Source of the DNA: Armatimonadota bacterium
Lineage (GTDB): Bacteria > Armatimonadota > HRBIN16
Assembly: GCA_040289885.1 (NCBI GenBank)
Contig: PSLZ01000005.1
Span: 26,598-90,597 of the forward strand
Direction: 5' to 3'
Length of the DNA stretch: 64,000 bases
Below are positions 1 through 64,000 of the stretch, piece after piece. A program made the translations under genes and the position numbers. Every line of letters begins with the position of its first letter. Positions within the stretch are counted from its first letter, which is position 1. The notes below the pieces were generated by a model. It had not been told where the DNA came from. It worked only from the letters and a program-made list of their open reading frames with translations, and did no database searches.

Positions 1-1
1 C

Positions 2-316
2 GACGAGCGCACGATTGAGCTGGTCGGCACGAAAGGCAGTATCAGTATGCTGGGCTGGGACTGGCACCCCAAGGGCGTGGAGGTATGGGACACCGAAGCG
101 GGCGCGTGGGAGGTGGTCTGCAAGCACCAGAAAGGCTATAATTGGAATCAGGGAGGCTCGTACCTGGCGCGTTGTCTGGCAACTGGCAAGAAACCCCTTA
201 TGACGATAGAGCACGCCTTCCATGTGCTGGAGGCGATGCTGGCGGCAAAACAGTCCGCTGAAACCGGACAGCGTGTGCCGGTGCACAGTCAGTTCCCCAC
301 CCCCTGGCTGGAGTAG
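2..316 (+). CDS. Gfo/Idh/MocA family oxidoreductase, C-terminal fragment (5' end outside window)
   Basis: Frame continues from window edge; C-terminal motif HAFHVLEAMLAAKQSAETGQRVPV is typical of the Gfo/Idh/MocA C-terminal domain; stop TAG at 314-316. Confidence 0.6.
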   Translation, partial: DERTIELVGTKGSISMLGWDWHPKGVEVWDTEAGAWEVVCKHQKGYNWNQGGSYLARCLATGKKPLMTIEHAFHVLEAMLAAKQSAETGQRVPVHSQFPTPWLE

Positions 317-362
317 AACAGCGCTGATTGTGTGCGTTTATCGATGGAAGCAGGAAGGACTT

Positions 363-1323
363 ATGGCAGTAGTACCCCCTGTTACCGCCTGGGCGGGTGA
401 CATACCGGAGCTGTTCCAACGATGGCATGTCGTTGCCGAGCCTGACCGCGATGCCGCCGAATGGTGGGCAGGCGCGCCAAGTGGTGCGCGACAGAAGAAG
501 CGTCTTCTGGATGGCACTGCGGATGCGCACGGCAGAGGGTCAACTGGGTCAGCGCGGCTACGAGATACGCATCCTTCGCAGCGACGACGGTATACATTTT
601 GTGAAGATTCATCGCATCCAAAGAGAACAGATACCCACCACGGGCTTCGAACGCTCTGCCCTGCTCGTAGACCCTCATACGGGGAAGTTCAAGCTGTACG
701 CCTGCGGTCCACTCACCGGCGACTGGTGCATCTTCAAGTTCGCCGACGTCGACAGCCCAGAACAGTTTGACCCTGCTACCGTCAAGCCCGTTATCGAGGC
801 TATCCCCTCGCATCCACAGGGTGTACCGCACCCCACCGCGTACAAGGACCCGTTTATCCTCTATGCTGGCGGCGCCTATCATTGCTACGTCATCGGCGTG
901 TTGCGCTCGGAACGCATTTTCCACTTTACCAGCGCAGACGGCGAGCAGTGGCAACCGATAGGACACCCTTCTGAATCGTTGCTACCGCTCGCAGGATGGC
1001 ATTCGTTCTATTATGTGCGTCCCGCGTGCGTGCTTCCGATCGGTGTGGGCTACCTCTTCGTTTATGAAGGCTCCAGTGTGCCGTGGGAAGACCCGGTGTA
1101 TAACATCGCGACGGGGCTCGGATTCACCTTCGACCTCCATCACGTCACTGACCTCACGCCCGACGCCCCTTTGCTGGTCAGCCCTACTCCAGGTAGGCTT
1201 CACGTCTGGCGCTATTCGCACTGGTTGCGGGTGGAAGATGAGCTGTGGGTGTACGCCGAGGTGGAGAAACCCAATGGCGCACACGAGACAAGGCTCTTCC
1301 GGTTACCACGCAGTCGCCCGTAG
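363..1323 (+). CDS. BNR/Asp-box beta-propeller glycoside-hydrolase-like protein (GH130/GH43-like); apparent 1-nt frameshift near 480 (N-terminus in frame 0 from ATG 363, body in frame of ORF 397..1323)
   Basis: Strong RBS AGGAAGGA 5 nt before ATG 363 (MAVVPPVTAWAGDIPELFQRWHVVAEPDRDAAEWWAGAP), then protein-like sequence continues only in +1 frame (VVRDRRSVFWMALRM...); Asp-box TSADGEQW; WxGAP-VVRDG...FW motif spans the junction. Confidence 0.5.
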
Positions 1324-1402
1324 CGGTCTTGCGTTGTTCCGCTTCACGAATGTATACTGTAGGCGGAGTTTGCGAGACTGCCCTAACAGGTGGTGAACAA
1401 GA

Positions 1403-2075
1403 ATGGAAGCATCGCCTTCGCTGAAAACCAAGGTACACTACCCGGATTCGAATGGTCAGCCTATGGCAGATAACACCATTCAGTACGAGTATATCGTCAC
1501 GCTCAAAGGCAATCTGGAACTGCTCTTCGCGGACGACCCCAATGTTTTCGTCGCTGGCGACCTGCTCTGGTACCCCGTAGAAAACCGCCCCGATATCCGT
1601 CAGGCGCCCGACACCCTAGTGGTCTTCGGACGCCCGAAGGGACACCGAGGCTCAATACAAGCAGTGGGAAGAAGGCAATATCCCGCCCCAGGTGGTCTTT
1701 GAGATATGGTCCCCTCATAACCGACTTGGACAGATGCTGAACAAGCTCAACTTCTATGAGCGCTACGGAGTGGAAGAGTACTATATCTACTACCCAGAGA
1801 GCGGAGAATGGGAAGGCTGGTACCGCAGCGGTGATCGTCTGGTGCCCATCGAGCAAATGGACGGCTGGACCAGTCCCCGATTGAGTATTCGCTTTGGCAA
1901 AGGTTACGAGACGGACCTGGGACTGCAACTACCGAACGGCAGACGCATGCTGAGCTTCCTGCAAATCGCCCAGCTGGCCGAGCAAGCCCAACGCGAAGCC
2001 GAACCTGAACGACAGCGCGCCGAAAAACTGGCTCAGAAACTGCGAGAACTGGGAATCAATCCTGAGGAACTTTGA
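1403..2075 (+). pseudogene. Uma2 family endonuclease (DUF820), disrupted by 1-nt insertion frameshift at ~1647 (ORFs 1403..1702 + 1692..2075)
   Basis: N-part PDSNGQPMADNT...VFVAGDLLWYPVE...VVFGRPKGHRGS and C-part VVFEIWSPHN... are contiguous Uma2 motifs; deleting one A in ggctcaAtacaagcagtgggaagaa restores GSYKQWEEGNIPPQVVFEIWSP. Confidence 0.7.
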
Positions 2076-2083
2076 GCCTGCCC

Positions 2084-2112
2084 TTGCATCCTCGCCCAAG
2101 TTAGGGTATCAT
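2084..2112 (+). promoter_or_regulatory. sigma-70 type promoter of groESL (-35 TTGCAT, 17-bp spacer, -10 TATCAT)
   Basis: TTGCAT 2084-2089, TATCAT 2107-2112, immediately upstream of CIRCE. Confidence 0.55.
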
Positions 2113-2123
2113 ATTTCGTGGAA

Positions 2124-2150
2124 TTAGCACTCGGCAACGTCGAGTGCTAA
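2124..2150 (+). promoter_or_regulatory. CIRCE operator (HrcA binding site) TTAGCACTC-N9-GAGTGCTAA
   Basis: Perfect 9-N9-9 inverted repeat matching the CIRCE consensus, 28 nt upstream of groES start. Confidence 0.9.
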
Positions 2151-2177
2151 AATTATGCGCAAGGAGGTGACTCTGAG

Positions 2178-4114
<1,937 letters not shown>

Positions 4115-4132
4115 AGCGCGAAGCGACGCATC

Positions 4133-4168
4133 GGGATAAAAAGGGACAGGCGTTAGCCTGTCCCTTTA
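4133..4168. terminator. bidirectional stem-loop terminator between groEL (+) and the convergent GT39-like gene (-)
   Basis: agggacaggc-gtta-gcctgtccct hairpin; T-run on the minus strand (TTTTTATCC), weaker tail on plus. Confidence 0.5.
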
Positions 4169-4176
4169 CTCGTCAA

Positions 4177-6072
4177 CTACGATGGCGTGTATATAAACAG
4201 CACCCAGCGCGGCGGCTGGAAGTTGCTGATGATGCGCCCCGGCGCCGCCTGCGGAGCGGGATAAATCCCTCCAGCCACTGGGTCATACGGCGCACGCCGG
4301 CGGGACTTCCATGCCTGTGCGAGTTGCTGGGCTTGCTTCTGGTCGCGCACAAGATACGACTGGAACACGAACTGCGTCGCCTGCTGGTAGTGCTGAACCC
4401 AACCCTGAAGCCGTTCGCCATCGGGTGCACCACCAGCGGCTGGAGTGAGTATGGCAAACAGGGGTTGTGTCTTCTGCAGAAGGTCCCGTGCCGCCGACAT
4501 GTTTGGAACAGGCTGGTTGATGGTAAACCGCTCCTGCCCTAACCGCATCTCCAGCGGCACCTCCACCATCGGCGTCTCTGGTAACCACACCCACACTTGA
4601 TGCGTATACCACGCCGCCCGCCAAGGCACATCACTGATGCCAACAATGGGCGTCTCCAGTCCCCCCTGTGGATTGCGAGTTTTTAACTCAGAGATAATCC
4701 GCTCCAGCCTTGCAGACAGCACGCTGAACGCCATGAGCTCTTCACGCGGCGCCTTAGGCTCGCGGAAGATGAACGACAACACTAGCGGAACCATTACCAC
4801 CAGTATGGCTCCCGTTACCCCCACGCGCCACACACGCCCCGAATCCTCGGACACCCGCTGAACCAGGTCTTCCAAACCGCCTAGCGCCAACAGGCTGAAG
4901 GGCAGAGCGAAACACATCAGCGCGTACACGTTACCGCCAGGCACGCCAAACGAGCTTCCCAACAGTAACAGCACCGCCGTCCACCAGATCATATTGCGCC
5001 ACAACGCCAGCGCACGCAGGCGCATCGGCACGAACAGCCCCACAAAAGCCAGCGCTGAGAGCACAGGGTGCGGAAACGTCAACAGCGTAACGATACCCCC
5101 CCGCAAATTGCGCGACCACTTGCCCAAGACCTGCTGGGCGTTCTCCAGAAACAGGGCGGTCACACGGGGCGGACGCTTCCCCTCTTCATAGTGGCGGTAG
5201 AGCGAATAGCCCGGATACGGCTTGGTCGCCATGCCCACTTCGTAAACCCGCAGATTAAAGAACGGGTTACCAAACAGGCGAGTGTTGCGTATCCAGTAGG
5301 GCAAACTAATCAGCGCGAACCCCAGCAGAAACAGAGCCACGTGCTTGGCGCGACGTTCGGGGTTGGTCAATGCCAGATAGATGGTGGCAGGAATCAATAG
5401 AAGCCACAGCGAGACCTGCGTCAGGTAAGCCAGTCCTGCCAGCAAGCCCGCCCCAAAACTACGCCTCGGTCTGCGGGGCGACCATACCTCTACCACCTGT
5501 CCTGTATCGGGGTCGAATTGCTCCACGCTGGGGCGGTAGAGCAGATAACAGGTCGCCAGCAAAAGGAAACCCGCCATGGCGATGGGCATACCAGAGGTAC
5601 CCAGCATCGCCAGCGCGTCCTCTGAAAACAGCAGAAGTCCCGCCGCCCAGTAACCCACGCGCGGGCTGAACATTCTGCTACCCACAAAGTAAACCAGCAC
5701 CAGCCCCAGCACGAACCAGACCAACGAGCCGAGCACCAGCGTGCTATCCTGCGCCCCCCGCACCCCGATCAGCAGCGCCAGAAAAATCAGATAGGCAGGA
5801 CCGTGTTCGATATCATACGCCTCCCGCACGTCCTTCCAGAAGTACAGCCCCAACGGTACGATGTTGTTCGTGATAAAACCGCGTCCCTTCGAGATGTTGT
5901 AGGCTATCTGCCCATAGTCCATCGCCTCATCCGAAGGGCTGACGAACCGCGCCCAGTAAAACATTCGGATGACTACTGCTACAACAGCCAGAGACACGAC
6001 CCATATCACCACTTGCCGGGCGATATGGGTGACTTTAGCCTCCGCCGTGCTTCGGGGCGTCTCTTCTAGCAT
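4177..6072 (-). CDS. polytopic membrane glycosyltransferase, GT39/ArnT-PMT-like (lipid-linked sugar transferase) with C-terminal soluble domain
   Basis: 631 aa, ~11 predicted TM segments, DE..Y loop motif (SDEAMDYGQIA) near the first TM; RBS AAAGGAG. Confidence 0.55.
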   Translation of the reverse strand: MLEETPRSTAEAKVTHIARQVVIWVVSLAVVAVVIRMFYWARFVSPSDEAMDYGQIAYNISKGRGFITNNIVPLGLYFWKDVREAYDIEHGPAYLIFLALLIGVRGAQDSTLVLGSLVWFVLGLVLVYFVGSRMFSPRVGYWAAGLLLFSEDALAMLGTSGMPIAMAGFLLLATCYLLYRPSVEQFDPDTGQVVEVWSPRRPRRSFGAGLLAGLAYLTQVSLWLLLIPATIYLALTNPERRAKHVALFLLGFALISLPYWIRNTRLFGNPFFNLRVYEVGMATKPYPGYSLYRHYEEGKRPPRVTALFLENAQQVLGKWSRNLRGGIVTLLTFPHPVLSALAFVGLFVPMRLRALALWRNMIWWTAVLLLLGSSFGVPGGNVYALMCFALPFSLLALGGLEDLVQRVSEDSGRVWRVGVTGAILVVMVPLVLSFIFREPKAPREELMAFSVLSARLERIISELKTRNPQGGLETPIVGISDVPWRAAWYTHQVWVWLPETPMVEVPLEMRLGQERFTINQPVPNMSAARDLLQKTQPLFAILTPAAGGAPDGERLQGWVQHYQQATQFVFQSYLVRDQKQAQQLAQAWKSRRRAPYDPVAGGIYPAPQAAPGRIISNFQPPRWVLFIYTPS

Positions 6073-6278
6073 CCGCCAAGGCTCCTTTCGTTACCCCTGT
6101 GTTGTGCCACCTTGTAAGATTCTTGCCCAACGAACGTTTGTCCTCTAGCTATCGCCCTGCATTATACCATTGACGCCGTCCCCCTTGCCATACCCTTAGT
6201 ACTTGCAATCAGTCTATGCTTCCTCTAAAATAGAGGACAGGGCAATGAAAGCGCCACCATAGTCTAAGGGTGATTGGA

Positions 6279-8306
6279 ATGTGGGTAACTTGGCGGTCCC
6301 TGTTTGCGGTACGAGCTCCCGCTATACCGCGAACGCAAGTAACAGAACGCGAAGCTATCGAGGAAGCGGCTCGCGAGCGGGGCGTTACTCTGCGCTCGGT
6401 ATTGATTGGCACACTGCTGATCCCAGTGAATACCTATTGGATCATTCAGGTGGAGGGTATCTGGCACCGCAACCACGCGACCGCCATGTCCCTCTTTTGG
6501 AACACGGTCTTCTGCCTGATGCTTCTGATCCTGCTCAATGTGCTCGTGTTGAAGCGACTCGCCCCGCGACTCGCCTTCACGCAGGGCGAACTGATAGTCA
6601 TCTACGTAATGATTACCATAGCCTCCGCGCTCGCTGGACACGACACCTTGCAGTTGGGGATCCCTGCGCTATCCATGCCCTTCTACGGCGCGAACGCCAC
6701 CAACGGCTGGGACCAGTTGTTCAATCACTATTTCCCAAAGTGGCTGACGGTGCAGGACAAGGAGTTCCTCCGCCCCTACTACGAGGGGCACAGCTCCCTC
6801 TATATCGCGGGACGCATCTACGTCTGGCTCAAGCCGGTGCTCATCTGGAGCCTGTTCATCGGCGTGATGGGCGTGGTCATGGTGTGCCTGAATGTGATCC
6901 TGCGCAAGCAGTGGATGGAGAACGAAAAGCTCTCCTACCCTATCGTCCAGCTCCCCATGACGATGACCGCCAACGGAGGCAATACCAGCTTCTTCCTGCA
7001 GAAGCCGCTGATTCTGGGTGCCCTGCTGGGTGGTTCGCTGGACGTGCTGAACGGATTACACGTGCTGTTCCCTGCTATCCCTCAAATCGTGGTGAGACAC
7101 GACGACCCCTCGCGCAACCTTCAGCAATACTTCACCACCCCTCCGTGGAACGGTGTCGGGTGGTTCCCGCTTCCGCTGTATCCCTTCATCATCGCACTGG
7201 GCTACTTTCTGCCCGTAGACCTGTCCTTTTCCATCTGGTTCTTCTTCCTGCTGAAGATGGCTCTGCGCGTGGTGGCAACGGCACTCGGCGTGGAGCAGGG
7301 ACAACCGTACACCTTCCCCTTCTTCAACGAGCAGTCGTACGGAGCCTGGTTCGCCATTGTGGCGTTTGCGCTGTGGGGAGCACGCAACCACATCCGCGAG
7401 GTCTGGCGCAAGGCAGTTAACCCACGTTACGCCGGCATAGACGACTCGCGGGAGGCGCTGTCTTACCGCGGCGCGGTCGTCGGCTTGCTGTTGGGCACGG
7501 CTTTGCTCGTTGCGTTCTGTGTATCCGCGGGAATGAAACTGTGGGTCACGGTGCTATTCTTCCTGATATGCTTCATCATATCGATCGGTATTACCCGCGT
7601 CCGGGCAGAGCTAGGTCCCCCGGCACACGAAGTAGTCGGGATGAATGCGCAGACCTTCCTCATTATGGCGTTCGGCTCCACGGCTATCGGCGCCCCCAGC
7701 CTGACCATGTTCACCATGTTCTGGTGGTTCAGCGGACGTGGCTACCGAACCCACCCCATGCCCTGCCAGCTGGAGGCGATGAAGATGGCACAGCAAGGTC
7801 GTATCAACATGAAAGGCATGGGCTGGGTGATGGTGTTCGCCATGTTCTTTGGCGGACTGGCTTCCTACTGGGCGGCACTGCACCTGAAATACGCCAACAC
7901 CACCGGCGTAGATTACATGGACATGCACAACTGGGGCAACTACTACTGGCTGGAAAGCATCCTGCGGTCGCCTAGGCAACCGAGCGTCACCGGGATGCTC
8001 GCCGTGGTGTTCGGTTTCGCCGCTGCGTCGCTGATGCACCTTGCAAGGCTACGCTTCCTGTGGTGGCCCTTCCATCCGGCAGGTTATGCCCTGTCGCTGA
8101 ACTTTGGGGTGGAATACTTCTGGTCGTGCCTACTGATTGCCAGCGTCATCAAGTGGCTGGTTCTGCGCTATGGCGGCTACAAGCTGAACCGGCAGATGAT
8201 GCCTTTCATGTTCGGGGTGATCCTGGGCGAGTACTGCGTCGGGGCGTTCTGGAGCGCGATGAGCGTCATCCTAAACACGCGCATGTACGACTTCTGCCCC
8301 GGCTAA
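6279..8306 (+). CDS. large polytopic membrane protein of unknown function (possibly DUF6784/DUF6785-type)
   Basis: ~675 aa, many hydrophobic helices, protein-like composition; probable start ATG 6279 (MWVTWRSL) after AAGGGTGA; ORF track begins at GTG 6270. Confidence 0.5.
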   Translation: MWVTWRSLFAVRAPAIPRTQVTEREAIEEAARERGVTLRSVLIGTLLIPVNTYWIIQVEGIWHRNHATAMSLFWNTVFCLMLLILLNVLVLKRLAPRLAFTQGELIVIYVMITIASALAGHDTLQLGIPALSMPFYGANATNGWDQLFNHYFPKWLTVQDKEFLRPYYEGHSSLYIAGRIYVWLKPVLIWSLFIGVMGVVMVCLNVILRKQWMENEKLSYPIVQLPMTMTANGGNTSFFLQKPLILGALLGGSLDVLNGLHVLFPAIPQIVVRHDDPSRNLQQYFTTPPWNGVGWFPLPLYPFIIALGYFLPVDLSFSIWFFFLLKMALRVVATALGVEQGQPYTFPFFNEQSYGAWFAIVAFALWGARNHIREVWRKAVNPRYAGIDDSREALSYRGAVVGLLLGTALLVAFCVSAGMKLWVTVLFFLICFIISIGITRVRAELGPPAHEVVGMNAQTFLIMAFGSTAIGAPSLTMFTMFWWFSGRGYRTHPMPCQLEAMKMAQQGRINMKGMGWVMVFAMFFGGLASYWAALHLKYANTTGVDYMDMHNWGNYYWLESILRSPRQPSVTGMLAVVFGFAAASLMHLARLRFLWWPFHPAGYALSLNFGVEYFWSCLLIASVIKWLVLRYGGYKLNRQMMPFMFGVILGEYCVGAFWSAMSVILNTRMYDFCPG

Positions 8307-8438
8307 AAATATTCCGGGCTCCCATACAGATTAGCAGGAAAGGCTTGACAGAGGCGCGAAGATATGGTAGCGTAGAGTGCCTTTACGCTAGGCGTGATGC
8401 CAACCGTGAATCCGAATGTAAACAAAGGAGGCAGGTGT

Positions 8439-10013
8439 ATGAGACGAACCGTGTACGTTCTTGCCGTTGCGGTCGCGCTGTGGTCTTCTACAGCCTGGCT
8501 GCCGGCAAACGTGCAAGCAATTCCCAACAGCGCACCGCGCCTGCAGGTGATTAACGCGCAGGAGTTCACACAGCCCCTGCAGGTCACCAAAGAGCTGTCG
8601 GTGCGATACCAGGGCAAGGCGATAGTCAAGCTGGAACTGTGGGTAGACCAAGTGCTTTTCGCCGAGAAGTCTCTGGATATCCCTCTCGAACGAGGCGTCG
8701 CCTCGTTCATGCTCGACCCCGCCTACCTCAGCGCGGGCAAACACACCATCACCCTTAAAGCGATCGAAGCGGACGGCACGGTCGGCACCACGCGCACCAG
8801 CGTGATCGTTGAGACACCTACACTAACCAACCTGCCTCTCGCTATCGTCTCCCCGGCCAACGGCACTGCCGTATCGGGCAACGTGGAGATCGGTCTGCGA
8901 GTCAACGAGCAACTCGGCAAGGTGTACGTGAGCCTGTTCATTGACCGCCAATTCAAGACTCTGCGCAACTTTCCGCCCTATACTTACACCTGGGACACCA
9001 CTACCGTAGACAACGGCTGGCACCTGATTGAGGCACTGGGTGTGGACGAAGGGCGGAACACCTACAAGGCAACTCCTGTGCGCGTGCTGGTCAATAACCC
9101 GGGCGGTCAAACCGTGCGCGAAACACGCCTGCCGGACGCTACGACCAGCTCTCCCGATGTTCTGCTGGCCCCGCGGGGCAGTGCGCTGACGCTTCAGTCG
9201 ACGGAGGCGGTTCCCTACTCTGCGGTGCGCGACGCGACGCCCTCTACGGTGGTTGGTGTCGGCGTTAAGCGCACCCTGAGCGATGCCGAAGCCACACCTG
9301 CTCAACCCCAACAGATGGCACGCGCCACCGCACCGGCGACAATGTTGGGCGGACAGCGTGACGTCACGCCAGTGGCTGAACCGCGCGTATCGGTACAGTC
9401 GCCTGCGGTCGTCGCAGACGAGGTGTACCAGCCTGAGGTGCTGTCCTCCGCGGTTGCACCCGCTGGACAGAAGCTGGTCGTCCCGCAGATGGTGGCGATG
9501 GCACCTCCCGCCGCGCAGTCGGTGTACGAGGTGCGCCGGGGCGATACCCTCATCGGCATCGCCAAGCGACACGGCGTCTCACCGCAGGCAGTGGCAGCGG
9601 TCAACGGCATCACCAACCTGAACCGCGTGCGAGCGGGCGACAAGATCATCATCCCTGGCTCTACGTTCCAGGTGGTGTTCGACAACACCCGCATCGCCTT
9701 CGACGTGCCGCCGCGTGTGCAGGACGGTGTGCCGCTAGCACCATTCCGTCAGATCTTCGAACACACGGGGGGATGGCTCTTCTGGTATCCCCAGTCGCGA
9801 ACGGTGCGCGCCGTCAACGCCGAGCGCGAGATCGAATTGCGTATCGGCTCGCCGTCGGCGCGGGTGAACAACCAAACCCTGCCCATGGAGGTGGCACCGT
9901 TTATCGACCGGGGACGCACCATCGTGCCACTGTCGTTCGTGCGCGACGCCATGGATGTCAAAATCCACTATGACCCCAAAACGGGTAACCTGCTCATCGA
10001 AAGCGAGAGGTAA
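8439..10013 (+). CDS. secreted protein with Ig-like repeats, a LysM domain and C-terminal copper-amine-oxidase N-terminal-like domain
   Basis: RBS AAGGAGG 8 nt before ATG 8439; signal peptide MRRTVYVLAVAVALWSSTAWLPANVQA; LysM YEVRRGDTLIGIAKRHGVSPQAVAAVNGITNLNRVRAGDKIIIPG; C-terminal TIVPLSFVRDAM stalk-like domain. Confidence 0.7.
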   Translation: MRRTVYVLAVAVALWSSTAWLPANVQAIPNSAPRLQVINAQEFTQPLQVTKELSVRYQGKAIVKLELWVDQVLFAEKSLDIPLERGVASFMLDPAYLSAGKHTITLKAIEADGTVGTTRTSVIVETPTLTNLPLAIVSPANGTAVSGNVEIGLRVNEQLGKVYVSLFIDRQFKTLRNFPPYTYTWDTTTVDNGWHLIEALGVDEGRNTYKATPVRVLVNNPGGQTVRETRLPDATTSSPDVLLAPRGSALTLQSTEAVPYSAVRDATPSTVVGVGVKRTLSDAEATPAQPQQMARATAPATMLGGQRDVTPVAEPRVSVQSPAVVADEVYQPEVLSSAVAPAGQKLVVPQMVAMAPPAAQSVYEVRRGDTLIGIAKRHGVSPQAVAAVNGITNLNRVRAGDKIIIPGSTFQVVFDNTRIAFDVPPRVQDGVPLAPFRQIFEHTGGWLFWYPQSRTVRAVNAEREIELRIGSPSARVNNQTLPMEVAPFIDRGRTIVPLSFVRDAMDVKIHYDPKTGNLLIESER

Positions 10014-10021
10014 CGCAACCT

Positions 10022-10063
10022 AAAAAAGCTTTGCCGGAGAGGGCTTCCTCTCCGGCTTTTTTC
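10022..10063. terminator. bidirectional rho-independent terminator
   Basis: gccggagagg-gcttc-cctctccggc stem-loop, flanked by A6 upstream and T6 downstream; between convergent genes. Confidence 0.8.
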
Positions 10064-10087
10064 TTGGTCACAATCGGCTCGGCCTCG

Positions 10088-10342
10088 TCACACAATACCG
10101 GCCATCTTCTCCTCTTTCTTGCCCGAATCGCCCTCCGATTTGCTCTCCGAAGACCCCTTGTCCGATTTGCGATAGTCGGTAATATGAAACCCCGGCCCCT
10201 TAAACAGAATGCCAACAGGATACAACAGCCGGCGCACACTACCACCACACTGCGGGCACTCTGTCAAAGGCGGCTCGGTAATACGCTGGAACTGCTCGAA
10301 CTCCACACCGCAACTATCACAACGGTAACCGTAAGTAGGCAT
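10088..10342 (-). CDS. FmdB family zinc ribbon protein
   Basis: MPTYGYRCDSCGVEFEQFQRITEPPLTECPQCGG...ITDY matches the FmdB/CxxC-x(n)-CxxC regulatory zinc-ribbon family; start taken at MPTY (ORF track starts 12 nt earlier). Confidence 0.8.
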   Translation of the reverse strand: MPTYGYRCDSCGVEFEQFQRITEPPLTECPQCGGSVRRLLYPVGILFKGPGFHITDYRKSDKGSSESKSEGDSGKKEEKMAGIV

Positions 10343-10443
10343 CGTCCACATCACCTCCGATAATATTATGACAAGCCTCTACGGCGATGGTCAACCCTTT
10401 CTCCCAAGAAAAAATTGGAAGGAGCAGGCGAAAATTGCAGGAC

Positions 10444-10473
10444 TTGACAAACCGTGCACCGAATAGGTATAGT
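10444..10473 (+). promoter_or_regulatory. sigma-70 type promoter (-35 TTGACA, 18-bp spacer, -10 TATAGT) for the NlpC/P60 gene
   Basis: TTGACA 10444-10449, TATAGT 10468-10473, followed by RBS AGGAGGTG and ATG 10530. Confidence 0.55.
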
Positions 10474-10529
10474 CACGAGGCGTTGTAGGCTGTTCCAGCG
10501 CCACAAACGCACATTCAGGAGGTGAACCG

Positions 10530-11492
10530 ATGGCACGATGGCTCACACTCTGCACCTTGACAATCGTAACTAGCGTCTTGTGGATAACGGGTGCTGATGC
10601 CCAGCATGTGATTGTGGTTAAAGAGAACGATACGGTGTGGTGCTTGGCAAAGCGATACCATGTTCTGCCTCAGGACATCGTGAAAGTCAACGGTCTGAAG
10701 AACCCTGATTCGCTGAAGCCGGGTATGCGCCTGAAAATCCCGCCTGCCGTCAAACCAAAGGCAGTACCCACCACCATGCGCAAGACGGCAGTGATCAACG
10801 CCGGCAGAGTGTGCGTGCGGTATGCCCCGAACCGGACGGACCGCTCGATGGTGCTGTTGGATAAGGGACACCCCATTCTGGTGACGGCGCGCAGAGGGAA
10901 CTGGCTCCAAGTCAAGCTGGCAAGTGGACGAATCGGCTGGGTGCGCGATGACCTGGTAAAGGTGACAGGCATCCTGGCCACACGATCGCCAAAGACGAAA
11001 AGACCAGTGATGGCGAAGCATACGCCGAAACCGTCCCAGCCAAAGCGCAAGACGGCATCTGCCCAGAAGAGCAAGCGTCCCGTCATTGTCGCCAGCAACT
11101 CGGGAGCATTTGGTACATCCACCGGCGAATCGATCGTTCGCACCGCCTCGCGCTTCCGCGGGGTACGTTACCGATGGGGAGGCTCTTCGCGCAGTGGGTT
11201 CGATTGCTCGGGCTTCACGCGCTACGTTTTTCGGCATAGAGCGGGCATCGAACTGCCCCACTCCGCCAGCGCGCAGTTTCGACGAGGCACGCCGGTGCCG
11301 CGCAACCAGCTGAAGCCGGGCGACCTGGTCTTCTTCCAGACCTACCGGCGAGGCGCGTCGCACGTCGGTATCTACATCGGCAACGGCAAGTTCATCCACG
11401 CATCCAGTACAGGTGGGCGCGTTCGGATCGACAGCCTGAACGAAGGCTATTACCGCCAGCGCTATCTCGGAGCGCGCCGGGTAACCCAGTGA
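10530..11492 (+). CDS. peptidoglycan endopeptidase: LysM + SH3b + NlpC/P60 domain protein
   Basis: Signal peptide; LysM (VKENDTVWCLAKRYHV...GMRLKIP); SH3b (WLQVKLASGRIGWVRDDLV); NlpC/P60 catalytic region YRWGGSSRSGFDCSGFTRYVF...HVGIYIGNGKFIHAS. Confidence 0.88.
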   Translation: MARWLTLCTLTIVTSVLWITGADAQHVIVVKENDTVWCLAKRYHVLPQDIVKVNGLKNPDSLKPGMRLKIPPAVKPKAVPTTMRKTAVINAGRVCVRYAPNRTDRSMVLLDKGHPILVTARRGNWLQVKLASGRIGWVRDDLVKVTGILATRSPKTKRPVMAKHTPKPSQPKRKTASAQKSKRPVIVASNSGAFGTSTGESIVRTASRFRGVRYRWGGSSRSGFDCSGFTRYVFRHRAGIELPHSASAQFRRGTPVPRNQLKPGDLVFFQTYRRGASHVGIYIGNGKFIHASSTGGRVRIDSLNEGYYRQRYLGARRVTQ

Positions 11493-11602
11493 TCACACAC
11501 ATTTTTTGAAAAATCACAGCTACCGCAGGCAGGAGTTCTGCGGAGCGGTCGATAATCGAATAGCCTGGTACCAAGAGCCATTGCGTTTGAGAACGGCGCC
11601 AG

Positions 11603-11863
11603 ATGGAACAGCACGAAATCGGACAAGAGTTCGACATGCATCGCGTCCGCAAGGTGGTAGAGGTCCGCGCCAACATTGTCAATGAACTGCTGGACCAGGG
11701 CTGGATACTGCACGACATCTACATTTCAAACGAGTATCGCAGTGTATACATCCTGGTGATGTTGGACGAGCTGACCTGCCCCCGCTGCGGAGCACCGGCG
11801 AACATCGAAGTGTCGGAAGAAGGAGATCGCTACCGCTACATCTGCACGAAGGAATGTCAATAG
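11603..11863 (+). CDS. small hypothetical protein with C-terminal CxxC...CxxxC zinc-ribbon
   Basis: 86 aa, protein-like composition; CPRCGAPANIEVSEEGDRYRYICTKEC; only plausible ORF in the 11.49-12.03 kb gap; weak RBS. Confidence 0.4.
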   Translation: MEQHEIGQEFDMHRVRKVVEVRANIVNELLDQGWILHDIYISNEYRSVYILVMLDELTCPRCGAPANIEVSEEGDRYRYICTKECQ

Positions 11864-12029
11864 CGGCTGGCGTATCTTCATAGCACAACAGCAACATTTT
11901 GCGAGTTGCACAACGTAATCTCCATTGGGTACACTCTATGGTGTGAAACCAAAATCGGCTGTAGAGTGTCGTACGAATCAGAGAACGATAGCAGTAACCT
12001 GCTGGCGTGATTGACTTTCGAGGAACAAA

Positions 12030-12935
12030 ATGAGCACCAACAACCCGGTCAACCGAAGAGGAAGCTCGCAGGGCACTCCGACCCTAACGCCGAACCGCAA
12101 GCCGGCGTCATCGGAGGCGCCTTCCCTGCTCAACCGGCTGACGCGCGTTGCGTTGCTCACGCCAGAGGAAGAGCAGGAACTGGCGGAGCGTGCTCGCAAG
12201 GGCGATGAAGAGGCGCGCCAGAAGCTGGTTGAAGCCAACATGCGCCTGGTGATGAACATCGCCAAACATTACCGCAACGCGCTCGTCCCGTTCGAGGACC
12301 TTGTGCAGGAAGGTGCCATCGGGCTGATGAACGCGGTGGAGCGGTACGACCCCTCCAGGGGCTATCGCTTCAGCACCTACGCGACGCACTGGATACGGCA
12401 GGCGATCGGGCGGGCAATAGATAACAAGGCGAAGACGGTGCGTATCCCCGCACACGTTGCCGAACAACTGCGCCGGATGGAACGCGAGCGGGAACGCCTG
12501 CGCCGGGAGACCGGCGATGAGCCAAGCGTCGAACAGCTGGCGAAAGCGATGGGCGTGTCGCCTAAGAAGATATTGCAGCTCCAGCAGGCGGCACAGGAGC
12601 CGTTGTCGCTCGATATGCTAGTCGGCGAAGAGGAAGATACCTCGCTGGGGTCCCTGATCCATGACCAGAATGTGCGCGACCCCGAAGAGGTGATGCTGGA
12701 GCGCGAACGACGCAAAATGCTGGACGAGCTCCTGGAAACCGAGCTCACCGAACGTGAACGACAGGTCATCATCCGCCGGCTGGGCTACGGCGACCAGGAT
12801 GAACAGGTCTTACAGGAGATAGGAGAGGCGCTGAAGATCTCGCGCGAACGGGTGCGCCAGATCGAAGCGCAAGCCATGCGTAAACTCAAGGACGCGGCTA
12901 AACGTCGGGGTTTACGCGAATACCTTCTGCAGTAG
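12030..12935 (+). CDS. RNA polymerase sigma factor, sigma-70 (RpoD/SigA) family, group-2-like (regions 1.2-4.2, no region 1.1)
   Basis: 301 aa; region 2 FSTYATHWIRQAIGRAI; region 4.2 TLQEIGEALKISRERVRQIEAQAMRKL; RBS GAGGAA. Confidence 0.88.
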   Translation: MSTNNPVNRRGSSQGTPTLTPNRKPASSEAPSLLNRLTRVALLTPEEEQELAERARKGDEEARQKLVEANMRLVMNIAKHYRNALVPFEDLVQEGAIGLMNAVERYDPSRGYRFSTYATHWIRQAIGRAIDNKAKTVRIPAHVAEQLRRMERERERLRRETGDEPSVEQLAKAMGVSPKKILQLQQAAQEPLSLDMLVGEEEDTSLGSLIHDQNVRDPEEVMLERERRKMLDELLETELTERERQVIIRRLGYGDQDEQVLQEIGEALKISRERVRQIEAQAMRKLKDAAKRRGLREYLLQ

Positions 12936-12964
12936 CGGTACTTTTTACCGCCTGTCTCCCCTAG

Positions 12965-13000
12965 CGGCACGAGAGTTTCCTCTCGTGCCGTTCGCCTTCT
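12965..13000 (+). terminator. stem-loop terminator downstream of the sigma factor gene
   Basis: cggcacgagag-tttc-ctctcgtgccg followed by ttcgccttct. Confidence 0.55.
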
Positions 13001-13084
13001 ATCACACGTGCCATTAAGAGGTTTCGCTCCGCCTGCCACCGAAAATAACAGACAGAGTCCCCCGTAGAAGCGAGGAACAGAGCC

Positions 13085-15070
13085 ATGCAGAAATCCAGTT
13101 CCGAACCCAGATGGCAAACAGCAACCGCCAAAGCCTTTCATCTGCACGAATGGACGTTCAGCCTCCAGCCATCGGGCAACCCCTTCTCCCCCGCTGACAA
13201 CGACATCACCGCGGAGATTCGCCTGCCAACAGGGGAGACGATACGTCAGCCCGCCTTCTGGGATGGCGATAACACGTGGAAGGTACGGTTGGCTCTGCTT
13301 CGCTCCGGTCGTATCCATTGGAGACTGCTAAAGAACGGCTCCCCGCTGTCGGTGTCGGCGTGGGTGGAAGTGAAACCGATATCGTCACAAGCGACATTGG
13401 GCTTCGTTCGCCGGCACCCTCGCCTCAAGCAGTTTACCACCGACGCCGGCAAAACCTTCTATCCGATCGGGCAGAACGTCGGGTGGAGAACGCCGAGCAC
13501 CGACTACCCCCTCTTCTTCGAGCAGATGTCACAAGCGGGCATGAACTGGGCGCGGATATGGCTGTGCCATTGGGACGGTAAGAACCCGGACTGGGTCATG
13601 AGCAAGCGGATGGAACCCGGCTGGCTGGATATGGAGGTCATTCGTCGCCTCGAGAAGATCGTGCACCTCGCGGAAAGGTTCGGTATTTATATCCAGCTCA
13701 CCCTCCAGCATCACGGACAATACTCCACCCGCACCAACCCGAACTGGGCAGAGAACCCCTGGAACAAGCAGCACGGAGGCTTTCTCGACACCCCCGAACA
13801 GTTCTTCACCCATCCTCGCGCCCTGGAGCTCACGCGCCACAAGTACCGCTACCTCGTTGCGCGATGGGGATACTCCCCGCATCTCATGGCATGGGAACTC
13901 TTTAATGAGGTGGAGTGGACCGATGCTGCTGCCAACGGTAAATGGGATGTTATCGCCCAGTGGCACCGCGAGATGGCACGCTTCCTCCGCTCAATAGACG
14001 TGCATCAACATCTGATAACCACCAGCTCTGCCATGGATGTTCCCAGCCTGTGGGTGGAGATGGACTACTACCAGCCCCATTATTACGTGCCGGATATCGC
14101 GGGCACGCTGTTCGAAATGACACCTGCGCGGAGGAATAAACCCATCTTCATCGGCGAGTGGGGTGGTGCGAACCCGCGACAGTGGGGCGATGAAGCCTTC
14201 CTTCGACAGGGACTGTGGGTCGGCGTGATGCGCGGACTGGCGGGAGGGGCGCAGTGGTGGTCCTGGGAAACCACCGAAGCACGCAAGTGGTACGCCCAGT
14301 GGGCATCCCTATCGCAGTTCTTGAAGATGGCGGGCTTTGTTTCCGGGAATCTCTGGCAGCCCATCTCCGCACAGGTGATGTCGAAGGCACGTGCGCCGTT
14401 CCGCTTCTCGCCGGGGGGCGGATGGGAAAGCACACAGCGGTACCGCTTCATCGTGCCAACCGATGGCTCCGCTATCGAGGGATTATCGCTCCTCTCGCGG
14501 TTCATACAGGGCGAGTCGCACCGCGACATGTGTCGGGAGCCTGTGGTGTTCGAAGTGGAGTTCGCACAGGCTGGAAGATGCACGCTACATATCGGCACGG
14601 TTGCCCGTAGCGGCGCTGGCATTATTGTCAGGCTGGACAACGAGATAGTCGCCCAGGAACGGTTCTCCTCCGCACAACGGGATACCTTCGTGAACCGTGA
14701 GATCACCTTCCCTGTGCCAGCAGGCAAGCATACGATTTCCGTCTGCAACCCAGGACCCGACTGGTTTACACTGGACAGCGTGACGCTGACGCCCTACGCA
14801 CCGCCAAACAAGGTCGCCGTTTGTGGAGATGGACAAAACGCCATGTGGTATCTGTGGCGCGAGCAACCGGTGGACGCGTCGGTCACGTTGAAGATACCGA
14901 GTACTCCACCGGGAAGATATAAGGTTACGTGGTGGAACCCTTCCACTGGCAGAGCGATACACACCGAGACCGTAGCGGTGGCACAAGGAGGATTAGCGCT
15001 GAAGGTTCCCGTGCACGAGCGGGACATCGCCGGCTGTTTGAGCCCTGCGGGGCGCCGAGCCAGCCTGTAA
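13085..15070 (+). CDS. glycoside hydrolase family 5 protein (DUF5060-like N-terminus + GH5 catalytic domain)
   Basis: 661 aa; GH5 catalytic acid/base motif WELFNEVE; RBS GAGGAA; 3' end overlaps the rnpB 3' end by ~20 nt. Confidence 0.75.
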   Translation: MQKSSSEPRWQTATAKAFHLHEWTFSLQPSGNPFSPADNDITAEIRLPTGETIRQPAFWDGDNTWKVRLALLRSGRIHWRLLKNGSPLSVSAWVEVKPISSQATLGFVRRHPRLKQFTTDAGKTFYPIGQNVGWRTPSTDYPLFFEQMSQAGMNWARIWLCHWDGKNPDWVMSKRMEPGWLDMEVIRRLEKIVHLAERFGIYIQLTLQHHGQYSTRTNPNWAENPWNKQHGGFLDTPEQFFTHPRALELTRHKYRYLVARWGYSPHLMAWELFNEVEWTDAAANGKWDVIAQWHREMARFLRSIDVHQHLITTSSAMDVPSLWVEMDYYQPHYYVPDIAGTLFEMTPARRNKPIFIGEWGGANPRQWGDEAFLRQGLWVGVMRGLAGGAQWWSWETTEARKWYAQWASLSQFLKMAGFVSGNLWQPISAQVMSKARAPFRFSPGGGWESTQRYRFIVPTDGSAIEGLSLLSRFIQGESHRDMCREPVVFEVEFAQAGRCTLHIGTVARSGAGIIVRLDNEIVAQERFSSAQRDTFVNREITFPVPAGKHTISVCNPGPDWFTLDSVTLTPYAPPNKVAVCGDGQNAMWYLWREQPVDASVTLKIPSTPPGRYKVTWWNPSTGRAIHTETVAVAQGGLALKVPVHERDIAGCLSPAGRRASL

Positions 15071-15430
15071 GCGGGGTTCTGTGCCCTGCCTGTAAAGGGC
15101 AGGCGGCGGCTATCTCTCTGGGGTGCCGGTTACCCGGCACCTCTAGCGGCTGTACCCGGAGGCTCAGCGGGCCACCTCACGGCCTCCCTATTCAGCCTTG
15201 CTCCCGATGGGGTTTGCCCTGCCAGCGGCATCACTGCCGCTGCGGTGCGCTCTTACCGCGCCTTTTCACCCTTGCCCGCATTCAGCAAACGCTGAACCGC
15301 TGGCGGTGTGTTTTCTGTGGCACTTTCCGTAGGGTCGCCCCTCCCGGACGCTATCCGGCATCGTGCCCTGCGGAGCCCCGACTTTCCTCCCCACCCAAAC
15401 GGGCGAGGCAGCCGCCCGGCTGGCTCGGTG
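15050..15430 (-). ncRNA. rnpB: RNase P RNA, bacterial type A
   Basis: Minus strand reads GAGCCAGCC...GGGAGGAAAGUCGGGGCUCCGCAGGGCACGAUGCCGGAUAGCGUCCGGG...AGAAAACACACCGCC...GGCAAGGGUGAAAAGGCGCGGUAAGAGCGCACCGCAGCGG...GGGCACAGAACCCCGCUUACAGGCUGGCUC, matching universal P4/P10-12/P15/P18 core blocks of E. coli M1 RNA; P1 helix GAGCCAGCC/GGCUGGCUC; -10 TATAAT at 15440-15445 (minus). Confidence 0.9.
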
Positions 15431-15450
15431 CCCAACTTCATTATACCGCA

Positions 15451-16632
15451 CTAAGGATGCGGTGACCATGTGGGCGCGTAGTTATCGCCAGTGCCGTCCG
15501 TTAACCGCCGCGCATCCGAGCCGTCAGCACTCACGAACCACAGGTCGCGCTTGCCGTCCTCGCGGAACTTGACGTAGACCAGGCTCGTGCCTCCCTGAGA
15601 CCACGTGGGTGTGATGGCATTGCCCTTTACGATCAACCGAGGCTCCGGGTCCCCAATCCCCATCACGCCGAGGCCTGCTCGGTCTCTCTCTTCCCCTTTC
15701 ACGCGCCACATCTCGAAGGCGAGATGGGTTCCCTCCGGCGCCCACACCACCGCTCCAGGCGCAAGGTCTCCCTTACTGCTCCATAGCGGTTGCAGAGTTT
15801 CCGTGACCAGGTTATACAACGCGATCGCGTGCCCGATCTGCTTGTTATCGATGATGGTGATGGCTAACTGCGTGCCATCGGGTGAGAGCGCCGTATGTAC
15901 CTCCTGCCCACCGATGAGGGGTTTGGGAAGCTTCTGTGTGTCGGGAAGCGGGACAGGCTGTGCCCCGGACGACGCCTCTTCCTCGTGCTGGTGGTCACGC
16001 CCTGCGCCCTCTCGCCGATAGCGCACTAGCGCATCGCCCCCTTCGGTACGCAGGATGGCGTACACGATTCGCTTCTCGGGGTCGTAGGTTGGCTCGCGAA
16101 ACAGCACACTGCCTCCGAACGTGTTGCGCCACTGCTGTTCCAGTTCGAAGGGAGGCAGAATCTTCTCCGCCTCGCCACCCTCGATATCTACCAGCAGAAC
16201 CTGTCCCTGCAAGAGGAACACGATGTGCTTGCCATCGGGTAGGAACTGGGGCTTCTCCTTCGCCCCAACGCTGACCGTCAGCTGTTGAACCCGCCTGCAT
16301 TCAGGGTCGGCGTAAAATACTTGGGGCACCCGATTATCCCTGTCGGAGATAAACGTGATCAGGCGTCCATCGGGCGACCACGCGGGGTCGGTTTCTGCAG
16401 ATGGGTCCGTGGTGATCTGGCGAAGCCCGCTCCCGTCCGGGCGAATCACCCACAAATCGGGGTTGCCAGCACGGTCGGAAACAAACAGTATCCAGTCCTT
16501 GGTATCGATGTCAGCAGGTTTGACACGGAAGGGATTGAAGTACCGAATCCAGAACATGCCCGCCGCTACCAGCACCACCACTGCCAGCAAGCCCAGCAGA
16601 GTGTGCCTGAACCAGACACGCCGTAGATACAT
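15451..16632 (-). CDS. TolB-like PD40/WD40 beta-propeller repeat protein, N-terminal membrane anchor
   Basis: Repeated PD40 units (DPAWSPDGRLITFISDR; LSPDGTQLAITI; APTWSPHP); N-terminal TM helix; RBS GAAGGGAG before ATG 16632. Confidence 0.75.
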   Translation of the reverse strand: MYLRRVWFRHTLLGLLAVVVLVAAGMFWIRYFNPFRVKPADIDTKDWILFVSDRAGNPDLWVIRPDGSGLRQITTDPSAETDPAWSPDGRLITFISDRDNRVPQVFYADPECRRVQQLTVSVGAKEKPQFLPDGKHIVFLLQGQVLLVDIEGGEAEKILPPFELEQQWRNTFGGSVLFREPTYDPEKRIVYAILRTEGGDALVRYRREGAGRDHQHEEEASSGAQPVPLPDTQKLPKPLIGGQEVHTALSPDGTQLAITIIDNKQIGHAIALYNLVTETLQPLWSSKGDLAPGAVVWAPEGTHLAFEMWRVKGEERDRAGLGVMGIGDPEPRLIVKGNAITPTWSQGGTSLVYVKFREDGKRDLWFVSADGSDARRLTDGTGDNYAPTWSPHP

Positions 16633-16709
16633 CACGCGCTCCCTTCAAATGATTTACTCTCGCCTTTGGCTTTTCGCTCTCAGAAGCGCAGATTCCTGTT
16701 GGCATTGGC

Positions 16710-17330
16710 TCAGTGCAATTGCACGCTCAGGGGACGAGCCAGCGCATCGAAAACGTTGTCGGGATTGTACGGTACCTGCACCAGCAAATGCCGCTCGCCC
16801 GGATTAGCGATGAAGAACGCCATGCCTCGCGCGAAACTCAAGCCATCTGGCGCACGCTCTGATATCAGGCGCAGTTTGAAGAAGCGCGGTAACTGACCGG
16901 GCCGGATGCTACCCCGCACGTCTTCAATCAACCGCCCATCCAGTGCCCCGCGTTGACAGTGATAGGCGTAAATGTTCTGATAGCTGATCCAGTCAAAACG
17001 CTCGTACACGACGAACAGCGAGAGCTCCGTAACTTCCCGAATGAAATCCGTGTGGGGCAGTTCGTACAGCCTCTCCAGCAGAGCCAGAGTCTCCTGCACT
17101 CCCACAAAGTGGTGGGCGAACGCTCCCAGCACCCCGGAAAACTCTTCAGGCAGTTCGCGGAACTCGTAGTAACAACCATTGGTGGACAACACCACGCGGG
17201 CGATCTCGTTGCTGAACTCTAGTCCCTCGCCAACCTGTTGTTTGACGTATCTTGCTAGAACCTGTGTCGCCTCTCCGTCAGCCTCTAATTGCTCGATGAA
17301 CCACTCGCTATCCATGGTTACCCCATCCAC
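16710..17330 (-). CDS. hypothetical protein (no recognisable family)
   Basis: 206-aa ORF with protein-like composition, same strand and downstream of glcE/glcF-like genes; GTG start after GGAAGGAAGGG. Confidence 0.5.
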   Translation of the reverse strand: MDGVTMDSEWFIEQLEADGEATQVLARYVKQQVGEGLEFSNEIARVVLSTNGCYYEFRELPEEFSGVLGAFAHHFVGVQETLALLERLYELPHTDFIREVTELSLFVVYERFDWISYQNIYAYHCQRGALDGRLIEDVRGSIRPGQLPRFFKLRLISERAPDGLSFARGMAFFIANPGERHLLVQVPYNPDNVFDALARPLSVQLH

Positions 17331-17499
17331 GATGCTTCCCTTCCTTCCCCAAAGAGATTGAACCTGTACAAATAGTATTCTAAGTCAGAAACGCCTTTGA
17401 AGTCAACCACTCCGCGACGGTTTTGCGCAAAAAAACCGCATTTTGACGGGGATAGATTGGCGCATGCCTCATCCCGTGTGCTCCGCGAGAATAACAGGC

Positions 17500-18783
17500 T
17501 TACTCACCATCCTGCTGATACGCCCGATACAGCAATTCCACAGGATGCATGATGGCTATCGGGTGAGGAAGAGAACGCAAGCCCTGCGCGATCCAAGCGA
17601 GACAGCCGGGGTTGCCGGTCAAAAGTATTTCCGCACCCGTTGCCCGAACGCGCTCCACCTTGCGCTGTAGCAGACGCAGTGCTATGTCCGGCTGTAACAG
17701 GTTGTAGATGCCCGCACTCCCACAGCACATGTCCGATTCGTCCAGATCGACCAGCCTTACGCCCGGGATACTGCGGATGACCTCGCGAGGTTGCCGACGC
17801 ACCCCTTGACCGTGCGCCAGATGACAGGCATCGTGATAGGTTACTACCAGCTCCGGCGTCCCCTCTTGCCCGCCCAACGGTTGCTTCGGCACCTCGAAGC
17901 CTGCCTCTACCAGAAACTCCATAACGTCTCTTACTTTCGCCGCGAAGGCTCGCGCCTGCACTTCGTAGGGTGTGCCTGCGAACAGCCTGCCATAGCCTTT
18001 CATGGCGGAGCCACATCCCGCCGAGTTGACGATGACCGCATCTACCGAGACGCGCCCGAAACACTCCATAAGGCGCAACGCCCGCCATCGCCCCGCCTCC
18101 GGAAAGCCATTATGCAGATGCAACGCCCCACAACACCCTTGTTCACGCGGCACTACCACCTCGTAGCCGTTGCGCTGTAGCACGGCAACGGTCGCCACGT
18201 TTACCTCGTGAAACAACACCGACGCCACACAACCCGTGAGCACGCCCACTCTGCCCCGCCGTTCCCCCATCGGCGGATACACCCCAACAAGCCTGCGCGG
18301 ATTCGCACCACGGGGCACCTGCGGCAGATTAGCCACCACCTTCTCCACACCCAGCAGCCGCGCCAACGGCGCAGGTAGCGCCTTGTCGCCGAAGAACGGA
18401 GACAACCTCCGACCGATATGAATGGCGAACGCGAAAGCGCGAGGCTGTGTCATCACATCCAGAAGCCACTTCTTCACGGTGCGCTGAACACCCGAACGCG
18501 ACGGCGACCGCTCCACCTGCGCCCGCGCAATCTCAATCAGCAAGCCATATGCCACCCCCGACGGACACGCGGTCTCACAAGCTAGGCACCCAAGACACCG
18601 GTCTACATGTTCGACCGCACCTGCCTGCCACTGGATGCGCCCTTCGGCCACCGCCCGCATCAGGTAGATACGCCCGCGCGGCGAATCGGCTTCACTGCCA
18701 TCCTCGACGTAAGTGGGACAAGACTGCAGGCACAAACCGCAATGGATGCATTTCAGCAGGTCCTCACTGCGAAACTCGCGCAT
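17500..18783 (-). CDS. glcF: (Fe-S)-binding protein, glycolate oxidase iron-sulfur subunit GlcF-like
   Basis: Two 4Fe-4S ferredoxin motifs (CIHCGLCLQSCPTY; CLGCLACETACPSG) followed by two CCG cysteine-rich domains; ATG overlaps stop of upstream gene (ATGA). Confidence 0.85.
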   Translation of the reverse strand: MREFRSEDLLKCIHCGLCLQSCPTYVEDGSEADSPRGRIYLMRAVAEGRIQWQAGAVEHVDRCLGCLACETACPSGVAYGLLIEIARAQVERSPSRSGVQRTVKKWLLDVMTQPRAFAFAIHIGRRLSPFFGDKALPAPLARLLGVEKVVANLPQVPRGANPRRLVGVYPPMGERRGRVGVLTGCVASVLFHEVNVATVAVLQRNGYEVVVPREQGCCGALHLHNGFPEAGRWRALRLMECFGRVSVDAVIVNSAGCGSAMKGYGRLFAGTPYEVQARAFAAKVRDVMEFLVEAGFEVPKQPLGGQEGTPELVVTYHDACHLAHGQGVRRQPREVIRSIPGVRLVDLDESDMCCGSAGIYNLLQPDIALRLLQRKVERVRATGAEILLTGNPGCLAWIAQGLRSLPHPIAIMHPVELLYRAYQQDGE

Positions 18784-20018
18784 CACAAGCCCTCCACAAA
18801 CCTGCCCGGCGCCAATATCCGATGCGGGTCAAACCTCTCCTTGAGCCGCCGCATGACGCTCGCCCCGCCGCTGACGGAGTCCCATACATCTATCTCCTGC
18901 TTCACCGCCACAGGCGCACGTTCCAGCACACCGAATCCCCCTCGCGCACGAGCCTGTGCCCGCAGCTCCCGCAACGCCTGTCCATCGGGCACGTTCTCTG
19001 TCCACCACACCCGGACGATGCCCGTGCTAAAATGCGCCTGTAGACTCGCTTGGGGAAACCGTTCGTGCGCCCATACCAGTATCTCTGGCGTCTGCGCGGG
19101 CGGCACCACGAGACGGCAACCGCAGATGGGGTTGGCAAGTAGGTAGCGGTCGCGCAACCAGTTTACCTCCTCAGACGCAACCGGCGTCCACTCGGTCGGA
19201 ACGCGCTCTTGCAGCAGGTTCGTCTGCCAGCGCACGTCCTCTTCAAACCCCGCCAATCCAACATACAGATGCCACCCGGAATCCGCACTATAGACCACCT
19301 CTACCATTTCCGCCTGCAGTAGCGGGTGGCTCAGGGCATCGTACAGGTGGAAAAGGGTGCGTACCTCGGTGAAGGACGAGCGGACCACCACGGCAACCTC
19401 CGGCAGAGGAGCCACCTTAAAGGTCAGCTCCACCAAAACGCCAAGAGTGCCCCACGAACCGGCGAACAGGCGAGGCAAATCGTAACCGGCAACGTTTTTT
19501 ACCACGCCTACCCCCGCCTTGATCATCTCCCCGGACGGAAGAACGGCACGCACCGCCAGCAACCACTCGCGCGCCAAGCCGTAGCGGTGACGCCTCGGTC
19601 CTGCCCCACCCGAAGCCACGATGCCTCCAACCGTCTGCACAGCGGGCAGAGGAGCGTCAATGGGTAGCCATTGCTGATACGGCTGAAGCAGATTCTGCAG
19701 AGCCTCCAGGGTCATCCCCGCCTCGACGGTGACCACGAGGTCACCCGGCGAGTAGTCTCTGAGACGGGAGAGAGCCCGCATGTCCATCGCCCACAGATAC
19801 TGCTCCATGGGCGAGCCGATGGGGACGTGTGTTCCGCCACCCCACACCACGCCGGGCGCGCGATGGGTGCAACACACCTTCAGCACGGCGCACACCTCCT
19901 CCGCCGATGCGGGCTCGACGACCACCTGCGGGACACAGCCGTCTAGCGCGTACGCCGTGCACGCTTCGCCCATGCCGACGTTTGAGACCGCTTGCAGGTC
20001 CTGAATGATGTCTGGCAT
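18783..20018 (-). CDS. FAD-binding oxidoreductase, GlcD/GlcE family (glycolate oxidase FAD-binding subunit-like)
   Basis: FAD-binding PCMH-type domain; start placed at MPDIIQDLQ (ORF-track N-terminal 36 aa derive from an AT-rich repeat element and look spurious); -10 TATAAT 11 nt upstream of ATG suggests a near-leaderless transcript. Confidence 0.75.
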   Translation of the reverse strand: MPDIIQDLQAVSNVGMGEACTAYALDGCVPQVVVEPASAEEVCAVLKVCCTHRAPGVVWGGGTHVPIGSPMEQYLWAMDMRALSRLRDYSPGDLVVTVEAGMTLEALQNLLQPYQQWLPIDAPLPAVQTVGGIVASGGAGPRRHRYGLAREWLLAVRAVLPSGEMIKAGVGVVKNVAGYDLPRLFAGSWGTLGVLVELTFKVAPLPEVAVVVRSSFTEVRTLFHLYDALSHPLLQAEMVEVVYSADSGWHLYVGLAGFEEDVRWQTNLLQERVPTEWTPVASEEVNWLRDRYLLANPICGCRLVVPPAQTPEILVWAHERFPQASLQAHFSTGIVRVWWTENVPDGQALRELRAQARARGGFGVLERAPVAVKQEIDVWDSVSGGASVMRRLKERFDPHRILAPGRFVEGL

Positions 20019-20082
20019 AGTATCCGCATTATAAACGAAGCGCGCCCTCGTGCGCAAGTGTAGGCTTATATCATTTCTGAGA

Positions 20083-20218
20083 TGATTATTTTTGTCATTA
20101 TGCTGTTTATCGTCGTTCTGACTCACTTCTTCCCGTCATTCCGAGCTTCTCTCTTGTCATTCTGAGCGAAGCGAAGAATCTCAACCGAGATGCAGAACTA
20201 CGTTCATCATGACAAAAA
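20083..20218. repeat. MITE/REP-like element, copy A: degenerate GTCATTCYGAGC direct repeats, full unit tgtcattctgagcgaagcgaagaatctcaaccgagatgc, terminal inverted repeats atttttgtcat / atgacaaaaa
   Basis: AT-richer island in a high-GC intergenic region; 39-nt core shared almost exactly with loci at 28924, 31996 (reverse) and 63691 (reverse, partial). Confidence 0.7.
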
Positions 20219-20344
20219 CTGAATATCCAGTGCCATAATGTGGAACATCGTCGCTGGATACGGTGTCCCTATGTGATAGACAGGGCGGGCAAAACCAACA
20301 AAGCCATACCTACCCAGAAGCAAACCGATTGAGGAGGATCGAGA

Positions 20345-21850
20345 ATGCGACTGGCACGAGAAACATGGCTCTTGCTGGCTGTGGGATTAGCAGACCTTGC
20401 GAGCATCATCTATCTTGTGCGAAACGAACTGGTACACGAAGCCAACCCCGTGATGACTTGGTATTTGATCCACTTCGGCGTGTGGGCTTTCTGCGCCGCG
20501 AAGACCCTCATGCTGGTTTGTCCGGTGGTCATCCTAGAGTGGGTGCGCCTGTTCAAACCGTACCTAGGGCGATGGGCACTGCGTATCGCACTCCTGGGTT
20601 ATGTTACCCTCTACCTCGCCGTCGTGTGGCGGGCGAACGAGGCGCATTTCCAGCGACTGCTCAGTCCTTACCTGCCTCGCTTCAGCTGGTCCCAACGTGC
20701 AAAGCCATCGGCGTCCATGTGTCCAGCCGTTCCCCAGCCGATGGGTGATGCCCATAGACTAGCAGGATTCCCTCCCCTCGGCACGAAAGCAATAATCAAA
20801 ACCAGCGGGAGGGATGAACCCGTGCGAACGGCTTGGCAACTGAATCTGGTAGCGGTAGCGCTCCTGTGTCTGTTCAGCGCATGCGGCAAGAAGCAAACGG
20901 GCACGGCAGGCATCGGCACCACAACCGGCGGAGCGAAGCTGGTTGTCGCGGTGATGCCCAAACTGAAAGGCATTGATTACTTTAACGCAGTGGAGCGAGG
21001 CGCCAAAGAAGCGGCGCAGGAACTCGGAAATATTGACCTCACCTACGACGGACCCACCGAGGGCAAGGCCGACCTGCAGATACCCTTCATCGAAAGCTGG
21101 ACCCTGCAGAAGGTGAACGTGATCGCGGTTGCCTGCAACGACCCCGACGCCATCTCCCCTGCCCTCAAACGCGCTCGCGAGAAAGGCGTTCACGTCATTA
21201 CCTACGACGCCGATGCTAACGCCGAAAAGTCGGGACGTGAGTTCTTCGTGAACCAGGCAACCTTCGAAGACATCGGGCGCGCGCTGGTGGACGAAATGGC
21301 TTCGCAGGCAGGTGCCGAGGCAAAAGTAGCCATCGTCAGCTCTTCACCCACTGCGCCCAACCAGAACGCCTGGATCGCGGTGATGAAGCGCTATATGGCG
21401 GAAAAGTACCCGAAGATGCAGATAGTGACCATCCAGTACCCCGAAGAGGACCAGGGACGTGCCTTCAGCATGACGCAGGACATCCTCAAAACCTACCCGG
21501 ATGTGAAAGGCGTGTTTGGGCTCTCTTCCGTGGCATTCCCGGGCGCTGCCGACGCGGTGCGCCAGGCGGGCAAGAGCGGTAAGGTGGCGGTGGTGGGGCT
21601 GTCCACCCCCAAGAGCATGAAGGAGTTCGTCAAAGACGGCACGGTGAAGACGGTCATCCTATGGAACCCAGTGGACCTGGGTTACCTGACCGTGTATGTG
21701 GCGAAGGCGGTCGCGGAAGGCACACTGAAGCCGGGCGCCACCGAGTTTGAAGCGGGCAGGTTAGGCAAGGTCAAGGTGGAAGGAGACCAGGTCCTGCTGG
21801 GACCACCGATGCAGTTCACGCGCGAGAACATCGACCAGTATGACTTCTGA
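20345..21850 (+). CDS. sugar ABC transporter substrate-binding protein (CUT2, RhaS/LsrB/RbsB-like) with N-terminal DUF5658-like membrane domain in the same frame; lipoprotein form likely starts at GTG 20822
   Basis: Strong RBS GAGGAGG before ATG 20345; residues 1-100 hydrophobic with E-A-N-P motif (DUF5658-like); internal lipoprotein signal VRTAWQLNLVAVALLCLFSAC (lipobox LFSAC) preceded by GGGAGGG; remainder is a Peripla_BP_4-type SBP. Confidence 0.75.
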   Translation: MRLARETWLLLAVGLADLASIIYLVRNELVHEANPVMTWYLIHFGVWAFCAAKTLMLVCPVVILEWVRLFKPYLGRWALRIALLGYVTLYLAVVWRANEAHFQRLLSPYLPRFSWSQRAKPSASMCPAVPQPMGDAHRLAGFPPLGTKAIIKTSGRDEPVRTAWQLNLVAVALLCLFSACGKKQTGTAGIGTTTGGAKLVVAVMPKLKGIDYFNAVERGAKEAAQELGNIDLTYDGPTEGKADLQIPFIESWTLQKVNVIAVACNDPDAISPALKRAREKGVHVITYDADANAEKSGREFFVNQATFEDIGRALVDEMASQAGAEAKVAIVSSSPTAPNQNAWIAVMKRYMAEKYPKMQIVTIQYPEEDQGRAFSMTQDILKTYPDVKGVFGLSSVAFPGAADAVRQAGKSGKVAVVGLSTPKSMKEFVKDGTVKTVILWNPVDLGYLTVYVAKAVAEGTLKPGATEFEAGRLGKVKVEGDQVLLGPPMQFTRENIDQYDF

Positions 21851-22811
21851 ACGTATTCCCCCCACCCGTTTCGCACCCTGGCGCCACTACGGGCGTGAAA
21901 TGAGTGTGGGGGTGTTTCTGTTGCTGTTGCTGGCATATTTTGGCACGACGCCCGGTTTCCTGCAGGCGAGCAACCTGCGTGACATGCTCATCAACGCGTC
22001 GCCGCTAGTCATCGCCGCCTGCGGGATGACGATGCTCATTATCGCGGGCATGATCGACATCTCGGCGGGCTCTGCGCTGGCAGTGTGTGCGGTGACGGCG
22101 GGGGTGACTGCCAAATCGGGCGCGCCGTTCGTCTGGATGATACTCCTTCCTATCCTAGCGGGCGCGACCATCGGCGCGGTGAACGGCTGGCTGGTGGCTT
22201 ATGGACGCATCCCGGCAATTATCGTCACGCTGGGCATGATGAGCGTCCTGCGCGGCGGGATCATCTGGTACACGCGCGGCGAGTGGATCGGCAACCTTCC
22301 GCCCTCCTTCTCGGCGGTGGGACGTGGTCACCTGCTCGGCATTCCTGCTCCCGTGCTGATCGCCATCGGCGTGGTGACGGTTACCGCCCTCCTGCTAGCT
22401 CGCACTCCACTCGGTGGCCACATCTACGCCATCGGAGGCAATCCGCTCGCCGCCACACGCATGGGCATCCCCGTCCGCCGGACGCTATGGCTGGTGTTCG
22501 TCATGCATGGCGCCCTGTTGGGGCTGTCCGCGCTGGTGTATGCTTCAAGGTTCAGCGTCATCCAGAGCAACGCCGGCGCAGGGTTTGAACTGCTCGTCAT
22601 CAGCGCGGTGGTGGTAGGCGGGGTGAACATCTTCGGAGGACAGGGCACGGTGTGGGGCAGTGCCATCGGCGGATTACTCTTGCAGGTCATCAGCACTGGG
22701 CTGATCTTCCGCCGCGTCTCCGAGTACTGGGCGCCAAGCGTACAGGGTGCTCTCGTTCTGCTGGCGGTAATGGCAGACGCCCTGCGCACACCACGGAGGG
22801 TGAAACGGTGA
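21840..22811 (+). CDS. sugar ABC transporter permease (BPD_transp_2, RbsC/RhaP-like)
   Basis: 323 aa, ~10 TM; GMIDISAGSALAVCAV motif; overlaps SBP stop. Confidence 0.85.
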   Translation: MTSERIPPTRFAPWRHYGREMSVGVFLLLLLAYFGTTPGFLQASNLRDMLINASPLVIAACGMTMLIIAGMIDISAGSALAVCAVTAGVTAKSGAPFVWMILLPILAGATIGAVNGWLVAYGRIPAIIVTLGMMSVLRGGIIWYTRGEWIGNLPPSFSAVGRGHLLGIPAPVLIAIGVVTVTALLLARTPLGGHIYAIGGNPLAATRMGIPVRRTLWLVFVMHGALLGLSALVYASRFSVIQSNAGAGFELLVISAVVVGGVNIFGGQGTVWGSAIGGLLLQVISTGLIFRRVSEYWAPSVQGALVLLAVMADALRTPRRVKR

Positions 22812-23746
22812 GAATCCGACTGCCACGCCGCGAGGTGATCTTGATCCTTCTGCTGTTGGTGGAGATGGCGGTGCTTCAGTCCCTCTCGCCCCTCTTCCTC
22901 ACTCCCGACAACCTGCTGGAGGTGGTTCGCCAGTCCGCCGAGATCGGGCTGATCGCCCTAGCGATGACACTGGTCATCATCACCGCTGGGATAGACCTGT
23001 CGGTCGGTTCCATCGTCGGGCTGAGCATCATGGCGATGGGCATGTTGTGGGAGGATGCACACCTCTCCCTATGGGTTGCCGTGCCGCTCGCTCTGCTAAC
23101 CGGTGCACTCTGCGGTGCACTCAACGGCACATTGATTACATCGGTGGGCATTCCCCCTCTCATCGTGACGCTGGCGACCATGGCGGGCTTTCGTGGCGTC
23201 GCCTTGGGCATGAGTCAAGCGCGTTCCATCCGCAACTTCCCTGAAGGGTTCCTGTGGCTCGGTCAGGGCTACATCGCGGATGTTCCCGTGCAGGTGTGGA
23301 TATTGGCGATCGCCGCGGTGGGGTTCCACCTTGCCCTAACGCGCACCGCGTGGGGGCGGTCGGTGTTCGGCATCGGCGCGAACGAGCCTGCAGCGCGGCT
23401 CTCCGGCGTGCCGGTGCACCGGGTCAAACTGCAGGTGTACGCGCTATCGGGCTTCATGAGTGCACTGTCCGCGGTCATCTACGCCGCACACGTATCGGTC
23501 GCCAAGCCTGATGCCGGGCTGGGCTTCGAGCTCACAGCGATTACGGCGGTGGTGTTGGGCGGGACCGCCGTCTCCGGCGGCGAGGGGGGCGTACTGGGAA
23601 CCTTAATCGCGCTGTTGATGGTGGGTTTCCTACGCAGTGGGTTAACCCTGGCGCGCGTGCCCTCGGAAGCTCAGGATATGATGGTAGGGCTACTACTGCT
23701 CATCGTGGTTGCCATAGACCGTTGGAGCCGTGCCGGCAGAGAGTAA
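22808..23746 (+). CDS. sugar ABC transporter permease (BPD_transp_2, RbsC/RhaQ-like)
   Basis: GTG 22808 overlaps upstream stop (GTGA); GIDLSVGSIVGLSIMAMG motif; ORF-track N-terminal extension is spurious. Confidence 0.8.
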   Translation: MRIRLPRREVILILLLLVEMAVLQSLSPLFLTPDNLLEVVRQSAEIGLIALAMTLVIITAGIDLSVGSIVGLSIMAMGMLWEDAHLSLWVAVPLALLTGALCGALNGTLITSVGIPPLIVTLATMAGFRGVALGMSQARSIRNFPEGFLWLGQGYIADVPVQVWILAIAAVGFHLALTRTAWGRSVFGIGANEPAARLSGVPVHRVKLQVYALSGFMSALSAVIYAAHVSVAKPDAGLGFELTAITAVVLGGTAVSGGEGGVLGTLIALLMVGFLRSGLTLARVPSEAQDMMVGLLLLIVVAIDRWSRAGRE

Positions 23747-23813
23747 CCTCCAACGTTTCCCCCTTCCTTCGCCATATGGTATAATGGCAACGACGCCAAA
23801 CCGGAGAATCGAG

Positions 23814-24533
23814 ATGAAAATCCCTCTCATCGGTATCACCACGGGCTACGAACAGCACGGGGAAGCCGTCGCCGAGCTAGCCAAACGCTACGTAGACGCG
23901 GTAGTGCGGGCAGGCGGCGCGCCCGTCGTGCTCCCTCCCGCCGACCTCCGCCTCGTTCAACGATACGCCGAGATGCTGGACGGACTAATCGTTAGCGGAG
24001 GCAAGGACATCCCTCCCTCCCTCTACGGCGAGGCGACACACCCACAGACCGACGCCCTCTCGGAGGAGCGACCGCTGTTCGAAATCCAGCTGGTTCGTCT
24101 CCTGCGTGACAGAGACACACCCGTGCTGGGCATCTGTTATGGCTGTCAACTGCTGAACGTGGCGTTCGGGGGCACGCTAATCCAGGATCTTCCCTCACAG
24201 GTGCAACCCCCCCTCCAGCACCGCCGAACCTCCTCGGCAGAACCTCATGCTCGTCATCGCGTAACCCTTCGTGAAGGAAGCCTTTTGCGACAGATCTTAG
24301 GTAGGAACGAGGTGGAAATCGTCAGTTCGCACCATCAGGCGGTTAAACAGCCCGCATCTTGCTTCAAAATAACCGCCACCGCGCCGGATGGCGTCATCGA
24401 AGCTATCGAGGTGGAGGATGCGCGCTTTTTCGTCGGGGTACAATGGCATCCGGAAATGGGCCCTGAGGCGGAGGCAACGCACGCGCTACTGCACGCCTTT
24501 ATTCGCGCCGCTTCAGAACGCATCAAACCCTAA
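23814..24533 (+). CDS. gamma-glutamyl-gamma-aminobutyrate hydrolase family protein (class I glutamine amidotransferase, peptidase C26)
   Basis: MKIPLIGITTGYE...VLGICYGCQLLNVAFGG (catalytic Cys)...HH; extended -10 TGgTATAAT at 23778-23786. Confidence 0.75.
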   Translation: MKIPLIGITTGYEQHGEAVAELAKRYVDAVVRAGGAPVVLPPADLRLVQRYAEMLDGLIVSGGKDIPPSLYGEATHPQTDALSEERPLFEIQLVRLLRDRDTPVLGICYGCQLLNVAFGGTLIQDLPSQVQPPLQHRRTSSAEPHARHRVTLREGSLLRQILGRNEVEIVSSHHQAVKQPASCFKITATAPDGVIEAIEVEDARFFVGVQWHPEMGPEAEATHALLHAFIRAASERIKP

Positions 24534-24545
24534 GGAGGCACCACG

Positions 24546-25214
24546 ATGTTCCGACGTTTGGCTTTTACATTGATCGAAATGCTGGTCGTTATCGCCATCA
24601 TCGCCCTGCTGGCAGGACTGCTGTTTCCCGTGTTTTCGCGTGCCCGCGCCAAGGGGTGTGAAACCGCCTGCCTGTCCAACATTCGGCAAATCGGTATGGC
24701 CATCATGATGTACGCCGAAGACTACGATGAGCGCTATCCGTGGGCGGTTGACGCTACCGACCGCTACACGCCCCAAATCTGGAACGACTATCCCCAGTGG
24801 CAGCAGTGGATTCCCTACATGCCCATGCTCCACGAGGTCCTGCAACCCTACTGCCGCAGTGCCGAGCTGTGGCGATGCCCATCGGACTTCGGCTACGTGT
24901 ATCAGGACTTTAACTGCGAACTGCTGGATGCCACGCCCTCTTCCTACCAGAAGTTCGGCACCAGCTACGTGTTCCGCACCGAAATCGCCTTCCGGCAGAT
25001 GATGCTTTCGGGCTTCCAGTACCCCTCCGAAGTGAACGTCATCATGGACAGTAGCGGGGCGTGGCACGGCAGTGAAGGGATCATGCGCACGCGAGCCGAA
25101 TGCTTTGATAGCCGATTCTACCGCGGCTACCGTTACAACGTGCTGTTCGGCGATGGACATGCTAAGAACGTCAACTACTTTGATCTGGACAAAGCGTGGA
25201 ACGTGCCGTTATGA
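24546..25214 (+). CDS. prepilin-type N-terminal cleavage/methylation domain protein, DUF1559 (H-x9-DG) family
   Basis: N-terminus MFRRLAFTLIEMLVVIAIIALLAGLLFPVF (class III signal peptide); C-terminus NVLFGDGHAKNV; RBS AAGGAGG. Confidence 0.8.
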   Translation: MFRRLAFTLIEMLVVIAIIALLAGLLFPVFSRARAKGCETACLSNIRQIGMAIMMYAEDYDERYPWAVDATDRYTPQIWNDYPQWQQWIPYMPMLHEVLQPYCRSAELWRCPSDFGYVYQDFNCELLDATPSSYQKFGTSYVFRTEIAFRQMMLSGFQYPSEVNVIMDSSGAWHGSEGIMRTRAECFDSRFYRGYRYNVLFGDGHAKNVNYFDLDKAWNVPL

Positions 25215-26554
25215 TTCTTCGGGCGGATTGGGTACTGCCGGTGGCTAATGACCCCATCGAAGACGGCGAGGTGGTCGTCCGCAATGGGGTCATTGTGGAT
25301 GTGCGCCGGCGTTCGGGCACGCGCGGCGGCGCGGATGTGCTGGACTTCGGCGAGGCGGTCATCCTGCCTGGGTTGGTGAATACTCACACGCATCTGGAAC
25401 TCACCGTCCTGCGCGGGGCGATAGAAGACCTCCCCTTCTTCGAATGGCTCCGCAAACTGGTGGATCTGAAGAAGATGCTGTCGGAGCAGGAGTGGCGCAA
25501 CTCCGCGCTCTGGGGCGCATTGGAAGCCGCGGCCTCGGGCATCACTACCCTCGCCGACACCACCGACACGGGTGCCTCCCTATACGCGATGGTTCAAGCG
25601 GGATTGCGTGGCAGGGTGTATCAGGAGGTCTTCGCGGTGGAGCCGGACACGGATGCCCCACAGACCCTGCGCACGCTGGAAGACAGGCTACAATGGCTTC
25701 GCCGCGCCTCGCAGGGCACGACGGTGGAGGTAGGCGTTGCGCCCCATACCCTCTACACGGTCCGCCCCGCCGTCCTGCAGGCTCTGCGCCACTATACCCG
25801 CGAGAAGGGCTACCCGGTGTGCATCCATGCCGGCGAATCCGCCGATGAAATCGCTCTGCTGGAAAAAGGCGAGGGCAAGTTCGCGCAGATGTACGCCCAG
25901 CGCGGAATCCCCTGGCAAGAAGAGGGTAAACATCCACTGGACATCCTGTACGAGCAGAGCTGGCTGGACGAACACACCCTGCTGGTGCACGGTGTGCATA
26001 CCGACTCGCACCACGCTGAACGGCTTGCCTCCACCCACACCGCTGTGGCCCATTGCCCGCAGTCCAACGCCAAGCTCTGCAACGGCATCGCCCCGCTCAG
26101 TGAGTGGCTCGCACAAGGTGTGACGGTAGGGCTAGGCACGGACAGCGTCGTTAGCAACAACACCATGGACCTGTTCGCGGAGATGCGCCTGGCGGTGACG
26201 CTTCAACGCGCGGTGCACGGCGTGGATTCGTGCCTAACAGCGCGCAAGGCGGTGGAGCTGGCAACCACGCGGGGAGCGCAGGCGCTAGGCATGGCGGAGC
26301 GCATTGGCACACTGGAAGCAGGCAAACAGGCGGACCTGTGCGTGGTCTCTCTGGCGGGCGTGCATGCGTTCCCCACCTACGACCCATATGCCGGTCTGGT
26401 CTTTTCGGCACGCGCTTCCGACGTCTTGATGACAATGGTAGGAGGCAAGGTGGTGTATCAACAAGGGCAATTTCCTCTGCTTCGCGAACCTGTTGCGACC
26501 CTGCGCGAGAGACTACGCTATACCGTCCGACGTATCCGAGAGGTTTTGCACTGA
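25211..26554 (+). CDS. amidohydrolase, MtaD/SsnA-like nucleoside deaminase (candidate aminodeoxyfutalosine deaminase / MTA-SAH deaminase)
   Basis: GLVNTHTHLELT metal-binding motif; amidohydrolase fold throughout; start ATG 25211 overlaps upstream stop. Confidence 0.7.
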   Translation: MILRADWVLPVANDPIEDGEVVVRNGVIVDVRRRSGTRGGADVLDFGEAVILPGLVNTHTHLELTVLRGAIEDLPFFEWLRKLVDLKKMLSEQEWRNSALWGALEAAASGITTLADTTDTGASLYAMVQAGLRGRVYQEVFAVEPDTDAPQTLRTLEDRLQWLRRASQGTTVEVGVAPHTLYTVRPAVLQALRHYTREKGYPVCIHAGESADEIALLEKGEGKFAQMYAQRGIPWQEEGKHPLDILYEQSWLDEHTLLVHGVHTDSHHAERLASTHTAVAHCPQSNAKLCNGIAPLSEWLAQGVTVGLGTDSVVSNNTMDLFAEMRLAVTLQRAVHGVDSCLTARKAVELATTRGAQALGMAERIGTLEAGKQADLCVVSLAGVHAFPTYDPYAGLVFSARASDVLMTMVGGKVVYQQGQFPLLREPVATLRERLRYTVRRIREVLH

Positions 26555-27186
26555 TGAATCTGGATAGCTATCGCCAGCAGTTATGTGAGCTGGGGCACTA
26601 TCTAGGCGCGCGTGGGCTAGCTTGGGGCACCTCAGGCAATATCAGCCTGCGCCTCGACGAGGAGCGGTTCCTCATCTCGGCATCGGGCGCGTGGCTTGGT
26701 AATCTCACGCCAGAGCAGACGACGCTCTGCTTCCTGCAGTCCGAGCAGGTCATCGGCACGAAGCCGTCGGTGGAAACCCCTATGCATCGCGCCATCTATC
26801 GCAACCGCCCCGACGCGCAGGTGGTGGTGCACGTCTCGCCTCCTTACACCACGCTTATCGCCTGCTCCAGCCTGCACATCCCGACCGACCTGAACATCGA
26901 AAATATCTTCTATCTGGGGCGAGTGGCTCGCGTGCCCTACATGCACCCCGGTACCCAGCCGTTGGCAGAGGCTGTAGGCGCCGCGGTGCGCGAGCACGAA
27001 ACGCTCATCCTCTCCAACCACGGCGCGATCACCTTTCACCAATCCATCCCCGACGTGCTGATGCGGGTGGAGTCGCTGGAGATGACCTGTCGGATAGTGA
27101 CGATGGCGCGCATGGCAAACATCCCGCTCAACCACCTGCCCGCCGAGGTCGCCGAAGCGCTTCGGAGCGGCTATCGCAGGTCATAG
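26554..27186 (+). CDS. class II aldolase/adducin family protein
   Basis: 210 aa starting MNLDSYRQQLCELG (ATG overlaps upstream TGA); GNISLR...HVSPPY...SNHGAITF motifs of class II aldolases; 3' end overlaps convergent mqnA by 16 nt. Confidence 0.7.
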   Translation: MNLDSYRQQLCELGHYLGARGLAWGTSGNISLRLDEERFLISASGAWLGNLTPEQTTLCFLQSEQVIGTKPSVETPMHRAIYRNRPDAQVVVHVSPPYTTLIACSSLHIPTDLNIENIFYLGRVARVPYMHPGTQPLAEAVGAAVREHETLILSNHGAITFHQSIPDVLMRVESLEMTCRIVTMARMANIPLNHLPAEVAEALRSGYRRS

Positions 27187-27941
27187 ACCAGCCCCAGCTT
27201 GCGGCACTCCTCCTGAAACCGCGCCAGAGCCTCTTCGTGCGCCGGAGTCATCTGGTACTGCATGATGTCGCACAGGTAGTGCCGCACGAGGTGCTCCTCT
27301 GCTCCCAGCCGGGCGGTCTCCACCCGTATCACCTGGCCGATGTGCTCCAGTCCCCAAGCGCGCGCGGTTACCAGCACTTCCACCAGCCGCGGATGAAGAT
27401 GCTCCCGTCTGCCCAGCCATAACGCCCACACGAACGGCAGACCGGTCCAGTTGAACCATTCCTCGCCCAAATCGAACACGTACAGCCCCTCCGCCCGCGC
27501 CAGCATCCCTTTGTCTCCGATCAAAAGGGCGGAATCGGCTCTGTTCAGCATCGCCTGCAGGTCGGGCGCAGCAGGGATATACTCCGGCTTCCTCTGCCAC
27601 CAACGCGCGAACAGCACCTGCACCAGCGCGGAGGAGGTCAGCGAGCTGGTATCCAGCGCAACCGAACGCACCTTGTCCAGAGGAACCTTGCAAAACAGGC
27701 GCACGCTCAGCACCTTGCCCGTGCTCGCAATGGCGATGTCGGCAACGACTCCCCAGTCGGGATGGCGAAACAGTTCGATGGAGGAAACCAGCGCGCACGT
27801 CAGGTCACCCTTTCGGACCAGCCGCGCCAGCTGTGAGGGCACATCGGTAACCACTTCTACGCCGCTCTCCCTGCCCGCCGGCGAACAAAACCAGGCGGTC
27901 AACGGACTTGCGTTCAAATAGGGCACACTGCCAATCCGCAT
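27171..27941 (-). CDS. mqnA: menaquinone biosynthesis protein MqnA/MqnD family (futalosine pathway; likely chorismate dehydratase MqnA)
   Basis: MRIGSVPYLNASPL N-terminal signature; RBS GGAGG 5 nt before ATG 27941; tightly coupled to upstream prenyltransferase gene. Confidence 0.65.
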   Translation of the reverse strand: MRIGSVPYLNASPLTAWFCSPAGRESGVEVVTDVPSQLARLVRKGDLTCALVSSIELFRHPDWGVVADIAIASTGKVLSVRLFCKVPLDKVRSVALDTSSLTSSALVQVLFARWWQRKPEYIPAAPDLQAMLNRADSALLIGDKGMLARAEGLYVFDLGEEWFNWTGLPFVWALWLGRREHLHPRLVEVLVTARAWGLEHIGQVIRVETARLGAEEHLVRHYLCDIMQYQMTPAHEEALARFQEECRKLGLVYDLR

Positions 27942-27943
27942 CT

Positions 27944-28816
27944 TTACCTCCAGAACACCCACCAGTCCATCAGCGTAAACACGAACAGCAGAACACTGAC
28001 CCAGCCGTTCAGGGTGAAGAAGGCAAGGTTCACCCGGCTTAAATCGTGCGGCTTGACAAGGCTCTGCTCATAGGCGATCAGCGCACCGACGACCACCACA
28101 CCGGCGTAGTACCCCCAGCGGAGCTGCACCACCTGTCCCACCAGCAGTAACAGCCCCACCATACCCGCGTGCATCAGGCGTGAGAGCCACAAAGCACGCT
28201 CCTCGCCAAGCGTCTGCGGAAGTGACCGCAACCCCATCCGGCGGTCAAACTCCACATCCTGCAGGCTGTAGATGATGTCGAACCCCGCCGTCCACAGCAG
28301 AACCGCCAACGCCAGCAGAACGGGCACGAGGTCAAACCGTCCCCGCACCGCCAGCCATGCCCCCACCGGCGCAATGCCCAGACTCAGCCCCAGCCACAAG
28401 TGGCTCAGCGCGGTGAACCGTTTGGTGTACGAATAGCCCAGTATCCACAGCAGTGCCACCGGCGACAAAGCAAAACAGAGCGGATTCAACTGCCAAGCCG
28501 CGAACACGAACACTGCGGAGGATACCACAGTAAACACCGCTACCTGCCCAACCGTCAGGATACCGCGCGGTAGTGCCCTGTTCGCCGTGCGCGGGTTGAG
28601 GGCGTCATAATGCAGGTCAGCGATGCGATTGAACGCCATGGCGGAACTACGCGCCCCCACCATCGCCACCAGAATCCAGCCCAGCGTGCGCCACTCAGGT
28701 ACCCCCCGCGCCGCCAGCAGAGCCGACAACAGAGCAAACGGCAGAGCAAACACCGTATGCTCGAACTTGATCATCTCCAGAATAATTCCGACCTGCCGTA
28801 AGAACCGTCTTATCAT
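27944..28816 (-). CDS. UbiA family prenyltransferase (likely menaquinone futalosine-pathway prenyltransferase MqnP)
   Basis: ~290 aa, 8-9 TM; UbiA Asp-rich motifs (NRIADLHYD; DVEFD); start ATG 28816 after GGGAGAGG; stop 3 nt before mqnA start. Confidence 0.7.
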   Translation of the reverse strand: MIRRFLRQVGIILEMIKFEHTVFALPFALLSALLAARGVPEWRTLGWILVAMVGARSSAMAFNRIADLHYDALNPRTANRALPRGILTVGQVAVFTVVSSAVFVFAAWQLNPLCFALSPVALLWILGYSYTKRFTALSHLWLGLSLGIAPVGAWLAVRGRFDLVPVLLALAVLLWTAGFDIIYSLQDVEFDRRMGLRSLPQTLGEERALWLSRLMHAGMVGLLLLVGQVVQLRWGYYAGVVVVGALIAYEQSLVKPHDLSRVNLAFFTLNGWVSVLLFVFTLMDWWVFWR

Positions 28817-28923
28817 GCCTCTCCCCGTTGCGCTTTTTTGTCCACCGCATAGGACAACCCTGCTCATCGCAATCCTACCGCCGCCATCCGAAGCGCCAGG
28901 GGCTACCACTCTAAGCCCCCTCT

Positions 28924-29022
28924 TGTCATTCTGAGCGAAGCGAAGAATCCCAACCGAGATGCTTCGCTGGCGCTCAGCATGACAACAACGACGTCATTCG
29001 GAGCCGCGAGGCGAAGAAGCCC
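28924..29022. repeat. MITE/REP-like element, copy B: tgtcattctgagcgaagcgaagaatcccaaccgagatgcttcgctggcgctcagcatgaca hairpin unit plus partial unit gtcattcggagccgcgaggcgaagaagccc
   Basis: Palindromic arms TGTCAT..CTGAGC..GAAGC / GCTTC..CTCAG..ATGACA; intergenic between mqnP start and next gene. Confidence 0.7.
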
Positions 29023-29124
29023 TTATCATCGGGCACCACTATGCTCATTATACCCCTGAACCGTTCCCTTTGCCCTCGTATTTAGGTATACTAAATACAT
29101 CTGACGTGACGGAGGTGACACCAC

Positions 29125-29763
29125 ATGAAAACCATCCTTGGCATCGGCTTGCTCGCCTTGTCTGTTCTCTCTGCGGGCGCACAGACCCTTCGCGGCGAAT
29201 ACGCTGAAGCCCGCACCTGCAGTGTCTATGCAGGAGGCTGTCACTACTCGGGCGAATATGTGACCGCCGGGCGCGAGGCTCTGCTGTTCTGGCACGTGCG
29301 CGAAGGCACGTGGAACGGCGTCGACCTGAGCGGTCTTTCTGTCATCGCCGCGGTGGTGGCGGATAACAACCTCGCCGAGCCTTCCGCTCAACGCAAGAGC
29401 GTGCTCTACATCGACGCCCGCGCCACCGCGCCTCAGCGAAAGGTGCTCGCAGACCTGTTCGCAGTGCGCTACGCGCCAGTGCTGGGCGAACTGCAGGCGG
29501 TGAAAACGGCAGACATCCGCTACACCCGGGAGGACGCTCAGATCAACGTCTCCGCTCCCGGCGTAGCGACGTTGTCCATCTCGCGCTACCCGTGCAGGCA
29601 CTGCGTTCAGCCCCATCAGGTATGGTATCAGCCGCTGGTGCCCGTGCACGACGCCGAGGTGGCAATGGTGAAGCTGTGCGCGTACCGTGACCGCCAGCTG
29701 GGCACGGTGTGGCAACGCAGTGAGGAGAACAGCGTGTTCGTGGGGGAGTTTACCCTGCGGTAG
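29125..29763 (+). CDS. secreted hypothetical protein (Cys-containing, no known domain)
   Basis: RBS GGAGGTGA; signal peptide MKTILGIGLLALSVLSAGAQT; 212 aa. Confidence 0.6.
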   Translation: MKTILGIGLLALSVLSAGAQTLRGEYAEARTCSVYAGGCHYSGEYVTAGREALLFWHVREGTWNGVDLSGLSVIAAVVADNNLAEPSAQRKSVLYIDARATAPQRKVLADLFAVRYAPVLGELQAVKTADIRYTREDAQINVSAPGVATLSISRYPCRHCVQPHQVWYQPLVPVHDAEVAMVKLCAYRDRQLGTVWQRSEENSVFVGEFTLR

Positions 29764-29769
29764 GTCTCT

Positions 29770-29970
29770 ATGAGTGAAGGCAAACCGGTCAGACGTATCC
29801 TCTGCCCGCGCTGTCGCCTGTACGATTCCGGGCGGCGACGGTGCCGTGTCGGCAAGGTGAACCCGCGCACCCGGCTGGATACCTACGAAACCGCGCAGGT
29901 GCTGGGTGTGCGGGCGATCTGCTCCTTCAACTTGTATCGCGACCAGATGCTCTCCCCCCCCAGTACATGA
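29770..29970 (+). CDS. small Arg/Cys-rich hypothetical protein (CxxC...C)
   Basis: 66-aa ORF 6 nt after upstream stop; CPRCRLYDSGRRRCRVGK; no clear RBS. Confidence 0.3.
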   Translation: MSEGKPVRRILCPRCRLYDSGRRRCRVGKVNPRTRLDTYETAQVLGVRAICSFNLYRDQMLSPPST

Positions 29971-30057
29971 AGGAAGCGCCGATAGGCAGTTCTCACTGAC
30001 GCACGGCGCTTCACTGTCTCAATTCTTGTGGTGGTGGCGGTTTGGCGTCCCCTGCGG

Positions 30058-30091
30058 TGCGCGCACCGCAGGGGTTTGGTTGTCACTTACG
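30058..30091. terminator. strong GC palindrome terminator (13-bp stem)
   Basis: cccctgcggtgcg|cgcaccgcagggg followed by TTTGGTTG; between convergent genes. Confidence 0.7.
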
Positions 30092-30836
30092 AGCGCTTGC
30101 GGCGAAGCAGGAACACCGCCGGCATGCCCGACAGGAACAGCATCCACGTCGAGGCGTCGGGGACGTTGGCGACGTAGACCACCATGTCCTGATAGTCGCG
30201 GTCAGCCCACGGCTGTCCGGTCGTCGGATGCCGGAACGGCGTGTCCTCTGCCCCAATGTAGTAGGCTTTCAACCCTGGCACAAGTGGCGGTGCTTCGAAG
30301 AACGCGAAGTGCTGGTCACTTGTTTGTCCAGGAGCATTCAGGTGGGACTCCGTGTACCAGGTGCCGCGGGGGTTCTCCAAATAGAACCCGAAGTCGGTGC
30401 TGCCAAGCGTCACAAGTGGGTTGAATATGATACTAGCACCGGGACCAGCACTGCCGTCGAACAGCTGTAGCCTGGTACTAGGATCACCCTTCTTGTAGAC
30501 ACCGAATTTGTTCGAACTGGCAAGTCCTGCAAGCTCGATCTTGATCGCCGCCCAGTCCGAACCCGGCGAGGTGAAGTACACTTCAGGGTCTGCACTTCCA
30601 CCTTCGCCTACCCAGGTTCGGCCAGGGAAGTATGGAGGCGCTCCCTGTGGTCCGATCTCCTTGCCAATGTTACCGTGTCCGGGATCCGAGCTCGGGTTGT
30701 CCCAGTACTCCCCCGAGTTGTCGGCTACCCAGTCTTGCCAGCTATAGGCCGCTTGCCCCTGCAGGGTCAACGCCCAGGCGCCCTGCACCGCCAGCGCCAA
30801 ATCGACCACCAATGCGAGTAGCACGAACCGTTTCAT
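30087..30836 (-). CDS. secreted PEP-CTERM sorting-domain protein
   Basis: Signal peptide MKRFVLLALVVDLALAVQGAWA; C-terminus VPDASTWMLFLSGMPAVFLLRRKRS (PEP-like motif + TM + basic tail); RBS GAAGGAGGAG. Confidence 0.75.
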   Translation of the reverse strand: MKRFVLLALVVDLALAVQGAWALTLQGQAAYSWQDWVADNSGEYWDNPSSDPGHGNIGKEIGPQGAPPYFPGRTWVGEGGSADPEVYFTSPGSDWAAIKIELAGLASSNKFGVYKKGDPSTRLQLFDGSAGPGASIIFNPLVTLGSTDFGFYLENPRGTWYTESHLNAPGQTSDQHFAFFEAPPLVPGLKAYYIGAEDTPFRHPTTGQPWADRDYQDMVVYVANVPDASTWMLFLSGMPAVFLLRRKRS

Positions 30837-30895
30837 CTTTCTCTTGCTCCTCCTTCACTTGATATTTTGGTTAGGGCTGCGAGTCCCTTCTCCAA

Positions 30896-30966
30896 CCTAT
30901 ATATATGCAAGAATCGTACCAAAACGGGGGTTTTGGGGCTTTTCGGGCAAAAATTTTTTTGAATTC
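30896..30966 (-). promoter_or_regulatory. sigma-54 promoter module (minus strand): AAAAATTTTT tract ... AAAACCCCCGTTTTGGTACGATTCTTGCATATATATAGG (-24 TGGTAC, -12 TTGCA)
   Basis: TGGYAC-N5-TTGCA core at 30906-30921 (reverse complement), ~58 nt upstream of the PEP-CTERM gene; same ~70-bp module recurs at 34921 and 59741. Confidence 0.6.
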
Positions 30967-31053
30967 TTTTCGCGTCCCATGCGATTCGAGGGCAACCCTA
31001 CCGATAATGAACAAAAATGTGTTATAATCATACTGTTACGAGGGCAAACATCC

Positions 31054-31821
31054 ATGAACGACACCCAAAACCAGCACCACGCCGTGGTGGTTATCCCCAC
31101 CTATAACGAGCGCGAAAATCTGCCCGTCCTCTGCCAGAAGGTGATGGAGGCAACGGGCGGTGGCGTGCATCTGCTGATTGTGGACGATAACTCGCCTGAC
31201 GGCACGGGCGTGCTCGCGGAAGAGCTGGCAAAACAGTATCCGCAAATCCACATCCTGCACCGCCAGCGCAAAGAGGGGCTTGGGCGCGCCTACGTGGCAG
31301 GTTTCCAGCGCGCGCTGGAGATAGGCTATCGCCTGATCGCCCAGATGGATGCTGACCTCTCGCACGACCCCGCCGACCTCCCGCGCCTGATAAAAGCCTC
31401 AGAGACCGCCGACCTGGTGATCGGTTCGCGCTATGTGCCGGGCGGAGACGTTAGCAACTGGTCACGTCAGCGCTATTGGCTAAGATTCTTCGCCAACCAG
31501 TATGTCCGCCTCATCACGCGCCTGCCATTGCGCGACGCCACAGGTGGATACCGCTGTTGGAAACGCGAGGTGCTGGAAGCCATTGACCTTTCCACCATCC
31601 GCTCCAACGGTTATGCTTTTCAGATAGAGATGGCGTATCGCGCCTGCCGGCTGGGCTTTCATGTTCAGGAAATCCCCATCGTTTTCACCGAGCGGCGCGC
31701 GGGCAAGTCCAAGCTCTCCAAGAGGGTCATCTGGGAGGCGATATGGCTTCCCTGGAAACTGCGCTTCGGCAAATCCGCCCCCTCCCGCGCCAGCACACGC
31801 CCCGCCCCCCCATCTATTTGA
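31054..31821 (+). CDS. GT2 family glycosyltransferase, polyprenol-phosphate mannose (DPM1-like) synthase
   Basis: VVIPTYNERENLP...LLIVDDNSPDGTG...DADLSHDP motifs; start ATG 31054 (RBS GAGGG, -10 TATAAT at 31024); ORF-track N-terminal 70 aa spurious. Confidence 0.82.
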   Translation: MNDTQNQHHAVVVIPTYNERENLPVLCQKVMEATGGGVHLLIVDDNSPDGTGVLAEELAKQYPQIHILHRQRKEGLGRAYVAGFQRALEIGYRLIAQMDADLSHDPADLPRLIKASETADLVIGSRYVPGGDVSNWSRQRYWLRFFANQYVRLITRLPLRDATGGYRCWKREVLEAIDLSTIRSNGYAFQIEMAYRACRLGFHVQEIPIVFTERRAGKSKLSKRVIWEAIWLPWKLRFGKSAPSRASTRPAPPSI

Positions 31822-31950
31822 CAGCTTCTCCCCCCTGCGCTATAATATACATAGCAAAGGCGGGCATAGCATTATATAACGGTTTGCTTAGAAACCGTTC
31901 GCAGGGTGGGGACTGCCGTAGCGAAAGCGCCCGCCCCACATGGCGCACCC

Positions 31951-32125
31951 GTCATGCCGAGAAGCGTCGCCGTGATCATGCTGAGCATCAGCGAAGCATC
32001 TCGGTTGGGGTTCTTCGCTCCGCTCAGAATGACAGAGAGAGACTCACAATGACAAGAAGAGATGGCGCAGAATGATAGGGAAAAAGCAGTGCAGAATGAC
32101 GGGGAAACGAATGACAGAACGAGAA
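31951..32125. repeat. MITE/REP-like element, copy C (reverse orientation) followed by 5 degenerate ~20-bp tandem repeats of CAGAATGAC
   Basis: gcatctcggttggggttcttcgctccgctcagaatgaca (reverse complement of the GTCATTCTGAGC core), then cagaatgacagagagagact / cacaatgacaagaagag / cagaatgataggg / cagaatgacgggg / cgaatgacagaacg. Confidence 0.7.
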
Positions 32126-32164
32126 GACCCTTAGTCAACTAAGGAAACGGGGAGGTACAATGCC

Positions 32165-33244
32165 GTGAGTTTACCCGACGTCGAGGAACCCAGATACCTG
32201 CGCATCCAGCGCATCCTGGAGACGCAAATCCTGGAAGGCAAACTTCCGGCGGGAAGCCAACTGCCCGGCGAACGCGCGCTCGCCCGGCAATTTGGAGTCA
32301 GCCAGATGACTGTCAACCGCGCGATCCAGGAGCTGGTGCGCCGGGGACGCCTCTACCGCCGGTCGGGAGCGGGCACCTTCGTCACCGACGCGGTTCAGCC
32401 CGTGCGCGCTCACGGCGTGGTACTGGTCATCCCCTATGCGGAACACCCCCAGGCAGACACCTACCTGCGCGAGCCGTTCCGTGCCATGCGTGATGTCGCC
32501 CAAGCGCGCCAGCTGCCCCTACAGGTGGTACAGGCAGAGATCTGCGAATACACGCAAATCGCACAACGGCACGCGCAGGGCGCCCTGCTCTTCATCGCCC
32601 CGCCGATGGAGGCGTACGATGTGCTGGAACAGCTCTGGCAGGACGGGACGCGCTTTGTGGTCATGGGGGCATCCTGGCAGTCCAGCCCCTTCCCCTGCGT
32701 GGACAGCGATAACTTTGGTGGTGCGCGCCGCGCCGTCGAATACCTCCTCTCGCTGGGACACCGCCATATCGCCTACTTGAACGGCTGGCAGGGAAGCACC
32801 AACTGTGCGGACAGACTGCGCGGCTATCAACAGGCGATGGAGAAATGGAAAGTAGCCATCTGCCCCGAGTGGGTGGTGCAGGCTGGCTCGGATTCGCGCC
32901 TATCAGTGGAGGCACGTCAGCAGATGACCGACCTGCTCATCCGCGCGGAGCGGGTGACCGCCATCTTCACCGCAGGATACTACCTGGCGCTGGAAGCCCT
33001 TTCCCTGTTGCGCTCACTGGGCATGCGTGTGCCGGAAGACGTCAGCATCATCGGCTTTGACGACCCGCCCAGCGCCGTCCATCTCAGCCCGCCGCTGTCC
33101 ACCGTGCGCCAGCCCCTATACGAGATGGGACAGCATGCCATGGATATGCTTTTCGATGTGCTGACTGGCGCCACTCTACAACCCCAGCCGCTGTACCTGC
33201 CCACCGAGCTGGTGATTCGGGAGTCGTGCAGGCGTCTGGAGTAA
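32165..33244 (+). CDS. GntR-family HTH transcriptional regulator with LacI-type periplasmic-binding-protein-like sugar-binding domain
   Basis: N-terminal GntR HTH (RYLRIQRILETQILEGKLPAGSQLPGERALARQFGVSQMTVNRAIQELV); C-terminal Peripla_BP_3 fold; GTG start after GGAGGT. Confidence 0.75.
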   Translation: MSLPDVEEPRYLRIQRILETQILEGKLPAGSQLPGERALARQFGVSQMTVNRAIQELVRRGRLYRRSGAGTFVTDAVQPVRAHGVVLVIPYAEHPQADTYLREPFRAMRDVAQARQLPLQVVQAEICEYTQIAQRHAQGALLFIAPPMEAYDVLEQLWQDGTRFVVMGASWQSSPFPCVDSDNFGGARRAVEYLLSLGHRHIAYLNGWQGSTNCADRLRGYQQAMEKWKVAICPEWVVQAGSDSRLSVEARQQMTDLLIRAERVTAIFTAGYYLALEALSLLRSLGMRVPEDVSIIGFDDPPSAVHLSPPLSTVRQPLYEMGQHAMDMLFDVLTGATLQPQPLYLPTELVIRESCRRLE

Positions 33245-33363
33245 CCCGCTTCTTTACGGGTTTTCACCGCACAACGAGCCAATGCTAGTAGATTTGTCGT
33301 GCAGGTTTCGCGCCCCGTCTGCCGAGCACTAAAACGGTGCAACCCTTGTGCAGGAGGGGGGAT

Positions 33364-33651
33364 ATGGTGAAGACGCTGATCTATTGCCATCGAGACTGGA
33401 ACGACAGCGCGGGCGAATGGAGTGCACGACGCAATCTGTGTGTTCAGACAAGCCGGGAGCTGGGGCTGGTGAACACGGTAGAAGCTGAAGACTTCGCCAC
33501 CCTCCAACGGCTCTGTACGCGTGAGGGATACCAACACGTAATCGTGCCCAGTACGATGCACACCCCACCAGAGGTGCTCCTGTGGCTGAAAAAGCAGGGG
33601 ATCCGTATCCACGACGCCACGCGCCTGCTAGCGAACCGGGCTAGTAGATAG
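33364..33651 (+). CDS. small hypothetical protein
   Basis: 95 aa [19 protein letters not shown]...; RBS GGAGGGGGG 4 nt before ATG. Confidence 0.5.
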
Positions 33652-34747
33652 CCTTCTGCGTCTCCTTATCAAACAGGTGCGTCTTGTCCATGTCCAGCAC
33701 GATCTCCAGCTCCTCTCCTTCCTTCGCCTTCGTATCGGCGTCGATAGTGGCGACGAGCTGGTGCGTGCCAAGGGTCAAATACACCGTGACCACCGCCCCC
33801 ATCGGCTCGATGACGTCGACCATCGCCTTGAGTGTGTTCCCGTCGTGCGCGGTGGTCATGGGCGCCAGCGCCTTGTCGAAAATATCCTCCGGGCGCACGC
33901 CGAACACCACCTGCTTGTCCACCCAAGGCTGAACCTTATCCGCGGCGAACTTGGGCAGAAGCAGTTTGAAATCGCCGCCGTCCACATAGTATTCCTCGCC
34001 GCTGCGCTTCAGCGTCACATCGAGGAAGTTCATCGGTGGCGTACCGATGAAGCCGGCGACGAACATGTTCACCGGGTAATGATAGATGTTTAGCGGGGTA
34101 TCCACCTGCTGTAGAACGCCGTCTTTGATGACCGCGATGCGGTCGCCCATCGTCATCGCTTCCACCTGGTCATGCGTGACGTAAATGGTGGTGACCGCCA
34201 GTCGCCTCTGCAGTTTGATCAGCTCGGCACGCGTCTGCACGCGTAGTTTGGCGTCCAGGTTGGAGAGCGGCTCGTCCATCAGGAACACCTGCGGCTCGCG
34301 AACGATCGCACGCCCCAGCGCGACCCGCTGTCGCTGACCGCCCGATAACTGCTTGGGCTTGCGGTCCAAAAGCCCTTCCAACCCCAGCAGTTTCGCTGCC
34401 TCATGCACCCTGCGCTGAATCTCCGCCTTGGGGAACTTACGCATGCGCAGAGCGAACGCCATGTTGTCGTACACCGTCATGTGAGGATACAGCGCGTAGT
34501 TCTGGAACACCATAGCGATATCGCGGTCCTTAGGCTGAACGTCGTTCACCAGCCGGTCGCCGATGTATATTTCGCCGGAGGTGACCTCTTCCAGCCCAGC
34601 GATCATGCGCAGTGCGGTGGTCTTCCCACAGCCAGAAGGTCCTACCAGCACGAGAAACTCTTTATCTTTGATCTCCAGATTGAGGTCGTTGACGGCAACG
34701 ACGTTTTTGAATACTTTGGTCAGATGCTTTAGCGTGACCGATGCCAC
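33641..34747 (-). CDS. ABC transporter ATP-binding protein, MalK/UgpC/MsmX (CUT1) family
   Basis: Walker [10 protein letters not shown], signature LSGGQRQR, Walker [13 protein letters not shown]-terminal TOBE domain; GTG start after GGAGGG. Confidence 0.9.
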
Positions 34748-34920
34748 GGCTCACCGCCCTCCGGTTGAGTGTTTATCTCCTATTTATCATAGGGGAAAGC
34801 GATTCCTGCTGTCAAGCCGCCGTAGCTTTCCACCCTCAGATTGAATGAGACACCGACCAAGTTACTTCGCCAAACAATGTAGCCGTAGCGTCGAAACCCA
34901 TAATGCCCACAGGACGCCCA

Positions 34921-34995
34921 AAAAAATCTCACAATTTTTTGCGTCAAAAAGAGGAAAAACCCCGTTTTTGGTACGAATCTTGCAGTATATATACG
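34921..34995 (+). promoter_or_regulatory. sigma-54 promoter module (plus strand): CACAATTTTTT...AAAAACCCCGTTTTTGGTACGAATCTTGCAGTATATATAC
   Basis: -24 TGGTAC 34969-34974, -12 TTGCA 34980-34984; ~65 nt upstream of the PEP-CTERM/C-type lectin gene. Confidence 0.6.
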
Positions 34996-35048
34996 GCGGG
35001 AAGACACGACACGATGAATCCCTATATGGGATGAAAGGAGGTACGACT

Positions 35049-35615
35049 GTGTTGTTCAGCGTCTATCGTCGGATAGGGCTGATAGCTGGCTTGAGCCTGC
35101 TTTTCGTACATGCGGCGCACAGCTACACCCTGCTTAACTCGACCGTCTGGTCGGTCAATGGACACCTCTACCAGGTCTATGGCGGTTCCAGCACTTGGGA
35201 CGACGCCGCAGCCTTCGCCAGCACGGTGCAGGTGCCAGGATTCTACAATGGCTACCTGGCGACTGTGCATAGCGACGCGGAAAATACCGTCATCACCAAC
35301 CTGCTGACCCTGCCCGCCTGGTTGGGAGGCTACCAACCCCCAGGCGAGCTCAACCCGAATGCCAACTGGCGATGGGTGTCGGGCGAACCGTGGACCTACA
35401 CGAACTGGTACCCCGGCCAGCCGGACGACCATCTCGGTCCCGGTAGCGAGCCGTACCTGGTTATCTACACGAACGGAATGTGGCATGACTACCCGGGAGG
35501 TACTGCCACTCGCCCATCGTTCGTGGTAGAGCTGAACCCGGTTCCCGACCCAGCGAGTATTCTCGGACTAGGCATGGGTGTAGCAGGTCTGTTCCTGCGC
35601 CGCCGCAAACGCTAA
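35049..35615 (+). CDS. secreted C-type lectin-like domain protein with PEP-CTERM anchor
   Basis: RBS AAGGAGGT 6 nt before GTG 35049; signal peptide; WLGGY...NWRWVSGEPWTYTNWYPGQPDD...YLVIYTNGMWHD (CTLD-like); C-terminus PVPDPASILGLGMGVAGLFLRRRKR. Confidence 0.75.
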   Translation: MLFSVYRRIGLIAGLSLLFVHAAHSYTLLNSTVWSVNGHLYQVYGGSSTWDDAAAFASTVQVPGFYNGYLATVHSDAENTVITNLLTLPAWLGGYQPPGELNPNANWRWVSGEPWTYTNWYPGQPDDHLGPGSEPYLVIYTNGMWHDYPGGTATRPSFVVELNPVPDPASILGLGMGVAGLFLRRRKR

Positions 35616-35693
35616 ACGGCAAGCAATCGTCTGGCGCTTTGTAAAAACCGGTGCTCTCGATCTAGCAGCGAGAGAGAAGGATAGTTTTTGTCT

Positions 35694-35727
35694 AAACGGC
35701 AGGTGTTAACCTGCCGTTCTGCCTTTG
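35694..35727 (+). terminator. rho-independent terminator
   Basis: aacggcagg-tgttaa-cctgccgtt followed by ctgcctttgg. Confidence 0.6.
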
Positions 35728-35781
35728 GCATTACCCGCAAGCCCTGAAGTACAAAAAGTCGCAGCACCCTGCGTCTGTCCC

Positions 35782-35810
35782 TTGAAAGTTCTTGCAACCC
35801 GTAGTATACT
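35782..35810 (+). promoter_or_regulatory. sigma-70 type promoter (-35 TTGAAA, 17-bp spacer, -10 TATACT)
   Basis: Canonical spacing; ~190 nt upstream of the tetR-family gene. Confidence 0.45.
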
Positions 35811-35997
35811 ATTACCAGATTCAATTAACCATTTAGCTATGACTGAAACGTGACCAGAGACACTTGCTAACAACCGTTAGGGCTCAAGCGCGTTTGAAGC
35901 AGGATGACAAATGGCTGGTGCCCAAATGGAACAAGCACAATCAACCGGTAGCATGTTAATGCCAAATCCATGAAACAGATACCTTTGGAGGGAAGAG

Positions 35998-36606
35998 ATG
36001 CAGGAACCCCAAGTAACCAGCAAACGACCGACCGCACGTGACCGCATCATGCGCGCCGCGGAAGCCCTCTTCGCCGAACACGGCTTCGAAGCCACGTCCA
36101 TCGGTGAGATCGCCCTGCGCGCACACGTGAACCGTGCCCTGCTGTACTACTATTTCGAGCACAAGGAGGACCTGTACCACCAGCTCCTGCAAGAGGGCGT
36201 GGAGAAACTGCGAGCGGTCGTGCTCAACGCGCTCAACGTGACCGAATCCGTACGGGAAGCGATACGCACGTTCCTGCGCGGCTACCTGCAGATCGCGTAC
36301 CATAACCCCGGGCTGGTGCGTATCGTCTACCGAGAGATCGCCGGAGCACAGCGCGGGGACCAGGAGAGCCAGAGGCTCGTTCAACAGTTCATGCAGACCG
36401 TCGCCCAGATGGAGCAGGTTTTACAAAGAGGTATCAAAAGCGGAGAGCTGGTGCCCCACGATACCAGCAAAAGCGTGTATATGCTGTTCGGCATGACCAA
36501 TGTCTTCGTGACCCTCACCTACCTCGAACAGGCATACTACCCGCCAGACGAGATAATAGACCATATCCTTCAGGTCTTCTTCGAGGGATTGGGTGCACGC
36601 TCATAA
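35998..36606 (+). CDS. TetR/AcrR family transcriptional regulator
   Basis: N-terminal HTH RIMRAAEALFAEHGFEATSIGEIALRAHVNRALLYYYF; RBS GGAGGGAAG. Confidence 0.88.
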   Translation: MQEPQVTSKRPTARDRIMRAAEALFAEHGFEATSIGEIALRAHVNRALLYYYFEHKEDLYHQLLQEGVEKLRAVVLNALNVTESVREAIRTFLRGYLQIAYHNPGLVRIVYREIAGAQRGDQESQRLVQQFMQTVAQMEQVLQRGIKSGELVPHDTSKSVYMLFGMTNVFVTLTYLEQAYYPPDEIIDHILQVFFEGLGARS

Positions 36607-36646
36607 GCGGTTGCACCCATGTCGTGTGGCGGTGCTGGTGCGATGG

Positions 36647-38635
36647 CTACGTCTCTAGCACCAGTGCCGCTACGGTACTCAGCAGTTCCGCATCGTGCCG
36701 GGTGAACTTGCGCGGCTGAAGGGTATATACCGCCAGCAGGCTGGTAGGCTTCTTGCCTCCGATGGGCACTGCCAGACAAGATGCCATCCCTTCACGCTGG
36801 ACAAATGGGTCGTCCCGAAACCGCACATCGGCGGAAGCCTGATAAACCAGAAGCGGGCGCCCCGTCTTTAACACCCACCCCATGCTCGCCATGCCTGTCG
36901 CCTCTTCGTCGTCCAGCAGGGTCGCCATTCGCGAGCCGCTCACCGCCATCGGCTTGATGCGGTTCCCTTCTACCATGTAGTAGATCGCGCGGTCCGCGCG
37001 CAACACCTCGGCGGCGATATTGGCAATCAATTGGGGAACTTCGCCCTGCTTGACCGTGCTCCCAATAGCCTTCGCCACCCGCAAGAAGTACTGGCGCAGG
37101 TCTTCCGACTTCTGCCGCTCTTCCTCATAGCGCATGGCGTTGTCAATGGCAACCGCAGCCTGATTGGCGATCGTGTACAGAAGCTCCATCTCCGCAATGG
37201 TAAACAGCCGCCGGCGACTGCTCATCGCTAGCATCACGCCCATCGGCTCCATGCCGACCTGCAGAGGCACACACGCCAGAGAAACAACCCCCTGCTGGTC
37301 CAGCGGAACCGCTGTGTTGCGAGGGTCGGCGGAGACATCCAACACATACACCGGGCTCTGGAACTCCAGCACCCAACCCGGAATCCCCTGCCCTTTGGTG
37401 GGGCGCAGACGGTCAAAATACACCGGGTCCACCCCGCGGCTCACATAGGTGCGCAGAACACCCTCGTTGCTGTCGTACAGCATCAACGCGAACTTGTCCA
37501 CCTGCAGGAGCCGAAGCACGCTGTCCGCCACCAAGTCCAGCACGCTGTGCAGTTCCAGCGACGAGTTGACCGACTGCGACAGCTCGTAAATCGAGGTTGC
37601 CTCCTCCGCACGCCGATGGGCATCCTCATACAGCAGGGCGTTCTCGATGGCGATACCAGCCTGCGACGCAACGCCGTTCAGCAGTTTCAGGTCGGCTTCG
37701 GTGTAGGCGTTGCGGCTGGTGCTGGTGACCAACAGCAGTCCCAGCGTCTTCGTGCGCGATCTAACGGGTGCATACAACGCAGAATGGATCCGCAGGCGCG
37801 GCACAAACTGCTCCACCCCAGGCTCTAGGTCCGCAGCGTTGACCAGTCGCGGCTCGCCACTGCGCAAGACCTCCGCCTGCAAGCCTTCATCCGCCGCCAG
37901 CATGATTTCGCGCTCCTCGCCTTCCAGCCCCCGCTCCGCCGCAATGAACAGGTGCGTGCGCTCGTCATTAAGCAGAAACAGCACGGCGAACGCATGAGGG
38001 AGATGCGCCGCAACCTCCTCTAGAACCGTGTCTAGCACCTGATTGAGGTTCAAACTACTGCCGATGCTCTGCGCGGCGTGGTACATCACCTCCAGCTCGC
38101 GCCGCAGACGGTCATTGCGCTGTTCTAGCTGCCGACGCCGCCACAGGCTGGCAACATGCGATGCCAGTATCTGAAGGCTCCGAATATCCGAAGAATCGAA
38201 CCGCGAGCCGTCACGCTTGTTGAGCACTGCCAGCGCACCAAGTATCTGCTGGTCACACTGTATCGGCACCACCGCCGCGCCGCGCAGGCGCGTTCCACCC
38301 AGCAGACTCTCCATCACAGGGTCGGCATGCATGGGGTAGAAGGGGATGGCGTTCTCACCGCGGCGCACCGTGCTCTCCATCAACGAGTTCTCCACACGAA
38401 ACACCGTACCGCGAAGGTCCTGTATTCCCTCTCCCGCAACCGCTACCAGGCGCAGCTTTGCCTCGCTCTCGGTGAGGAAAGCCACCGCGCTCGCACTGGC
38501 GTCGGTCAACACGCAGGCTTCCTCCGCGATGCGGCGTAACGCCTCCTCCAGCGGCAAGGGGTCTACGGCTATCTGCGCCGCCCGGTGAAATCCGGCAACC
38601 TGCTGTTCCCACGAGACGATGCTCTCTGTGTCCAT
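36647..38635 (-). CDS. multi-GAF domain sensor protein (about four tandem GAF domains, no recognisable output domain)
   Basis: ~660 aa of repeated GAF-like units; start ATG 38635 (MDTESIV) after GAAGGGG; ORF-track upstream 34 aa look spurious. Confidence 0.7.
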
Positions 38636-38838
38636 GCCCTGCCCCTTCGCTCTGGGCAAATGTTCTATTGCACCATTATTGTTACTACACCTGTCAACCT
38701 TTGTCAAGCAAAGATGCACATGTGAACACTTCGACACTCCCGCTTTTTCTCCTGCGCCCAGCAGGAATGAACGCTTCGTGTGGTAAAATATTAGTTACCC
38801 AAAGCGTAATCTCTCCGACGCAAAGGAGGTTCTCGAAC

Positions 38839-40818
38839 ATGAGCGACGGTATTACCGAAGCAACCCGAGCACAGGCGGCTATCGAAGCCCTTCTGCGGGA
38901 GAATCGCACGTTTCCACCGTCGGAATCGTTCCGCGCACAGGCAAACGTGAACGACCCGCAAATATACGACATCGCCGAGAAAGACCCCGAAGCGTTCTGG
39001 GCAGGTTTCGCCAGCGAACTGGAGTGGTTTGAGCCATGGCAGAAGGTCTTGCAGTGGGACCCTCCTTACGCCCAATGGTTCATCGGCGGAAAACTCAATG
39101 CTTGCGTGAACTGCGTGGACAGGCACCTGCGCACAGCCCGGCGCAACAAAGCGGCAATCATCTGGGAAGGGGAACCTGGCGAAGAGCGGGTACTAACCTA
39201 CTGGGACCTCTACCGCGAGGTTACCAAGTTCGCAAACGTGCTGAAACGGCTCGGCGTGCACCGAGGCGACCGCGTGGTGATCTACATGCCGATGATCCCC
39301 GAAGCAGCGATCGCGATGCTCGCTTGTGCACGAATCGGCGCGCCACACTCGGTGGTATTCGGTGGGTTCTCCTCCGAAGCCTTGCGCGAGCGCATTAACG
39401 ACTGCGGCGCCAAGGTCGTCATCACTGCCGACGGCGGTTATCGGCGCGGTAACATCGTGCAACTCAAACGCGCCACCGACGAAGCGGTGGAACACTGCCC
39501 CACCGTTCAGCACGTGATCGTCTATAACCGCGCGATGGACCCCACGCACGTGCCGATGCTGGAAGGGCGCGACCACTGGTGGCATCGCCTGATGGAACAC
39601 GCCCCCATGCACTGCGAGCCCGAAGCCATGGACTCGGAGGACCTTCTGTACATCCTCTACACCTCGGGCTCTACCGGCAAGCCCAAAGGCATCGCACATA
39701 CGACCGGCGGCTATCTCACAGGCGTCTACGCCACCACCAAATGGGTCTTCGACCTGAAGGACGATGACCTTTTCTGGTGCACGGCGGACATCGGTTGGGT
39801 GACCGGCCACTCCTACGTGGTCTATGGTCCTCTCGCCAACGGTGCCACGGTACTGATGTACGAGGGAGCACCCGACTATCCCGACCGCGACCGATTCTGG
39901 GCGCTGGTGGAGAAATACCGTGTGACCGTGTTCTACACCGCTCCCACCGCCATTCGTGCCTTCATGAAGTGGGGTCCAGATTATCCCCAGCGCCATGACC
40001 TCTCCAGCCTGCGCCTGTTGGGCAGTGTCGGCGAGCCGATTAACCCTGAGGCGTGGATGTGGTATCACCTCTACATCGGCGGACAGCGATGCCCTATCGT
40101 CGACACGTGGTGGCAAACCGAGACGGGGCACATCTTGATCACCCCTCTGCCCGGAATCACCACCACCAAGCCCGGCTCCGCGACGCGCCCCTTCCCGGGC
40201 ATTGAGGCAGATGTGCTGGACGAACAGGGCAACTCGGTGCCGTTGGGCGGAGGCGGCTACCTGGTCATCAAGAAGCCGTGGCCCGGAATGCTCCGCACCA
40301 TCTATGGCGACCCTGAGCGGTACGTGGAACAGTACTGGAGCCGCTTCCCCGGTATCTACTTCACGGGAGACGGCTGTAAGCGCGACGAAGACGGCTACTA
40401 CTGGCTATTGGGGCGCGTGGACGACGTGATGAACGTGGCGGGACATCGCATCAGTACCATGGAGGTCGAGTCGGCGCTGGTAGACCATCCTGCTGTCGCC
40501 GAGGCAGCGGTCATCGGCAAATCGCACGAGATCAAGGGGCAAGCCATCGCTGCCTTTGTGACGCTGAAAGAAGGCTATCGCGCAGGCAGTGAGATGGTAG
40601 AGGAACTGAAGGAGCACGTCGTGCAGAAAATCGGACCCATCGCGCGCCCCGATGACATCTTGTTCACGTCTGAACTGCCCAAGACGCGCTCAGGCAAAAT
40701 CATGCGCCGCCTCTTGCGCGATATCGCGGAAGGACGCGCGCTGGGCGATACCACCACCCTGGCTGATCCGGCGGTGGTTGCCGCGCTCAAACAGCGCTAC
40801 GAAGAGCACGAGACCTAA
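38839..40818 (+). CDS. acs: acetate--CoA ligase (acetyl-CoA synthetase)
   Basis: RBS AAAGGAGGT 8 nt before ATG 38839; AMP-binding motif [11 protein letters not shown]; full-length ACS architecture; extended -10 TGTGGTAAAAT upstream. Confidence 0.95.
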
Positions 40819-40842
40819 GTCGCTAACACTCGGAGCCACCCA

Positions 40843-40871
40843 CCCCCTCTCCCGATATGCGGGAGAGGGGG
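40843..40871 (+). terminator. GC-rich stem-loop terminator after acs
   Basis: ccccctctcccg-atat-gcgggagaggggg. Confidence 0.55.
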
Positions 40872-40887
40872 CAATTCCGCTTGCCAG

Positions 40888-40917
40888 GTTGACGAAATCC
40901 TACCTGTTGTGCTATGC
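40888..40917 (+). promoter_or_regulatory. promoter of tRNA-Ser (-35 TTGACG, -10 TATGCT)
   Basis: ttgacgaaatcctacctgttgtgctatgct ~65 nt upstream of the tRNA. Confidence 0.4.
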
Positions 40918-40981
40918 TATTGTATGCCGATTCGAACCGCCTTGTATCAGCACATTCCTATCGCTACAGGACGGCGGTCGC

Positions 40982-41068
40982 GGAGAGGTGGCCGAGTGGT
41001 TGAAGGCACCGGTCTTGAAAACCGGCAGGCGATGAGCCTCGTGGGTTCGAATCCCACCCTCTCCGCCA
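40982..41068 (+). tRNA. tRNA-Ser (anticodon UGA), long variable arm, CCA encoded
   Basis: Acceptor ggagagg/cctctcc; D-arm gccgagtggttgaaggc; anticodon loop cuUGAaa; T-arm gtgggttcgaatcccac; discriminator G + CCA. Confidence 0.9.
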
Positions 41069-41108
41069 CCGGTTGCTGTTTCGTTTTGCCTGGAGGACTG
41101 GTTCGCAC

Positions 41109-42476
41109 GTGAAAAAGCGTACCCTGAAATGGCTGATTTGGGTGGCATGGATTGCTGGCGCTCTGTACTTTGCCGATAGAGGCGCAAGCTATTATCGGCA
41201 GGTGCGTTCGCTTCCTGAAAACGTGATAACCACCATCCCGGAGATGCCTCCGCATCGCGCGGGAGACCGCGTGCTTGTGTTCGCCCCTCACCCGGACGAC
41301 GAAGCGATCGGCTGTGCAGGCGTCATCCGGCAAGCCCTCGAAGCGGGAGCACAGGTCTGGGTGGTTTACATGACCAACGGCGACGGATTCCGGCTCGCCG
41401 CCGAACGGCAGTTCCGCCAGTCGAGACCTACCCCCGAACAGTATATCCAGCTCGGTGAAATGCGCCAGCAAGAGGCGCGCCATGCCATGAATACCCTAGG
41501 GCTGGCAAACTGGCGCGTCATCTTCCTGGGATACCCGGATAGAGGTCTGGACGCGCTCTGGCGGTCTAACTGGACACCATGGAATGCGCTAACCTCCTAC
41601 TACACCGCAACCGAAACCAACCCGTACCGCGACAGCTTGCATCCGGGCAGCGCTTATTGCGGACAAAACGTTCTGCGCGATGTGGAAACCGTTTTGCGCC
41701 AGACCGTTCCCACCCACGTTTACGTCACTCATCCCGCCGATGACCATCCCGACCACTCCGCCACCGCGCTGTTCGTTCAAACGGCTCTGGCACACCTGCG
41801 GGCGCGGGGGCTCGGATTCGCCCAGCGGGTGGTGCTGCGACACTACATGGTGCATTGTGGAGACTGGCCTCAGCCCCAGGGATTGCATCCGGACATGCCG
41901 CTGACGCCACCAGCAACCTTCTTCCACATCGGACTGCACTGGAAGAAGCTGACCCTGACCCGCGAGCAACAACTGCTGAAACTGAAAGCAATCCAGGCAC
42001 ATGCGTCGCAGATGCGCATGATGCCCCGCTTCCTGCAAAGCTTCGTCCGCGAGAACGAACTGTTTATCCAGCGACCACCCGTAATGAGCCTAAAGCGGGA
42101 GCAAGGCATCGTTTGGGAAGAACCTGACGCGGAAGATTTCCTGCGCGAACTGCAGTCACCCGGCGACTTCACCGCGGCACAATTGCGTCTTGAAGACGAA
42201 CAGATGGTGTTCCATTTGGATACCCGCACTAAGCCGCGCACCGGTTTCTCCTACACCTGCACGGCACATGTGCTCGCCCCGAACGGCAACATCATAACCA
42301 CCACCCTGCGTGCCAAACCGGGCAAACACAGCCTCTCCGCCTACATCGATGACGACGGCGTGACCTTCCGCTTCCCGGCACCTCCTAGGGGCTCCATCGT
42401 CACCCTGCACGCTCAATCTCGCTTCGCCGGGCTACCGGTGGACAAGAGCACCGGACAGGTGATCCAGATCCCCTGA
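41109..42476 (+). CDS. PIG-L family deacetylase (LmbE-like) with N-terminal TM helix and C-terminal extension
   Basis: VLVFAPHPDDEAIGCAGVI...VVYMTNGDG zinc-dependent deacetylase motifs; GTG 41109 chosen because the ORF-track start overlaps the tRNA. Confidence 0.7.
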   Translation: MKKRTLKWLIWVAWIAGALYFADRGASYYRQVRSLPENVITTIPEMPPHRAGDRVLVFAPHPDDEAIGCAGVIRQALEAGAQVWVVYMTNGDGFRLAAERQFRQSRPTPEQYIQLGEMRQQEARHAMNTLGLANWRVIFLGYPDRGLDALWRSNWTPWNALTSYYTATETNPYRDSLHPGSAYCGQNVLRDVETVLRQTVPTHVYVTHPADDHPDHSATALFVQTALAHLRARGLGFAQRVVLRHYMVHCGDWPQPQGLHPDMPLTPPATFFHIGLHWKKLTLTREQQLLKLKAIQAHASQMRMMPRFLQSFVRENELFIQRPPVMSLKREQGIVWEEPDAEDFLRELQSPGDFTAAQLRLEDEQMVFHLDTRTKPRTGFSYTCTAHVLAPNGNIITTTLRAKPGKHSLSAYIDDDGVTFRFPAPPRGSIVTLHAQSRFAGLPVDKSTGQVIQIP

Positions 42477-42560
42477 CGAGTCGTGTAAAAAGGCGCCGGG
42501 GGTCAGCCGGCGCCTCGCGGGAGGAGAGGAGGAGGATGGTGATAGGCGATAAGTCGGTTG

Positions 42561-43244
42561 TCAAAACGCTTGCAGGGGATTGAACTGGCTAGCGCTCCAC
42601 GGGCTCTGTACCGCCAGTCTGATCCACCGCACGTGACCATCTGCAAACACCACGTTATTGCCGTCGTTGTGGCGCGGACACTGCCACCGCGGACGCTCCC
42701 GATACGCCGATTCCCAGTTCGGGTGCCGCTCGGCAAGCTGACCGGGAAGCACATACATCATGTAACTGCCCATGGCGCCGTTCAGGTTGTTTGCATCCGC
42801 CCGGTTGTTGGGCGTGTCATACGCCAGAAACGAGTTCGACGGCACTGTAATCCTGTCCAATGCCATTCCGCTGGTTCCATAAGCCGTGCCCATCAGGCGC
42901 GGAAACCCCAAAAACGTGTTGTATGCATAACTGGGCACCGGCAATGTGTTCTCCGGGCATACCCAGATTCGCGCATCCTTCACGTACGGCTGTAACGCTA
43001 CCATCCATGCGCGCCCCTCAGGAGCAACCACCGCGTAGGGAAACGCCGCGGGCAGGTTGCCTTCCCAGTCCTGGGCGTAGAGCGCAAATGCCTGCCCAAT
43101 CTGGCGCAGGTTGCTAACGCATGCGCTACTGCGTGCCACCGCGCGGGCGCGCCCAAATACCGGCATCAAAACGGACGACAGGATCGCCACCACGGCGATG
43201 ACGACGAGCAGTTCAACCATCGTAAAGGCTTTTCGCGTTCTCAT
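42561..43244 (-). CDS. prepilin-type N-terminal cleavage/methylation domain protein, DUF1559 family (second copy)
   Basis: MRTRKAFTMVELLVVIAVVAILSSVLMPVF...NVVFADGHVRWI; ATG 43244 with GAGGAG 8 nt upstream. Confidence 0.8.
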   Translation of the reverse strand: MRTRKAFTMVELLVVIAVVAILSSVLMPVFGRARAVARSSACVSNLRQIGQAFALYAQDWEGNLPAAFPYAVVAPEGRAWMVALQPYVKDARIWVCPENTLPVPSYAYNTFLGFPRLMGTAYGTSGMALDRITVPSNSFLAYDTPNNRADANNLNGAMGSYMMYVLPGQLAERHPNWESAYRERPRWQCPRHNDGNNVVFADGHVRWIRLAVQSPWSASQFNPLQAF

Positions 43245-43450
43245 GACACTCACTCCTCATGTTCAAAATAGTCTTCGCTGTGCAGGGCACCGCTCCTTGT
43301 GGTAGCCTCTTTTTTGCCCAGCACCCTTATTACTAGCAAGAAGCGTGCCACAGCGGTGATAAAATTACCAGATTTTGCCCCAAACGGCGGGAAATTTCCA
43401 CCCGTTTCCCGAAAACATTACCAGCAAAAACGAACGCGGAGAGTGCCAAC

Positions 43451-44710
43451 ATGCGTGTGCTCGCTGAAGAGACCATCGCTACCTGCGAGCCGCCTAACAA
43501 CGGCGCGGGACCGCTGTGGTGTTACGGTGCGCCTCTTATCGTGCGCCTAGGCAAAGAGGTGTATGCTAGCGTCATGGAAACGGGAGCCGATGTGCGTCCG
43601 CTGTGCAACACCCGCCCACGCCTATACCGCAGGCGCGAGAAAGAGGGTTGGCAAATGGTATGGGCGCCACCTGCCTTCCGCGAGAGGGAACCCTGCCCGC
43701 TTGTCACCATTGCGCAAGCGCGACTGTTCCTCTCGGTGAACACCTCGCTCATGCCACCGGGCACCTACTACGGCAAGTGTGACCCGCATCTGCTAGAGTC
43801 CTCCCGCACCCACCCCAGCGAGCCCGAGAGGCACACTCCGCCTTTCCCACTATCCGCCACGTTCACCGACCACTCGTATCGCGGTATCGCCGCCGACAGT
43901 CGGCACGGCGAGATATTGCTCTTGCACATCGATGCCCGCACCAGCGAATACCATTACGCTCTGCTCAAAAGCGATGGGCGATGGGACGCTCCGGGCACCC
44001 TCTCCTTCCCGATTCGCGCCTGCTATCCACAGGTTCTCCTGCGCGAACGCACCGCCTACGGGCTGGCTATCGGCGACATTGTGGAACCGGTCGAAGAATG
44101 GCGACGGTACAAGCGAGAGAAAACCCAGCGCGGGTGGGACTATGTTTTCCGCAGGCTCTTCTTCACCAGCACGCCCAATGTGCTCTCCGAACCGTTCAGC
44201 CCGCCGCTGGAGATAGAGAACGTGGACGCTACCGGAGGGCATATCGTCAATTTGGATCTCTGGCTGGATAGGGGCGGGACGATACACTTGCTCTACCGAC
44301 GCGAACAGACAACCGCCCTGTTACGTGAGCGGTACTTCCCCCATCTGCCTCTGCGGGCGTCGCTGGAATACTGCACGGTGCAAAAAGGGCGTGTCCTTAG
44401 TCGGCAAACGCTGATGGAGGGCGGCGAGGGGCTAGCTTCCCCGCGTCCCCAATACGCTCGCTTCCACTCGCCCGACGGCAAACGCCTGTTGGTGGTCTAC
44501 GCGGCGACCTCGCCCGATGGCACGTGGCACAATGCCGTGATGCCCGTGTTTCCGAGGCGGGGCGATTCCGTCACCCTTCCTCTGCGTGAGCCGTTTATCA
44601 CATTTTTCACCGCCTGCGAACGTGGCGGAAGTCGCCCCTCTCCCTTGCTCGACCTGTTCGGGGTCGCCCACGATGCTAGGACGCTCAGGTATGCTTGCGT
44701 GCGGACGTAG
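43451..44710 (+). CDS. hypothetical protein (one Asp-box-like TSPDGTW; possible beta-propeller)
   Basis: 419-aa ORF, RBS GGAGAG; no family recognised. Confidence 0.55.
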   Translation: MRVLAEETIATCEPPNNGAGPLWCYGAPLIVRLGKEVYASVMETGADVRPLCNTRPRLYRRREKEGWQMVWAPPAFREREPCPLVTIAQARLFLSVNTSLMPPGTYYGKCDPHLLESSRTHPSEPERHTPPFPLSATFTDHSYRGIAADSRHGEILLLHIDARTSEYHYALLKSDGRWDAPGTLSFPIRACYPQVLLRERTAYGLAIGDIVEPVEEWRRYKREKTQRGWDYVFRRLFFTSTPNVLSEPFSPPLEIENVDATGGHIVNLDLWLDRGGTIHLLYRREQTTALLRERYFPHLPLRASLEYCTVQKGRVLSRQTLMEGGEGLASPRPQYARFHSPDGKRLLVVYAATSPDGTWHNAVMPVFPRRGDSVTLPLREPFITFFTACERGGSRPSPLLDLFGVAHDARTLRYACVRT

Positions 44711-45728
44711 TGCCTTCGCTTCGTCGGAGAATATCCGCCTCCTCGAACACGGCATGGTAGAGCACCGTGCGCTCCTGCGCGCTGAACACCAGATGGATTT
44801 TGCCGTCTTGCGCCTGCACCGCGCTCGGATAGGCGAAGGCATCATCCCCCTCGAACAGATTGCGTCGATACGGATAGGTCTTGTCGCCGTCCACCGAGAT
44901 CGCTGCGGTGAGGGGAGTGCGTTCGGAGGTCGAGTCGTTATAGATGAGCAGTAAATGCCCGTTGCGCAGGCGCAGGAACTCCACGGCGGAATTGGGGTTC
45001 TTGAACGCCGTCTCCTGCCCATCGCTCCAGGTACGCCCTCCGTCCCGCGATTCCGCACGCACAATACGCCGGTGCTTCACGTCCTCGTAACTGCCCCCAG
45101 CACGGCAGTAACACACCAGGTAATCGTCCGTTAGCATCGCAACGGCGGGCTGAAGGTTGCCCAGCCGCGAACGGATTCGAGTGGTAGGCGTCCAAGTGTG
45201 CCTCTTCGCACCGTAAATGAAGAACAGCGAGCAGGTCTCCGTAGACACGAACTCGGGGTCCTCGCCGACCTCGTGATACGCCGGGAGCAATATATCCCCA
45301 TTGGGCAAGGCGAGCGGGTGATTGCGCACCATCATCCCTTGTGTGAGGCTGACAATCATCGGGTCGCACCATGTCTTCGCGCCGTCCGTAGAAATCTTCG
45401 CCTGGATGATGGAAGTAGACCAGGTCGCCCCCATGCGCACCACATAGAACAACCAGACCCTACCATCATCGGGAGCCTGCCAGATAACCGGGTTGCCCTC
45501 AGGACGATTGGGAGCGTCTGCGATGGGCGTGGGTTTTGTCCATGTCCTTCGCCCTCTCGGCAGGCGTGCGCCGTAAACGGCGGTATCCTCGGCGTACTCA
45601 TCGGAGCCGGCGTAAAACACCAGATACAGGTCACCATTGGCGAGCTGAGTGATCGAGGGCGCGTGCTTGTATCGCCCGCCCGGATGCTCGGGTCCAAACA
45701 CGCGCTGAACAGGAACATGTGCGATCAT
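44685..45728 (-). CDS. BNR/Asp-box repeat glycosyl hydrolase (sialidase-like, GH33-type fold)
   Basis: Asp-boxes STDGAKTW, SRDGGRTW, SVDGDKTY; start at MIAHVPVQ; 26-nt convergent overlap with upstream gene. Confidence 0.65.
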   Translation of the reverse strand: MIAHVPVQRVFGPEHPGGRYKHAPSITQLANGDLYLVFYAGSDEYAEDTAVYGARLPRGRRTWTKPTPIADAPNRPEGNPVIWQAPDDGRVWLFYVVRMGATWSTSIIQAKISTDGAKTWCDPMIVSLTQGMMVRNHPLALPNGDILLPAYHEVGEDPEFVSTETCSLFFIYGAKRHTWTPTTRIRSRLGNLQPAVAMLTDDYLVCYCRAGGSYEDVKHRRIVRAESRDGGRTWSDGQETAFKNPNSAVEFLRLRNGHLLLIYNDSTSERTPLTAAISVDGDKTYPYRRNLFEGDDAFAYPSAVQAQDGKIHLVFSAQERTVLYHAVFEEADILRRSEGTTSARKHT

Positions 45729-45785
45729 GACGTAAATCCTCCTGCCGGGGCACACGTCTTCTGTGTGCCCCGGAGGTCTTCACTT

Positions 45786-46823
<1,038 letters not shown>

Positions 46824-46899
46824 AGCATTTCCCTCCTTCTACATGGTGTTCACTTTCTGATTCGCGATGCCACACCACCTTCCTGCTTACGCAGTATGG

Positions 46900-48606
46900 C
46901 TAACGTTTCGGGAGCATGTCCACCAGCACTGCCTTCGCACCGTCTAAAACGATCTTGCCGTTCTCTCGGCGAAGCGTGCCCTTGACCGTTACCACATCCC
47001 CCTGCAGGAACGGTAGAGGCAGTTCGCCCGGCACCCGCACCGTAACCTCCCCTACCTGCAACTCTCCGACGGTGCCCGGCATCCCGACGGTGACCGCCTG
47101 CTCGGTAAGCACCACCGGCGTGCCCTCCGGCAGTCGCCGAAGAGCCCCTACCTTCTTCACCACTTTCGCGCTACTCGTTCCCATCAGCAGGTTGCGTGTC
47201 GTCACTTTGCCCGCTTGTACCTTCGCCTTGACGCTCTGAGAGAGTCCCGACCGTGTCAGCACGTGCAGGGTGTATTCGCCGGGGGGCAGGTGCGCAAAGC
47301 CGAAGAAGCCGGTGCCGTCCACGTACTGCTCACGCTCCAGCCCTGCCCCGTTCAACGTCACCAGCGCATGGTCCTCGGCGTCCAGCGTTTCGGCGTTCAG
47401 GATGGTACCTTTGATGTGCCCGGCGATCGGCTTCTCTTTCCATACCGCGGGCGGCACGGGAACCCACTGCCCAAACACCTTTCCCAACGCCTCGTAGAAG
47501 GCAGGGTTGTGTTTCTGCTCCTTGCTCTGGGCATCGGTGTTCGTGGTAGCATAGGAGTAGAAGCAGATCCCCCGTGCCCGGTTGCCACGTGGTGTCGGTT
47601 CCCAAACCCGTTGAACCTGTCGAAGGGTGTCCTCAATGGGGTTTAGAAAGTTGCCCAGCCCGATGCCCGCGTAGTGCTCGTACTGATGGTCTTTCACAAA
47701 GCGCATCCAGTTATCCAGCCAGCGCGCGTACTTCTGCTCGTTGAAGTAGCACATCGGCAGGTTCCAGTCCAATATCCCCTCCTCCATCCACCCGCGCCAG
47801 TCCTGGTAAACACGCGAGTAGGCGGCGGAGCGCGTCCACGTCTCATCCGTCTCCGGACCGTTGCCCCACGTGATGGTCGCCGCCGATACCAGCACCTTCG
47901 GGTTGACCGTCATCGCGTACAGATAGGTCTTGCGCACCAGAGCGGTCACCTGGTCACGCCGCCACTGCTTGAACTTGGCGCTCTTGAAGAAGGGGAAGCC
48001 GCCGGAAAGCCCACGTCGTTCGTTATAGCGCTGGATGCTAACCGGGTTGTAGCCCCATCGCTCGCCCCCATAGCGCACGAAGTCAAAATGAATCCCATCC
48101 ACGTCGTAGTGCCGAACCACGTCCAGATACACGCGGAACGTCCAGTCCGCCGCGCCCGGATGTCCGGGGTCTATCTTGGTGGCTTCGCCATCGTAGTCCT
48201 CGCCCATGTCGCTTAGCGTCAGGTATTCGGGGAATCGGCTCTGCAGGGAACGCGGATGTCGGTTCCTACCCACCGCACAGGTGTTCAGCCAGGTATGCAC
48301 CTGGATGTATGGCTTTTCGCGATGGGCTTTTTCGATCAGGTAAGCCAGGGGGTCAAAACCCTCGGCAATGTCCGAGGCACGCGGCTCGTAGTGCGAGCGA
48401 TAGTAGGCGTCCGCACTCTTGCGCACCTGTACCACTACCGCATTCAGCCCCGCCTGACGCACCCGCGCTAGTAAGGTGTCCACTTGCTCCGGCGTCTTGA
48501 TGCCCTCGTTGAAGCCATCCACCCAGATGGCGCGCAGCTGCGGCTCGCCCGACGGAATGGCAAAAGCAGGCAACACCAGCAAAAGGATAGACAAGAGATG
48601 ACGCAT
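46900..48606 (-). CDS. glycoside hydrolase-like family 10 (GHL10/DUF4015) protein with C-terminal carboxypeptidase-regulatory-like beta-sandwich
   Basis: Signal peptide MRHLLSILLLVLPAFA; IWVDGFN...AGLNAVVVQVR...DGIHFDFVRY core. Confidence 0.6.
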   Translation of the reverse strand: MRHLLSILLLVLPAFAIPSGEPQLRAIWVDGFNEGIKTPEQVDTLLARVRQAGLNAVVVQVRKSADAYYRSHYEPRASDIAEGFDPLAYLIEKAHREKPYIQVHTWLNTCAVGRNRHPRSLQSRFPEYLTLSDMGEDYDGEATKIDPGHPGAADWTFRVYLDVVRHYDVDGIHFDFVRYGGERWGYNPVSIQRYNERRGLSGGFPFFKSAKFKQWRRDQVTALVRKTYLYAMTVNPKVLVSAATITWGNGPETDETWTRSAAYSRVYQDWRGWMEEGILDWNLPMCYFNEQKYARWLDNWMRFVKDHQYEHYAGIGLGNFLNPIEDTLRQVQRVWEPTPRGNRARGICFYSYATTNTDAQSKEQKHNPAFYEALGKVFGQWVPVPPAVWKEKPIAGHIKGTILNAETLDAEDHALVTLNGAGLEREQYVDGTGFFGFAHLPPGEYTLHVLTRSGLSQSVKAKVQAGKVTTRNLLMGTSSAKVVKKVGALRRLPEGTPVVLTEQAVTVGMPGTVGELQVGEVTVRVPGELPLPFLQGDVVTVKGTLRRENGKIVLDGAKAVLVDMLPKR

Positions 48607-48639
48607 TCCGTACCCCCTTTACCCCTGTACAACCTAACC

Positions 48640-48906
48640 CTACGCCGACTCTGCCTCCGCCTTCGCTATCTGAACCCAGCGCACCACCCGATGAGGGTCG
48701 TTCCGCTCGTTCCAGCCGTTTTCGGGGTCATAAAAGACGAGCGGGCGCGCCGGTTCCAGCGCGTTGTGGCGATACCACCGCTCGCACTTCTCCTGCTCTA
48801 TAGGGTGCGCAGACAGCTCGGCAACCTGCTTCGCCAGCTCGCGCAGGATACGCTGGTCGCCCCGACGGATGGAGAACCTTGTTCGGGTTGCAGTTTGCCC
48901 GGACAT
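48640..48906 (-). CDS. small hypothetical protein
   Basis: 88-aa segment MSGQTATRTRFSIRRGDQRILRELAKQVAEL... downstream of the PEP-CTERM gene; upstream part of the ORF-track entry 48640..49335 overlaps that gene and is discarded. Confidence 0.3.
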   Translation of the reverse strand: MSGQTATRTRFSIRRGDQRILRELAKQVAELSAHPIEQEKCERWYRHNALEPARPLVFYDPENGWNERNDPHRVVRWVQIAKAEAESA

Positions 48907-48974
48907 CGCGTACCTCCATGATGTTAGATGGGACAGGGCGGTTTCCTGCGCGTAGAGACTGTCCGCGCGCCAGA

Positions 48975-50057
48975 CTACCGTCTTCGTCGACGCAGCGCCA
49001 GCAATGCCACACCGCCTAGCAACACCAGCCCCGATGCAGGCTCCGGCACCGGCTGTGCCAGAATCACGCTCCAGTAGCGCACCCCGCCGATGTCTTCGCG
49101 GGTCACCCACACCAGCTCGCCCCGGTCGTTCAGCGCGACACGGAAACTGCGCGTGGTGCCGCTGTTGTCGGTCAGCGCAATCAACGTGCCATCGGCAAGC
49201 AGATGCACATCGTACTTCCGAAACAGAATCGCCTGCTCGTATGCTACCCAGCCTCGGTTGTTGATGTCGGGCGAGGAGCTGAGGGCGTTGCCGGTGTTGT
49301 TCGTCAGCGCAACCACCCCCGTCGCCTCCGACCACTGCTCGATGTTCCAGTTACTGCCGTTGTGGTGCATCCACACCACCTGCCCGTTGTCGTTGAGGTC
49401 GGGCGAGGCGTAGTCGTCGCCGACGGTGTTCTGGCTGAGGTTGCGGTAGTTGCGCATGTCATCCGCATGAGCGAGGTAGATCTGCGCATTCGCCCTGCTG
49501 TCCACCGCATTCCATGCTATCTCGCCTCGGTTATTGATGCGAGGGGTCTGGCTGTCGAAGCCCGCCCAGCTGGTCAGGTTCACCGGGTCGCTGTCGCCGG
49601 GCTTCCACAGGTAGATGTCCTGATAGCCTGTTGTCAGGTTCGTTCCCGTTGTCACCACCCAGCCCGAGTCGTTGATGTCCGGCGCACCAAAGCCTACCGA
49701 GCCGTCAGTATGCGTGATGTTGGTAATGATACCGCTATCCCACAATACCACATCCGATACGGAGCCGTCGTCGTAGCGCCAGACGATCTGATTGTGGTTG
49801 TTGATGCGGGGATAGGTGTTCAGGCGTCCCTGCTCGCCCGCACTGAGCCGTCGCACCTGCGAACCATCGTACAACCACACGTCCGAGCGCATAAAATCGC
49901 CCTCGCCCCACACGATCCAGCCGTTGTTGTTGATGTGCACCGACTGAACCGAGTTGGTATGGCGGTAGATGACCCGCGTGCGGAACACCGACTGGGAATG
50001 TGCCCGCAGGCTCGCCAGCAGTAACCCCGCGATCGCAATACCGTACAGGACACGCAT
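48975..50057 (-). CDS. secreted repeat (beta-propeller-like, ~7 x P-INN-G-IVW units) protein with PEP-CTERM anchor
   Basis: RBS AGGAGG 7 nt before ATG 50057; signal peptide MRVLYGIAIAGLLLASLRAHSQS; C-terminus PVPEPASGLVLLGGVALLALRRRRR; repeats INNNGWIVW / INNHNQIVW / INNRGEIAW / LNDNGQVVW. Confidence 0.8.
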   Translation of the reverse strand: MRVLYGIAIAGLLLASLRAHSQSVFRTRVIYRHTNSVQSVHINNNGWIVWGEGDFMRSDVWLYDGSQVRRLSAGEQGRLNTYPRINNHNQIVWRYDDGSVSDVVLWDSGIITNITHTDGSVGFGAPDINDSGWVVTTGTNLTTGYQDIYLWKPGDSDPVNLTSWAGFDSQTPRINNRGEIAWNAVDSRANAQIYLAHADDMRNYRNLSQNTVGDDYASPDLNDNGQVVWMHHNGSNWNIEQWSEATGVVALTNNTGNALSSSPDINNRGWVAYEQAILFRKYDVHLLADGTLIALTDNSGTTRSFRVALNDRGELVWVTREDIGGVRYWSVILAQPVPEPASGLVLLGGVALLALRRRRR

Positions 50058-50091
50058 TGTGCGACCTCCTTTCCAAATGATACCGTTGTAC

Positions 50092-51369
50092 TCACACCCA
50101 CTTGATGCCGATGTCGGTGCGATAGTGCATGTATTCGAATCGGATACACCGCACGGCGTCGTACGCTCTGCCTCGCGCCTGCGCCAGCGTATCGCCCAGT
50201 GCAGTGACGCCCAGCACGCGCCCGCCAGCAGTGACGATCTTGTCGCCTTCCTTGCGCGTGCCGGCATGAAAGACCACGCACTCCGGCACTTGCGCCGCCT
50301 CCTCCAGCCCTTCGATGGGGAAGCCGGTCTCATATTTGCCCGGGTAACCGCCGGAAGTGATCACCACACACACGGCATAGCGTGGCTTCCACTGCAGGAC
50401 GATCTCGTCCAGACGGCACTCTACCGCCGCCTGCATGATCTCCACCAGGTCGTTCTCCAGCAAGGGGAGCACTGCCTGTGTCTCCGGATCGCCAAACCGT
50501 ACGTTGAACTCAAGCGTCTTCAACCCATCCTGGGTCACCATCGTGCCTGCGTAAAGCACCCCCCGGAAGGGGATGCCCGCATCGCGGGTAGCACGGATGG
50601 CTGGGTGGATAATCTGCTCCATCGCCTGCTGGTGCAGTTCCGGCGTTAAGATGCGCAGGGGACAGATACTGCCCATACCGCCCGTGTTCGCCCCTCTGTC
50701 GTTGTCCAGCGCGCGCTTATAGTCCTGAACGGGTGGCATCGGCAGGACGGTCACGCCGTCAGTGAACGCCATTAGGGAGGCTTCCTCCCCGCTTAGTACC
50801 TCCTCCACGACGATGCGCGCCCCTGCCTCGCCCAGCACGCGCTCCTCCATCAGCGAGCGAATGACCTCCAACGCCTCATCCAGCTGGTGCACCACAAAGA
50901 CGCCTTTCCCTGCCGCCTCGCCGTCCGCCTTGATTACCAGCCCCTTTGCCCCCTCGCGGAAACGCTGGTGCACATACGCCGCCGCCGCATGCGGGTCACT
51001 GAAGGCAGAGAAATCGGCGGTCGGGATGCGATAGCGGCGCATCACTTCCTTCGCGTAAACCTTGCTTCCCTCCAGACGCGCAGGCTCCTTGCTCGGACCG
51101 AACACGGCCAGCCCGCGCCTTTCAAACACGTCTACCACTCCAGCAATCAGCGGCGATTCGGGACCGACCACCGTTAGGTCAACTCGGTTGCGTTCCGCGA
51201 AATTCGCCAGGCTCTCGATGTCGGTCGCCTTCAACGCCACGCACTCTGCCAGCTCGGCGATGCCGGCGTTGCCCGGCGCCGCGTAGATTTTACTCACCTT
51301 TGGGCTCTGCGCGATCTTCCAGACAAGAGCATGTTCGCGCCCGCCCCCACCGATCACCAGTACTCTCAC
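50092..51369 (-). CDS. purD: phosphoribosylamine--glycine ligase
   Basis: MRVLVIGGGGREHALVWK; ATP-grasp; full length 425 aa. Confidence 0.95.
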   Translation of the reverse strand: MRVLVIGGGGREHALVWKIAQSPKVSKIYAAPGNAGIAELAECVALKATDIESLANFAERNRVDLTVVGPESPLIAGVVDVFERRGLAVFGPSKEPARLEGSKVYAKEVMRRYRIPTADFSAFSDPHAAAAYVHQRFREGAKGLVIKADGEAAGKGVFVVHQLDEALEVIRSLMEERVLGEAGARIVVEEVLSGEEASLMAFTDGVTVLPMPPVQDYKRALDNDRGANTGGMGSICPLRILTPELHQQAMEQIIHPAIRATRDAGIPFRGVLYAGTMVTQDGLKTLEFNVRFGDPETQAVLPLLENDLVEIMQAAVECRLDEIVLQWKPRYAVCVVITSGGYPGKYETGFPIEGLEEAAQVPECVVFHAGTRKEGDKIVTAGGRVLGVTALGDTLAQARGRAYDAVRCIRFEYMHYRTDIGIKWV

Positions 51370-51372
51370 CCG

Positions 51373-52770
51373 TTACTCCTCCCGATGCCTCTCCAACGGC
51401 ACAAACCGCGCATAGTCGGGCTTAAACCCCACCCGCACGGTGCCCGTCGGGCCGTTCCGCTGTTTGGCAATGATAATCTCTGCTTCCTCTACCCGCCCCT
51501 CTTCGCGAGGCAAAGTGCCCGACTCGATATCCTCGGATGACACCGCCTCCTTCATCGCGTAGTATTCGGGGCGATAGATGAAAGCCACCACGTCTGCCTC
51601 CGCCTCGATGGAGCCGCTCTCGCGCAGGTCCGAAAGCATGGGACGCTTGTTCTCGCGATGCTCTACGGCACGGGAGAGTTGCGACAGGGCGATAATCGGC
51701 ACCCGCAGCTCTCGCGCCAGCCCCTTCAATGCACGCGCAATATCCGAAATCTCCTGCGTGCGGTTCTCAGAACGCCGGTGACTGCGCATTAACTGCAGAT
51801 AGTCCACAATCACCAGGTCCAGCCCGTGTTCGGCACGCAGACGCCGACATTTCGCGCGCATCTCGAGCGCAGAGACATCGGGCGTGTCGTCAATGAAAAT
51901 CTTTGCCTCCCACAGGTCCTGGATCGCCCGGGATATCTTGTTCCAAGCCGTCTCGGGCAGCATCCCCAACCGCAAGCGATGGGCGTTGACCTCCGCCTGC
52001 GAACAGATCATGCGCTGAACCAGTTGCTCTTTGGACATCTCCAGGCTGAAGATAGCTACCGTCTTCTTCTCATGCAGAGCAACATGCTCGCCGATGTTCA
52101 GACACAAGCTCGTCTTGCCCATGCTCGGACGCGCCGCGATGATCACCAGGTCGGAAGGTTGCAGTCCCGCGGTGATATAATCCAGTTCGCGGAAGCCGGT
52201 GCTCAACCCTGTAACCAGCTTCCGCTCGTGATAAAAGGCTTCAAAGCGATCAAACGCTTCGCCCAGCAGGGGACGGATACTCTCAAAGCCCTTACCGATA
52301 CGCCGCTGAGCCACGCGGTAGATGGCGCTCTCCGCCCGGTCAGTTACGTCGGCAATGGTCAGTGGCTCCTCTTCTTCGTCCGTCGACGCCGCCAAATGGA
52401 TGATCTCCTGCGCCGCGCTGATCAGTCGCCGACGGATAGCATACTCTTCCACAATGCCGGCATAGTAGTCCACGTTGGCTGCGCTAGGCACGCTGTCAAT
52501 CAGGGTGGTTAGGTAGGCAATCCCGCCTACCTCCTCCAACTTCCCCCGCCTCTGCAGTTCCTCGCTGACTGTGACCAGGTCCGCAGGTTCGTTCCGGCTG
52601 GAGAGGGTTACCAGCACGTCGAAGATGACCTTGTGCGCCTCCCGGTAGAAATCGTCCGGTGAGAGGAACTCGCTAACGCGCTCGATGGCCGTGCCATCTA
52701 TCATCATCGAGCCCAGCGTGGCGATCTCCGCATCGAGGTTGTGCGGTAGGGCGCGCAGGAGCTCGCTCAT
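51373..52770 (-). CDS. dnaB: replicative DNA helicase
   Basis: DnaB N-terminal domain + RecA-like domain (Walker A GARPSMGKTS); start at MSELLRALPHNLDAE. Confidence 0.93.
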   Translation of the reverse strand: MSELLRALPHNLDAEIATLGSMMIDGTAIERVSEFLSPDDFYREAHKVIFDVLVTLSSRNEPADLVTVSEELQRRGKLEEVGGIAYLTTLIDSVPSAANVDYYAGIVEEYAIRRRLISAAQEIIHLAASTDEEEEPLTIADVTDRAESAIYRVAQRRIGKGFESIRPLLGEAFDRFEAFYHERKLVTGLSTGFRELDYITAGLQPSDLVIIAARPSMGKTSLCLNIGEHVALHEKKTVAIFSLEMSKEQLVQRMICSQAEVNAHRLRLGMLPETAWNKISRAIQDLWEAKIFIDDTPDVSALEMRAKCRRLRAEHGLDLVIVDYLQLMRSHRRSENRTQEISDIARALKGLARELRVPIIALSQLSRAVEHRENKRPMLSDLRESGSIEAEADVVAFIYRPEYYAMKEAVSSEDIESGTLPREEGRVEEAEIIIAKQRNGPTGTVRVGFKPDYARFVPLERHREE

Positions 52771-52828
52771 GCGCACCTCTTGCCCACTCTGTCGGTTCGA
52801 GCTCTTTCTCATGGAACCACACCACGCT

Positions 52829-53290
52829 TCACGCAGAGGACTCTTGAGGCACTACCTCTACTCTCAGCGTCAGGTTGACATCGTGGTGCAGGTGCAGGGC
52901 GACTTCGTAATCGCCCAGCGACTTGATCGGCTCCAGAAGGGCGATCTTGCGCTTGTCTACCTTAACGTGATACTGCTGGGCAATCGCGTCGGCGATGTGC
53001 TGAGCGGTAACCGCACCGAACAGCTTGGTAGTGCCTTTGCCCGCATGCGCTTTCACTGTGACGGTCTTGCCCCTCAGCACTTCCGCCACCTGCTTCGCCT
53101 CCTGCGCCGCTTTCTCCGCACGTTGTGCCTCCTGACGCTGGCGCAGTTCGATGTTCTTCATCGCCCCTTTGTTCGCCTCAATCGCTAGCCCGCGCGGGAA
53201 TAGATAGTTCCGCGCATACCCCTCGGAAACGTTGACCACCTCGCCGTGCTTCCCCAGCGAGGGCACATCGCGCGTCAGTATCACCTTCAT
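52829..53290 (-). CDS. rplI: 50S ribosomal protein L9
   Basis: MKVILTRDVPSLGKHGEVVNVSEGYARNYLFPRGLA; conserved rplI-dnaB arrangement. Confidence 0.93.
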   Translation of the reverse strand: MKVILTRDVPSLGKHGEVVNVSEGYARNYLFPRGLAIEANKGAMKNIELRQRQEAQRAEKAAQEAKQVAEVLRGKTVTVKAHAGKGTTKLFGAVTAQHIADAIAQQYHVKVDKRKIALLEPIKSLGDYEVALHLHHDVNLTLRVEVVPQESSA

Positions 53291-53322
53291 CGCCATCGGT
53301 GTCATGCCTCCTCTGATGATGC

Positions 53323-54705
53323 TTACCGTGTTAACTGCAAACCAATCACCGGCTGGTTGCCGTTAAAGAGGCTGTCAATGCCCATCCACAGGCTCCAGTC
53401 CGCGCTCAAGTTCAGCCTCGCCCGCGTGTTGATCTGCAAATCGTTCGGGTTGAACACATCGGCGCGCACACTCAACTTCCGCCCCACTCTCCAGTCCAGC
53501 CCGACGCCCGGTTTGGAGGCGTACAAGCCATACCGCAAATTCAGGGTCGGCGTTAACTGCGAGCCATACTGTATGATGAACTTGTTGCTCTCCGTCACAT
53601 CATAAACGCCCAGATAGAAGAAGCGGTTATCGCGATAGGGAAACGAGAGCGTCAAATCGGTGCGAAAGTGCCCGTCCCGCAACCGCCCGAACACGTCCAG
53701 CGAGACGTCCATGGGACGAATGGACAGCTTGCTGGGCTGTATCAATCGCTCGACGAAACGGTTGATCCTCTCCGTAGCCTGACGCGCCTCCGTGAGCGTC
53801 GCCCGGGCCTCGGCGACCGTCGCGCGCACGTTCTGCCGCAGCTCCTCATCCCCCGTGTACTTGCCGATATCGTCCGCGATACGGTTCAGCTTCACGCTCA
53901 GCGCGCTCATCTCTTGCGCCACGTCACGCAGGTTTTGCTGAATCTTCTCATCGCTGACGAAGCGGTCGAAACTCTCGGTAGCGTGCTGGGCGGTGCGCAC
54001 CAGCTCGCGCGACTGTTCCAACAGTCCCTGCAGGTCCTCTACCACCTGCGGCAACATCCGGGTGGAGCGTCGAGTGTCCTGAACAACCGCATCGAACGAC
54101 CGCCCCGCGCTGGCAAGCAGTTTCTGTGCCTGCTCCACCACCACCGTCAGGCGTGCCGACGCCTGCTCGACGTTTCTCAAGATCTGCTTGATGCTCGCCT
54201 GCATCTCCGCATCGCGATACATGTCAATCAGCACGCTGGCGGAACGCACCAGTTTCTGCACGTCGCGCAGGGCTTCCTGGGCAACAGGCGCGAGGTCGCT
54301 GATGCTCGGCTCCTTGGTGCCGCGTATCTCCGAACCTTCACCCACACATCGAGGCGATCTGCCCGGAACCAACGCGATCAGTTTGTCTACGCCAGCAATA
54401 CCAGGCGACATCACCACCGCCGTCGAGTCTTCCGGGATCACCACGTCCTTGCGCACCGCCATCCGCACGCGCGCACGGAGATCGGGCGTTAACCACACCT
54501 TCTGCACCTCGCCAACCTCTACGCCCGCCAGATACACCCTTGCCTGCTCGCGGATGCCCAGTGCGTCCGAAAACACCGCCTCGATGTGATATACCCGCTG
54601 TGCCGCTAGTGCTCCCCGCAGATAGACCACTGTTGCCACAATCCACACGCCCGCCAGAATGATGGTTAGCCCTACCAGAAAGACCGCCTTACGCGAGGTA
54701 ATCAT
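53323..54705 (-). CDS. MCE/MlaD family protein with long C-terminal coiled-coil region
   Basis: N-terminal TM helix + MCE domain (YHIEAVFSDALGIREQARVYLAGVEVGEV); overlaps mlaF-like stop (ATGA). Confidence 0.75.
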   Translation of the reverse strand: MITSRKAVFLVGLTIILAGVWIVATVVYLRGALAAQRVYHIEAVFSDALGIREQARVYLAGVEVGEVQKVWLTPDLRARVRMAVRKDVVIPEDSTAVVMSPGIAGVDKLIALVPGRSPRCVGEGSEIRGTKEPSISDLAPVAQEALRDVQKLVRSASVLIDMYRDAEMQASIKQILRNVEQASARLTVVVEQAQKLLASAGRSFDAVVQDTRRSTRMLPQVVEDLQGLLEQSRELVRTAQHATESFDRFVSDEKIQQNLRDVAQEMSALSVKLNRIADDIGKYTGDEELRQNVRATVAEARATLTEARQATERINRFVERLIQPSKLSIRPMDVSLDVFGRLRDGHFRTDLTLSFPYRDNRFFYLGVYDVTESNKFIIQYGSQLTPTLNLRYGLYASKPGVGLDWRVGRKLSVRADVFNPNDLQINTRARLNLSADWSLWMGIDSLFNGNQPVIGLQLTR

Positions 54706-55499
54706 CGGTCACGCTCCTGTACCGTCGCGGTTTGCTCATCCTGCACAATGCCACCAGCCCGCAGGAAACGGTGTACGACAGGGTTCGGGTTCGCACGCAG
54801 TTCCTCCGGCGAGCCACAGGCGATAATGCGCCCTTCGTGAAGCATGGCGACCCTGTCCGCAATATGGAACACACTGGTCAGGTCATGTGAAACCACCAGA
54901 GCCGTGACACTCAAACGGCGCGTGGTGTCCACAATCAGGTTATCGATGGTTTCCGCCATAATCGGGTCCAAACCTGCTGTCGGCTCGTCGTACAGCACGA
55001 TTTTGGGGTTCATCGCTAGCGCACGCGCCAGCCCCACCCGCTTCTGCATCCCCCCAGAGAGCTGGGCGGGATACAGTTGCTCGGTTCCTGCCATGCCCAC
55101 CATCTCGAGCCTCTGCTTCACGATCTCCGCCACTTCCTTCTCGCGGCGGGTGATGTGGCGCCGTACCCCAAACGCCACGTTGTCGTACACCGTCAGCGAG
55201 TCAAACAGCGCCGCATACTGAAACACCAGCCCCACCTGTTTGCGGATGGGCGTCAGCCCCACCTCCGACAGGCGTGAGATCTCGGTGTCCCCAATCCATA
55301 TCTGACCGCGCTGAGGCTTGATCAATCCCCCCACCAGCTTCAACAACGTCGTCTTGCCACAACCCGATGGACCCATGATAGCAAAAATCTCACCCGTGCG
55401 CACCTCTAAGGAGACGCCCTGCAGTACCCATCGCGAGTCCACCTCGTACCACACGTCCACCACGCGCACTGCGCTCTGTGCCTGCGATTGCTCCCTCAT
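54702..55499 (-). CDS. ABC transporter ATP-binding protein, MlaF-like
   Basis: Walker [10 protein letters not shown], signature LSGGMQKRV, Walker B LYDEPTAGLD; start ATG 55499 overlapping permease stop. Confidence 0.85.
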   Translation of the reverse strand: MREQSQAQSAVRVVDVWYEVDSRWVLQGVSLEVRTGEIFAIMGPSGCGKTTLLKLVGGLIKPQRGQIWIGDTEISRLSEVGLTPIRKQVGLVFQYAALFDSLTVYDNVAFGVRRHITRREKEVAEIVKQRLEMVGMAGTEQLYPAQLSGGMQKRVGLARALAMNPKIVLYDEPTAGLDPIMAETIDNLIVDTTRRLSVTALVVSHDLTSVFHIADRVAMLHEGRIIACGSPEELRANPNPVVHRFLRAGGIVQDEQTATVQERDR

Positions 55500-56290
55500 C
55501 GCCCACCAAAAAGCAGATATGCCAGCACAAAGTTTGTGACATAGATCAACAGCACGGTAACTACCACGCTGTTCGTGGTCGCCTGCCCCACGCCCGCCGC
55601 GCCACCCTCGGTGCGCAACCCCGCACGACAACCGACCAGTGCCACAATGGCTCCAAACACCACCGTCTTCAAAAGCCCGGCAAACACATCGTAAGTGTCT
55701 ACCAAGTCCCGAATGCCCATCAGATACGAGGTGGAAGACACCCCTATCGGCACGGCGACCGCATAGCCACCGAACACCCCCGTCACGAACGCCAGCACCC
55801 CCAGCGCTGGTAACATGGTCAAACAGGCAATCAGGCGCGGCACCACCAAATACTGAACCGGGGGCACAGCCAGCGCACGCAAGGCGTCCACTTGCTCGGT
55901 GACCTTCATGCTACCGATCTCCGCCGCGATCGCCGACGCCGAACGCGCCGCCACTACCACCCCTGTCACCACCGGACCCAGCTCCCGAGCCATCGCGAGG
56001 GCAACCGCGCCGCCAGCTAGCGACCCCACCCCGAACTCTAGCATCAGCTTCGTCGAATACAGTGCCAGCACCGCTCCGGTGAATCCGCTGGTAATGACCA
56101 CCATCGGCACTGCCTGCGCCCCGATAATCGCCATCTGCGTCACCGTCTCGCGAAGCTCCCATCGCCCGCGAAGCACAAACCCTATCGCCTGTGCCAGCAG
56201 AATGCCGATATCGCCCACAAACAGCACTACCTGAGTGGCTTGCTCGGCGAGATGAAACCAGGGATAACGCATCGGCGCTCGTGTCTGCAT
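55496..56290 (-). CDS. ABC transporter permease, MlaE family
   Basis: ~265 aa, 5-6 TM, MlaE-like conserved region; short leader downstream of a TTGACA/TATACT promoter. Confidence 0.8.
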   Translation of the reverse strand: MQTRAPMRYPWFHLAEQATQVVLFVGDIGILLAQAIGFVLRGRWELRETVTQMAIIGAQAVPMVVITSGFTGAVLALYSTKLMLEFGVGSLAGGAVALAMARELGPVVTGVVVAARSASAIAAEIGSMKVTEQVDALRALAVPPVQYLVVPRLIACLTMLPALGVLAFVTGVFGGYAVAVPIGVSSTSYLMGIRDLVDTYDVFAGLLKTVVFGAIVALVGCRAGLRTEGGAAGVGQATTNSVVVTVLLIYVTNFVLAYLLFGGR

Positions 56291-56305
56291 TTCCGTTGCG
56301 CTAAC

Positions 56306-56335
56306 AGTATAGTCTCTACAAACCCCGCTTGTCAA
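56306..56335 (-). promoter_or_regulatory. sigma-70 type promoter (minus strand; -35 TTGACA, 18-bp spacer, -10 TATACT) for the mlaE-F-D-like operon
   Basis: Reverse complement of 56306-56335 reads TTGACAagcggggtttgtagagacTATACT; divergent from gyrB. Confidence 0.55.
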
Positions 56336-56394
56336 CACATCGCGCGCAAGATTGGGGTTTAGGCTTTCACCTCCCACAATATTTGACAACCTGA

Positions 56395-58503
<2,109 letters not shown>

Positions 58504-58568
58504 GGTGACAGCCACGGCAATGCCTTCACGCCGGCTGACTGCTCTAGCCGTCCACCATGAAGGACCCG

Positions 58569-59699
58569 CTATCGGTACAACAGATACTTTGCCCGGTGCC
58601 GCCGAAACGCTCCAGCCTGACTCTGCATATGCGCCCAAACCTCATCCGCATCCGCACCTTTTTCCACCATGTGATACGCCTTCCCGTCGGTCAACAACGT
58701 TATCAGACGCTCGTATGCCCACTCACGCGGGTGCAATCGCCGCAGGGCACAAGCCAGCTCCACCCCCAATCGCACCGGCTGGAACCGCCTTCTGTCCACC
58801 ACGGTGAAACGCAGACCCTGACAGACCTCCCCCGCGAATTTGCTGGCGCTAGGCGTGAACTGGACAGGCATGCAGGCGAAGCCAGGCAGGTTACGCTTCA
58901 ACAGATGCTCGCACAGGGCGGAGGCATTGAGCCACGGCGCACCGAACACCTCAAAGGGTGCATCCGTCCCCCTGCCGACCGAGACGTTGGTGAACTCCAG
59001 CAGTCCCACTCCCGGATACAGCGTCGCTGAGGTGAGACTGCGCATGTTCGGTGAGGGATTGACCCAGCGCAAGCCCGTGGTATCGTACCACATCTCGCGT
59101 TTCCAGCCCCCACAGGCGACCACCTGCAGGTCACATCGCGGCGCACGCTCCGCCTGAAACAGCTTCGCCAGCTCGCCAACCGTCATCCCGTGACGCAGAG
59201 GGATGGAATGATACGCCACAAACGAGTGTTTGTCCTTATCGGTCAGGCTCCCCTCCACCGCCACGCCGTTGATGGGGTTCACCCGGTCCAGTACTACCAG
59301 GCGCACCCCATACTGCGCCGACGACTCCATTGCCAGCCCCAGTGTGGAGATGTAGGTATAAAACCGACAGCCGATGTCCTGAATATCGAACACCAGCGCG
59401 TCCACGTGGCGAAGCATCTCCGCCGTGGGCGACTTGTGCTCACCATACAGGCTGAAGATAGGCAAGCCGGTTTCGGGATGTCGGGCGTCTTTCACCGGCT
59501 CGTCCACCACGCCCGCGAAGCCGTGTTCCGGGCTGAACAGCGCGGAGAGCTGTACCCCCACATCCAGCAGGGCGCGCCAGGTGGGAACACCTGCTCGGGT
59601 CAAACCCGTGTGGTTGGTGATCAGCCCCACACGTAGTCCGTCCAGAGCCCTCGCACCCTGGTCTATCAGTACATCGATCCCGTTGTGCACCCCGGGCAT
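58569..59699 (-). CDS. DUF1343 family protein, NamZ/YbbC-like exo-beta-N-acetylmuramidase
   Basis: 376 aa from MPGVHNGIDVLIDQGARALDGLRVGLITNHTG; RBS GGAGGAG; ORF-track upstream 151 aa look spurious. Confidence 0.65.
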   Translation of the reverse strand: MPGVHNGIDVLIDQGARALDGLRVGLITNHTGLTRAGVPTWRALLDVGVQLSALFSPEHGFAGVVDEPVKDARHPETGLPIFSLYGEHKSPTAEMLRHVDALVFDIQDIGCRFYTYISTLGLAMESSAQYGVRLVVLDRVNPINGVAVEGSLTDKDKHSFVAYHSIPLRHGMTVGELAKLFQAERAPRCDLQVVACGGWKREMWYDTTGLRWVNPSPNMRSLTSATLYPGVGLLEFTNVSVGRGTDAPFEVFGAPWLNASALCEHLLKRNLPGFACMPVQFTPSASKFAGEVCQGLRFTVVDRRRFQPVRLGVELACALRRLHPREWAYERLITLLTDGKAYHMVEKGADADEVWAHMQSQAGAFRRHRAKYLLYR

Positions 59700-59740
59700 G
59701 GTTTTTCTCCTCCGAATCACTCCGTCATCTCCCCGATTCG

Positions 59741-59812
59741 CAAATTTGCACCAATTTTTCCTCTCGGAGGCGCAAAATCCCCGTTTTTGGCACGATTCTT
59801 GTGTATAGGAGA
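59741..59812 (+). promoter_or_regulatory. sigma-54 promoter module (plus strand): ...CACCAATTTTTCC...AAAATCCCCGTTTTTGGCACGATTCTTGTGTATAGG
   Basis: -24 TGGCAC 59788-59793, -12 TTGTG 59799-59803; ~60 nt upstream of a secreted-protein gene; third copy of the module. Confidence 0.55.
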
Positions 59813-59862
59813 TGATGGTTGGTCTAGTGACTAATCGATACCACTTCACGGAGGAAAACGCC

Positions 59863-60315
59863 ATGAACAAACATCTCGCTTTGTGGAGCCTGGCTGTGGC
59901 TGTTCTGCTCATGGCAGTGCCCGCGCTCGCACAGACATGGGTGCCTGTGGGAACAGCCGAAGGCGGTATCGCGGTGTATTTTAACGACACCAACGAGGTA
60001 CCCACGAACGTTTCGTACATCCGGGTGCAGTACGCCAACTCCACCACCAACGTGAACGGGGCTTCTATCAGCATGTTGGAACCGTTTAAGACCATCTTTG
60101 GTGACTTGGGGCAGTACGGGTTTGACGGTATCGCCCTTGCGCCCACGAACACGAACCCGCACGCTCTTCAGCGTGGGGCTGTTGCCGATTGGAACGTGGC
60201 TTCGTCGTCGGAAGGCGTAATAAAGAAAAGACGCGATAGCGGTATGGCTCACAGCCCGGCACATAGCCTGCCGGGCTGTGTGGTATACAGCCTCTGGCAG
60301 GATATGTTATCATAA
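59863..60315 (+). CDS. secreted hypothetical protein (sigma-54 module upstream; no PEP-CTERM tail as read)
   Basis: RBS GGAGG 8 nt before ATG 59863; signal peptide [25 protein letters not shown]; a perfect hairpin cagcccggca-N7-tgccgggctg lies inside the last 60 nt of the ORF. Confidence 0.6.
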
Positions 60316-60376
60316 GAATGCCCCTGCTGTTGGGGGCGATATCCGTCACGCACCATCACGACAGGAGCACAAGAAC

Positions 60377-60790
60377 ATGAAATCGGCAACCAAATACCTG
60401 TGGTTCAATACCGCCAAACGGCGCGAATATATCAACATCACGGACGAAGTGGAGCAGTTCGTTCGGGAGAGCGGTATTCAGGAAGGCTTCGTGCTGGTGA
60501 GCGCAATGCATATCACCGCAGGTGTCTACGTCAACGACGCCGAGAGCGGACTGATCGCCGACATCGATGAATGGCTGGAGAAACTAGCGCCCTACCGCCC
60601 CGACTACCGCCATCATCGCACCGGCGAGGATAACGGCGACGCTCACCTCAAAAGCCTGCTCATCCACCACGAGGTAATCGTGCCTATTACCAACGGCAGA
60701 TTGGACCTGGGTCCCTGGCAGCAGATCTATTACGCCGAGTTTGACGGACAGCGGCGCAAACGGGTAATATTGAAGGCGATAGGAGAATAA
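60377..60790 (+). CDS. YjbQ family protein (UPF0047; secondary thiamine-phosphate synthase enzyme)
   Basis: [25 protein letters not shown]...[18 protein letters not shown]...; RBS AGGAG. Confidence 0.75.
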
Positions 60791-60905
60791 GAAGCCCATC
60801 TCTACCCTGGCGGGATGCCCAATCCGCCACGGGCAAGGGAGGCTTGCCTGTATCGGACAGCCGAGGGGCTGTCATCACAACGATGGGGTAGGAGGTTAAC
60901 AAACC

Positions 60906-62690
60906 ATGTACCGCAACCTCTGCACCGTGCTCGCCGAGGTTGCCGACCGGCAACCCCACCATCCGGCACTGGTGCGAATCCTCAAAGGACAGACCTATCC
61001 CCTGACCTATGGGGAGTATCTGCGTCGCGTTATTCACCTCAGCGCGGGGCTAGAGGCAACAGGGGTCTCGTCCGGTGACCGCGTGCTCTTGCTCTCCGAA
61101 AACCGCCCCGAGTGGGTTATCAGCGACTACGCCTTGCTCTCGCTGGGCGCCATTGTGGTTCCCGTCTACCCATCCCTGCCTGCCAGCCAGATCGAGTACC
61201 TCGCACGCGATAGCGGCGCCAGAGCCATCATCGTCTCCGACGAAAAGCACTACCACAAGGCGGTGGAGGTAAGCCGGGCGGTGCCCCAGTTGGAGACCAT
61301 CGTCGTGATGGACCCACCCGCTGAGCTCGCCAGCAACGCCATCACCTTCGCCGACATCGAACGACGCGGTGCAGAGGTCGCCAACGCCGAAGCCCGCTTC
61401 CGCGAACGCATCGCCCAGATACCACCCACTCACATCGCGACCTTCATCTACACCAGCGGCACCACCGGCGAGCCCAAAGGTGCGATGCTGACCCACAACA
61501 ACCTGTTGTCTAACGTGGAGGCAAGCCTGCAAATCATCGATGCGGGTCCCGAGGACGTCTTCCTCTCCTTCTTGCCTCTCAGCCACGTCTTCGAGCGGAT
61601 GGGCGGGCATTTCACCGCTGTCGCCTGCGGAGCAACTGTCTACTATTGCGAAACGCTGTTCACCACCGCGCGTGACATGCAGATCGCCCGCCCGACCGTG
61701 ATGCTGGCGGTGCCACGCCTGTTCCAGAGCATGCGCGACCGAATCATGGAAGGGGTAACTAAACAGCCCCCGCTCCGACGGCGAATCTTTCACTGGGCGT
61801 TGCGCAACGCCTCTAAATCAGCGCAGGCACTACGCGGGGAGCGACGCTGGACGCCCTGGCTTCGTCTCAAATACCGCCTTGCCGACCGACTGGTTCTCCA
61901 GAAGATTCGCGCCTTCACCGGTGGGCGGTTGCGCTTCTTCATATCGGGAGGGGCGGCGCTGGGCAAACACAACGCCGAGTTCTTCCATGCCTTTGGCATC
62001 CTGATCCTGGAAGGCTACGGGCTGACCGAAACCTCACCGGTCGTGGCGGTCAACCGCCCCGATGATTACCGCTTCGGCACGGTGGGCAAACCTATTCCGG
62101 GCGTGGAGGTGCGGATCGCGGAAGACGGCGAAATCCTGGTACGCGGCCCCAATGTGATGCTCGGCTACTATCACAAACCCGCCGAAACCGCCGAGGTGAT
62201 CGACCCCGAAGGTTGGTTCCACACCGGCGACCTAGGTGCCATCAACGCCGACGGCTTCCTGAGCATCACCGGGCGCAAAAAAGACATCATCGTGCTGGCG
62301 AACGGCAAGAACGTCTCGCCCGTGCCCATCGAGGAGCAGATCAAAACCAGCCCCTACATCTCGGAAGCGGTGCTGTTCGGTGACGAGCAGGACATCATCA
62401 CCGCCCTCATCGTGCCTCAGTTCGAACGCCTGCGCGAGTGGGCGAACCTGCAGGGTTTAACCTTCCAAAGCGACGCCGAGCTGGTCAGCCTGCCAGAGGT
62501 CAAACAGCTCATCAAGCAGGAGATCGACCGCCTCACCGCCCACCTCGCGGAGTTCGAAAAGGTCCGGCGGTTCACTTTGCTCGACCATCCCTTCAGCATC
62601 GAGACGGGCGAACTGACCCCAACGCTGAAGGTACGAAGGCACTTTATCAAACAGCGCTACGCCAAGGAGCTCGCGGCGATGGCGCGATAA
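60906..62690 (+). CDS. long-chain fatty acid--CoA ligase (AMP-dependent synthetase/ligase)
   Basis: AMP-binding motif YTSGTTGEPKGAMLTHNN; full ANL superfamily architecture; RBS GGAGG. Confidence 0.88.
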   Translation: MYRNLCTVLAEVADRQPHHPALVRILKGQTYPLTYGEYLRRVIHLSAGLEATGVSSGDRVLLLSENRPEWVISDYALLSLGAIVVPVYPSLPASQIEYLARDSGARAIIVSDEKHYHKAVEVSRAVPQLETIVVMDPPAELASNAITFADIERRGAEVANAEARFRERIAQIPPTHIATFIYTSGTTGEPKGAMLTHNNLLSNVEASLQIIDAGPEDVFLSFLPLSHVFERMGGHFTAVACGATVYYCETLFTTARDMQIARPTVMLAVPRLFQSMRDRIMEGVTKQPPLRRRIFHWALRNASKSAQALRGERRWTPWLRLKYRLADRLVLQKIRAFTGGRLRFFISGGAALGKHNAEFFHAFGILILEGYGLTETSPVVAVNRPDDYRFGTVGKPIPGVEVRIAEDGEILVRGPNVMLGYYHKPAETAEVIDPEGWFHTGDLGAINADGFLSITGRKKDIIVLANGKNVSPVPIEEQIKTSPYISEAVLFGDEQDIITALIVPQFERLREWANLQGLTFQSDAELVSLPEVKQLIKQEIDRLTAHLAEFEKVRRFTLLDHPFSIETGELTPTLKVRRHFIKQRYAKELAAMAR

Positions 62691-63573
62691 CCCGTAGAGC
62701 GCGAGGTAGGACGCTGATGGAAAGGGGCGTCTCGCCAGCCGGTTCGCCGTCGCACTGCGCCGGTTGTGCGGGAACCGCCACGATGCGCACTTCCCTCGCC
62801 CGCTCGAAGCGGAGGTGCGGACATCTCCCTGCCCTGCCGGTCATCACGTCCAGAAAAACGTGCCAGATGGCCCGACGCCACCCCCTTCCCGCAGGTAGCC
62901 ACACAAGGTCCAAAACCCCGTCATCGATACGGGCGTGTGGCGCGATAGTGGTGAACCAGCCGTAGCGCGAGGTGTTCGCCACGACCACGATCACCGCTTC
63001 CTCCTCCATCTGTTTGTCTGGCAGAACCATTCGGTAGCGCGCAGGCTGGTAACGGCGCAGTTCCTGCAGACCCGTCCACAGGAACGCGTATACCCCCAGG
63101 CTCCTCTTCAGCGGCTCGGGCACACAGCGCACCACATGGGCGTCCAGACCGGCACTGACCATCAGCACGAACGGTCGGTTGAGCACGATGCCGACGTCTA
63201 TCTGCCGTCCCTGCCCTGCCAGCACTGCCTGCACGCATCCGCGCAGGGCATGCCGTCCTAGGGGGTAGCCCAGCTCACGTGCTAACACGTTGCTGGTGCC
63301 AATAGGACACAGCGCGAGCGCGGTCGTTGAGTGTACCAGCGCGGGAAGCAAGGTGTGCACGGTACCATCTCCCCCCGCAACCACCAACAGATCACCGCCG
63401 GACTGACAGAAGTTGGTGACAAGCGTGAGCGCATCGTCCGGCGTGCGCGCTATCTCCACCTGCCAATCGGCACAGAGCGACGCAAGTGCGCGTTGCCAGT
63501 CCACGCGCCCCGCTTTGCCTCCGCCTGCGAAGGGGTTAACCAGAAACAGAACTTCTTTGCGTTCCACGCTCAT
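62647..63573 (-). CDS. diacylglycerol kinase family lipid kinase (YegS/DagK-like)
   Basis: LFLVNPFAGGGKAG...VVAGGDGTV...IGTSNVLAREL motifs; start at MSVERKEVLF. Confidence 0.78.
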   Translation of the reverse strand: MSVERKEVLFLVNPFAGGGKAGRVDWQRALASLCADWQVEIARTPDDALTLVTNFCQSGGDLLVVAGGDGTVHTLLPALVHSTTALALCPIGTSNVLARELGYPLGRHALRGCVQAVLAGQGRQIDVGIVLNRPFVLMVSAGLDAHVVRCVPEPLKRSLGVYAFLWTGLQELRRYQPARYRMVLPDKQMEEEAVIVVVANTSRYGWFTTIAPHARIDDGVLDLVWLPAGRGWRRAIWHVFLDVMTGRAGRCPHLRFERAREVRIVAVPAQPAQCDGEPAGETPLSISVLPRALRVIAPSPRAPWRSAV

Positions 63574-63690
63574 CCGCTCCGACCACTCGGCTATCCCTTC
63601 TAACAAATACGAACTTTCTCAGCAGGAGTCATCCCGTGCGGTTGGTAGCACCGTTCTTCGCGAAGTGGCATAGCCCTGAGTTCAACGAGC

Positions 63691-63738
63691 GGGATTCTTC
63701 GCTGCGCTCAGAATGACACCAAACGTCATGCCGAAAGC
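63691..63738. repeat. MITE/REP-like element, copy D (partial, reverse orientation)
   Basis: gggattcttcgctgcgctcagaatgaca + cgtcatgccgaaagc; intergenic. Confidence 0.6.
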
Positions 63739-63759
63739 CAGCTCTGCATCTACCGCTCC

Positions 63760-63800
63760 ATCACCATACAAAACAAAAGCCCTCTGCGCATGCAGAGGGC
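63760..63800 (-). terminator. rho-independent terminator for the minus-strand gene entering from the window end
   Basis: gccctctgc-gcat-gcagagggc followed on the minus strand by TTTTGTTTTGT. Confidence 0.65.
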
Positions 63801-63822
63801 TCGTGCATTACTCCGGGAACCG

Positions 63823-64000
63823 CTACCGTCCCATGAGCTTCTTCGCGATCTCGAAGATCTCCTCAGGATGATACTCTGGTGCGAACTGCTCGGGTACGGG
63901 CGGAAGCACCGGCACCGGTCCACCCGCTGGAGGTCCGTCCACCACCTGCAGATCGCCGCCCGCCGGGTGTTGTCCCTGCCAGATGGCTGCGATGTCCTTG
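63823..64000 (-). CDS. 3' end of an unidentified protein (Pro/Gly-rich C-terminus); 5' part outside window
   Basis: Minus-strand frame reads ...KDIAAIWQGQHPAGGDLQVVDGPPAGGPVPVLPPVPEQFAPEYHPEEIFEIAKKLMGR* with stop at 63823-63825; not in ORF track because truncated. Confidence 0.4.
   Translation of the reverse strand, partial: KDIAAIWQGQHPAGGDLQVVDGPPAGGPVPVLPPVPEQFAPEYHPEEIFEIAKKLMGR

Follow-up and report, generated by a model that had tools for sequence, protein, structure and literature searches.

An rnpB gene for class-A RNase P RNA in an uncultured Chthonomonadia bacterium and its 3' overlap with a convergent GH5 coding sequence

Analysis of a 64-kb window (the whole stretch of DNA considered here) indicates that the minus-strand segment 15433..15050 is almost certainly rnpB, which in this uncultured member of the Chthonomonadia (Armatimonadota) encodes a class-A RNase P RNA of canonical type, some 384 nt long. 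An Infernal cmscan of the window recovered the Rfam family RF00010 (bacterial RNase P class A) at 15427..15052 on this strand with 293.7 bits (E 5e-95), nearly three times the gathering score of 100 bits; the match spans model positions 1-367 of 367 and is not truncated, and the orthologous RNAs score 277-300 bits. An initial annotation had placed rnpB on the minus strand and named a covariance-model search with RF00010 as the means of checking it; the score obtained, far above threshold and beyond chance, bears out that call. The five conserved blocks it listed, the P1 arms GAGCCAGCC/GGCUGGCUC and a TATAAT box (15445..15440) are likewise all found on the minus strand where it had put them. 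The conserved regions CR-I to CR-V (GAGGAAAGUC.GG; ACAGAAA; GGGUGAAA..G.GGUAAGAGC.CACC; GAGCAA..C..AAUAGG; ACAGAACCC.GCUUA) are all present, align with the upper-case consensus of RF00010 and are invariant among the orthologues. The product would be the ribozyme subunit by which tRNA precursors lose their 5' leader, and would partner with an RnpA protein whose gene lies elsewhere. Apart from the overlap of its 3' end with a GH5 coding sequence, a small curiosity of gene organisation, this rnpB is ordinary.

Seven orthologous RNAs, all full-length, roughly 90-95% identical and drawn from MAGs of related Chthonomonadia, support the canonical type-A fold, with helices P1-P18 and a P19 hairpin found. 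In this set the fold comprises 126 pairs with 98.3% of cells paired, and compensatory changes on both sides occur in 17 pairs, as against 0-2 in slid controls; none of 500 shuffles attains the observed pairing values. The compensatory changes are located in P1, P2, P3, P12, P14 (three pairs changed on both sides) and P18 (five such pairs), and P13 is 92.9% paired, while much of the core, P4, P5-P11 and P15-P17 included, is invariant and gives no covariation signal within the seven sequences. The long-range helix P4 of the catalytic core joins 15384-15376 (AAG-U-CGGGG with a bulged U15381, in CR-I) to 15069-15076 (CCCCGCUU, in CR-V), and its 8/8 pairs are standard and invariant in all seven sequences. 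The putative P6 interaction between GGGC of J5/7 (15368-15365) and GCCC of L17 (15172-15169) is complementary in 7/7 with all positions invariant; RNAalifold places the same L17 GCCC in an alternative local stem. The P19 hairpin (15085..15103; CCUGCC/GGCAGG), situated between the 3' strands of P2 and P4, is an insertion relative to the Rfam consensus that keeps six pairs in 7/7 sequences with a loop of varying sequence. In L15 the residues G15156-G15155-U15154 (15154..15156) align with the consensus CGGGUA; the L15 GGU motif binds the tRNA 3'-CCA (PMC9945441), and the tRNA-Ser gene of the window, at 40982..41068, encodes CCA. The cmscan alignment further gives the P10/11 3' strand as GGC-AA-ACCC and a single G (15409) joining P2 and P3; interruption of the P11 stem by a dinucleotide, usually AA, and the linkage of P2 to P3 through one G are hallmarks of bacterial P RNAs (PMC1874661).

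With other class-A RNAs (RF00010), such as E. coli M1 RNA and the Thermotoga maritima P RNA, the present RNA shares P1-P18, CR-I to CR-V, the bulged U of P4, complementarity at the putative P6, P13 and P14 of the S domain, P18, the L15 GGU, the single G between P2 and P3 and the AA interruption of P11. It differs from them in its P1 of 17 pairs, which extends six positions beyond the Rfam model match, in a P12 exceeding the consensus length, in a short P17 and in overlapping a real convergent coding sequence by 21 nt; one P4 pair is G-C here and presumably C-G in E. coli M1. The catalytic core of P1-P5 and P15, as well as the function, are also common to class B (RF00011; Bacillus type). Class-B RNAs have P5.1, P10.1 and P15.1 and are devoid of P13, P14, P16 and P17, whereas all four of the latter helices are present here; these helices, and the fact that the class-A model is the best in clan CL00002, led us to reject a class-B assignment. 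P19 is a known expansion element of type-A RNAs, seen for example in PVC-group bacteria and in Methylacidiphilum infernorum (PMC9945441). In P RNAs without it, a 4-nt linker joins the P2 and P4 3' strands. While the RNA described here resembles the P19-bearing forms in having a hairpin at this position, it differs from them in containing no P16.1 or P18.1, the remainder being canonical, and in belonging to the Armatimonadota rather than the PVC group.

The ends of the RNA were placed by promoter position, covariation and conservation. P1, with its 5' strand at 15417..15433 and its 3' strand at 15050..15067, has 17 pairs, of which four are changed on both sides, and it reaches six positions (15428-15433 on the 5' strand) past the Rfam match, up to G15433-C15050. 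RNAalifold pairs 15433-15430 with 15050-15053 unprompted, and the extended helix covaries, with G-C replaced by A-U at columns 10/393 and G-C, A.C and A-U occurring at columns 11/392. P1 is nonetheless imperfect, with one C.A mismatch in 5/7 full-length orthologues and an A.C mismatch of the extension in several. Since P1 exceeds the Rfam model in length, the bounds of the RNA are shifted to about 15433 and 15050; of the limits first proposed, 15050-15430, the 3' end near 15050 is retained, and the 5' end probably lies at about 15433 instead of 15430. Transcription would start at about G15433, the first base of the 17-pair P1, at the expected distance of 7 nt after an invariant TATAAT, and the 3' end of the RNA probably lies at or just after C15050.

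The first G of the extended P1 lies 6-7 nt, and the Rfam 5' end 12 nt, from the TATAAT -10 box of the rnpB promoter (15440..15445, minus strand), the box noted initially, which is invariant in 7/7 orthologous loci while its flanks vary. A promoter scan recovered TGGTCA-17-TATAAT with 10/12 matches, where 0.1 are expected by chance. The -35-like hexamer TGGTCA (15463..15468, minus strand) is weakly conserved, reading TGGTCG in two relatives (L003 and L004), and four other relatives have a TGn extended -10 instead. It lies within the 3' end of the upstream coding sequence on the same strand, which encodes a PD40/TolB-like β-propeller protein (15451..16635) and whose stop codon TAG (15453..15451) precedes TATAAT by 5 nt. 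At the other end, a consensus scan found no intrinsic terminator after rnpB on the minus strand, and folding of the 146 nt downstream from the RNA 3' end is no more stable than that of shuffled sequences (z = +1.1). The 3' end would accordingly come from processing or factor-dependent termination. A plus-strand terminator-like site at 15290..15305, with a tail, was considered as a terminator for GH5 and dismissed, being just the complement of the conserved J11/12-P12 segment (GAAAACAC).

The convergent neighbour (13085..15070, plus strand) codes for a protein of 661 aa with a DUF5060 domain (PF16586, 38.7 bits; cut-off 27.2) and a GH5 domain of the cellulase family (PF00150, 35.2 bits; cut-off 23.5; profile positions 10-269 of 272). 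The PD40-rnpB-GH5 synteny recurs in relatives. The stop codons of the two neighbours are 380 nt apart as compared with an RNA of about 384 nt; rnpB is thus longer than the gap between them, so that its promoter covers the end of the PD40 gene. On the GH5 side the initial estimate of an overlap of about 20 nt, with the stop at 15070, was accurate: the overlap is 19 nt by the Rfam bounds (15052..15070) and 21 nt (15050..15070) by the 3' end defined from conservation and covariation. The overlap is real: the GH5 frame meets no earlier stop, and the arrangement is retained in each of the ten orthologous loci. On the minus strand the shared segment holds the 3' strand of P1 plus the terminal part of P4, and on the plus strand the last six GH5 codons and the TAA stop, with the P1 3' strand lying antisense to the codons for Gly-Arg-Arg-Ala-Ser-Leu. 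The stop codon itself is complementary to the UUA of the conserved GCUUAC (TAA opposite AUU), and U15069 and U15070, antisense to its AA, close the catalytic P4 helix.

Comparison of ten GH5 orthologues across this boundary suggests which of the two genes shapes the shared DNA. Codons 8-20 from the end (HERDIAGCL.P.) show a conserved protein sequence with a variable third position in most codons, and codons 1-7 are nearly invariant at the nucleotide level, the invariance starting at about 15050. A single synonymous change occurs in the seven overlapped codons, and it is compensated in P1: AGC becomes AGT in L026, with the matching change on the P1 5' strand. The amino acid replacements follow the RNA in the same manner. 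The Ala codon (GCC) of the window and the Val codon (GTC) found elsewhere correspond to C-G and C.A in P1, respectively, with U-A in L024, and a replacement of Gly by Glu in L025 goes with a compensated change from G-C to A-U. RNA structure appears to dictate the sequence of the shared segment, and the GH5 tail G-R-R-A/V-S-L is an addition peculiar to this clade, its residues altering along with the pairs of P1. The C-terminus is the same in every GH5 orthologue of 60-78% identity, and homologues of about 40% identity share only the ...RD[IV]A... motif and then diverge. The idea that the GH5-rnpB adjacency is older than this clade was rejected, as three such homologues of about 40% identity are set in unrelated neighbourhoods, where called genes follow at 3-130 nt and leave no room for rnpB. 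The simplest reading is genome compaction, in which the GH5 frame would have run on to its first stop, the complement of UUA in GCUUAC.

We consider it improbable that the overlap is functional rather than incidental, serving as a coupling device between rnpB and GH5. Read-through from either gene into the other could set RNA levels by transcriptional interference or duplex cleavage, or GH5 transcripts might end at the stable P1 and P19 hairpins, which would then work as a terminator in both directions; mutual termination, or antisense regulation linking a polysaccharide-degrading enzyme to a tRNA-processing ribozyme, are further possible forms of such coupling. Neither gene has a recognisable intrinsic terminator, known P RNA genes are said to overlap no other gene (PMC1874661), and the overlap is identical in size and position in ten lineages with 60-100% GH5 identity, the 19-nt overlap with the Rfam match being retained in 10/10 orthologous loci at GH5 identities down to 60%. 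However, a fixed position is expected anyway once a frame enters an invariant, immovable RNA segment: because the first in-frame stop sits in a universally conserved motif, the GH5 stop cannot drift. Moreover, neither P19 nor P1 has a U-tract after its complement, and compact bacterial genomes often contain short 3' overlaps between convergent genes. If the overlap were functional, it would be a clean natural case of DNA under simultaneous RNA-structure and protein-coding constraint.

Still less probable is that the GH5 coding sequence does not truly reach into rnpB, its tail being either an artefact of gene calling or translated but irrelevant. Homologues at about 40% identity lack the last nine or so residues and end in unrelated tails, and the residues encoded in the overlap (Gly/Glu/Arg, Arg/His, Ala/Val) follow RNA pairing as if the protein were unconstrained there. 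Against an artefact, there is no in-frame stop before 15068 in 10/10 orthologues, so that the ribosome must read to the GH5 TAA, and purifying selection at the protein level, along with synonymous variation, is seen up to codon 9 from the end. A translated tail of no functional importance would agree with the main reading given above; an untranslated one is not supported.

There is next to no likelihood that the region encodes proteins instead of, or besides, the RNA. Three mechanically called open reading frames do lie across rnpB, at 15253..15441 and 15266..15469 on the minus strand and at 14929..15465 on the plus strand, the last being 178 aa long. The initial annotation had set them aside as translations of the RNA, and we concur: none of the three has a Pfam match, the 178-aa frame shrinks to 99-134 aa or is lost in relatives, and the minus-strand frames alter their ends or disappear. 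Indels of one base within RNA loops throw the frames out of register, substitutions are pairwise-compensatory and not codon-periodic, and chance long frames are expected at 68% G+C. All this is consistent with spurious reading frames in G+C-rich RNA-coding DNA, and the three were dismissed as proteins. The notion that this rnpB is a decayed or redundant copy, for which one may cite the restriction of the view to one 64-kb window of a genome that might hold a second copy elsewhere, is equally hard to credit, given the full-length model match with every conserved block intact, the conserved -10 box and the syntenic orthologues that keep pairing via 17 compensated pairs.

In terms of annotation, the locus adds an essential ribozyme gene missed by a track built from open reading frames only, and three calls on that track are to be dropped. 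Known P RNA genes have been stated not to overlap other genes, and at least one metagenomic survey applied 'does not overlap any gene' as its filter for such genes (PMC1874661). A full-text literature search, which was not exhaustive, found no precedent for an rnpB overlapping a coding sequence, and the present locus shows that a no-overlap filter is an unsafe criterion for P RNA genes. Existing knowledge of RNase P is unchanged by this locus, a neat natural instance in which a structured-RNA gene and a genuine coding sequence use the same DNA. With synonymous variation nearly gone and the last residues of the protein tracking compensation in P1, the shared 21 nt appear to show which constraint wins when RNA structure and protein collide.

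Scanning the whole window against Rfam 15 yields two matches above the gathering score, namely the bacterial RNase P class A family (RF00010) and an unrelated tRNA at 40982..41065. The former lies on the minus strand at 15427..15052 and scores 293.7 bits (E 5e-95; gathering threshold 100 bits), spanning the whole model untruncated (positions 1-367 of 367). The initial annotation had pointed to this family, and every conserved sequence block it quoted, together with the complementary arms of helix P1 and a TATAAT, is indeed found on the minus strand at 15050-15450. The presence of rnpB, the RNase P RNA gene, is confirmed far beyond chance. The stretch at about 15433..15050 (minus strand) is almost certainly a working RNase P RNA gene of class A; it is a canonical member of RF00010, a correct and ordinary finding.

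The gene sits between a convergent plus-strand ORF of 661 aa (13085..15070; Pfam DUF5060 and Cellulase/GH5 above the curated cut-offs; hereafter GH5) and an upstream minus-strand ORF matching the PD40/TolB-like beta-propeller in Pfam (15451..16635), whose stop codons are only 380 nt apart (15071..15450). The ENA metagenome contig ERZ1673964 NODE_28 is identical to the window across this region, and the nearest genomes are Chthonomonadia (Armatimonadota) MAGs, with 70-77% amino-acid identity in GH5; one relative bears the name 'Bacterium HR16'. We collected ten distinct orthologous loci, the window included, of which seven hold the full-length RNA (the window, L003, L004, L007, L024, L025 and L026) and the other three (L005, L023 and L027) run off their contigs. 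All ten give RF00010 matches in the same convergent position (277-300 bits when full-length, 95-192 bits when truncated), and the upstream PD40, 201-aa unknown and Fer4/CCG genes are syntenic too. The window's counterpart between the PD40 and Fer4/CCG genes is a 206-aa ORF lacking a Pfam match (16710-17330, minus strand), kept in position at 201-208 aa in all relatives with enough flank. On the other side, five relatives (L023-L027) carry an opposite-strand Band_7 gene between the sigma-70 gene and GH5, joined in three of them by a small RHH_5-like gene; both are absent from the window (12936-13084), where the sigma-70 gene (12030..12935) is directly followed by GH5.

For the secondary structure, base pairs were derived from the cmscan alignment, with a poorly fitting P12 replaced by a longer RNAalifold stem and with an extended P1, a P19 hairpin, P4 and P6 added. 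Across the seven full-length RNAs, the resulting 126 pairs are standard in 98.3% of cells, and in 17 of them both members have changed. Sliding the 3' partners by 1-3 columns leaves 0-2 such pairs, and the observed values were not reached in any of 500 shuffles. Compensatory changes were seen in P1 (4 pairs), P2 (1), P3 (2), P12 (2), P14 (3) and P18 (5). P4-P11 and P15-P17 match the family consensus and hardly vary among these close relatives, where they show just single one-sided changes; hence covariation speaks neither for nor against them. The P4 5' strand AAG-U-CGGGG (15384..15376, minus strand), with a bulged U15381, pairs with CCCCGCUU (15076..15069, minus strand), and the GGGC/GCCC complementarity of a putative P6 is present. 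So are two bacterial hallmarks, an AA interruption of P11 and a lone G joining P2 to P3 (PMC1874661). Loop L15 reads GGU (15156..15154, minus strand); the sole tRNA gene in the window, a tRNA-Ser(UGA) with a long variable arm (40982-41068, plus strand), encodes its 3' CCA. A 6-pair hairpin (15085..15103, minus strand) occupies the site of P19, a known expansion element of some type-A RNAs (PMC9945441). The long P1, long P12, short P17 and P19 all lie inside known type-A variation. At the P1 pair 15060/15423, close relatives display all three states of a compensatory path, C-G (window), C.A (a mismatch, five lineages) and U-A (L024); its 3' base doubles as the middle nucleotide of a GH5 codon (Ala versus Val). 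The RNA (15050-15433) has 68% G+C versus about 60% in the surrounding genome, which, with the 17-pair P1 and P19, might reflect a thermophilic lifestyle.

RNAalifold, unprompted, lengthens P1 past the Rfam match: 15433-15430 pair with 15050-15053, and 15428 with 15055. This extension covaries (alignment columns 10/393 and 11/392), with G-C replaced by A-U in L025. Depending on the lineage, a given position reads G-C, A.C or A-U, and at another, four lineages have A.C and three have G-C. The TATAAT, invariant in all seven loci amid differing flanks, precedes the initial G of the extended P1 by 6-7 nt, placing the expected transcription start at the 5' end of the helix. In the GH5 codons, nucleotide invariance sets in near 15050; all three positions vary in the codon just before (15047-15049). 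From these three features we infer RNA ends at about 15433..15050, a length of 384 nt. The window has a 4-of-6 match to the -35 element (TGGTCA) within the PD40 CDS, 17 nt from the TATAAT, and four relatives show a TGn extended -10. In L007, L024 and L026 the PD40 stop TGA abuts the TATAAT and doubles as the TG of the extended -10 (TGATATAAT); the window (15446-15453) has TAG as the stop, placed 5 nt ahead of the TATAAT, and TGn is missing. No terminator-like element was found after the rnpB 3' end. A terminator-like hairpin with a T-rich tail (CGCTGAACCGCTGGCG GTGTGTTTTC) occurs on the plus strand at 15290-15315, antisense to rnpB and some 220 nt past the end of GH5. This element complements the conserved J11/12-P12 sequence and probably has no meaning.

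Three mechanical ORFs span the RNA, at 15253..15441 (minus), 15266..15469 (minus) and 14929..15465 (plus). None has a Pfam match, and 1-nt indels in RNA loops leave them shortened, shifted or absent in relatives. We reject a protein-coding reading for all three, and the initial advice to discard them was justified.

The overlap with GH5 proposed in the initial annotation is borne out at 21 nt, with 19 nt shared between the Rfam match itself and the GH5 orthologue's end at each of the ten loci. The first stop in the GH5 frame is the TAA at 15068-15070, with none earlier in any of the ten orthologues. Counting back from the stop, codons 8-20 (H-E-R-D-I-A-G-C-L-x-P-x) encode a conserved protein sequence, yet most of them vary at the third position, a pattern that reveals genuine purifying selection on GH5 as far as the RNA boundary. 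In the last seven codons, GGG CGC CGA GCC AGC CTG TAA (15050..15070), the DNA itself hardly varies, and changes within them follow the RNA pairing. Thus, GCC (Ala) in the window versus GTC (Val) in the nine other orthologues corresponds to C-G versus C.A in P1, or to U-A in L024, where the 5' strand has changed too; in L026 a C to U on the P1 5' strand matches AGC to AGT, and in L025 a G to A there matches GGG to GAG (Gly to Glu). In L023, whose contig lacks the 5' strand, CGC to CAC (Arg to His) would convert A.C into A-U. Facing the stop codon is the AUU (15068-15070) of GCUUAC, a universally conserved motif; the codon's two A's lie across from U15069 and U15070, which form the last two P4 pairs. 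GH5 homologues of about 40% identity share ...RD[IV]A... but have unrelated tails beyond it, and sit in other genomic contexts without room for rnpB. Given the lack of an earlier stop, the codon contrast at 15050, the changes that track pairing and these distant homologues, the overlap with a translated GH5 tail is very probably real at the DNA and reading-frame level and, on this comparative evidence, is clade-specific and dominated by the constraint on the RNA. A regulatory role for the overlap is improbable and finds no support; compaction is the most economical explanation, whereby the GH5 frame would run into an immovable RNA and then end at the first stop met there.

A 2007 metagenomic survey reported all known P RNA genes to be free of overlap with other genes and relied on this for filtering (PMC1874661); a non-exhaustive literature search found no described counter-example. 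The one unusual point of this locus is the conserved overlap of rnpB with a genuine CDS, which is a matter of gene organisation and not of mechanism.

Follow-up and report, generated by a model that had tools for sequence, protein, structure and literature searches.

The window analysed here, a 64-kb stretch of DNA from an Armatimonadota MAG, carries a short palindromic repeat scattered between its genes, which raises the question of what kind of element it is and which enzyme might act on it. The recurrent unit is 25-26 nt long (TGTCATTCTGAGCGNAGCGAAGAATC) and lies at four intergenic loci (copies A to D), one of them a still intact inverted pair of 61 nt and the other three decayed.

Repeat copies in the window

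A sequence-only reading of this stretch had proposed a dispersed, intergenic, REP-like palindromic repeat with a 39-nt core at four loci. The 39-mer was recovered exactly on the + strand at 20155-20193 and 28924-28962 and with 2 mismatches on the - strand at 31996-32034, a 28-nt part of it lies on the - strand at 63691-63718 (copy D), and no shuffle of the window contained a match. All four loci were therefore as proposed, except that the 39-mer of copy A starts at 20155 rather than 20153. The sequence GTCATTCTGAGC, with at most 1 mismatch, occurs 7 times in the window versus 0.32 expected, and copies B and C match at 89% across 70 nt (28924-28993 and 31965-32034). The parts of the four copies are:

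Copy A, 20093-20105, 20111-20123 and 20134-20146, + strand: head array of 3 half-units (tag and 5' arm), upstream of the full unit
Copy A, 20155..20180, + strand: full REP unit with a TGTC tag, the hairpin ATTCT-GA-GC-GAA-GC-GA-AGAAT and then C; an exact match that passes the general architecture test
Copy A, 20181..20214, + strand: tail or spacer (T/CCAACCGAGATGC) and eroded partner unit, which survives solely as the terminal ATGACA at 20209-20214
Copy B, 28924..28949, + strand: left REP unit, stem triplet TCT/AGA
Copy B, 28958..28984, - strand: right REP unit of a second subtype (TGTCATGCTGAGCGCCAGCGAAGCATC), stem triplet GCT/AGC
Adjoining copy B, 28992..29019, + strand: degenerate extra unit (CGTCATTCGGAGCCGCGAGGCGAAGAAG), head-to-head with the right unit
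Copy C, 31950-31965, + strand: half-unit preceding the partner unit (CGTCATGCCGAGAAGC)
Copy C, 31973..32000, + strand: partner unit with a mutated tag, TGATCAT for TGTCAT
Copy C, 32009..32034, - strand: full REP unit with a GAGCGGAGCGA loop, ending AACC, which leaves an A.C mismatch in the closing stem
Copy C, 32042-32054, 32065-32077, 32089-32101 and 32105-32116, - strand: head array of 4 half-units outside the full unit (the + strand reads ..CAxAATGAyA)
Copy D, 63628-63639, + strand: eroded partner, remnant GTCATCCCGTGC
Copy D, 63693..63718, - strand: full REP unit with a GAGCGCAGCGA loop
Beside copy D, 63724..63739, + strand: half-unit-like CGTCATGCCGAAAGCC, head-to-head with copy D, read by eye and absent from the motif-search list

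Copy B (28924-28984) is the sole intact inverted pair in the window, a heterodimer with its tags pointing outward. Tandem arrays of 5' half-units are present at two of the four loci, copies A and C, where direct repeats had already been noted and where we located 3 and 4 half-units, respectively. Successive starts in the copy A array, counting the full unit as the last, are 18, 23 and 21 nt apart, with pyrimidine-rich spacers. The head search recovered the two inner half-units of this array, about 44 and 21 nt ahead of the full unit, and the outermost one (20093-20105) was read from the sequence, as was the copy C array, two of whose four half-units (offsets -20 and -67) were also recovered by the head search. 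The terminal inverted repeats previously ascribed to copy A (TTTTTGTCAT and ATGACAAAAA) do exist, but one is simply the half-unit lying farthest out and the other what is left of the head of the eroded partner.

In the sister assemblies copies B, C and D are identical to those of the window and copy A differs by one base, position 20181, which is T in the window and C in the sisters. Presence/absence polymorphism between strains was sought among these assemblies, whose near-identity means that they carry no information on insertion sites. Assemblies break inside copies B and D, and public Logan contigs end inside copy D; such breaks are expected of a repeat that is multi-copy in this genome.

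The four loci are intergenic by public gene calls with one exception, a 447-aa glcE-like call that starts at GTG 20126, inside the copy A array. Since the Pfam domain begins at residue 30 of the 411-aa version of this gene, which starts at ATG, the N-terminal extension of the longer call is probably spurious, in agreement with the sequence-only reading.

Unit anatomy and distribution

Each unit is made up of an unpaired T/C-GTC tag, a hairpin that opens with A-T and T-A and continues with 3 covarying pairs, and an invariant C directly after the stem, whose interior holds tandem sheared G.A/A.G followed by a GC-GNA-GC mini-hairpin with a GNA triloop. The unit can be written as TGTCATYCTGAGCGNAGCGAAGRATC or TGTCATCCTGAGCGNAGCGAAGGATCTT, as units starting TGTCATYCTGAGCG..., and as TGTCATNNNGAG...ATC. 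Across 157 units, positions 6 and 22 are Watson-Crick paired in 151 (C-G in 94, T-A in 57), any base can fill the triloop N (C 64, A 54, G 21, T 18), and GTC is preceded by T in 132 and by C in 16; each of the four full units in the window carries the tag TGTCAT. All units end in ...AGAAT-C or ...AGCAT-C, with a cytosine right after the palindrome. Among 109 distinct units drawn from loci selected by protein only, which use at least 8 different triplet pairs, the stem triplets are perfectly complementary in 99, versus a mean of 26.8 and a maximum of 42 on permutation.

Folded as single-stranded DNA, copy B reaches a dG of -22.3 kcal/mol (z = -6.3), which none of 200 shuffles equalled, bearing out the hairpin earlier drawn there. 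Copies A and C fold weakly (z about -2; -2.1 for A), and copy D shows no significant fold against shuffles in the same single-stranded DNA folding. A single unit is likewise weak under nearest-neighbour folding (dG -1.9, z -0.9), so that the support for the small hairpin comes from covariation, without help from predicted energy. DNA mini-hairpins of the form d(GCGNAGC), with a GNA triloop, are a known structural motif in the biophysical literature. The centre of every unit is of this kind, GC-GNA-GC with N free, although the motif is a structural one rather than a genetic element and its stability is missed by the nearest-neighbour folding used here.

Genomes carry the exact 25-mer in at least 120 stretches, with some 16 phyla among the matches listed, and IMG/VR carries it in at least 120 stretches. 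Armatimonadota, Acidobacteriota, Chloroflexota, Bacillota and Patescibacteria are all among the hosts; many of the genome matches are MAGs, in which some phylum assignments could be binning errors, and the matches listed also include isolates of Hymenobacter, Mucilaginibacter and Edaphobacter. The repeat is one sequence type of an intergenic, hairpin-forming repeat known from at least sixteen phyla. It had been supposed to be genome-specific, a claim that this distribution overturns. In the literature, the sequence itself (GAGCGAAGCGAAG, GTCATCCTGAGC) turned up only as chance primer matches.

An inverted partner head lies at most 250 nt away in 105 of the 157 units, usually with the tags of the pair outward. 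The 86 distinct inverted pairs, with a median length of 87 nt, enclose locus-specific spacers devoid of conservation, and single units and half-unit arrays are common across the family. With its dispersed intergenic copies of 60-140 nt and its inverted repeats of about 26 nt at the ends, the element resembles a conventional MITE left by a DDE transposon through cut-and-paste mobility, and it had been called MITE-like. However, target-site duplications of 2-9 nt were not above expectation in 75 pairs at three boundary offsets, and their absence largely refutes the DDE interpretation; the unconserved spacers, the frequency of single units and half-unit arrays, and the lack of a recurrent transposase in the flanks also speak against it, leaving it hardly tenable. 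Indeed, all-against-all clustering of 3,873 ORFs from 120 loci selected by the REP yielded only housekeeping families as recurrent neighbours (kinases, ABC ATPases, FabI) and no transposase, the neighbouring genes being unrelated from locus to locus.

Linkage to Ssn-family GIY-YIG genes

In two of the 120 REP-selected genome loci, L026 (Gracilibacteria) and L089 (Hymenobacter glaciei), the repeat tightly flanks a gene for a GIY-YIG protein. Repeats and an ssn gene also occur together on plasmid p1 of Planktothrix agardhii No.66. To measure this linkage, we used 80 metagenomic loci picked solely for encoding an Ssn-like protein. The 25-mer type (at most 4 mismatches) lies within 400 nt of the gene in 37 of the 80 loci, on both sides in 23, at a density of 1.23 per kb near the gene versus 0.044 per kb far from it. 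Because the query protein P0001 ends in a C-terminal tail encoded by the REP, selection bias could have inflated this count; with the 20 affected loci dropped and only repeats outside the protein match counted, the type is still near the gene in 22 of 60 loci, at 0.93 versus 0.033 per kb. The enrichment near Ssn-like genes is thus 24-28x. The more general architecture (tag, 5-bp stem and C) is found in 70 of the 80 loci, on both sides of the gene in 48, at 3.46 versus 0.33 per kb, and its commonest layout is REP(+)-gene-REP(-) (24/48). The 120 IMG/VR loci with the 25-mer have no ssn-like ORF, which is neutral for the linkage, neither helping nor hurting it.

The proteins encoded by the linked genes are about 95 aa long and single-domain, and over their full length show 35-47% identity with the SsnA orthologue of the gonococcus, which has copies of the NTS repeat on its own flanks; BLASTP against this orthologue gave E 2e-20 at 40% identity. 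PF01541 is the sole domain above the Pfam cut-off (two proteins), save that one also scores 22.0 bits against T5orf172 (cut-off 20). Y6, Y17 and E64, mutation of which kills SsnA, are invariant in an alignment of the REP-linked proteins. The gene that co-localises with the repeat is therefore a predicted small single-domain GIY-YIG nuclease of the Ssn family.

SsnA is a 94-aa GIY-YIG nuclease that binds and cuts the NTS hairpin CGTCATTCCCGCGMAVGCGGGAATCYRG as single-stranded DNA only, leaving RNA and duplex DNA unbound (Chenal et al., Nat Commun 2025, PMC11893778). The characterised members of its family, from Neisseria and Wolbachia, act on such hairpins in single-stranded form only and place the cut a few nucleotides 5' of the tag. 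In NTS, binding depends critically on the C that follows the palindrome and cleavage on the three bases upstream of the palindrome, and the Neisseria layout is NTS-ssnA-NTS (PMC11893778). The repeat described here resembles NTS and the wider class of Ssn-related motifs (SRMs) of that report in its (C/T)GTCAT 5' tag, its hairpin and its ATC ending with the critical C, as well as in its hundreds of dispersed copies and the placement of repeats on either side of a single-domain GIY-YIG gene of about 95 aa. It differs in its stem, which in NTS is a clean GC palindrome (ATTCCCGCG...CGCGGGAAT) and here is ATYCT-GA-GC-GNA-GC-GA-AGRAT, with tandem G.A and a triloop; in its hosts, which for SRMs are mainly Pseudomonadati and here also include the five phyla named above; and in its 5' half-unit arrays, which go without mention for NTS/SRM in the available part of PMC11893778.

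The published SRM search string, HGTCWYN(0-2)YYVSBRHN(0-5)WNVSBRGN(0-2)RNCYNB, matches canonical NTS and none of the four window copies or of 153 instances of the repeat; it is a search heuristic derived from 29 genomes rather than a functional definition. Of the features that characterise SRMs, the repeat has the HGTCWY tag before the hairpin, a core capable of forming a hairpin (by covariation) and the C after the palindrome, and proximity to an Ssn gene is seen at the family level; a profile search at E up to 10 found no ssn-like ORF in the window and about 19 kb of extra flank. The data thus tie a distinct hairpin type with internal mismatches, which the published string misses, to Ssn-like genes at the family level.

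The sequence-only reading had instead pointed to IS200/IS605 TnpA as the cognate enzyme. A REP/REPIN or palindromic MITE mobilised by such a Y1 (HUH) transposase, be it TnpA or a RAYT, would share the REPIN-like anatomy seen here (a hairpin with an unpaired 5' tag, inverted pairs that form a long hairpin, no target-site duplication), and Y1 enzymes likewise act on single-stranded hairpins (PMC6006769). The resemblance to GTAG REP/REPIN-RAYT systems extends to a short hairpin with an unpaired 5' tetranucleotide, inverted doublets, a single-copy cognate gene with repeats on either side and an activity on single-stranded DNA, which is predicted here. However, the tag is T/CGTC and not GT[AG]G, the gene in strong linkage encodes a GIY-YIG protein, predicted to be a hydrolytic nuclease rather than an enzyme with an HUH/Y1 covalent intermediate, and REPIN sequences are lineage-specific whereas the 25-mer is identical across phyla. 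A regex-level search of the window and the 120 flanking loci (834 kb) gave no HUH...Y ORF, and the survey by Di Nocera et al. (PMC3733652) recorded no RAYT with CGTC-type repeats on its flanks. Together these points make a Y1 enzyme very unlikely. The lone HUH...Y regex match was rejected as false, being a PHP-like protein. The RepRanger paper (PMC12306157) contains no mention of this repeat type or of Ssn.

Also close is the CGTC superfamily of repetitive extragenic palindromes (Di Nocera, De Gregorio and Rocco, BMC Genomics 2013, PMC3733652), whose families CGTC-1 to CGTC-4 include Neisseria dRS3 and Rickettsia RPE-4/6. Its hallmarks are a tag reading CGTC or, often, TGTC, a stem that begins with AT, a short tail, a mostly dimeric state and no RAYT. 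The repeat shares with it the unpaired tag and a stem of about 8-9 positions opening A-T, T-A (here TGTC + AT...AT + C(C/T)CA), the short unpaired tail (CCCA in copy B versus the family consensus CCA), the predominance of inverted dimers, heterodimers included, with variable spacers, and the lack of RAYT association. It differs in spanning about 16 phyla, against the 5 phyla, mostly Alphaproteobacteria, of the survey, and in the internal G.A mismatches of its stem and its loop of 3 rather than 4-5 nt. Set against the dimensions of CGTC-1 to CGTC-4 (stem 8-9 bp, loop 4-5 nt), the unit has 9 stem positions, two of them G.A, and a 3-nt loop. The unit can alternatively be counted as 8 stem positions with a 5-nt loop. 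By its sequence features the repeat is a member of the CGTC/TGTC-tagged REP superfamily.

Mode of action and wider significance

Regulation of adjacent genes offers another account, in which the repeat acts through transcription or RNA (as a terminator or mRNA-stabilising hairpin) or as double-stranded protein-binding 'iterons'. Its intergenic positions near gene starts and a half-unit period of about 21 bp, equal to two helical turns, would suit such a role. So would the family-wide preference for tandem and convergent gaps and avoidance of divergent ones (8 of 90 classifiable elements versus about 21-25% of gaps), as reported for other REPs (PMC3733652). Of the 4 window copies, 2 lie in divergent promoter regions, the under-represented class, which tells against the reading favoured below. 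A -35-like ATGACA is also present, paired with a -10 AATGAT on the minus strand (20098..20070) at a consensus match of 9/12. Against this account, Rfam at gathering thresholds over the whole window matched an RNase P RNA and a tRNA alone, and at E up to 10 on 19800-32400 gave nothing at the elements; no T-run follows the hairpin, neighbour genes are unrelated over 120 loci, the GNA triloop and tandem G.A are classic features of DNA mini-hairpins, and SsnA binds neither RNA nor duplex DNA (PMC11893778). Moreover, the array period ranges between 18 and 24 nt, and because young arrays in other genomes duplicate the spacer exactly, the half-unit arrays resemble tandem duplications more than binding sites kept by selection. 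We therefore regard a regulatory role of this kind as improbable.

In our view the repeat is, with good probability, a TGTC/CGTC-tagged REP of a sequence type that brackets Ssn GIY-YIG genes across bacteria, and the window holds scattered, gene-less copies of it. By analogy with NTS, the processing as single-stranded DNA implied by the sequence-only reading is likely. When the DNA becomes single-stranded, as lagging-strand template or as transforming or transferred DNA, a putative Ssn enzyme encoded elsewhere in the genome would bind the hairpin and then nick upstream of it. Short inverted pairs would be miniature derivatives of a REP-ssn-REP cassette, and effects on neighbour genes, such as the spurious ORF extension and the promoter-like hexamer, would be incidental.

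A bolder extension, which we find possible but doubtful, is that REP-ssn-REP is a pan-bacterial, horizontally spreading cassette that moves via single-stranded DNA with a GIY-YIG nuclease, neither HUH nor DDE. Gene-less pairs such as copy B would then be non-autonomous miniatures, and the arrays and palindromic spacers scars of Ssn cutting and hairpin-templated repair. If true, this would explain the near-identity of the 25-mer and of the protein across phyla.

The CGTC/TGTC palindromes were catalogued in 2013 without an enzyme, and in 2025 their Neisseria NTS branch was tied to SsnA. The repeat and the Ssn-like proteins linked to it are candidate substrate/enzyme pairs for single-stranded-DNA tools, and the half-unit arrays offer a tangible way into the question of how such repeats arise. 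For annotation, the repeat is a recurrent cause of metagenome assembly breaks and, as had been anticipated for the window, repeatedly gives rise to spurious small ORFs and N-terminal extensions, with peptides such as CHSERSEES, VILSEAKNL and RFFASLRMT.

Repeat loci of the window

The element that recurs through the window belongs to a known kind, that of the CGTC/TGTC-tagged repetitive extragenic palindromes (REPs) and the Ssn-related motifs (SRMs), Ssn being a family of small GIY-YIG nucleases. The window repeat itself is a sequence type missed by the published definition of the SRM motif, and we found no description of it in the literature searched. Each unit consists of a TGTC or CGTC tag, a hairpin and a C; two inverted units form a pair, and a tag with only the 5' arm is a half-unit. 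The sequence-only reading had placed a 39-mer at four intergenic loci, all of which were recovered (gaps from public gene calls and Pfam):

Copy A, 20155-20193 (+): 39-mer TGTCATTCTGAGCGAAGCGAAGAATCYCAACCGAGATGC, between a glcE-like FAD protein (-) and a sugar-binding protein (+); left unit intact, right unit eroded
Copy B, 28924-28962 (+): 39-mer TGTCATTCTGAGCGAAGCGAAGAATCYCAACCGAGATGC, between a UbiA prenyltransferase (-) and a DUF1326 protein (+); both units intact
Copy C, 31996-32034 (-): TGTCATTCTGAGCGAAGCGAAGAATCYCAACCGAGATGC with two mismatches, between a GT2 glycosyltransferase (+) and a GntR/LacI-type regulator (+); left unit counted intact with one stem mismatch, right unit with a mutated tag
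Copy D, 63691-63718 (-): 28-nt portion of the 39-mer, upstream of a YegS/DAGK-like kinase (-); left unit intact, right unit eroded

Five of the eight potential units in these four pairs are therefore intact. Shuffled versions of the window gave zero matches to TGTCATTCTGAGCGAAGCGAAGAATCYCAACCGAGATGC, and the window has 7 occurrences of the 12-mer GTCATTCTGAGC at up to one mismatch, where 0.32 are expected. Copies B and C are 89% identical over 70 nt. The window has a T at 20181, in the tail of copy A, where three sister assemblies, including an ENA contig otherwise matching the window, have a C; with C at this position the 39-mers of copies A and B are identical. The hairpin proposed for copy B is borne out by its predicted single-stranded DNA fold (-22.3 kcal/mol, z = -6.3); for copies A and C the fold is marginal (z about -2), and for copy D it is not significant.

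In the window, which exact matches of GroEL and an acyl-CoA ligase assign to an Armatimonadota MAG, the repeat occurs at roughly one locus per 20 kb, and about 19 kb of additional flank from sister assemblies contained no further copy. Independent Logan short-read contigs of the same population or samples have an end exactly within copy B (about 28959) or copy D (about 63722), L211, L213, L214 and L215 by their starts and L205 by its end, indicating that the repeat breaks assemblies in the manner of a multi-copy sequence. The four loci are orphan copies, with no ssn-like ORF detected in the window and its extensions by a profile search at E up to 10. A cognate Y1 transposase, which had been suggested as a thing to look for, left no signature in the window in a regex-level test.

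A second, unrelated intergenic repeat of ~65 nt is present in three copies with 70-76% identity. Its 3' end, TGGTACGATTCTTGCA, is preceded by a conserved A/T-rich stretch and CCCCGTTTTTGG, and fits the sigma-54 promoter consensus, TGGCAC-N5-TTGCW. This repeat and two RNA genes of the window are located as follows:

30906-30970 (-): copy of the ~65-nt repeat
34920-34984 (+): copy of the ~65-nt repeat
59742-59801 (+): copy of the ~65-nt repeat
15052-15427 (-): bacterial class A RNase P RNA, 293.7 bits
40982-41068 (+): tRNA-Ser(TGA), an ordinary RNA gene

Unit architecture, covariation and half-unit arrays

Aligned instances share a layout of tag, stem pairs A-T and T-A, three covarying pairs, tandem G.A/A.G, GC-GNA-GC and the C, followed by a short tail, in many cases TCA or CCA-like. 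The GTC of the tag is preceded by T in 132 of 157 units and by C in 16, and the variable base of the GNA loop is C in 64, A in 54, G in 21 and T in 18. Positions 6 and 22 form C-G in 94, T-A in 57 and a non-Watson-Crick combination in 6 (n=157). A second covariation test was independent of the search pattern, using units from loci selected by protein and anchored on conserved flanks: the stem triplets are perfectly complementary in 99 of 109 distinct units, compared to a permuted mean of 26.8 and maximum of 42, spanning TGC/GCA, CCT/AGG, TCT/AGA, GCT/AGC, CCC/GGG, TTC/GAA, ACT/AGT and TCC/GGA. Compensatory change thus maintains the hairpin.

An inverted partner head with tags facing outward lies within 250 nt of 105 of the 157 units. 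Over the 86 distinct pairs the median length is 87 nt; their inner part is locus-specific, yet often palindromic. No target-site duplication of 2-9 nt was found among 75 pairs. The copy B pair is a heterodimer of a TCT/AGA and a GCT/AGC unit, a combination also seen in loci from Thermoanaerobaculia, Anaerolineae and Ktedonobacterales.

Di Nocera et al. describe a REP superfamily with an unpaired CGTC tag, TGTC in many repeats, whose stems 'almost invariably' start with complementary A-T residues, which have short tails and mostly form inverted dimers, and which includes the Neisseria dRS3 and Rickettsia RPEs; unlike GTAG REPs, these are described there as being without an associated tyrosine transposase (PMC3733652). 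Chenal et al. report the Neisseria hairpin repeat NTS, CGTCATTCCCGCGMAVGCGGGAATCYRG, as the longer form of dRS3, in which binding by SsnA depends critically on the C that follows the palindrome, and cleavage on the three bases preceding the palindrome (PMC11893778). The window unit shares with NTS/SRM the tag, the A-T/T-A opening and the terminal ATC but differs in its stem, and the published SRM search string matches 0 of 153 instances of the window type.

The direct-repeat arrays noted beside copies A and C proved to be arrays of half-units, which accompany 25 of 145 instances in many phyla. They always lie on the tag side and never on the 3' side at comparable spacing, with a period of 18-24 nt made up of the tag and the 5' arm to GAG(C/T), then 6-10 nt; in young arrays the spacer is copied exactly. 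In a Planktothrix plasmid, pairs beside an ssn gene are flanked on each outer side by triple arrays. The arrays look like tandem duplications with the triloop base as their 3' boundary; they may be scars left by cutting and repair, or else provide alternative 5' arms for one 3' arm.

Linkage to Ssn-like genes

SsnA is a 94-aa single-domain GIY-YIG protein reported to bind and cut NTS solely as single-stranded DNA, a few nucleotides upstream of the tag; SRMs flank ssnA homologues in many bacteria, and the Neisseria system reduces transformation by NTS-flanked DNA (PMC11893778). In two of the 120 repeat-selected genome loci listed, of at least 120, the repeat closely flanks a small GIY-YIG ORF on both sides (L026, Gracilibacteria; L089, Hymenobacter glaciei), with PF01541 as the sole domain above the Pfam cut-off. 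The Ssn-like family is very large (7,997 of 8,000 scored candidate clusters at E up to 1e-5), and its best matches show 58-68% identity across phyla.

We then picked 80 metagenomic loci solely for encoding a relative, from a 29-member alignment. In 37 of them the gene has the window's 25-mer type (at most 4 mismatches) within 400 nt, in 23 on both sides, at 1.23 per kb near the gene versus 0.044 further away. Since a ranking bias could arise from the REP-encoded C-terminal tail of the first query, P0001, the count was repeated on 60 loci with a match ending before the tail, taking only repeats outside the match; the type was found in 22 (0.93 vs 0.033 per kb). In most remaining loci there are sister types built on the same plan, among them TGTCATTGCGAG...GAAGCAATC, TGTCACCCTGAGCGTAAGCGAAGGGTC and CGTCATTGCGGGCTTGACCCGCAATC. 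Under a general definition ([CT]GTC, 5-bp closing stem, loop, then C), a unit lies within 350 nt in 70 of the 80 loci, on both sides in 48 (3.46 per kb near vs 0.33 far). The commonest layout, unit(+)-gene-unit(-), in 24 of these 48, has the geometry of the gene-less pairs.

A gonococcal SsnA orthologue recovered by tblastn, on a chromosome filed as a plasmid, is a 94-aa ORF with canonical NTS copies on either side. It aligns over its full length with the repeat-linked proteins (35-47% identity, BLASTP E 2e-20), and Y6, Y17 and E64, mutation of which abolishes SsnA activity, are invariant between them. If a cell has a cognate Ssn enzyme, we infer that the intact window units would, when single-stranded, be nicked upstream. 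The REP-flanked ssn-like gene of Planktothrix agardhii plasmid p1 (L218, NZ_LR882964.1 18150-19816) is in a defence-island context, with a type IIL MmeI restriction-modification gene on one side and DISARM drmA on the other.

Effects on gene calls and distribution across bacteria

Public protein predictions absorb the repeat. The C-termini of the Ssn-like proteins P0001 and P0059 read ..RDSSLRSE or ..RDSSPSRGSE, and the N-terminus of a luciferase-like protein (L019) reads SFAALRMTGG, all translated REP units. In the window, the glcE-like FAD-binding protein (18783-20126, -) is called at 447 aa from a GTG inside the copy A half-unit array. Starting at the ATG at 20018, the protein has 411 aa and its Pfam domain begins at residue 30; the additional 36 or so codons of the 447-aa call are therefore probably an artefact of the repeat, as the sequence-only reading held. 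A promoter-like match in the window reaches 9/12. Such effects of the units on neighbouring genes, ORF extension and promoter-like match alike, would be side effects.

While the observations of that reading were confirmed, its interpretation held only in part, the repeat not being genome-specific: GTCATYCTGAGCGNAGCGAAGRAYC, searched for in one genome per species, matched at least 120 stretches from many bacterial groups. By record title, the matches listed include Acidobacteriota, Chloroflexota, Nitrospirota, Nitrospinota, Verrucomicrobiota, Planctomycetota, Bacteroidota, Ignavibacteria, Gemmatimonadota, Bdellovibrionota, Omnitrophota, Desulfovibrio, Alpha- and Gammaproteobacteria, Bacillota (Lachnospiraceae, Oscillospiraceae), Fibrobacter, Abditibacteriaceae, Saccharibacteria, Gracilibacteria and other Patescibacteria, the isolates among them being Hymenobacter spp., Mucilaginibacter and Edaphobacter aggregans. 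The exact 25-mer pattern also matched at least 120 IMG/VR stretches; the 120 listed (L219-L338, 1.06 Mb) encode no Ssn-like protein. The near-identity of both 25-mer and protein across phyla suggests horizontal spread of the cassette.

By crude gene calls, the family-wide gaps are tandem in 60, convergent in 22 and divergent in 8 cases, divergent gaps being under-represented (9% of elements vs 21-25% of gaps). The two divergent-gap copies of the window are thus atypical, but with four loci this carries no weight.

In seven loci (L017, L022, L081, L114, L008, L090, L111), with record titles of Acidobacteria/Acidobacteriota and Terriglobia and, for L114, Candidatus Saccharimonadales, a larger palindromic repeat, ..AACAGGCTGCGGAAAAAC .. 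GTTTTTCCGCAGCCTGTT.., encloses the REP pair; this nesting suggests preferential insertion of one repeat family into the other.

Follow-up and report, generated by a model that had tools for sequence, protein, structure and literature searches.

The open reading frame (ORF) at positions 20345–21850 of the window (the whole 64,000-nt stretch of Armatimonadota DNA analysed here) links a small membrane protein of the DUF5658 family to a sugar-binding lipoprotein. With a probability that we put at about 0.88, it came about by a single-base insertion that joined two normally separate genes, the start of the lipoprotein gene being kept and the resulting chimera representing a by-product. Shortly before the end of the membrane-protein gene, one extra G causes the TAG stop codon of this gene to be skipped, and the reading frame thereby enters the gene of the binding protein (Table 1).

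Table 1. Features of the ORF and its surroundings (nucleotide positions refer to the window, aa numbers to the 501-aa frame).
Feature	Position	Strand	Basis
Shine–Dalgarno sequence GAGGAGG of the DUF5658 gene	20331..20337	+	7 nt before ATG 20345
Chimeric ORF, 501 aa	20345..21850	+	ORF list; Pfam PF18902 and PF13407
DUF5658 gene, ancestral extent, 138 aa without the extra G	20345..20762	+	one-base removal; L030; orthologues
DUF5658 (PF18902) domain, aa 13–94	20381..20626	+	Pfam, AF2 model, invariant columns
G run with 1-nt insertion (GGG here, GG in the intact allele)	20743..20745	+	alignment with L030
Ancestral TAG of the DUF5658 gene, out of frame, read c-TA/G-ca	20760..20762	+	sequence; L030 alignment
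Spacer, 59 nt, 5'-UTR of the binding-protein gene	20763..20821	+	conserved DNA in relatives; L030
Predicted hairpin, UCCCUCCC (20769–20776) with the Shine–Dalgarno arm GGGAGGGA (20807–20814)	20769..20814	+	folding; covariation
A run with a second 1-nt insertion in L031	20798..20801	+	P0143, 157 aa; alignments
Shine–Dalgarno sequence GGGAGGG of the binding-protein gene	20807..20813	+	8 nt before GTG 20822; invariant in relatives
Binding-protein gene, 342 aa, RhaS/LsrB-like, GTG start	20822..21850	+	orthologue lengths; starts in relatives
Predicted lipoprotein signal peptide, lipobox LFSA|C, Cys codon 20882–20884	20822..20884	+	PS51257
Peripla_BP_4 domain, chimera aa 201–459	20945..21721	+	Pfam, 227 bits
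Native membrane-protein part of the chimera	aa 1–133		
Natural C-terminal tail of the DUF5658 family within the chimera	aa 96–133		
Frameshifted codons of the chimera, six	aa 134–139		
Translated 5'-UTR of the binding-protein gene, including its Shine–Dalgarno sequence	aa 140–159		
Binding-protein precursor part of the chimera	aa 160–501		

According to the ORF list and the Pfam matches, reading begins in the DUF5658 gene and carries on into the gene of the binding protein. An earlier examination of the same DNA (the sequence-only reading) had described a single ORF that starts behind a strong upstream ribosome-binding site and stays free of stops as far as an internal lipoprotein start at GTG 20822, and both the site and the uninterrupted frame can be read directly from the sequence. 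It had offered three explanations without choosing between them, namely two products from one frame, a genuine fusion, or an indel hiding a stop, and taken together these are only partly supported. The low-complexity linker that it had placed between the two halves does not exist as such; this segment begins as the natural tail of the membrane protein, continues through frameshifted codons, and closes with the 5'-UTR of the downstream gene, here translated. Nor does the stop-free frame call for any special explanation: as a rough estimate rather than a computed value, the chance that 19–20 GC-rich spacer codons lack a stop after a +1 shift is about 0.4, which is not a statistical oddity.

The N-terminal part had been recognized as DUF5658-like, and the profile matches agree: PF18902 scores 27.4 bits with the whole ORF and 31.1 bits with the N-terminal part alone (gathering score 25.2), and precomputed assignments to the same family are present on the orthologues. 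The residues E32, A33, N34, and P35 are invariant across 19 aligned DUF5658 sequences. In the AF2 model of this part (pLDDT 72.7), three helices, all of them long, span residues 3–26, 35–70, and 72–97, with the EANP loop modelled at 27–34 between the first two. A Foldseek search with this model gave no PDB match at E below 1, and a literature search on ‘DUF5658’ found no mention of the name. Using the N-terminal 135 aa as query, 18 orthologues were retrieved, each of which is a stand-alone protein of 103–148 aa, just as had been supposed to be normal for this domain. All 17 aligned orthologues (134–148 aa) carry the C-terminal motif (K/R)PMxMP(I/V/L)(D/E), after which there is either a stop or a short extension. 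The wider family was gathered by searching 1.8 billion cluster representatives with a profile, yielding 542 members, and at 89–282 aa the best 150 of these are too short to contain a binding domain.

It is this conserved C-terminus that is disrupted in the window, where the codons read cag ccg atg ggt gat gcc cat aga cta gca (QPMGDAHRLA). If one base is taken out of the ‘ggtg’ at 20744–20747, they become ccg atg gtg atg ccc ata gac TAG (PMVMPID-stop), and a one-base deletion accordingly restores PM(V/G)MPID-TAG, that is, the C-terminus of the family. An intact allele was found in L030 (Logan SRR24079469), which belongs to the same species and is about 95–97 % identical to the window at the nucleotide level. 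There, the last codons of the DUF5658 gene are ccg atg gtg atg ccc gtg gac TAG (QPMVMPVD*), its product being P0142 with 138 aa. Downstream of the TAG lie the 59-nt spacer and the GTG start as in the window, and the binding protein is encoded by a gene of its own (342 aa). The sole indel between the window and L030 across the DUF5658 and binding-protein region is the G at 20743, which is absent from L030. (P0142 and the other alleles mentioned below were drawn from the 90 % cluster of P0001, a protein that differs from the window product by one residue.) The extra G sits five codons upstream of the ancestral TAG and, beginning with codon 134, displaces the frame by +1, so that this stop is skipped; since the 59-nt spacer is stop-free in the new frame, and since this frame coincides with the one used by the binding protein, the ORF reaches into the downstream gene. 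The membrane protein thereby has GDAHRL in place of its five terminal residues VMPID, and what is a protein of 138 aa in the intact sister allele is no longer small and stand-alone in the window allele with its 501 aa. The proposed indel hiding a stop is thus what took place, as one extra G puts the TAG out of frame, and the allele is genuine (see below) and not an error that would vanish on resequencing. It had also been suggested that resequencing might reveal a stop or frameshift between the two halves, which is in effect what the intact sister allele L030 provides.

When the whole ORF was used as query, both domains were found together in one cluster only, namely P0001, and there is no sign of a recurrent fusion: a binding domain is lacking in the 18 DUF5658 orthologues as well as in the 150 representatives listed for the wider family. 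A genuine fusion in the sense of a family feature, as had been considered, thus finds no counterpart in any orthologue or listed wider-family representative. Comparing the two halves separately with their orthologues, a check that had been recommended, reveals two separate genes in relatives. For this purpose, the loci of 12 relatives were fetched, which derive from Armatimonadota-type MAGs (‘Armatimonadota bacterium’, ‘Bacterium HR16’, ‘Chthonomonadia bacterium’), and in all 12 the DUF5658 gene has its own stop.

The first relatives examined, L001 and L002, had suggested a rather different origin, in which about 420 bp of intergenic DNA together with the stop were lost relative to an L001-like relative. 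The distance from start to start is indeed 894 nt in L001 as compared to 477 nt in the window, and similar short motifs (AGGnTTCC) flank the extra DNA of L001. However, a short spacer of 54–73 nt is present at nine loci (L008–L010, L012–L015, L022, and L030), the ancestral TAG still exists in the window, and L001 and L002 display the derived state: in L002, a 3.5-kb block with pseudopilin-like and sigma-factor genes is inserted between the DUF5658 and binding-protein genes, and L001 has kept a 474-nt remnant of such a block. The deletion was ruled out on the basis of the short-spacer loci and the L030 alignment, and we regard its likelihood as next to nil. In SKYG40-type MAGs, the operon of the binding protein adjoins a HIT-family gene, with the DUF5658 gene being located on a different contig, and no DUF5658 gene was found upstream in the distant binding-protein relatives L019–L021 (65 % identity). 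The insertion in L002 and the separation in SKYG40-type MAGs imply that the two genes are neighbours rather than obligate partners.

An extra base may of course also stem from sequencing or assembly, in which case the G would be unreal and the two genes separate as in the relatives. The extra base falls in a short homopolymer (GG to GGG), the sequence-only reading reports two other frameshifts in the window, and an additional homopolymer indel is present in L031 (see below). Against an error stands the occurrence of the identical insertion in four fetched assemblies (L003–L006) from two repositories, with SPAdes-type contig names and 10–11x coverage. Three of these are ENA assemblies (ERZ1673964-6), possibly from one study or site, and one is a JGI metagenome (3300003453), the independence of the samples hence being only partial. 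Compared to the window, L003–L006 have SNPs at 20181 and 20733, the latter of which corresponds to the P/R difference at residue 130 between the window product and P0001 (501 aa, 1 aa different, encoded in other assemblies). No record identical to the 501-aa protein of the window was found, given its difference from P0001 at residue 130. Beyond the window and the four fetched assemblies, three further variants carry the insertion, with P0140 (L55V) and P0141 (P121A) both measuring 501 aa, and it thus resides on at least four haplotypes. Rather than being missing from independent assemblies, as would be expected of an error, the indel is shared by L003–L006, P0140, and P0141, and among the assemblies found the +G allele is in the majority. 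A run of three Gs is, moreover, not an error-prone context for short reads. Because several assemblies and SNP-differing haplotypes carry it, the insertion is a genuine mutation, one that has been maintained, has spread, and has since diversified in the population sampled, and an error appears very improbable. Its persistence through several haplotypes is also compatible with a selective benefit.

A further allele, L031 (SRR6519259, one short contig), harbors an extra A in addition to the extra G. Read-through stops here at a TGA inside GGGAGGGATGA (window-equivalent 20815–20817), 4 nt before the GTG, which results in a 157-aa product (P0143) and a separate binding-protein gene. The extra A is either a second-site suppressor or an error, given that it comes from one low-coverage contig.

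The downstream half was likewise identified correctly at the outset. The Peripla_BP_4 domain (PF13407) is matched with 227 bits as compared to a cut-off of 35.1, covering profile positions 1–256 of 258. The best NCBIfam model is TIGR02637 (RhaS), which aligns end-to-end with 297 bits while staying below its equivalog cut-off of 342.25, and LsrB is next with 228 bits. Among solved structures, the nearest are those of the rhamnose-binding proteins 4kvf and 5bq3, followed by LsrB. The gene is the first of an ABC-importer operon, in which two BPD_transp_2 permease genes then follow. An ABC ATPase gene is absent from this operon.

With respect to the internal start, the claimed GTG with its own Shine–Dalgarno sequence and a lipoprotein signal was confirmed on several grounds. 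Binding-protein orthologues at 86–91 % identity are all exactly 342 aa long, which equals the length obtained from GTG 20822. An alternative in-frame start is impossible in L022, L001, L002, L024, L025, L028, and L031, and in L024, L025, and L028 an in-frame stop lies just 3–12 nt upstream of the start. In L008–L010, L012–L015, and L022, a TTG takes the place of the GTG. The position of the internal start is therefore fixed by the relatives. For assignment as a lipoprotein, a match to the PROSITE pattern PS51257 was considered, with a Cys within residues 15–35 and a K or R in the n-region. The predicted product from GTG 20822 conforms to this pattern, its signal MRTAWQLNLVAVALLCLFSA|C having Cys 21 and R2, and the same applies to 13 relatives. 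Since the relatives leave no other start, the Shine–Dalgarno sequence does not vary, and the Cys of the lipobox always occupies residue 21, these comparisons place the start of the binding-protein gene at 20822.

The spacer that is translated in the chimera is the 5'-UTR of the binding-protein gene, and as such it shows much stronger conservation than the coding tail 5' of it. Spacers with the same element (54–73 nt) occur in L008–L010, L012–L015, and L022, and between the window and L030 there are only 2 differences, both of them C-to-T. In the predicted hairpin, the Shine–Dalgarno sequence would be sequestered by an upstream arm. The minimum free energy is −22.9 kcal/mol, with a z-score of just −0.88 for the single sequence. 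Across 10 relatives, 94 % of the cells are paired, and five one-sided C-to-U changes keep G·U pairs; the covariation test on these 10 relatives found no double compensations in the hairpin, and shuffles are uninformative as the Shine–Dalgarno arm is invariant. From folding and comparison, a hairpin that sequesters the Shine–Dalgarno sequence is thus plausible but unproven. Scanning positions 20100–21000 against Rfam with E up to 10 returned just two chance matches (a snoRNA and a lncRNA), and a scan for promoters and terminators in 20100–20900 found none.

Both genes evolve at different rates. Across the clade, dN/dS is about 0.01–0.03 for the binding protein and about 0.1–0.2 for the DUF5658 core, and amino acid identities of the DUF5658 gene are 61–83 % where those of the binding protein are 89–96 %. 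By these substitution rates, the binding-protein gene is under very strong purifying selection, and constraint acts on the DUF5658 core too. No accelerated decay of the DUF5658 gene was seen in the window lineage, the gene evolving fast in all lineages with omega below 1. Relative to L030, omega of the DUF5658 part is 0.22–0.33, a value that derives from only 20 substitutions.

As for what is made from the +G allele, the binding protein would still be produced mainly as a normal prolipoprotein from GTG 20822, because its own Shine–Dalgarno sequence, start position, and lipobox are untouched and because the gene is under strong purifying selection. Ribosomes starting from ATG 20345 would additionally make the 501-aa chimera. 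Two products from one frame, the first of the explanations originally offered, are a probable consequence of the insertion.

The fate of the chimera presumably depends on the topology of its membrane part. Averaged over 150 representatives of the DUF5658 family, the K and R residues of the N-terminus and loop 2 sum up to 5.8 and those of loop 1 and the tail to 4.25 (means of 2.2 for the N-terminus, 3.6 for loop 2, and 0.7 for the EANP loop), and this charge count favours an N-in, C-out arrangement in 106 of the 150. With the positive-inside rule as the only guide and a tail of mixed charge, we predict for DUF5658 a cytoplasmic N-terminus and a C-terminal tail on the outside. An external tail would leave the n-region of the signal peptide outside as well, that is, in the wrong orientation for Lgt and LspA. 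Because of this predicted misorientation, we hold with moderate confidence that the chimera is probably tolerated as a by-product of little use and does not act as a novel protein. Less probable is the opposite topology with a cytoplasmic tail, in which case the signal would be oriented correctly and a cut by LspA would give rise to two near-normal proteins.

In an adaptive alternative, the chimera would be functional, either as a membrane-tethered binding protein or as a precursor cut by LspA, with the upstream ribosome-binding site bypassing the hairpin. The +G allele being the commonest found, on at least four haplotypes, would fit such a role, and so would the DUF5658 part showing no nonsynonymous excess (at the few substitutions noted above) and the conservation of a hairpin that is able to repress the internal start. 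However, the fusion is confined to one lineage below the species level with the intact allele occurring in the same species, the membrane protein has lost its otherwise conserved C-terminal motif, and the supposed linker is an unremodelled UTR with merely the two C-to-T differences to L030. In addition, the predicted topology misorients the signal peptide, and the L031 variant separates the genes again. On balance, we consider a functional fusion to be improbable. The same holds for a more elaborate, speculative scenario that we rate as an outside chance: read-through of the Shine–Dalgarno hairpin in the +G allele may couple or de-repress translation of the binding protein, the product may be a binding protein tethered through the three helices or a polyprotein-like precursor that Lgt and LspA process at its internal lipobox, and the alleles may record selection. 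If this were true, the series of intact, +G, and re-separated (+G+A) alleles would represent selection acting on a newborn gene fusion.

The preferred reading, i. e., accidental stop loss with retention of the downstream start, resembles known chimeras of adjacent same-strand genes that arise through frameshift or stop loss and are marked as ‘frameshifted’ by annotation pipelines, in which a single-base indel in a homopolymer extends an ORF into the next gene and an intact sister allele exists. It differs from the usual frameshifted gene in that the shift occurs five codons before the stop and leaves the upstream protein almost complete, and in that the new frame coincides with that of the downstream gene, giving a clean two-domain ORF instead of a truncated pseudogene. 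The upstream part resembles other DUF5658 (PF18902) proteins in scoring above the gathering score, in its invariant EANP loop, and in its three predicted helices, whereas the window allele has a different sequence in place of the conserved PMxMPI(D/E) end and continues with 362 foreign residues. Similarly, the downstream part shares with RhaS and LsrB (CUT2; PDB 4kvf, 5bq3, 1tjy) a full-length Peripla_BP_4 domain, the end-to-end match to TIGR02637, and two permease genes, but differs by remaining below the RhaS equivalog cut-off, by a predicted lipid anchor in place of a free periplasmic form, and by an operon without an ATPase gene.

Dual-product genes with internal initiation, for example, infB, clpB, and cheA of Escherichia coli, are conserved, and both of their products are functional. 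An in-frame internal start with its own Shine–Dalgarno sequence inside a longer ORF is common to these genes and the window allele. In contrast, the latter appears to be a recent accident in one lineage, and its internal start is the original start of the downstream gene. The arrangement is not conserved in relatives, and the likeness to conserved dual-product genes is therefore superficial.

Both component families are already known, and stop loss by a homopolymer indel is commonplace. The finding matters mainly for annotation, where it would be wrong to carry the 501-aa product forward as a novel ‘DUF5658 plus Peripla_BP_4’ architecture. Likewise, neither a function of DUF5658 nor a link to sugar transport should be deduced from guilt by fusion, the two genes being merely neighbours. 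Beyond that, the locus is a small and tidy case from nature in which one inserted base has produced an ORF with two domains and has left the translation start of the downstream gene in place, and with intact and re-separated alleles both on hand beside the +G allele, these states can be compared directly.

The small DUF5658-family membrane protein gene is consistently divergent from a pair of genes encoding FAD_binding_4 and Fer4/CCG domains (see the table), both in the window and in the relatives' loci L001, L007-L016, L018 and L022. The pair resembles the glycolate-oxidase subunits GlcE/GlcF, and the synteny of the DUF5658 gene with it is steadier than with the sugar-binding protein gene. 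The FAD_binding_4 gene is called at 447 aa in the window, L003, L004 and L006 and at 411 aa in L001, L005 and L022; the additional 36 N-terminal residues (MSQNDDKQHNDKNNHLRND...) may represent an over-extended start call.

Coordinates of the features in the window
Feature	Position	Strand	Remark
FAD_binding_4 and Fer4/CCG gene pair	17500-20126	-	divergent from DUF5658-family gene, 20345 (+)
FAD_binding_4 gene	18783-20126	-	called length 447 aa
5'-UTR of binding-protein gene	20762-20821		predicted hairpin at 20769-20814
Operon: binding protein, permease, permease	20822-23746		
Candidate ATPase	near 34348-34642	-	Walker A and LSGGQ
Candidate ATPase	near 55061-55373	-	Walker A and LSGGQ

Two relatives carry a block between the DUF5658 and binding-protein genes that comprises genes for pseudopilin-like (N_methyl) proteins along with one for a sigma-70 region-4 protein. 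The insertion measures 3.5 kb in L002 (439-4000), and in L001 (3527-4000) just a 474-nt remnant is left, including the last ~70 nt of the sigma-factor gene.

The binding-protein gene starts with GTG at 20822 in the window, at 657 in the intact allele of the same species (L030) and at 654 in L031, a start confined to this species in intact and +G alleles (an extra G by which the DUF5658 frame reads through) alike; the equivalent codon is TTG in every other relative. In the single contig L031 (471-735), the +G allele is joined by one more A in the A run equivalent to window 20798-20801, upon which read-through stops at a TGA 4 nt upstream of the GTG and the two genes are separate again. Either second-site suppression or an assembly error at low coverage could account for this extra A.

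An ABC ATPase gene is a usual component of CUT2-type sugar importers; none lies beside the operon of binding protein and two permeases, and the only genes in the window with both Walker A and LSGGQ motifs encode single-domain ATPases and lie >10 kb away. Within permease gene 1, the window differs from L003, an assembly carrying +G, by 4 substitutions clustered in 9 nt (22495-22503; three T-to-G, one A-to-C), the two being nearly identical elsewhere. Local misassembly or a micro-recombination tract may explain the cluster.

The 5'-UTR of the binding-protein gene is ~90% conserved as DNA, the adjoining upstream coding tail being unalignable, and the conserved stretch also precedes this gene in L001, L002, L008-L010, L013, L014, L022 and L030. 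In its predicted hairpin, the Shine-Dalgarno (SD) sequence GGGAGGGA is a possible pairing partner of UCCCUCCC; across 10 relatives, 94% of cells are paired, five C-to-U substitutions each leave a G.U pair, and no double compensations occur. The more distant relatives L024 and L028 retain GCAGGAYTC...CACGAA...AGGAGGGAT in this 5'-UTR and lack the anti-SD. Nothing in Rfam matches the 5'-UTR, which may constitute a translational control element of the binding-protein gene, for example, a thermometer or a repressor site.

Follow-up and report, generated by a model that had tools for sequence, protein, structure and literature searches.

A conserved promoter module of probable sigma-54 type precedes PEP-CTERM, exosortase and EPS genes in thermophilic Armatimonadota

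Sigma-54 promoters of PEP-CTERM genes and related systems

A sigma-54 motif located at a mean distance of 71 nt before the start codons of PEP-CTERM genes was described by Haft et al. (2006), together with a 17-nt motif 1 that ends in TTTACA, lies approximately 63 nt (32-92 nt) upstream of the sigma-54 motif and was proposed to be the site of PrsR; these motifs were common to Proteobacteria only and the system was named PrsK/PrsR/PrsT (PMC1569441). For one PEP-CTERM gene, pepA of Aquincola tertiaricarbonis, a TGGCAC..CTGCTT promoter has been mapped and requires rpoN1 (PMC9850573).

The 64,000-nucleotide stretch of DNA analysed here (the window) and loci related to it carry a promoter module that resembles the region described by Haft et al. 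in several respects. In both cases a -24/-12 site precedes single-gene PEP-CTERM units in large intergenic regions, genes never contain the site and exosortase/EPS loci are also linked to it, and the distance from the site to the start codon is 61-71 nt for three copies of the window (c1-c3) against the mean of 71 nt there. The two differ in lineage (Armatimonadota here, Proteobacteria there) and in composition. TTTACA occurred in 0/34 non-redundant sites at -115..-26 and no shared enhancer was seen, whereas phased A/T tracts, an A/T-rich block at -11..-1 and a G-rich start characterize the sites described here, where the exosortase operon itself also carries the site. The TTTACA box was thus rejected as a component of the module. 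A preliminary description of the window had associated the module with PrsK/PrsR, a link that found no support: besides the missing box, neither PrsK (TIGR02916), PrsR (TIGR02915) nor PrsT was seen in the window or related loci, and the Haft system has been described for Proteobacteria only. The pepA promoter of A. tertiaricarbonis likewise combines a sigma-54-type promoter with a PEP-CTERM gene and offers experimental proof of principle; it belongs to a betaproteobacterium that possesses PrsK/PrsR and a predicted enhancer, whereas the present case is one of sequence analysis.

At the sigma-54 promoters Pu and nifH, IHF bends the DNA between enhancer and promoter, and static curvature has been reported as a substitute for IHF. 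The module has in common with such promoters a bend (predicted here) immediately upstream of the -24 element. It differs from them in that the predicted bend is intrinsic and regulon-wide, with no IHF consensus and no recognisable enhancer beyond it. A further point of comparison is provided by bEBPs without a DNA-binding domain, such as FlgR of Helicobacter and CtcC of Chlamydia. A bEBP without HTH was also found here (locus L082) and would fit enhancer-free promoters, although it belongs to an organism outside the clade.

Copies of the module in the window

A pattern comprising the 23-nt core with flank (CCCCGTTTTTGGYACGAWTCTTG), searched with up to three mismatches, matched the window only at 30908-30930 (-), 34960-34982 (+) and 59779-59801 (+), with 0 matches in 100 shuffles and a chance expectation of 0. 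These are copies c1, c2 and c3, all three of which had been located correctly by the preliminary description. The generic sigma-54 pattern TGGYACGNNNNTTGY gave five matches in the window against 0.21 expected, namely c1, c2, c3, an intragenic match (49177-49191) that lies within an ORF and lacks any accompanying module feature, and an intergenic match at 43336-43350 (-). The latter, c4, is a more diverged fourth copy before a pseudopilin gene, which had previously been missed. With a 46-nt weight matrix trained solely on sites outside the window (from other genomes), c2, c1, c3 and c4 scored 62, 51, 32 and 18 bits, respectively; the only other positive score (4.6) was the c1 site in a register shifted by 1 nt, and the next separate position of the window scored -1.2. 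All four copies are situated in divergent intergenic regions, each oriented toward its downstream gene. The features of the copies are as follows (coordinates, strand, feature, basis).

30922..30970, minus strand: c1 phased A/T tracts (AAAAG AATTC A7T5 .. GAAAAG .. CAAAAC .. GTTTT) upstream of the -24 element; tract alignment and phasing
30907..30921, minus strand: c1 sigma-54-type core TGGTACGATTCTTGC, with GG at -25/-24 and GC at -13/-12; patterns, 51 bits
30898..30906, minus strand: c1 A/T-rich block ATATATATA at -11 to -3; A/T fraction over 34 sites
near 30895-30897, minus strand: c1 predicted start GGTTGGAG; from sigma-54 geometry
34920..34968, plus strand: c2 phased A/T tracts; tract alignment and phasing
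34969..34983, plus strand: c2 core TGGTACGAATCTTGC; patterns, 62 bits
34984..34995, plus strand: c2 AGTATATATA block, with the G at about 34995 as predicted start
59741..59787, plus strand: c3 phased A/T tracts; tract alignment and phasing
59788..59802, plus strand: c3 core TGGCACGATTCTTGT, with GT for GC at -12, the weakest of the three copies first reported; patterns, 32 bits
43351..43400, minus strand: c4 upstream A/T tracts, looser than those of c1-c3; tract alignment
43336..43350, minus strand: c4 core TGGCACGCTTCTTGC, then TAGTAATAAGGGTG, with a predicted start at about 43324; generic pattern, 18 bits

The GG and GC dinucleotides of TGGCACG-N4-TTGCW are exactly 10 nt apart, and c1, c2 and c4 match in full. 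The earlier characterization of the element as a near-consensus -24/-12 site was accurate as regards this exact GG-N10-GC geometry in TGGYACG-N4-TTGC, but not for copy 3, which has GT and not GC at -12. The alignment given for copy 1 also required a one-base shift in a C/T run (CCCCCGTTTT against CCCCGTTTTT), the site itself being present.

Genes downstream of the module

The genes downstream of the four copies are the following.

30087..30836, minus strand: c1 gene, a secreted protein of the DUF4114 family with VPDAS-TM-RRKRS as its C-terminal anchor; homologs carry PF13448
35049..35615, plus strand: c2 gene, signal peptide, C-type lectin and PEP-CTERM; Pfam PF00059 and PF07589, NCBIfam TIGR02595 with 21.8 bits (cut-off 16)
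59863..60315, plus strand: c3 gene, a protein of 150 aa whose N-terminus resembles a signal peptide and which lacks both PEP-CTERM and any recognised domain; Pfam and NCBIfam scans
42561..43244, minus strand: c4 gene, pseudopilin-like, with prepilin-type N-terminal methylation and H-X9-DG (DUF1559); domain models

The c2 product was confirmed as a C-type-lectin PEP-CTERM protein, with PF00059 and PF07589 called by Pfam and TIGR02595 above its cut-off. The product of the c1 gene had also been called a PEP-CTERM protein; neither Pfam nor NCBIfam makes this call, and what can be retained is a PEP-CTERM-like variant, the VPDAS-TM-RRKRS tail, on a DUF4114 protein. An exact-sequence look-up of this protein gave no record. 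The c3 region is identical on metagenome contig Ga0209989_100606 (L033).

Among related genomes, the same promoter was found before at least four further PEP-CTERM families, with the PEP-CTERM domain (TIGR02595/PF07589) recognised in three, other secreted proteins and an ECF-like sigma factor gene, the sites being located 40-160 nt, and rarely about 260 nt, before the next gene. It is also carried by the exosortase operon in two lineages (L073/L077 and L079), approximately 115 nt upstream of EpsH, which is the first gene in the order EpsH-EpsI-chain-length-regulator-priming-transferase-Wzy-glycosyltransferase-flippase. The exosortase of these related genomes was recognised by TIGR02602 with 177 bits (cut-off 105.55), and none was identified in the window among approximately 40 ORFs scanned with Pfam. 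The module thus marks secreted, mostly PEP-CTERM proteins in many related genomes, as expected from its initial description as the signature of a dedicated regulon, and the statement that the window contains neither activator nor exosortase also held, neither having been found within it.

Two further arrangements were noted among these loci. For L060 (minus strand, start approximately 3367), L050 (approximately 640) and L063 (plus strand, approximately 2068), the promoter is followed after 107-152 nt by a terminator, consisting of a strong hairpin (GGTCCCAGG..CCTGGGACC) and a T-run, with no ORF in between; this unit is possibly a candidate small RNA under the same promoter. For L007, L042 and L067, the PEP-CTERM gene starts approximately 260 nt after the site and the long leader holds a TTGACA-type sigma-70-like promoter, which suggests dual promoters.

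Distribution of the module

With a G+C content of 60%, the window carries housekeeping genes as well as genes for a tRNA and for RNase P RNA. The c1 protein was found to have homologs solely in MAGs that bear the labels Armatimonadota, Chthonomonadetes or HR16 and in two MAGs from the Katase hot spring, KatS3mg022 and KatS3mg023, both of which were assigned to class c__HRBIN16 by their source paper. Gene order near c1 and c2 is kept in these related genomes. Both this synteny and the names of the homologs assign the window to class HRBIN16 of the Armatimonadota and not to Proteobacteria.

A scan with a 21-nt pattern identified 26 loci in a species-genome collection and 41 in a metagenome collection. 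Approximately 30 of these are of the Armatimonadota type, all with the entire module architecture, and the remainder consist of one multi-copy element in a MAG labelled Verrucomicrobiota and a handful of unrelated matches. Among these unrelated matches, the pattern adjoins bEBP genes in a Eubacteriales locus and a Desulfobacteraceae locus, each matched in both collections. As these are known sigma-54 users, the pattern is, by its sequence, a genuine sigma-54 site.

Conservation of the core and the identity of its reader

Orthologous loci were retrieved via the c1 protein and not via the motif, because pattern scans force the core to match. In the loci fetched in this manner, TGG-Y-ACG, TTGC and their spacing were invariant before DUF4114 and lectin orthologs and paralogs. 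The N4 spacer took six forms across orthologs (AATC, ATTC, CTTC, GTTC, GTTT and AACC), and the G after TGGCAC is A in some of them. The upstream CCCCGTTTT flank was variable, with CCCGCCTG, CCCCTTCTA, CCCCTTGAA or GCCGCGCGAA in orthologs. The suggestion that conserved flanks extend beyond the core could consequently not be upheld in general form, the CCCCGTTTT flank and the GAWTC spacer both varying among orthologs. A GANTC methylation site in the spacer was also considered and, since ortholog spacers read GCTTC, GGTTC, GGTTT and GAACC, rejected. The c2 core is kept before orthologous lectin genes in L019, L020, L069-L071, L075 and L076, and the CTGTGGCACGCTTCTTGC version of c4 also occurs before DUF4114 paralogs in L069, L070 and L075. 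Even between MAGs that share no more than 38-70% protein identity, the sites occupy orthologous positions. In loci with independent gene calls, 18 full-featured sites were intergenic and co-directional with the next gene, with one exception that is located in a 78-aa ORF call without Pfam match, which we take to be spurious. Fixed positions of sigma-54 contact and a free spacer are the pattern expected if sigma-54 is the reader of the element.

Searches for the sigma factor itself, using motifs and tblastn, found neither rpoN nor a bEBP in the window or in approximately 370 kb (partly redundant) of related Armatimonadota DNA; as this amounts to a small part of a genome of approximately 3.25 Mb, the result is uninformative rather than negative. 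Using E. coli RpoN as query, only E. coli proteins were returned. No link between Armatimonadota and sigma-54 was found in the literature searched, and the genome paper of Fimbriimonas ginsengisoli names only rpoD, rpoE and fliA as sigma factors (PMC4072686). The missing rpoN and bEBP in the DNA read and the absence of rpoN from the genes named for Fimbriimonas would agree with a different explanation, in which these genomes lack rpoN, the block serves as operator for a DNA-binding protein specific to the lineage or for some unknown sigma-like factor, and the likeness to a -24/-12 element is convergent or coincidental; TATATA, GGGTGGA and CCCC are, moreover, conserved beyond the needs of sigma-54. 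This explanation is considered quite unlikely, as the positions fixed among orthologs are exactly the sigma-54 consensus and its spacing while those that vary belong to the non-contacted spacer, the gene set is one known to be sigma-54-dependent elsewhere, and the DNA sampled is only a small part of any genome. Also very improbable is a clade without rpoN in which an undescribed factor reads the -24/-12-like element and the bent DNA, as a second, independent solution with sigma-54-like geometry. In thermophilic Armatimonadota (HRBIN16 and relatives), the module most probably marks a regulon of PEP-CTERM cargo, exosortase and EPS that depends on sigma-54 and has a distinctive promoter architecture, a reading with which the gene content agrees through the known sigma-54/PEP-CTERM link.

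Architecture around the core

Alignment of 34 non-redundant sites on TGG revealed five A/T tracts with peaks at -43, -32, -21, -11 and -3 relative to the T of TGG. The spectral power of these tracts is maximal at 10-10.5 bp (z approximately 23 against shuffles). A/T tracts in helical phase are a classical signature of intrinsically curved DNA, and the tracts are predicted to bend the upstream DNA here. The A/T tract had been viewed as a possible IHF bend, and this was not borne out: the IHF consensus WATCAR-N4-TTR is absent from both strands in 34/34 sites, and five tracts phased at 10-10.5 bp are found in its place.

Downstream of the -12 element, the A/T fraction of the 34 sites is 0.78 at -11..-1 against 0.48 at +1..+11, in a genome of 60% G+C. 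The block following TTGC is usually TATATA, at an offset of 0-3 nt, and was initially thought to mark the expected start; its actual position is -10 to -2, just upstream of it. A G-rich GGGTGGA follows the A/T-rich block at the predicted transcript start.

The retention of TATATA 0-3 nt after TTGC could be taken for the -10 of an ordinary sigma-70-family promoter, with the TGG/TTGC block as an overlapping activator or repressor site, and the TG before TATATA does resemble an extended -10. This seems highly improbable: a TA repeat cannot supply both A2 and T6 of the -10 hexamer, there is no -35 at 16-18 nt, and the offset between TATA and TTGC varies by 0-3 nt whereas the spacing of TGG and TTGC never varies. 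A scan of the right strand upstream of c1 and c2 showed no sigma-70-like site, although a weak one (TTGGCA-18-GATGAT) overlaps the c3 core. Housekeeping promoters in the same window are canonical, that of the RNase P RNA having TATAAT and that of the tRNA TTGACG-N17-TATGCT.

Several copies per genome with approximately 45-70 nt in common might also stem from a short mobile or repeated sequence of the MITE/REP type that has no bearing on expression. This is extremely unlikely given that the copies are intergenic and always aimed at the next gene at 40-160 nt (rarely approximately 260 nt), hold their orthologous positions among MAGs with proteins only 38-70% identical, lack terminal repeats and lose similarity at the module edge. 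A cis-regulatory leader RNA common to these mRNAs is given virtually no weight. A small hairpin close to the 5' end of each leader and the retention of GGGTGGA at the predicted transcript start would speak for it; against it, most of the conserved block precedes any plausible start, the leaders differ from one gene family to another, their folding does not surpass that of shuffles (z -1.2 to +0.3), and no Rfam family matches.

Further elements were observed near some of the sites. In L029, a degenerate second promoter copy (cGGTACCAATCTTGCATATATACGGGTGTGGAGG) is arranged in tandem approximately 75 nt downstream of the first site. In the window (31000-31045) and its orthologs (L069-L071), boxes of the form ATTATA/ATTACA and ATTATC/ATTACAGGCA are located approximately 95 nt upstream of c1-type sites. 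Beside a glycosyltransferase gene their opposite strand reads TATAAT/GATAAT, so that a divergent promoter of that gene is the simplest reading, and they were rejected as a regulatory element of the c1 orthologs. Similar ATTACA boxes also occur before a DUF4114 paralog without a divergent neighbour, where this reading does not account for them.

Proposed mechanism and the activator

According to the sigma-54 reading, each copy would be an enhancer-dependent sigma-54 (RpoN) promoter, at which the holoenzyme would form a closed complex on TGGYACG-N4-TTGC. An AAA+ activator would then be needed to melt the A/T-rich block at -11..-1, and transcription would start at the G-run (GGGTGGA) approximately 12 nt after the -12 C. 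The upstream 45-50 bp would act as statically curved DNA, formed by the five phased A/T tracts, and not as a protein-specific box; we infer that the bend takes over the role that IHF plays at sigma-54 promoters of the classical type, or that it contributes to holding the polymerase. In thermophilic Armatimonadota (class HRBIN16 together with MAGs labelled Chthonomonadetes), the regulon is predicted to serve the cell exterior; its putative members are single-gene signal-peptide units (most of them PEP-CTERM), the genes for a pseudopilin and for an ECF-like sigma factor, and the exosortase-EpsI-EPS operon. With this operon in the regulon, sorting enzyme, polysaccharide and cargo would switch on together.

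No convincing shared enhancer was obtained from 6-mer enrichment at -190..-72, where the best 6-mer occurred in 11/34 sites and the region is partly neighbouring coding DNA. Since no shared enhancer was seen, one speculative possibility is an activator devoid of a DNA-binding domain, as is the bEBP adjacent to the nearest outgroup exosortases. These exosortases, the nearest outside the clade at 38% identity, belong to L081 and L082, in which a cassette of histidine kinase, bEBP, PilZ and rpoN directly adjoins exosortase-EpsI (14343-18429 and 12192-16946, respectively). In these loci, several sigma-54 sites of the TGGCACGnTTCTTGY flavour are present, with sites located before the exosortase, PMT_2, Poly_export and PilZ-rpoN genes. 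The genes of L081 are fragmented by apparent frameshifts. The named relatives of the L082 RpoN in a search against representatives were Chloroflexota, the rest being unnamed proteins. The L082 bEBP possesses receiver, AAA+ and lid regions and no HTH even at E up to 0.1; against TIGR02915 (PrsR) it scored 386, with a cut-off of 503, and the DNA-binding domain is absent. Its kinase is a soluble PAS kinase. An activator similar to this bEBP would explain enhancer-free promoters, its transfer to the lineage of the window being speculation. An entire sigma-54 regulon without enhancers, operating by static DNA curvature and an activator without a DNA-binding domain, is a tentative and rather doubtful proposal, ranked nonetheless as more likely than a clade without rpoN that uses a different factor.

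The sigma-54 reading would extend the sigma-54/PEP-CTERM link beyond Proteobacteria to a new phylum. The general principle is already known and the advance lies in scope and architecture. Hot springs are rich in Armatimonadota, on which there has been almost no genetic work, and one easily recognised signature that unites PEP-CTERM cargo, a pseudopilin and the exosortase/EPS operon would permit the surface/biofilm regulon to be listed in any MAG of the clade. It would also provide a naturally occurring example on which to examine sigma-54 activation where curvature is built into the DNA, possibly without enhancers.

Other putative regulators and a repeated element

Two further genes of the window are of the regulatory type or may be so. 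In a 696-aa protein (36647-38737, minus strand), four GAF domains are all that can be recognised; this protein is kept beside a TetR gene and the lectin PEP-CTERM gene in L075 and may be a regulator. A 301-aa sigma-70-family factor (12030-12935, plus strand) possesses regions 1.2, 2, 3 and 4 (group 2/3-like) and is unrelated to the -24/-12 sites.

The multi-copy element from the pattern scan is approximately 300 nt in length and is present in eight copies in MAG JAKQDD01, labelled Verrucomicrobiota (L002-L006, L012, L013 and L015), with elements of the same type in metagenome loci L027, L030, L034, L038-L040, L043, L055, L059 and L066. It contains a conserved 70-nt block that ends in GGTTATCC and is followed by CCGGTTTTGGCACGATTCTTGA (GG-N10-GA). 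Three to four tandem 10-nt units (GCACTGGGGC or AAAGCTCTGA) come next, and after them a further conserved stretch of approximately 120 nt with no convincing ORF. The element could be a repeated promoter-plus-RNA unit.
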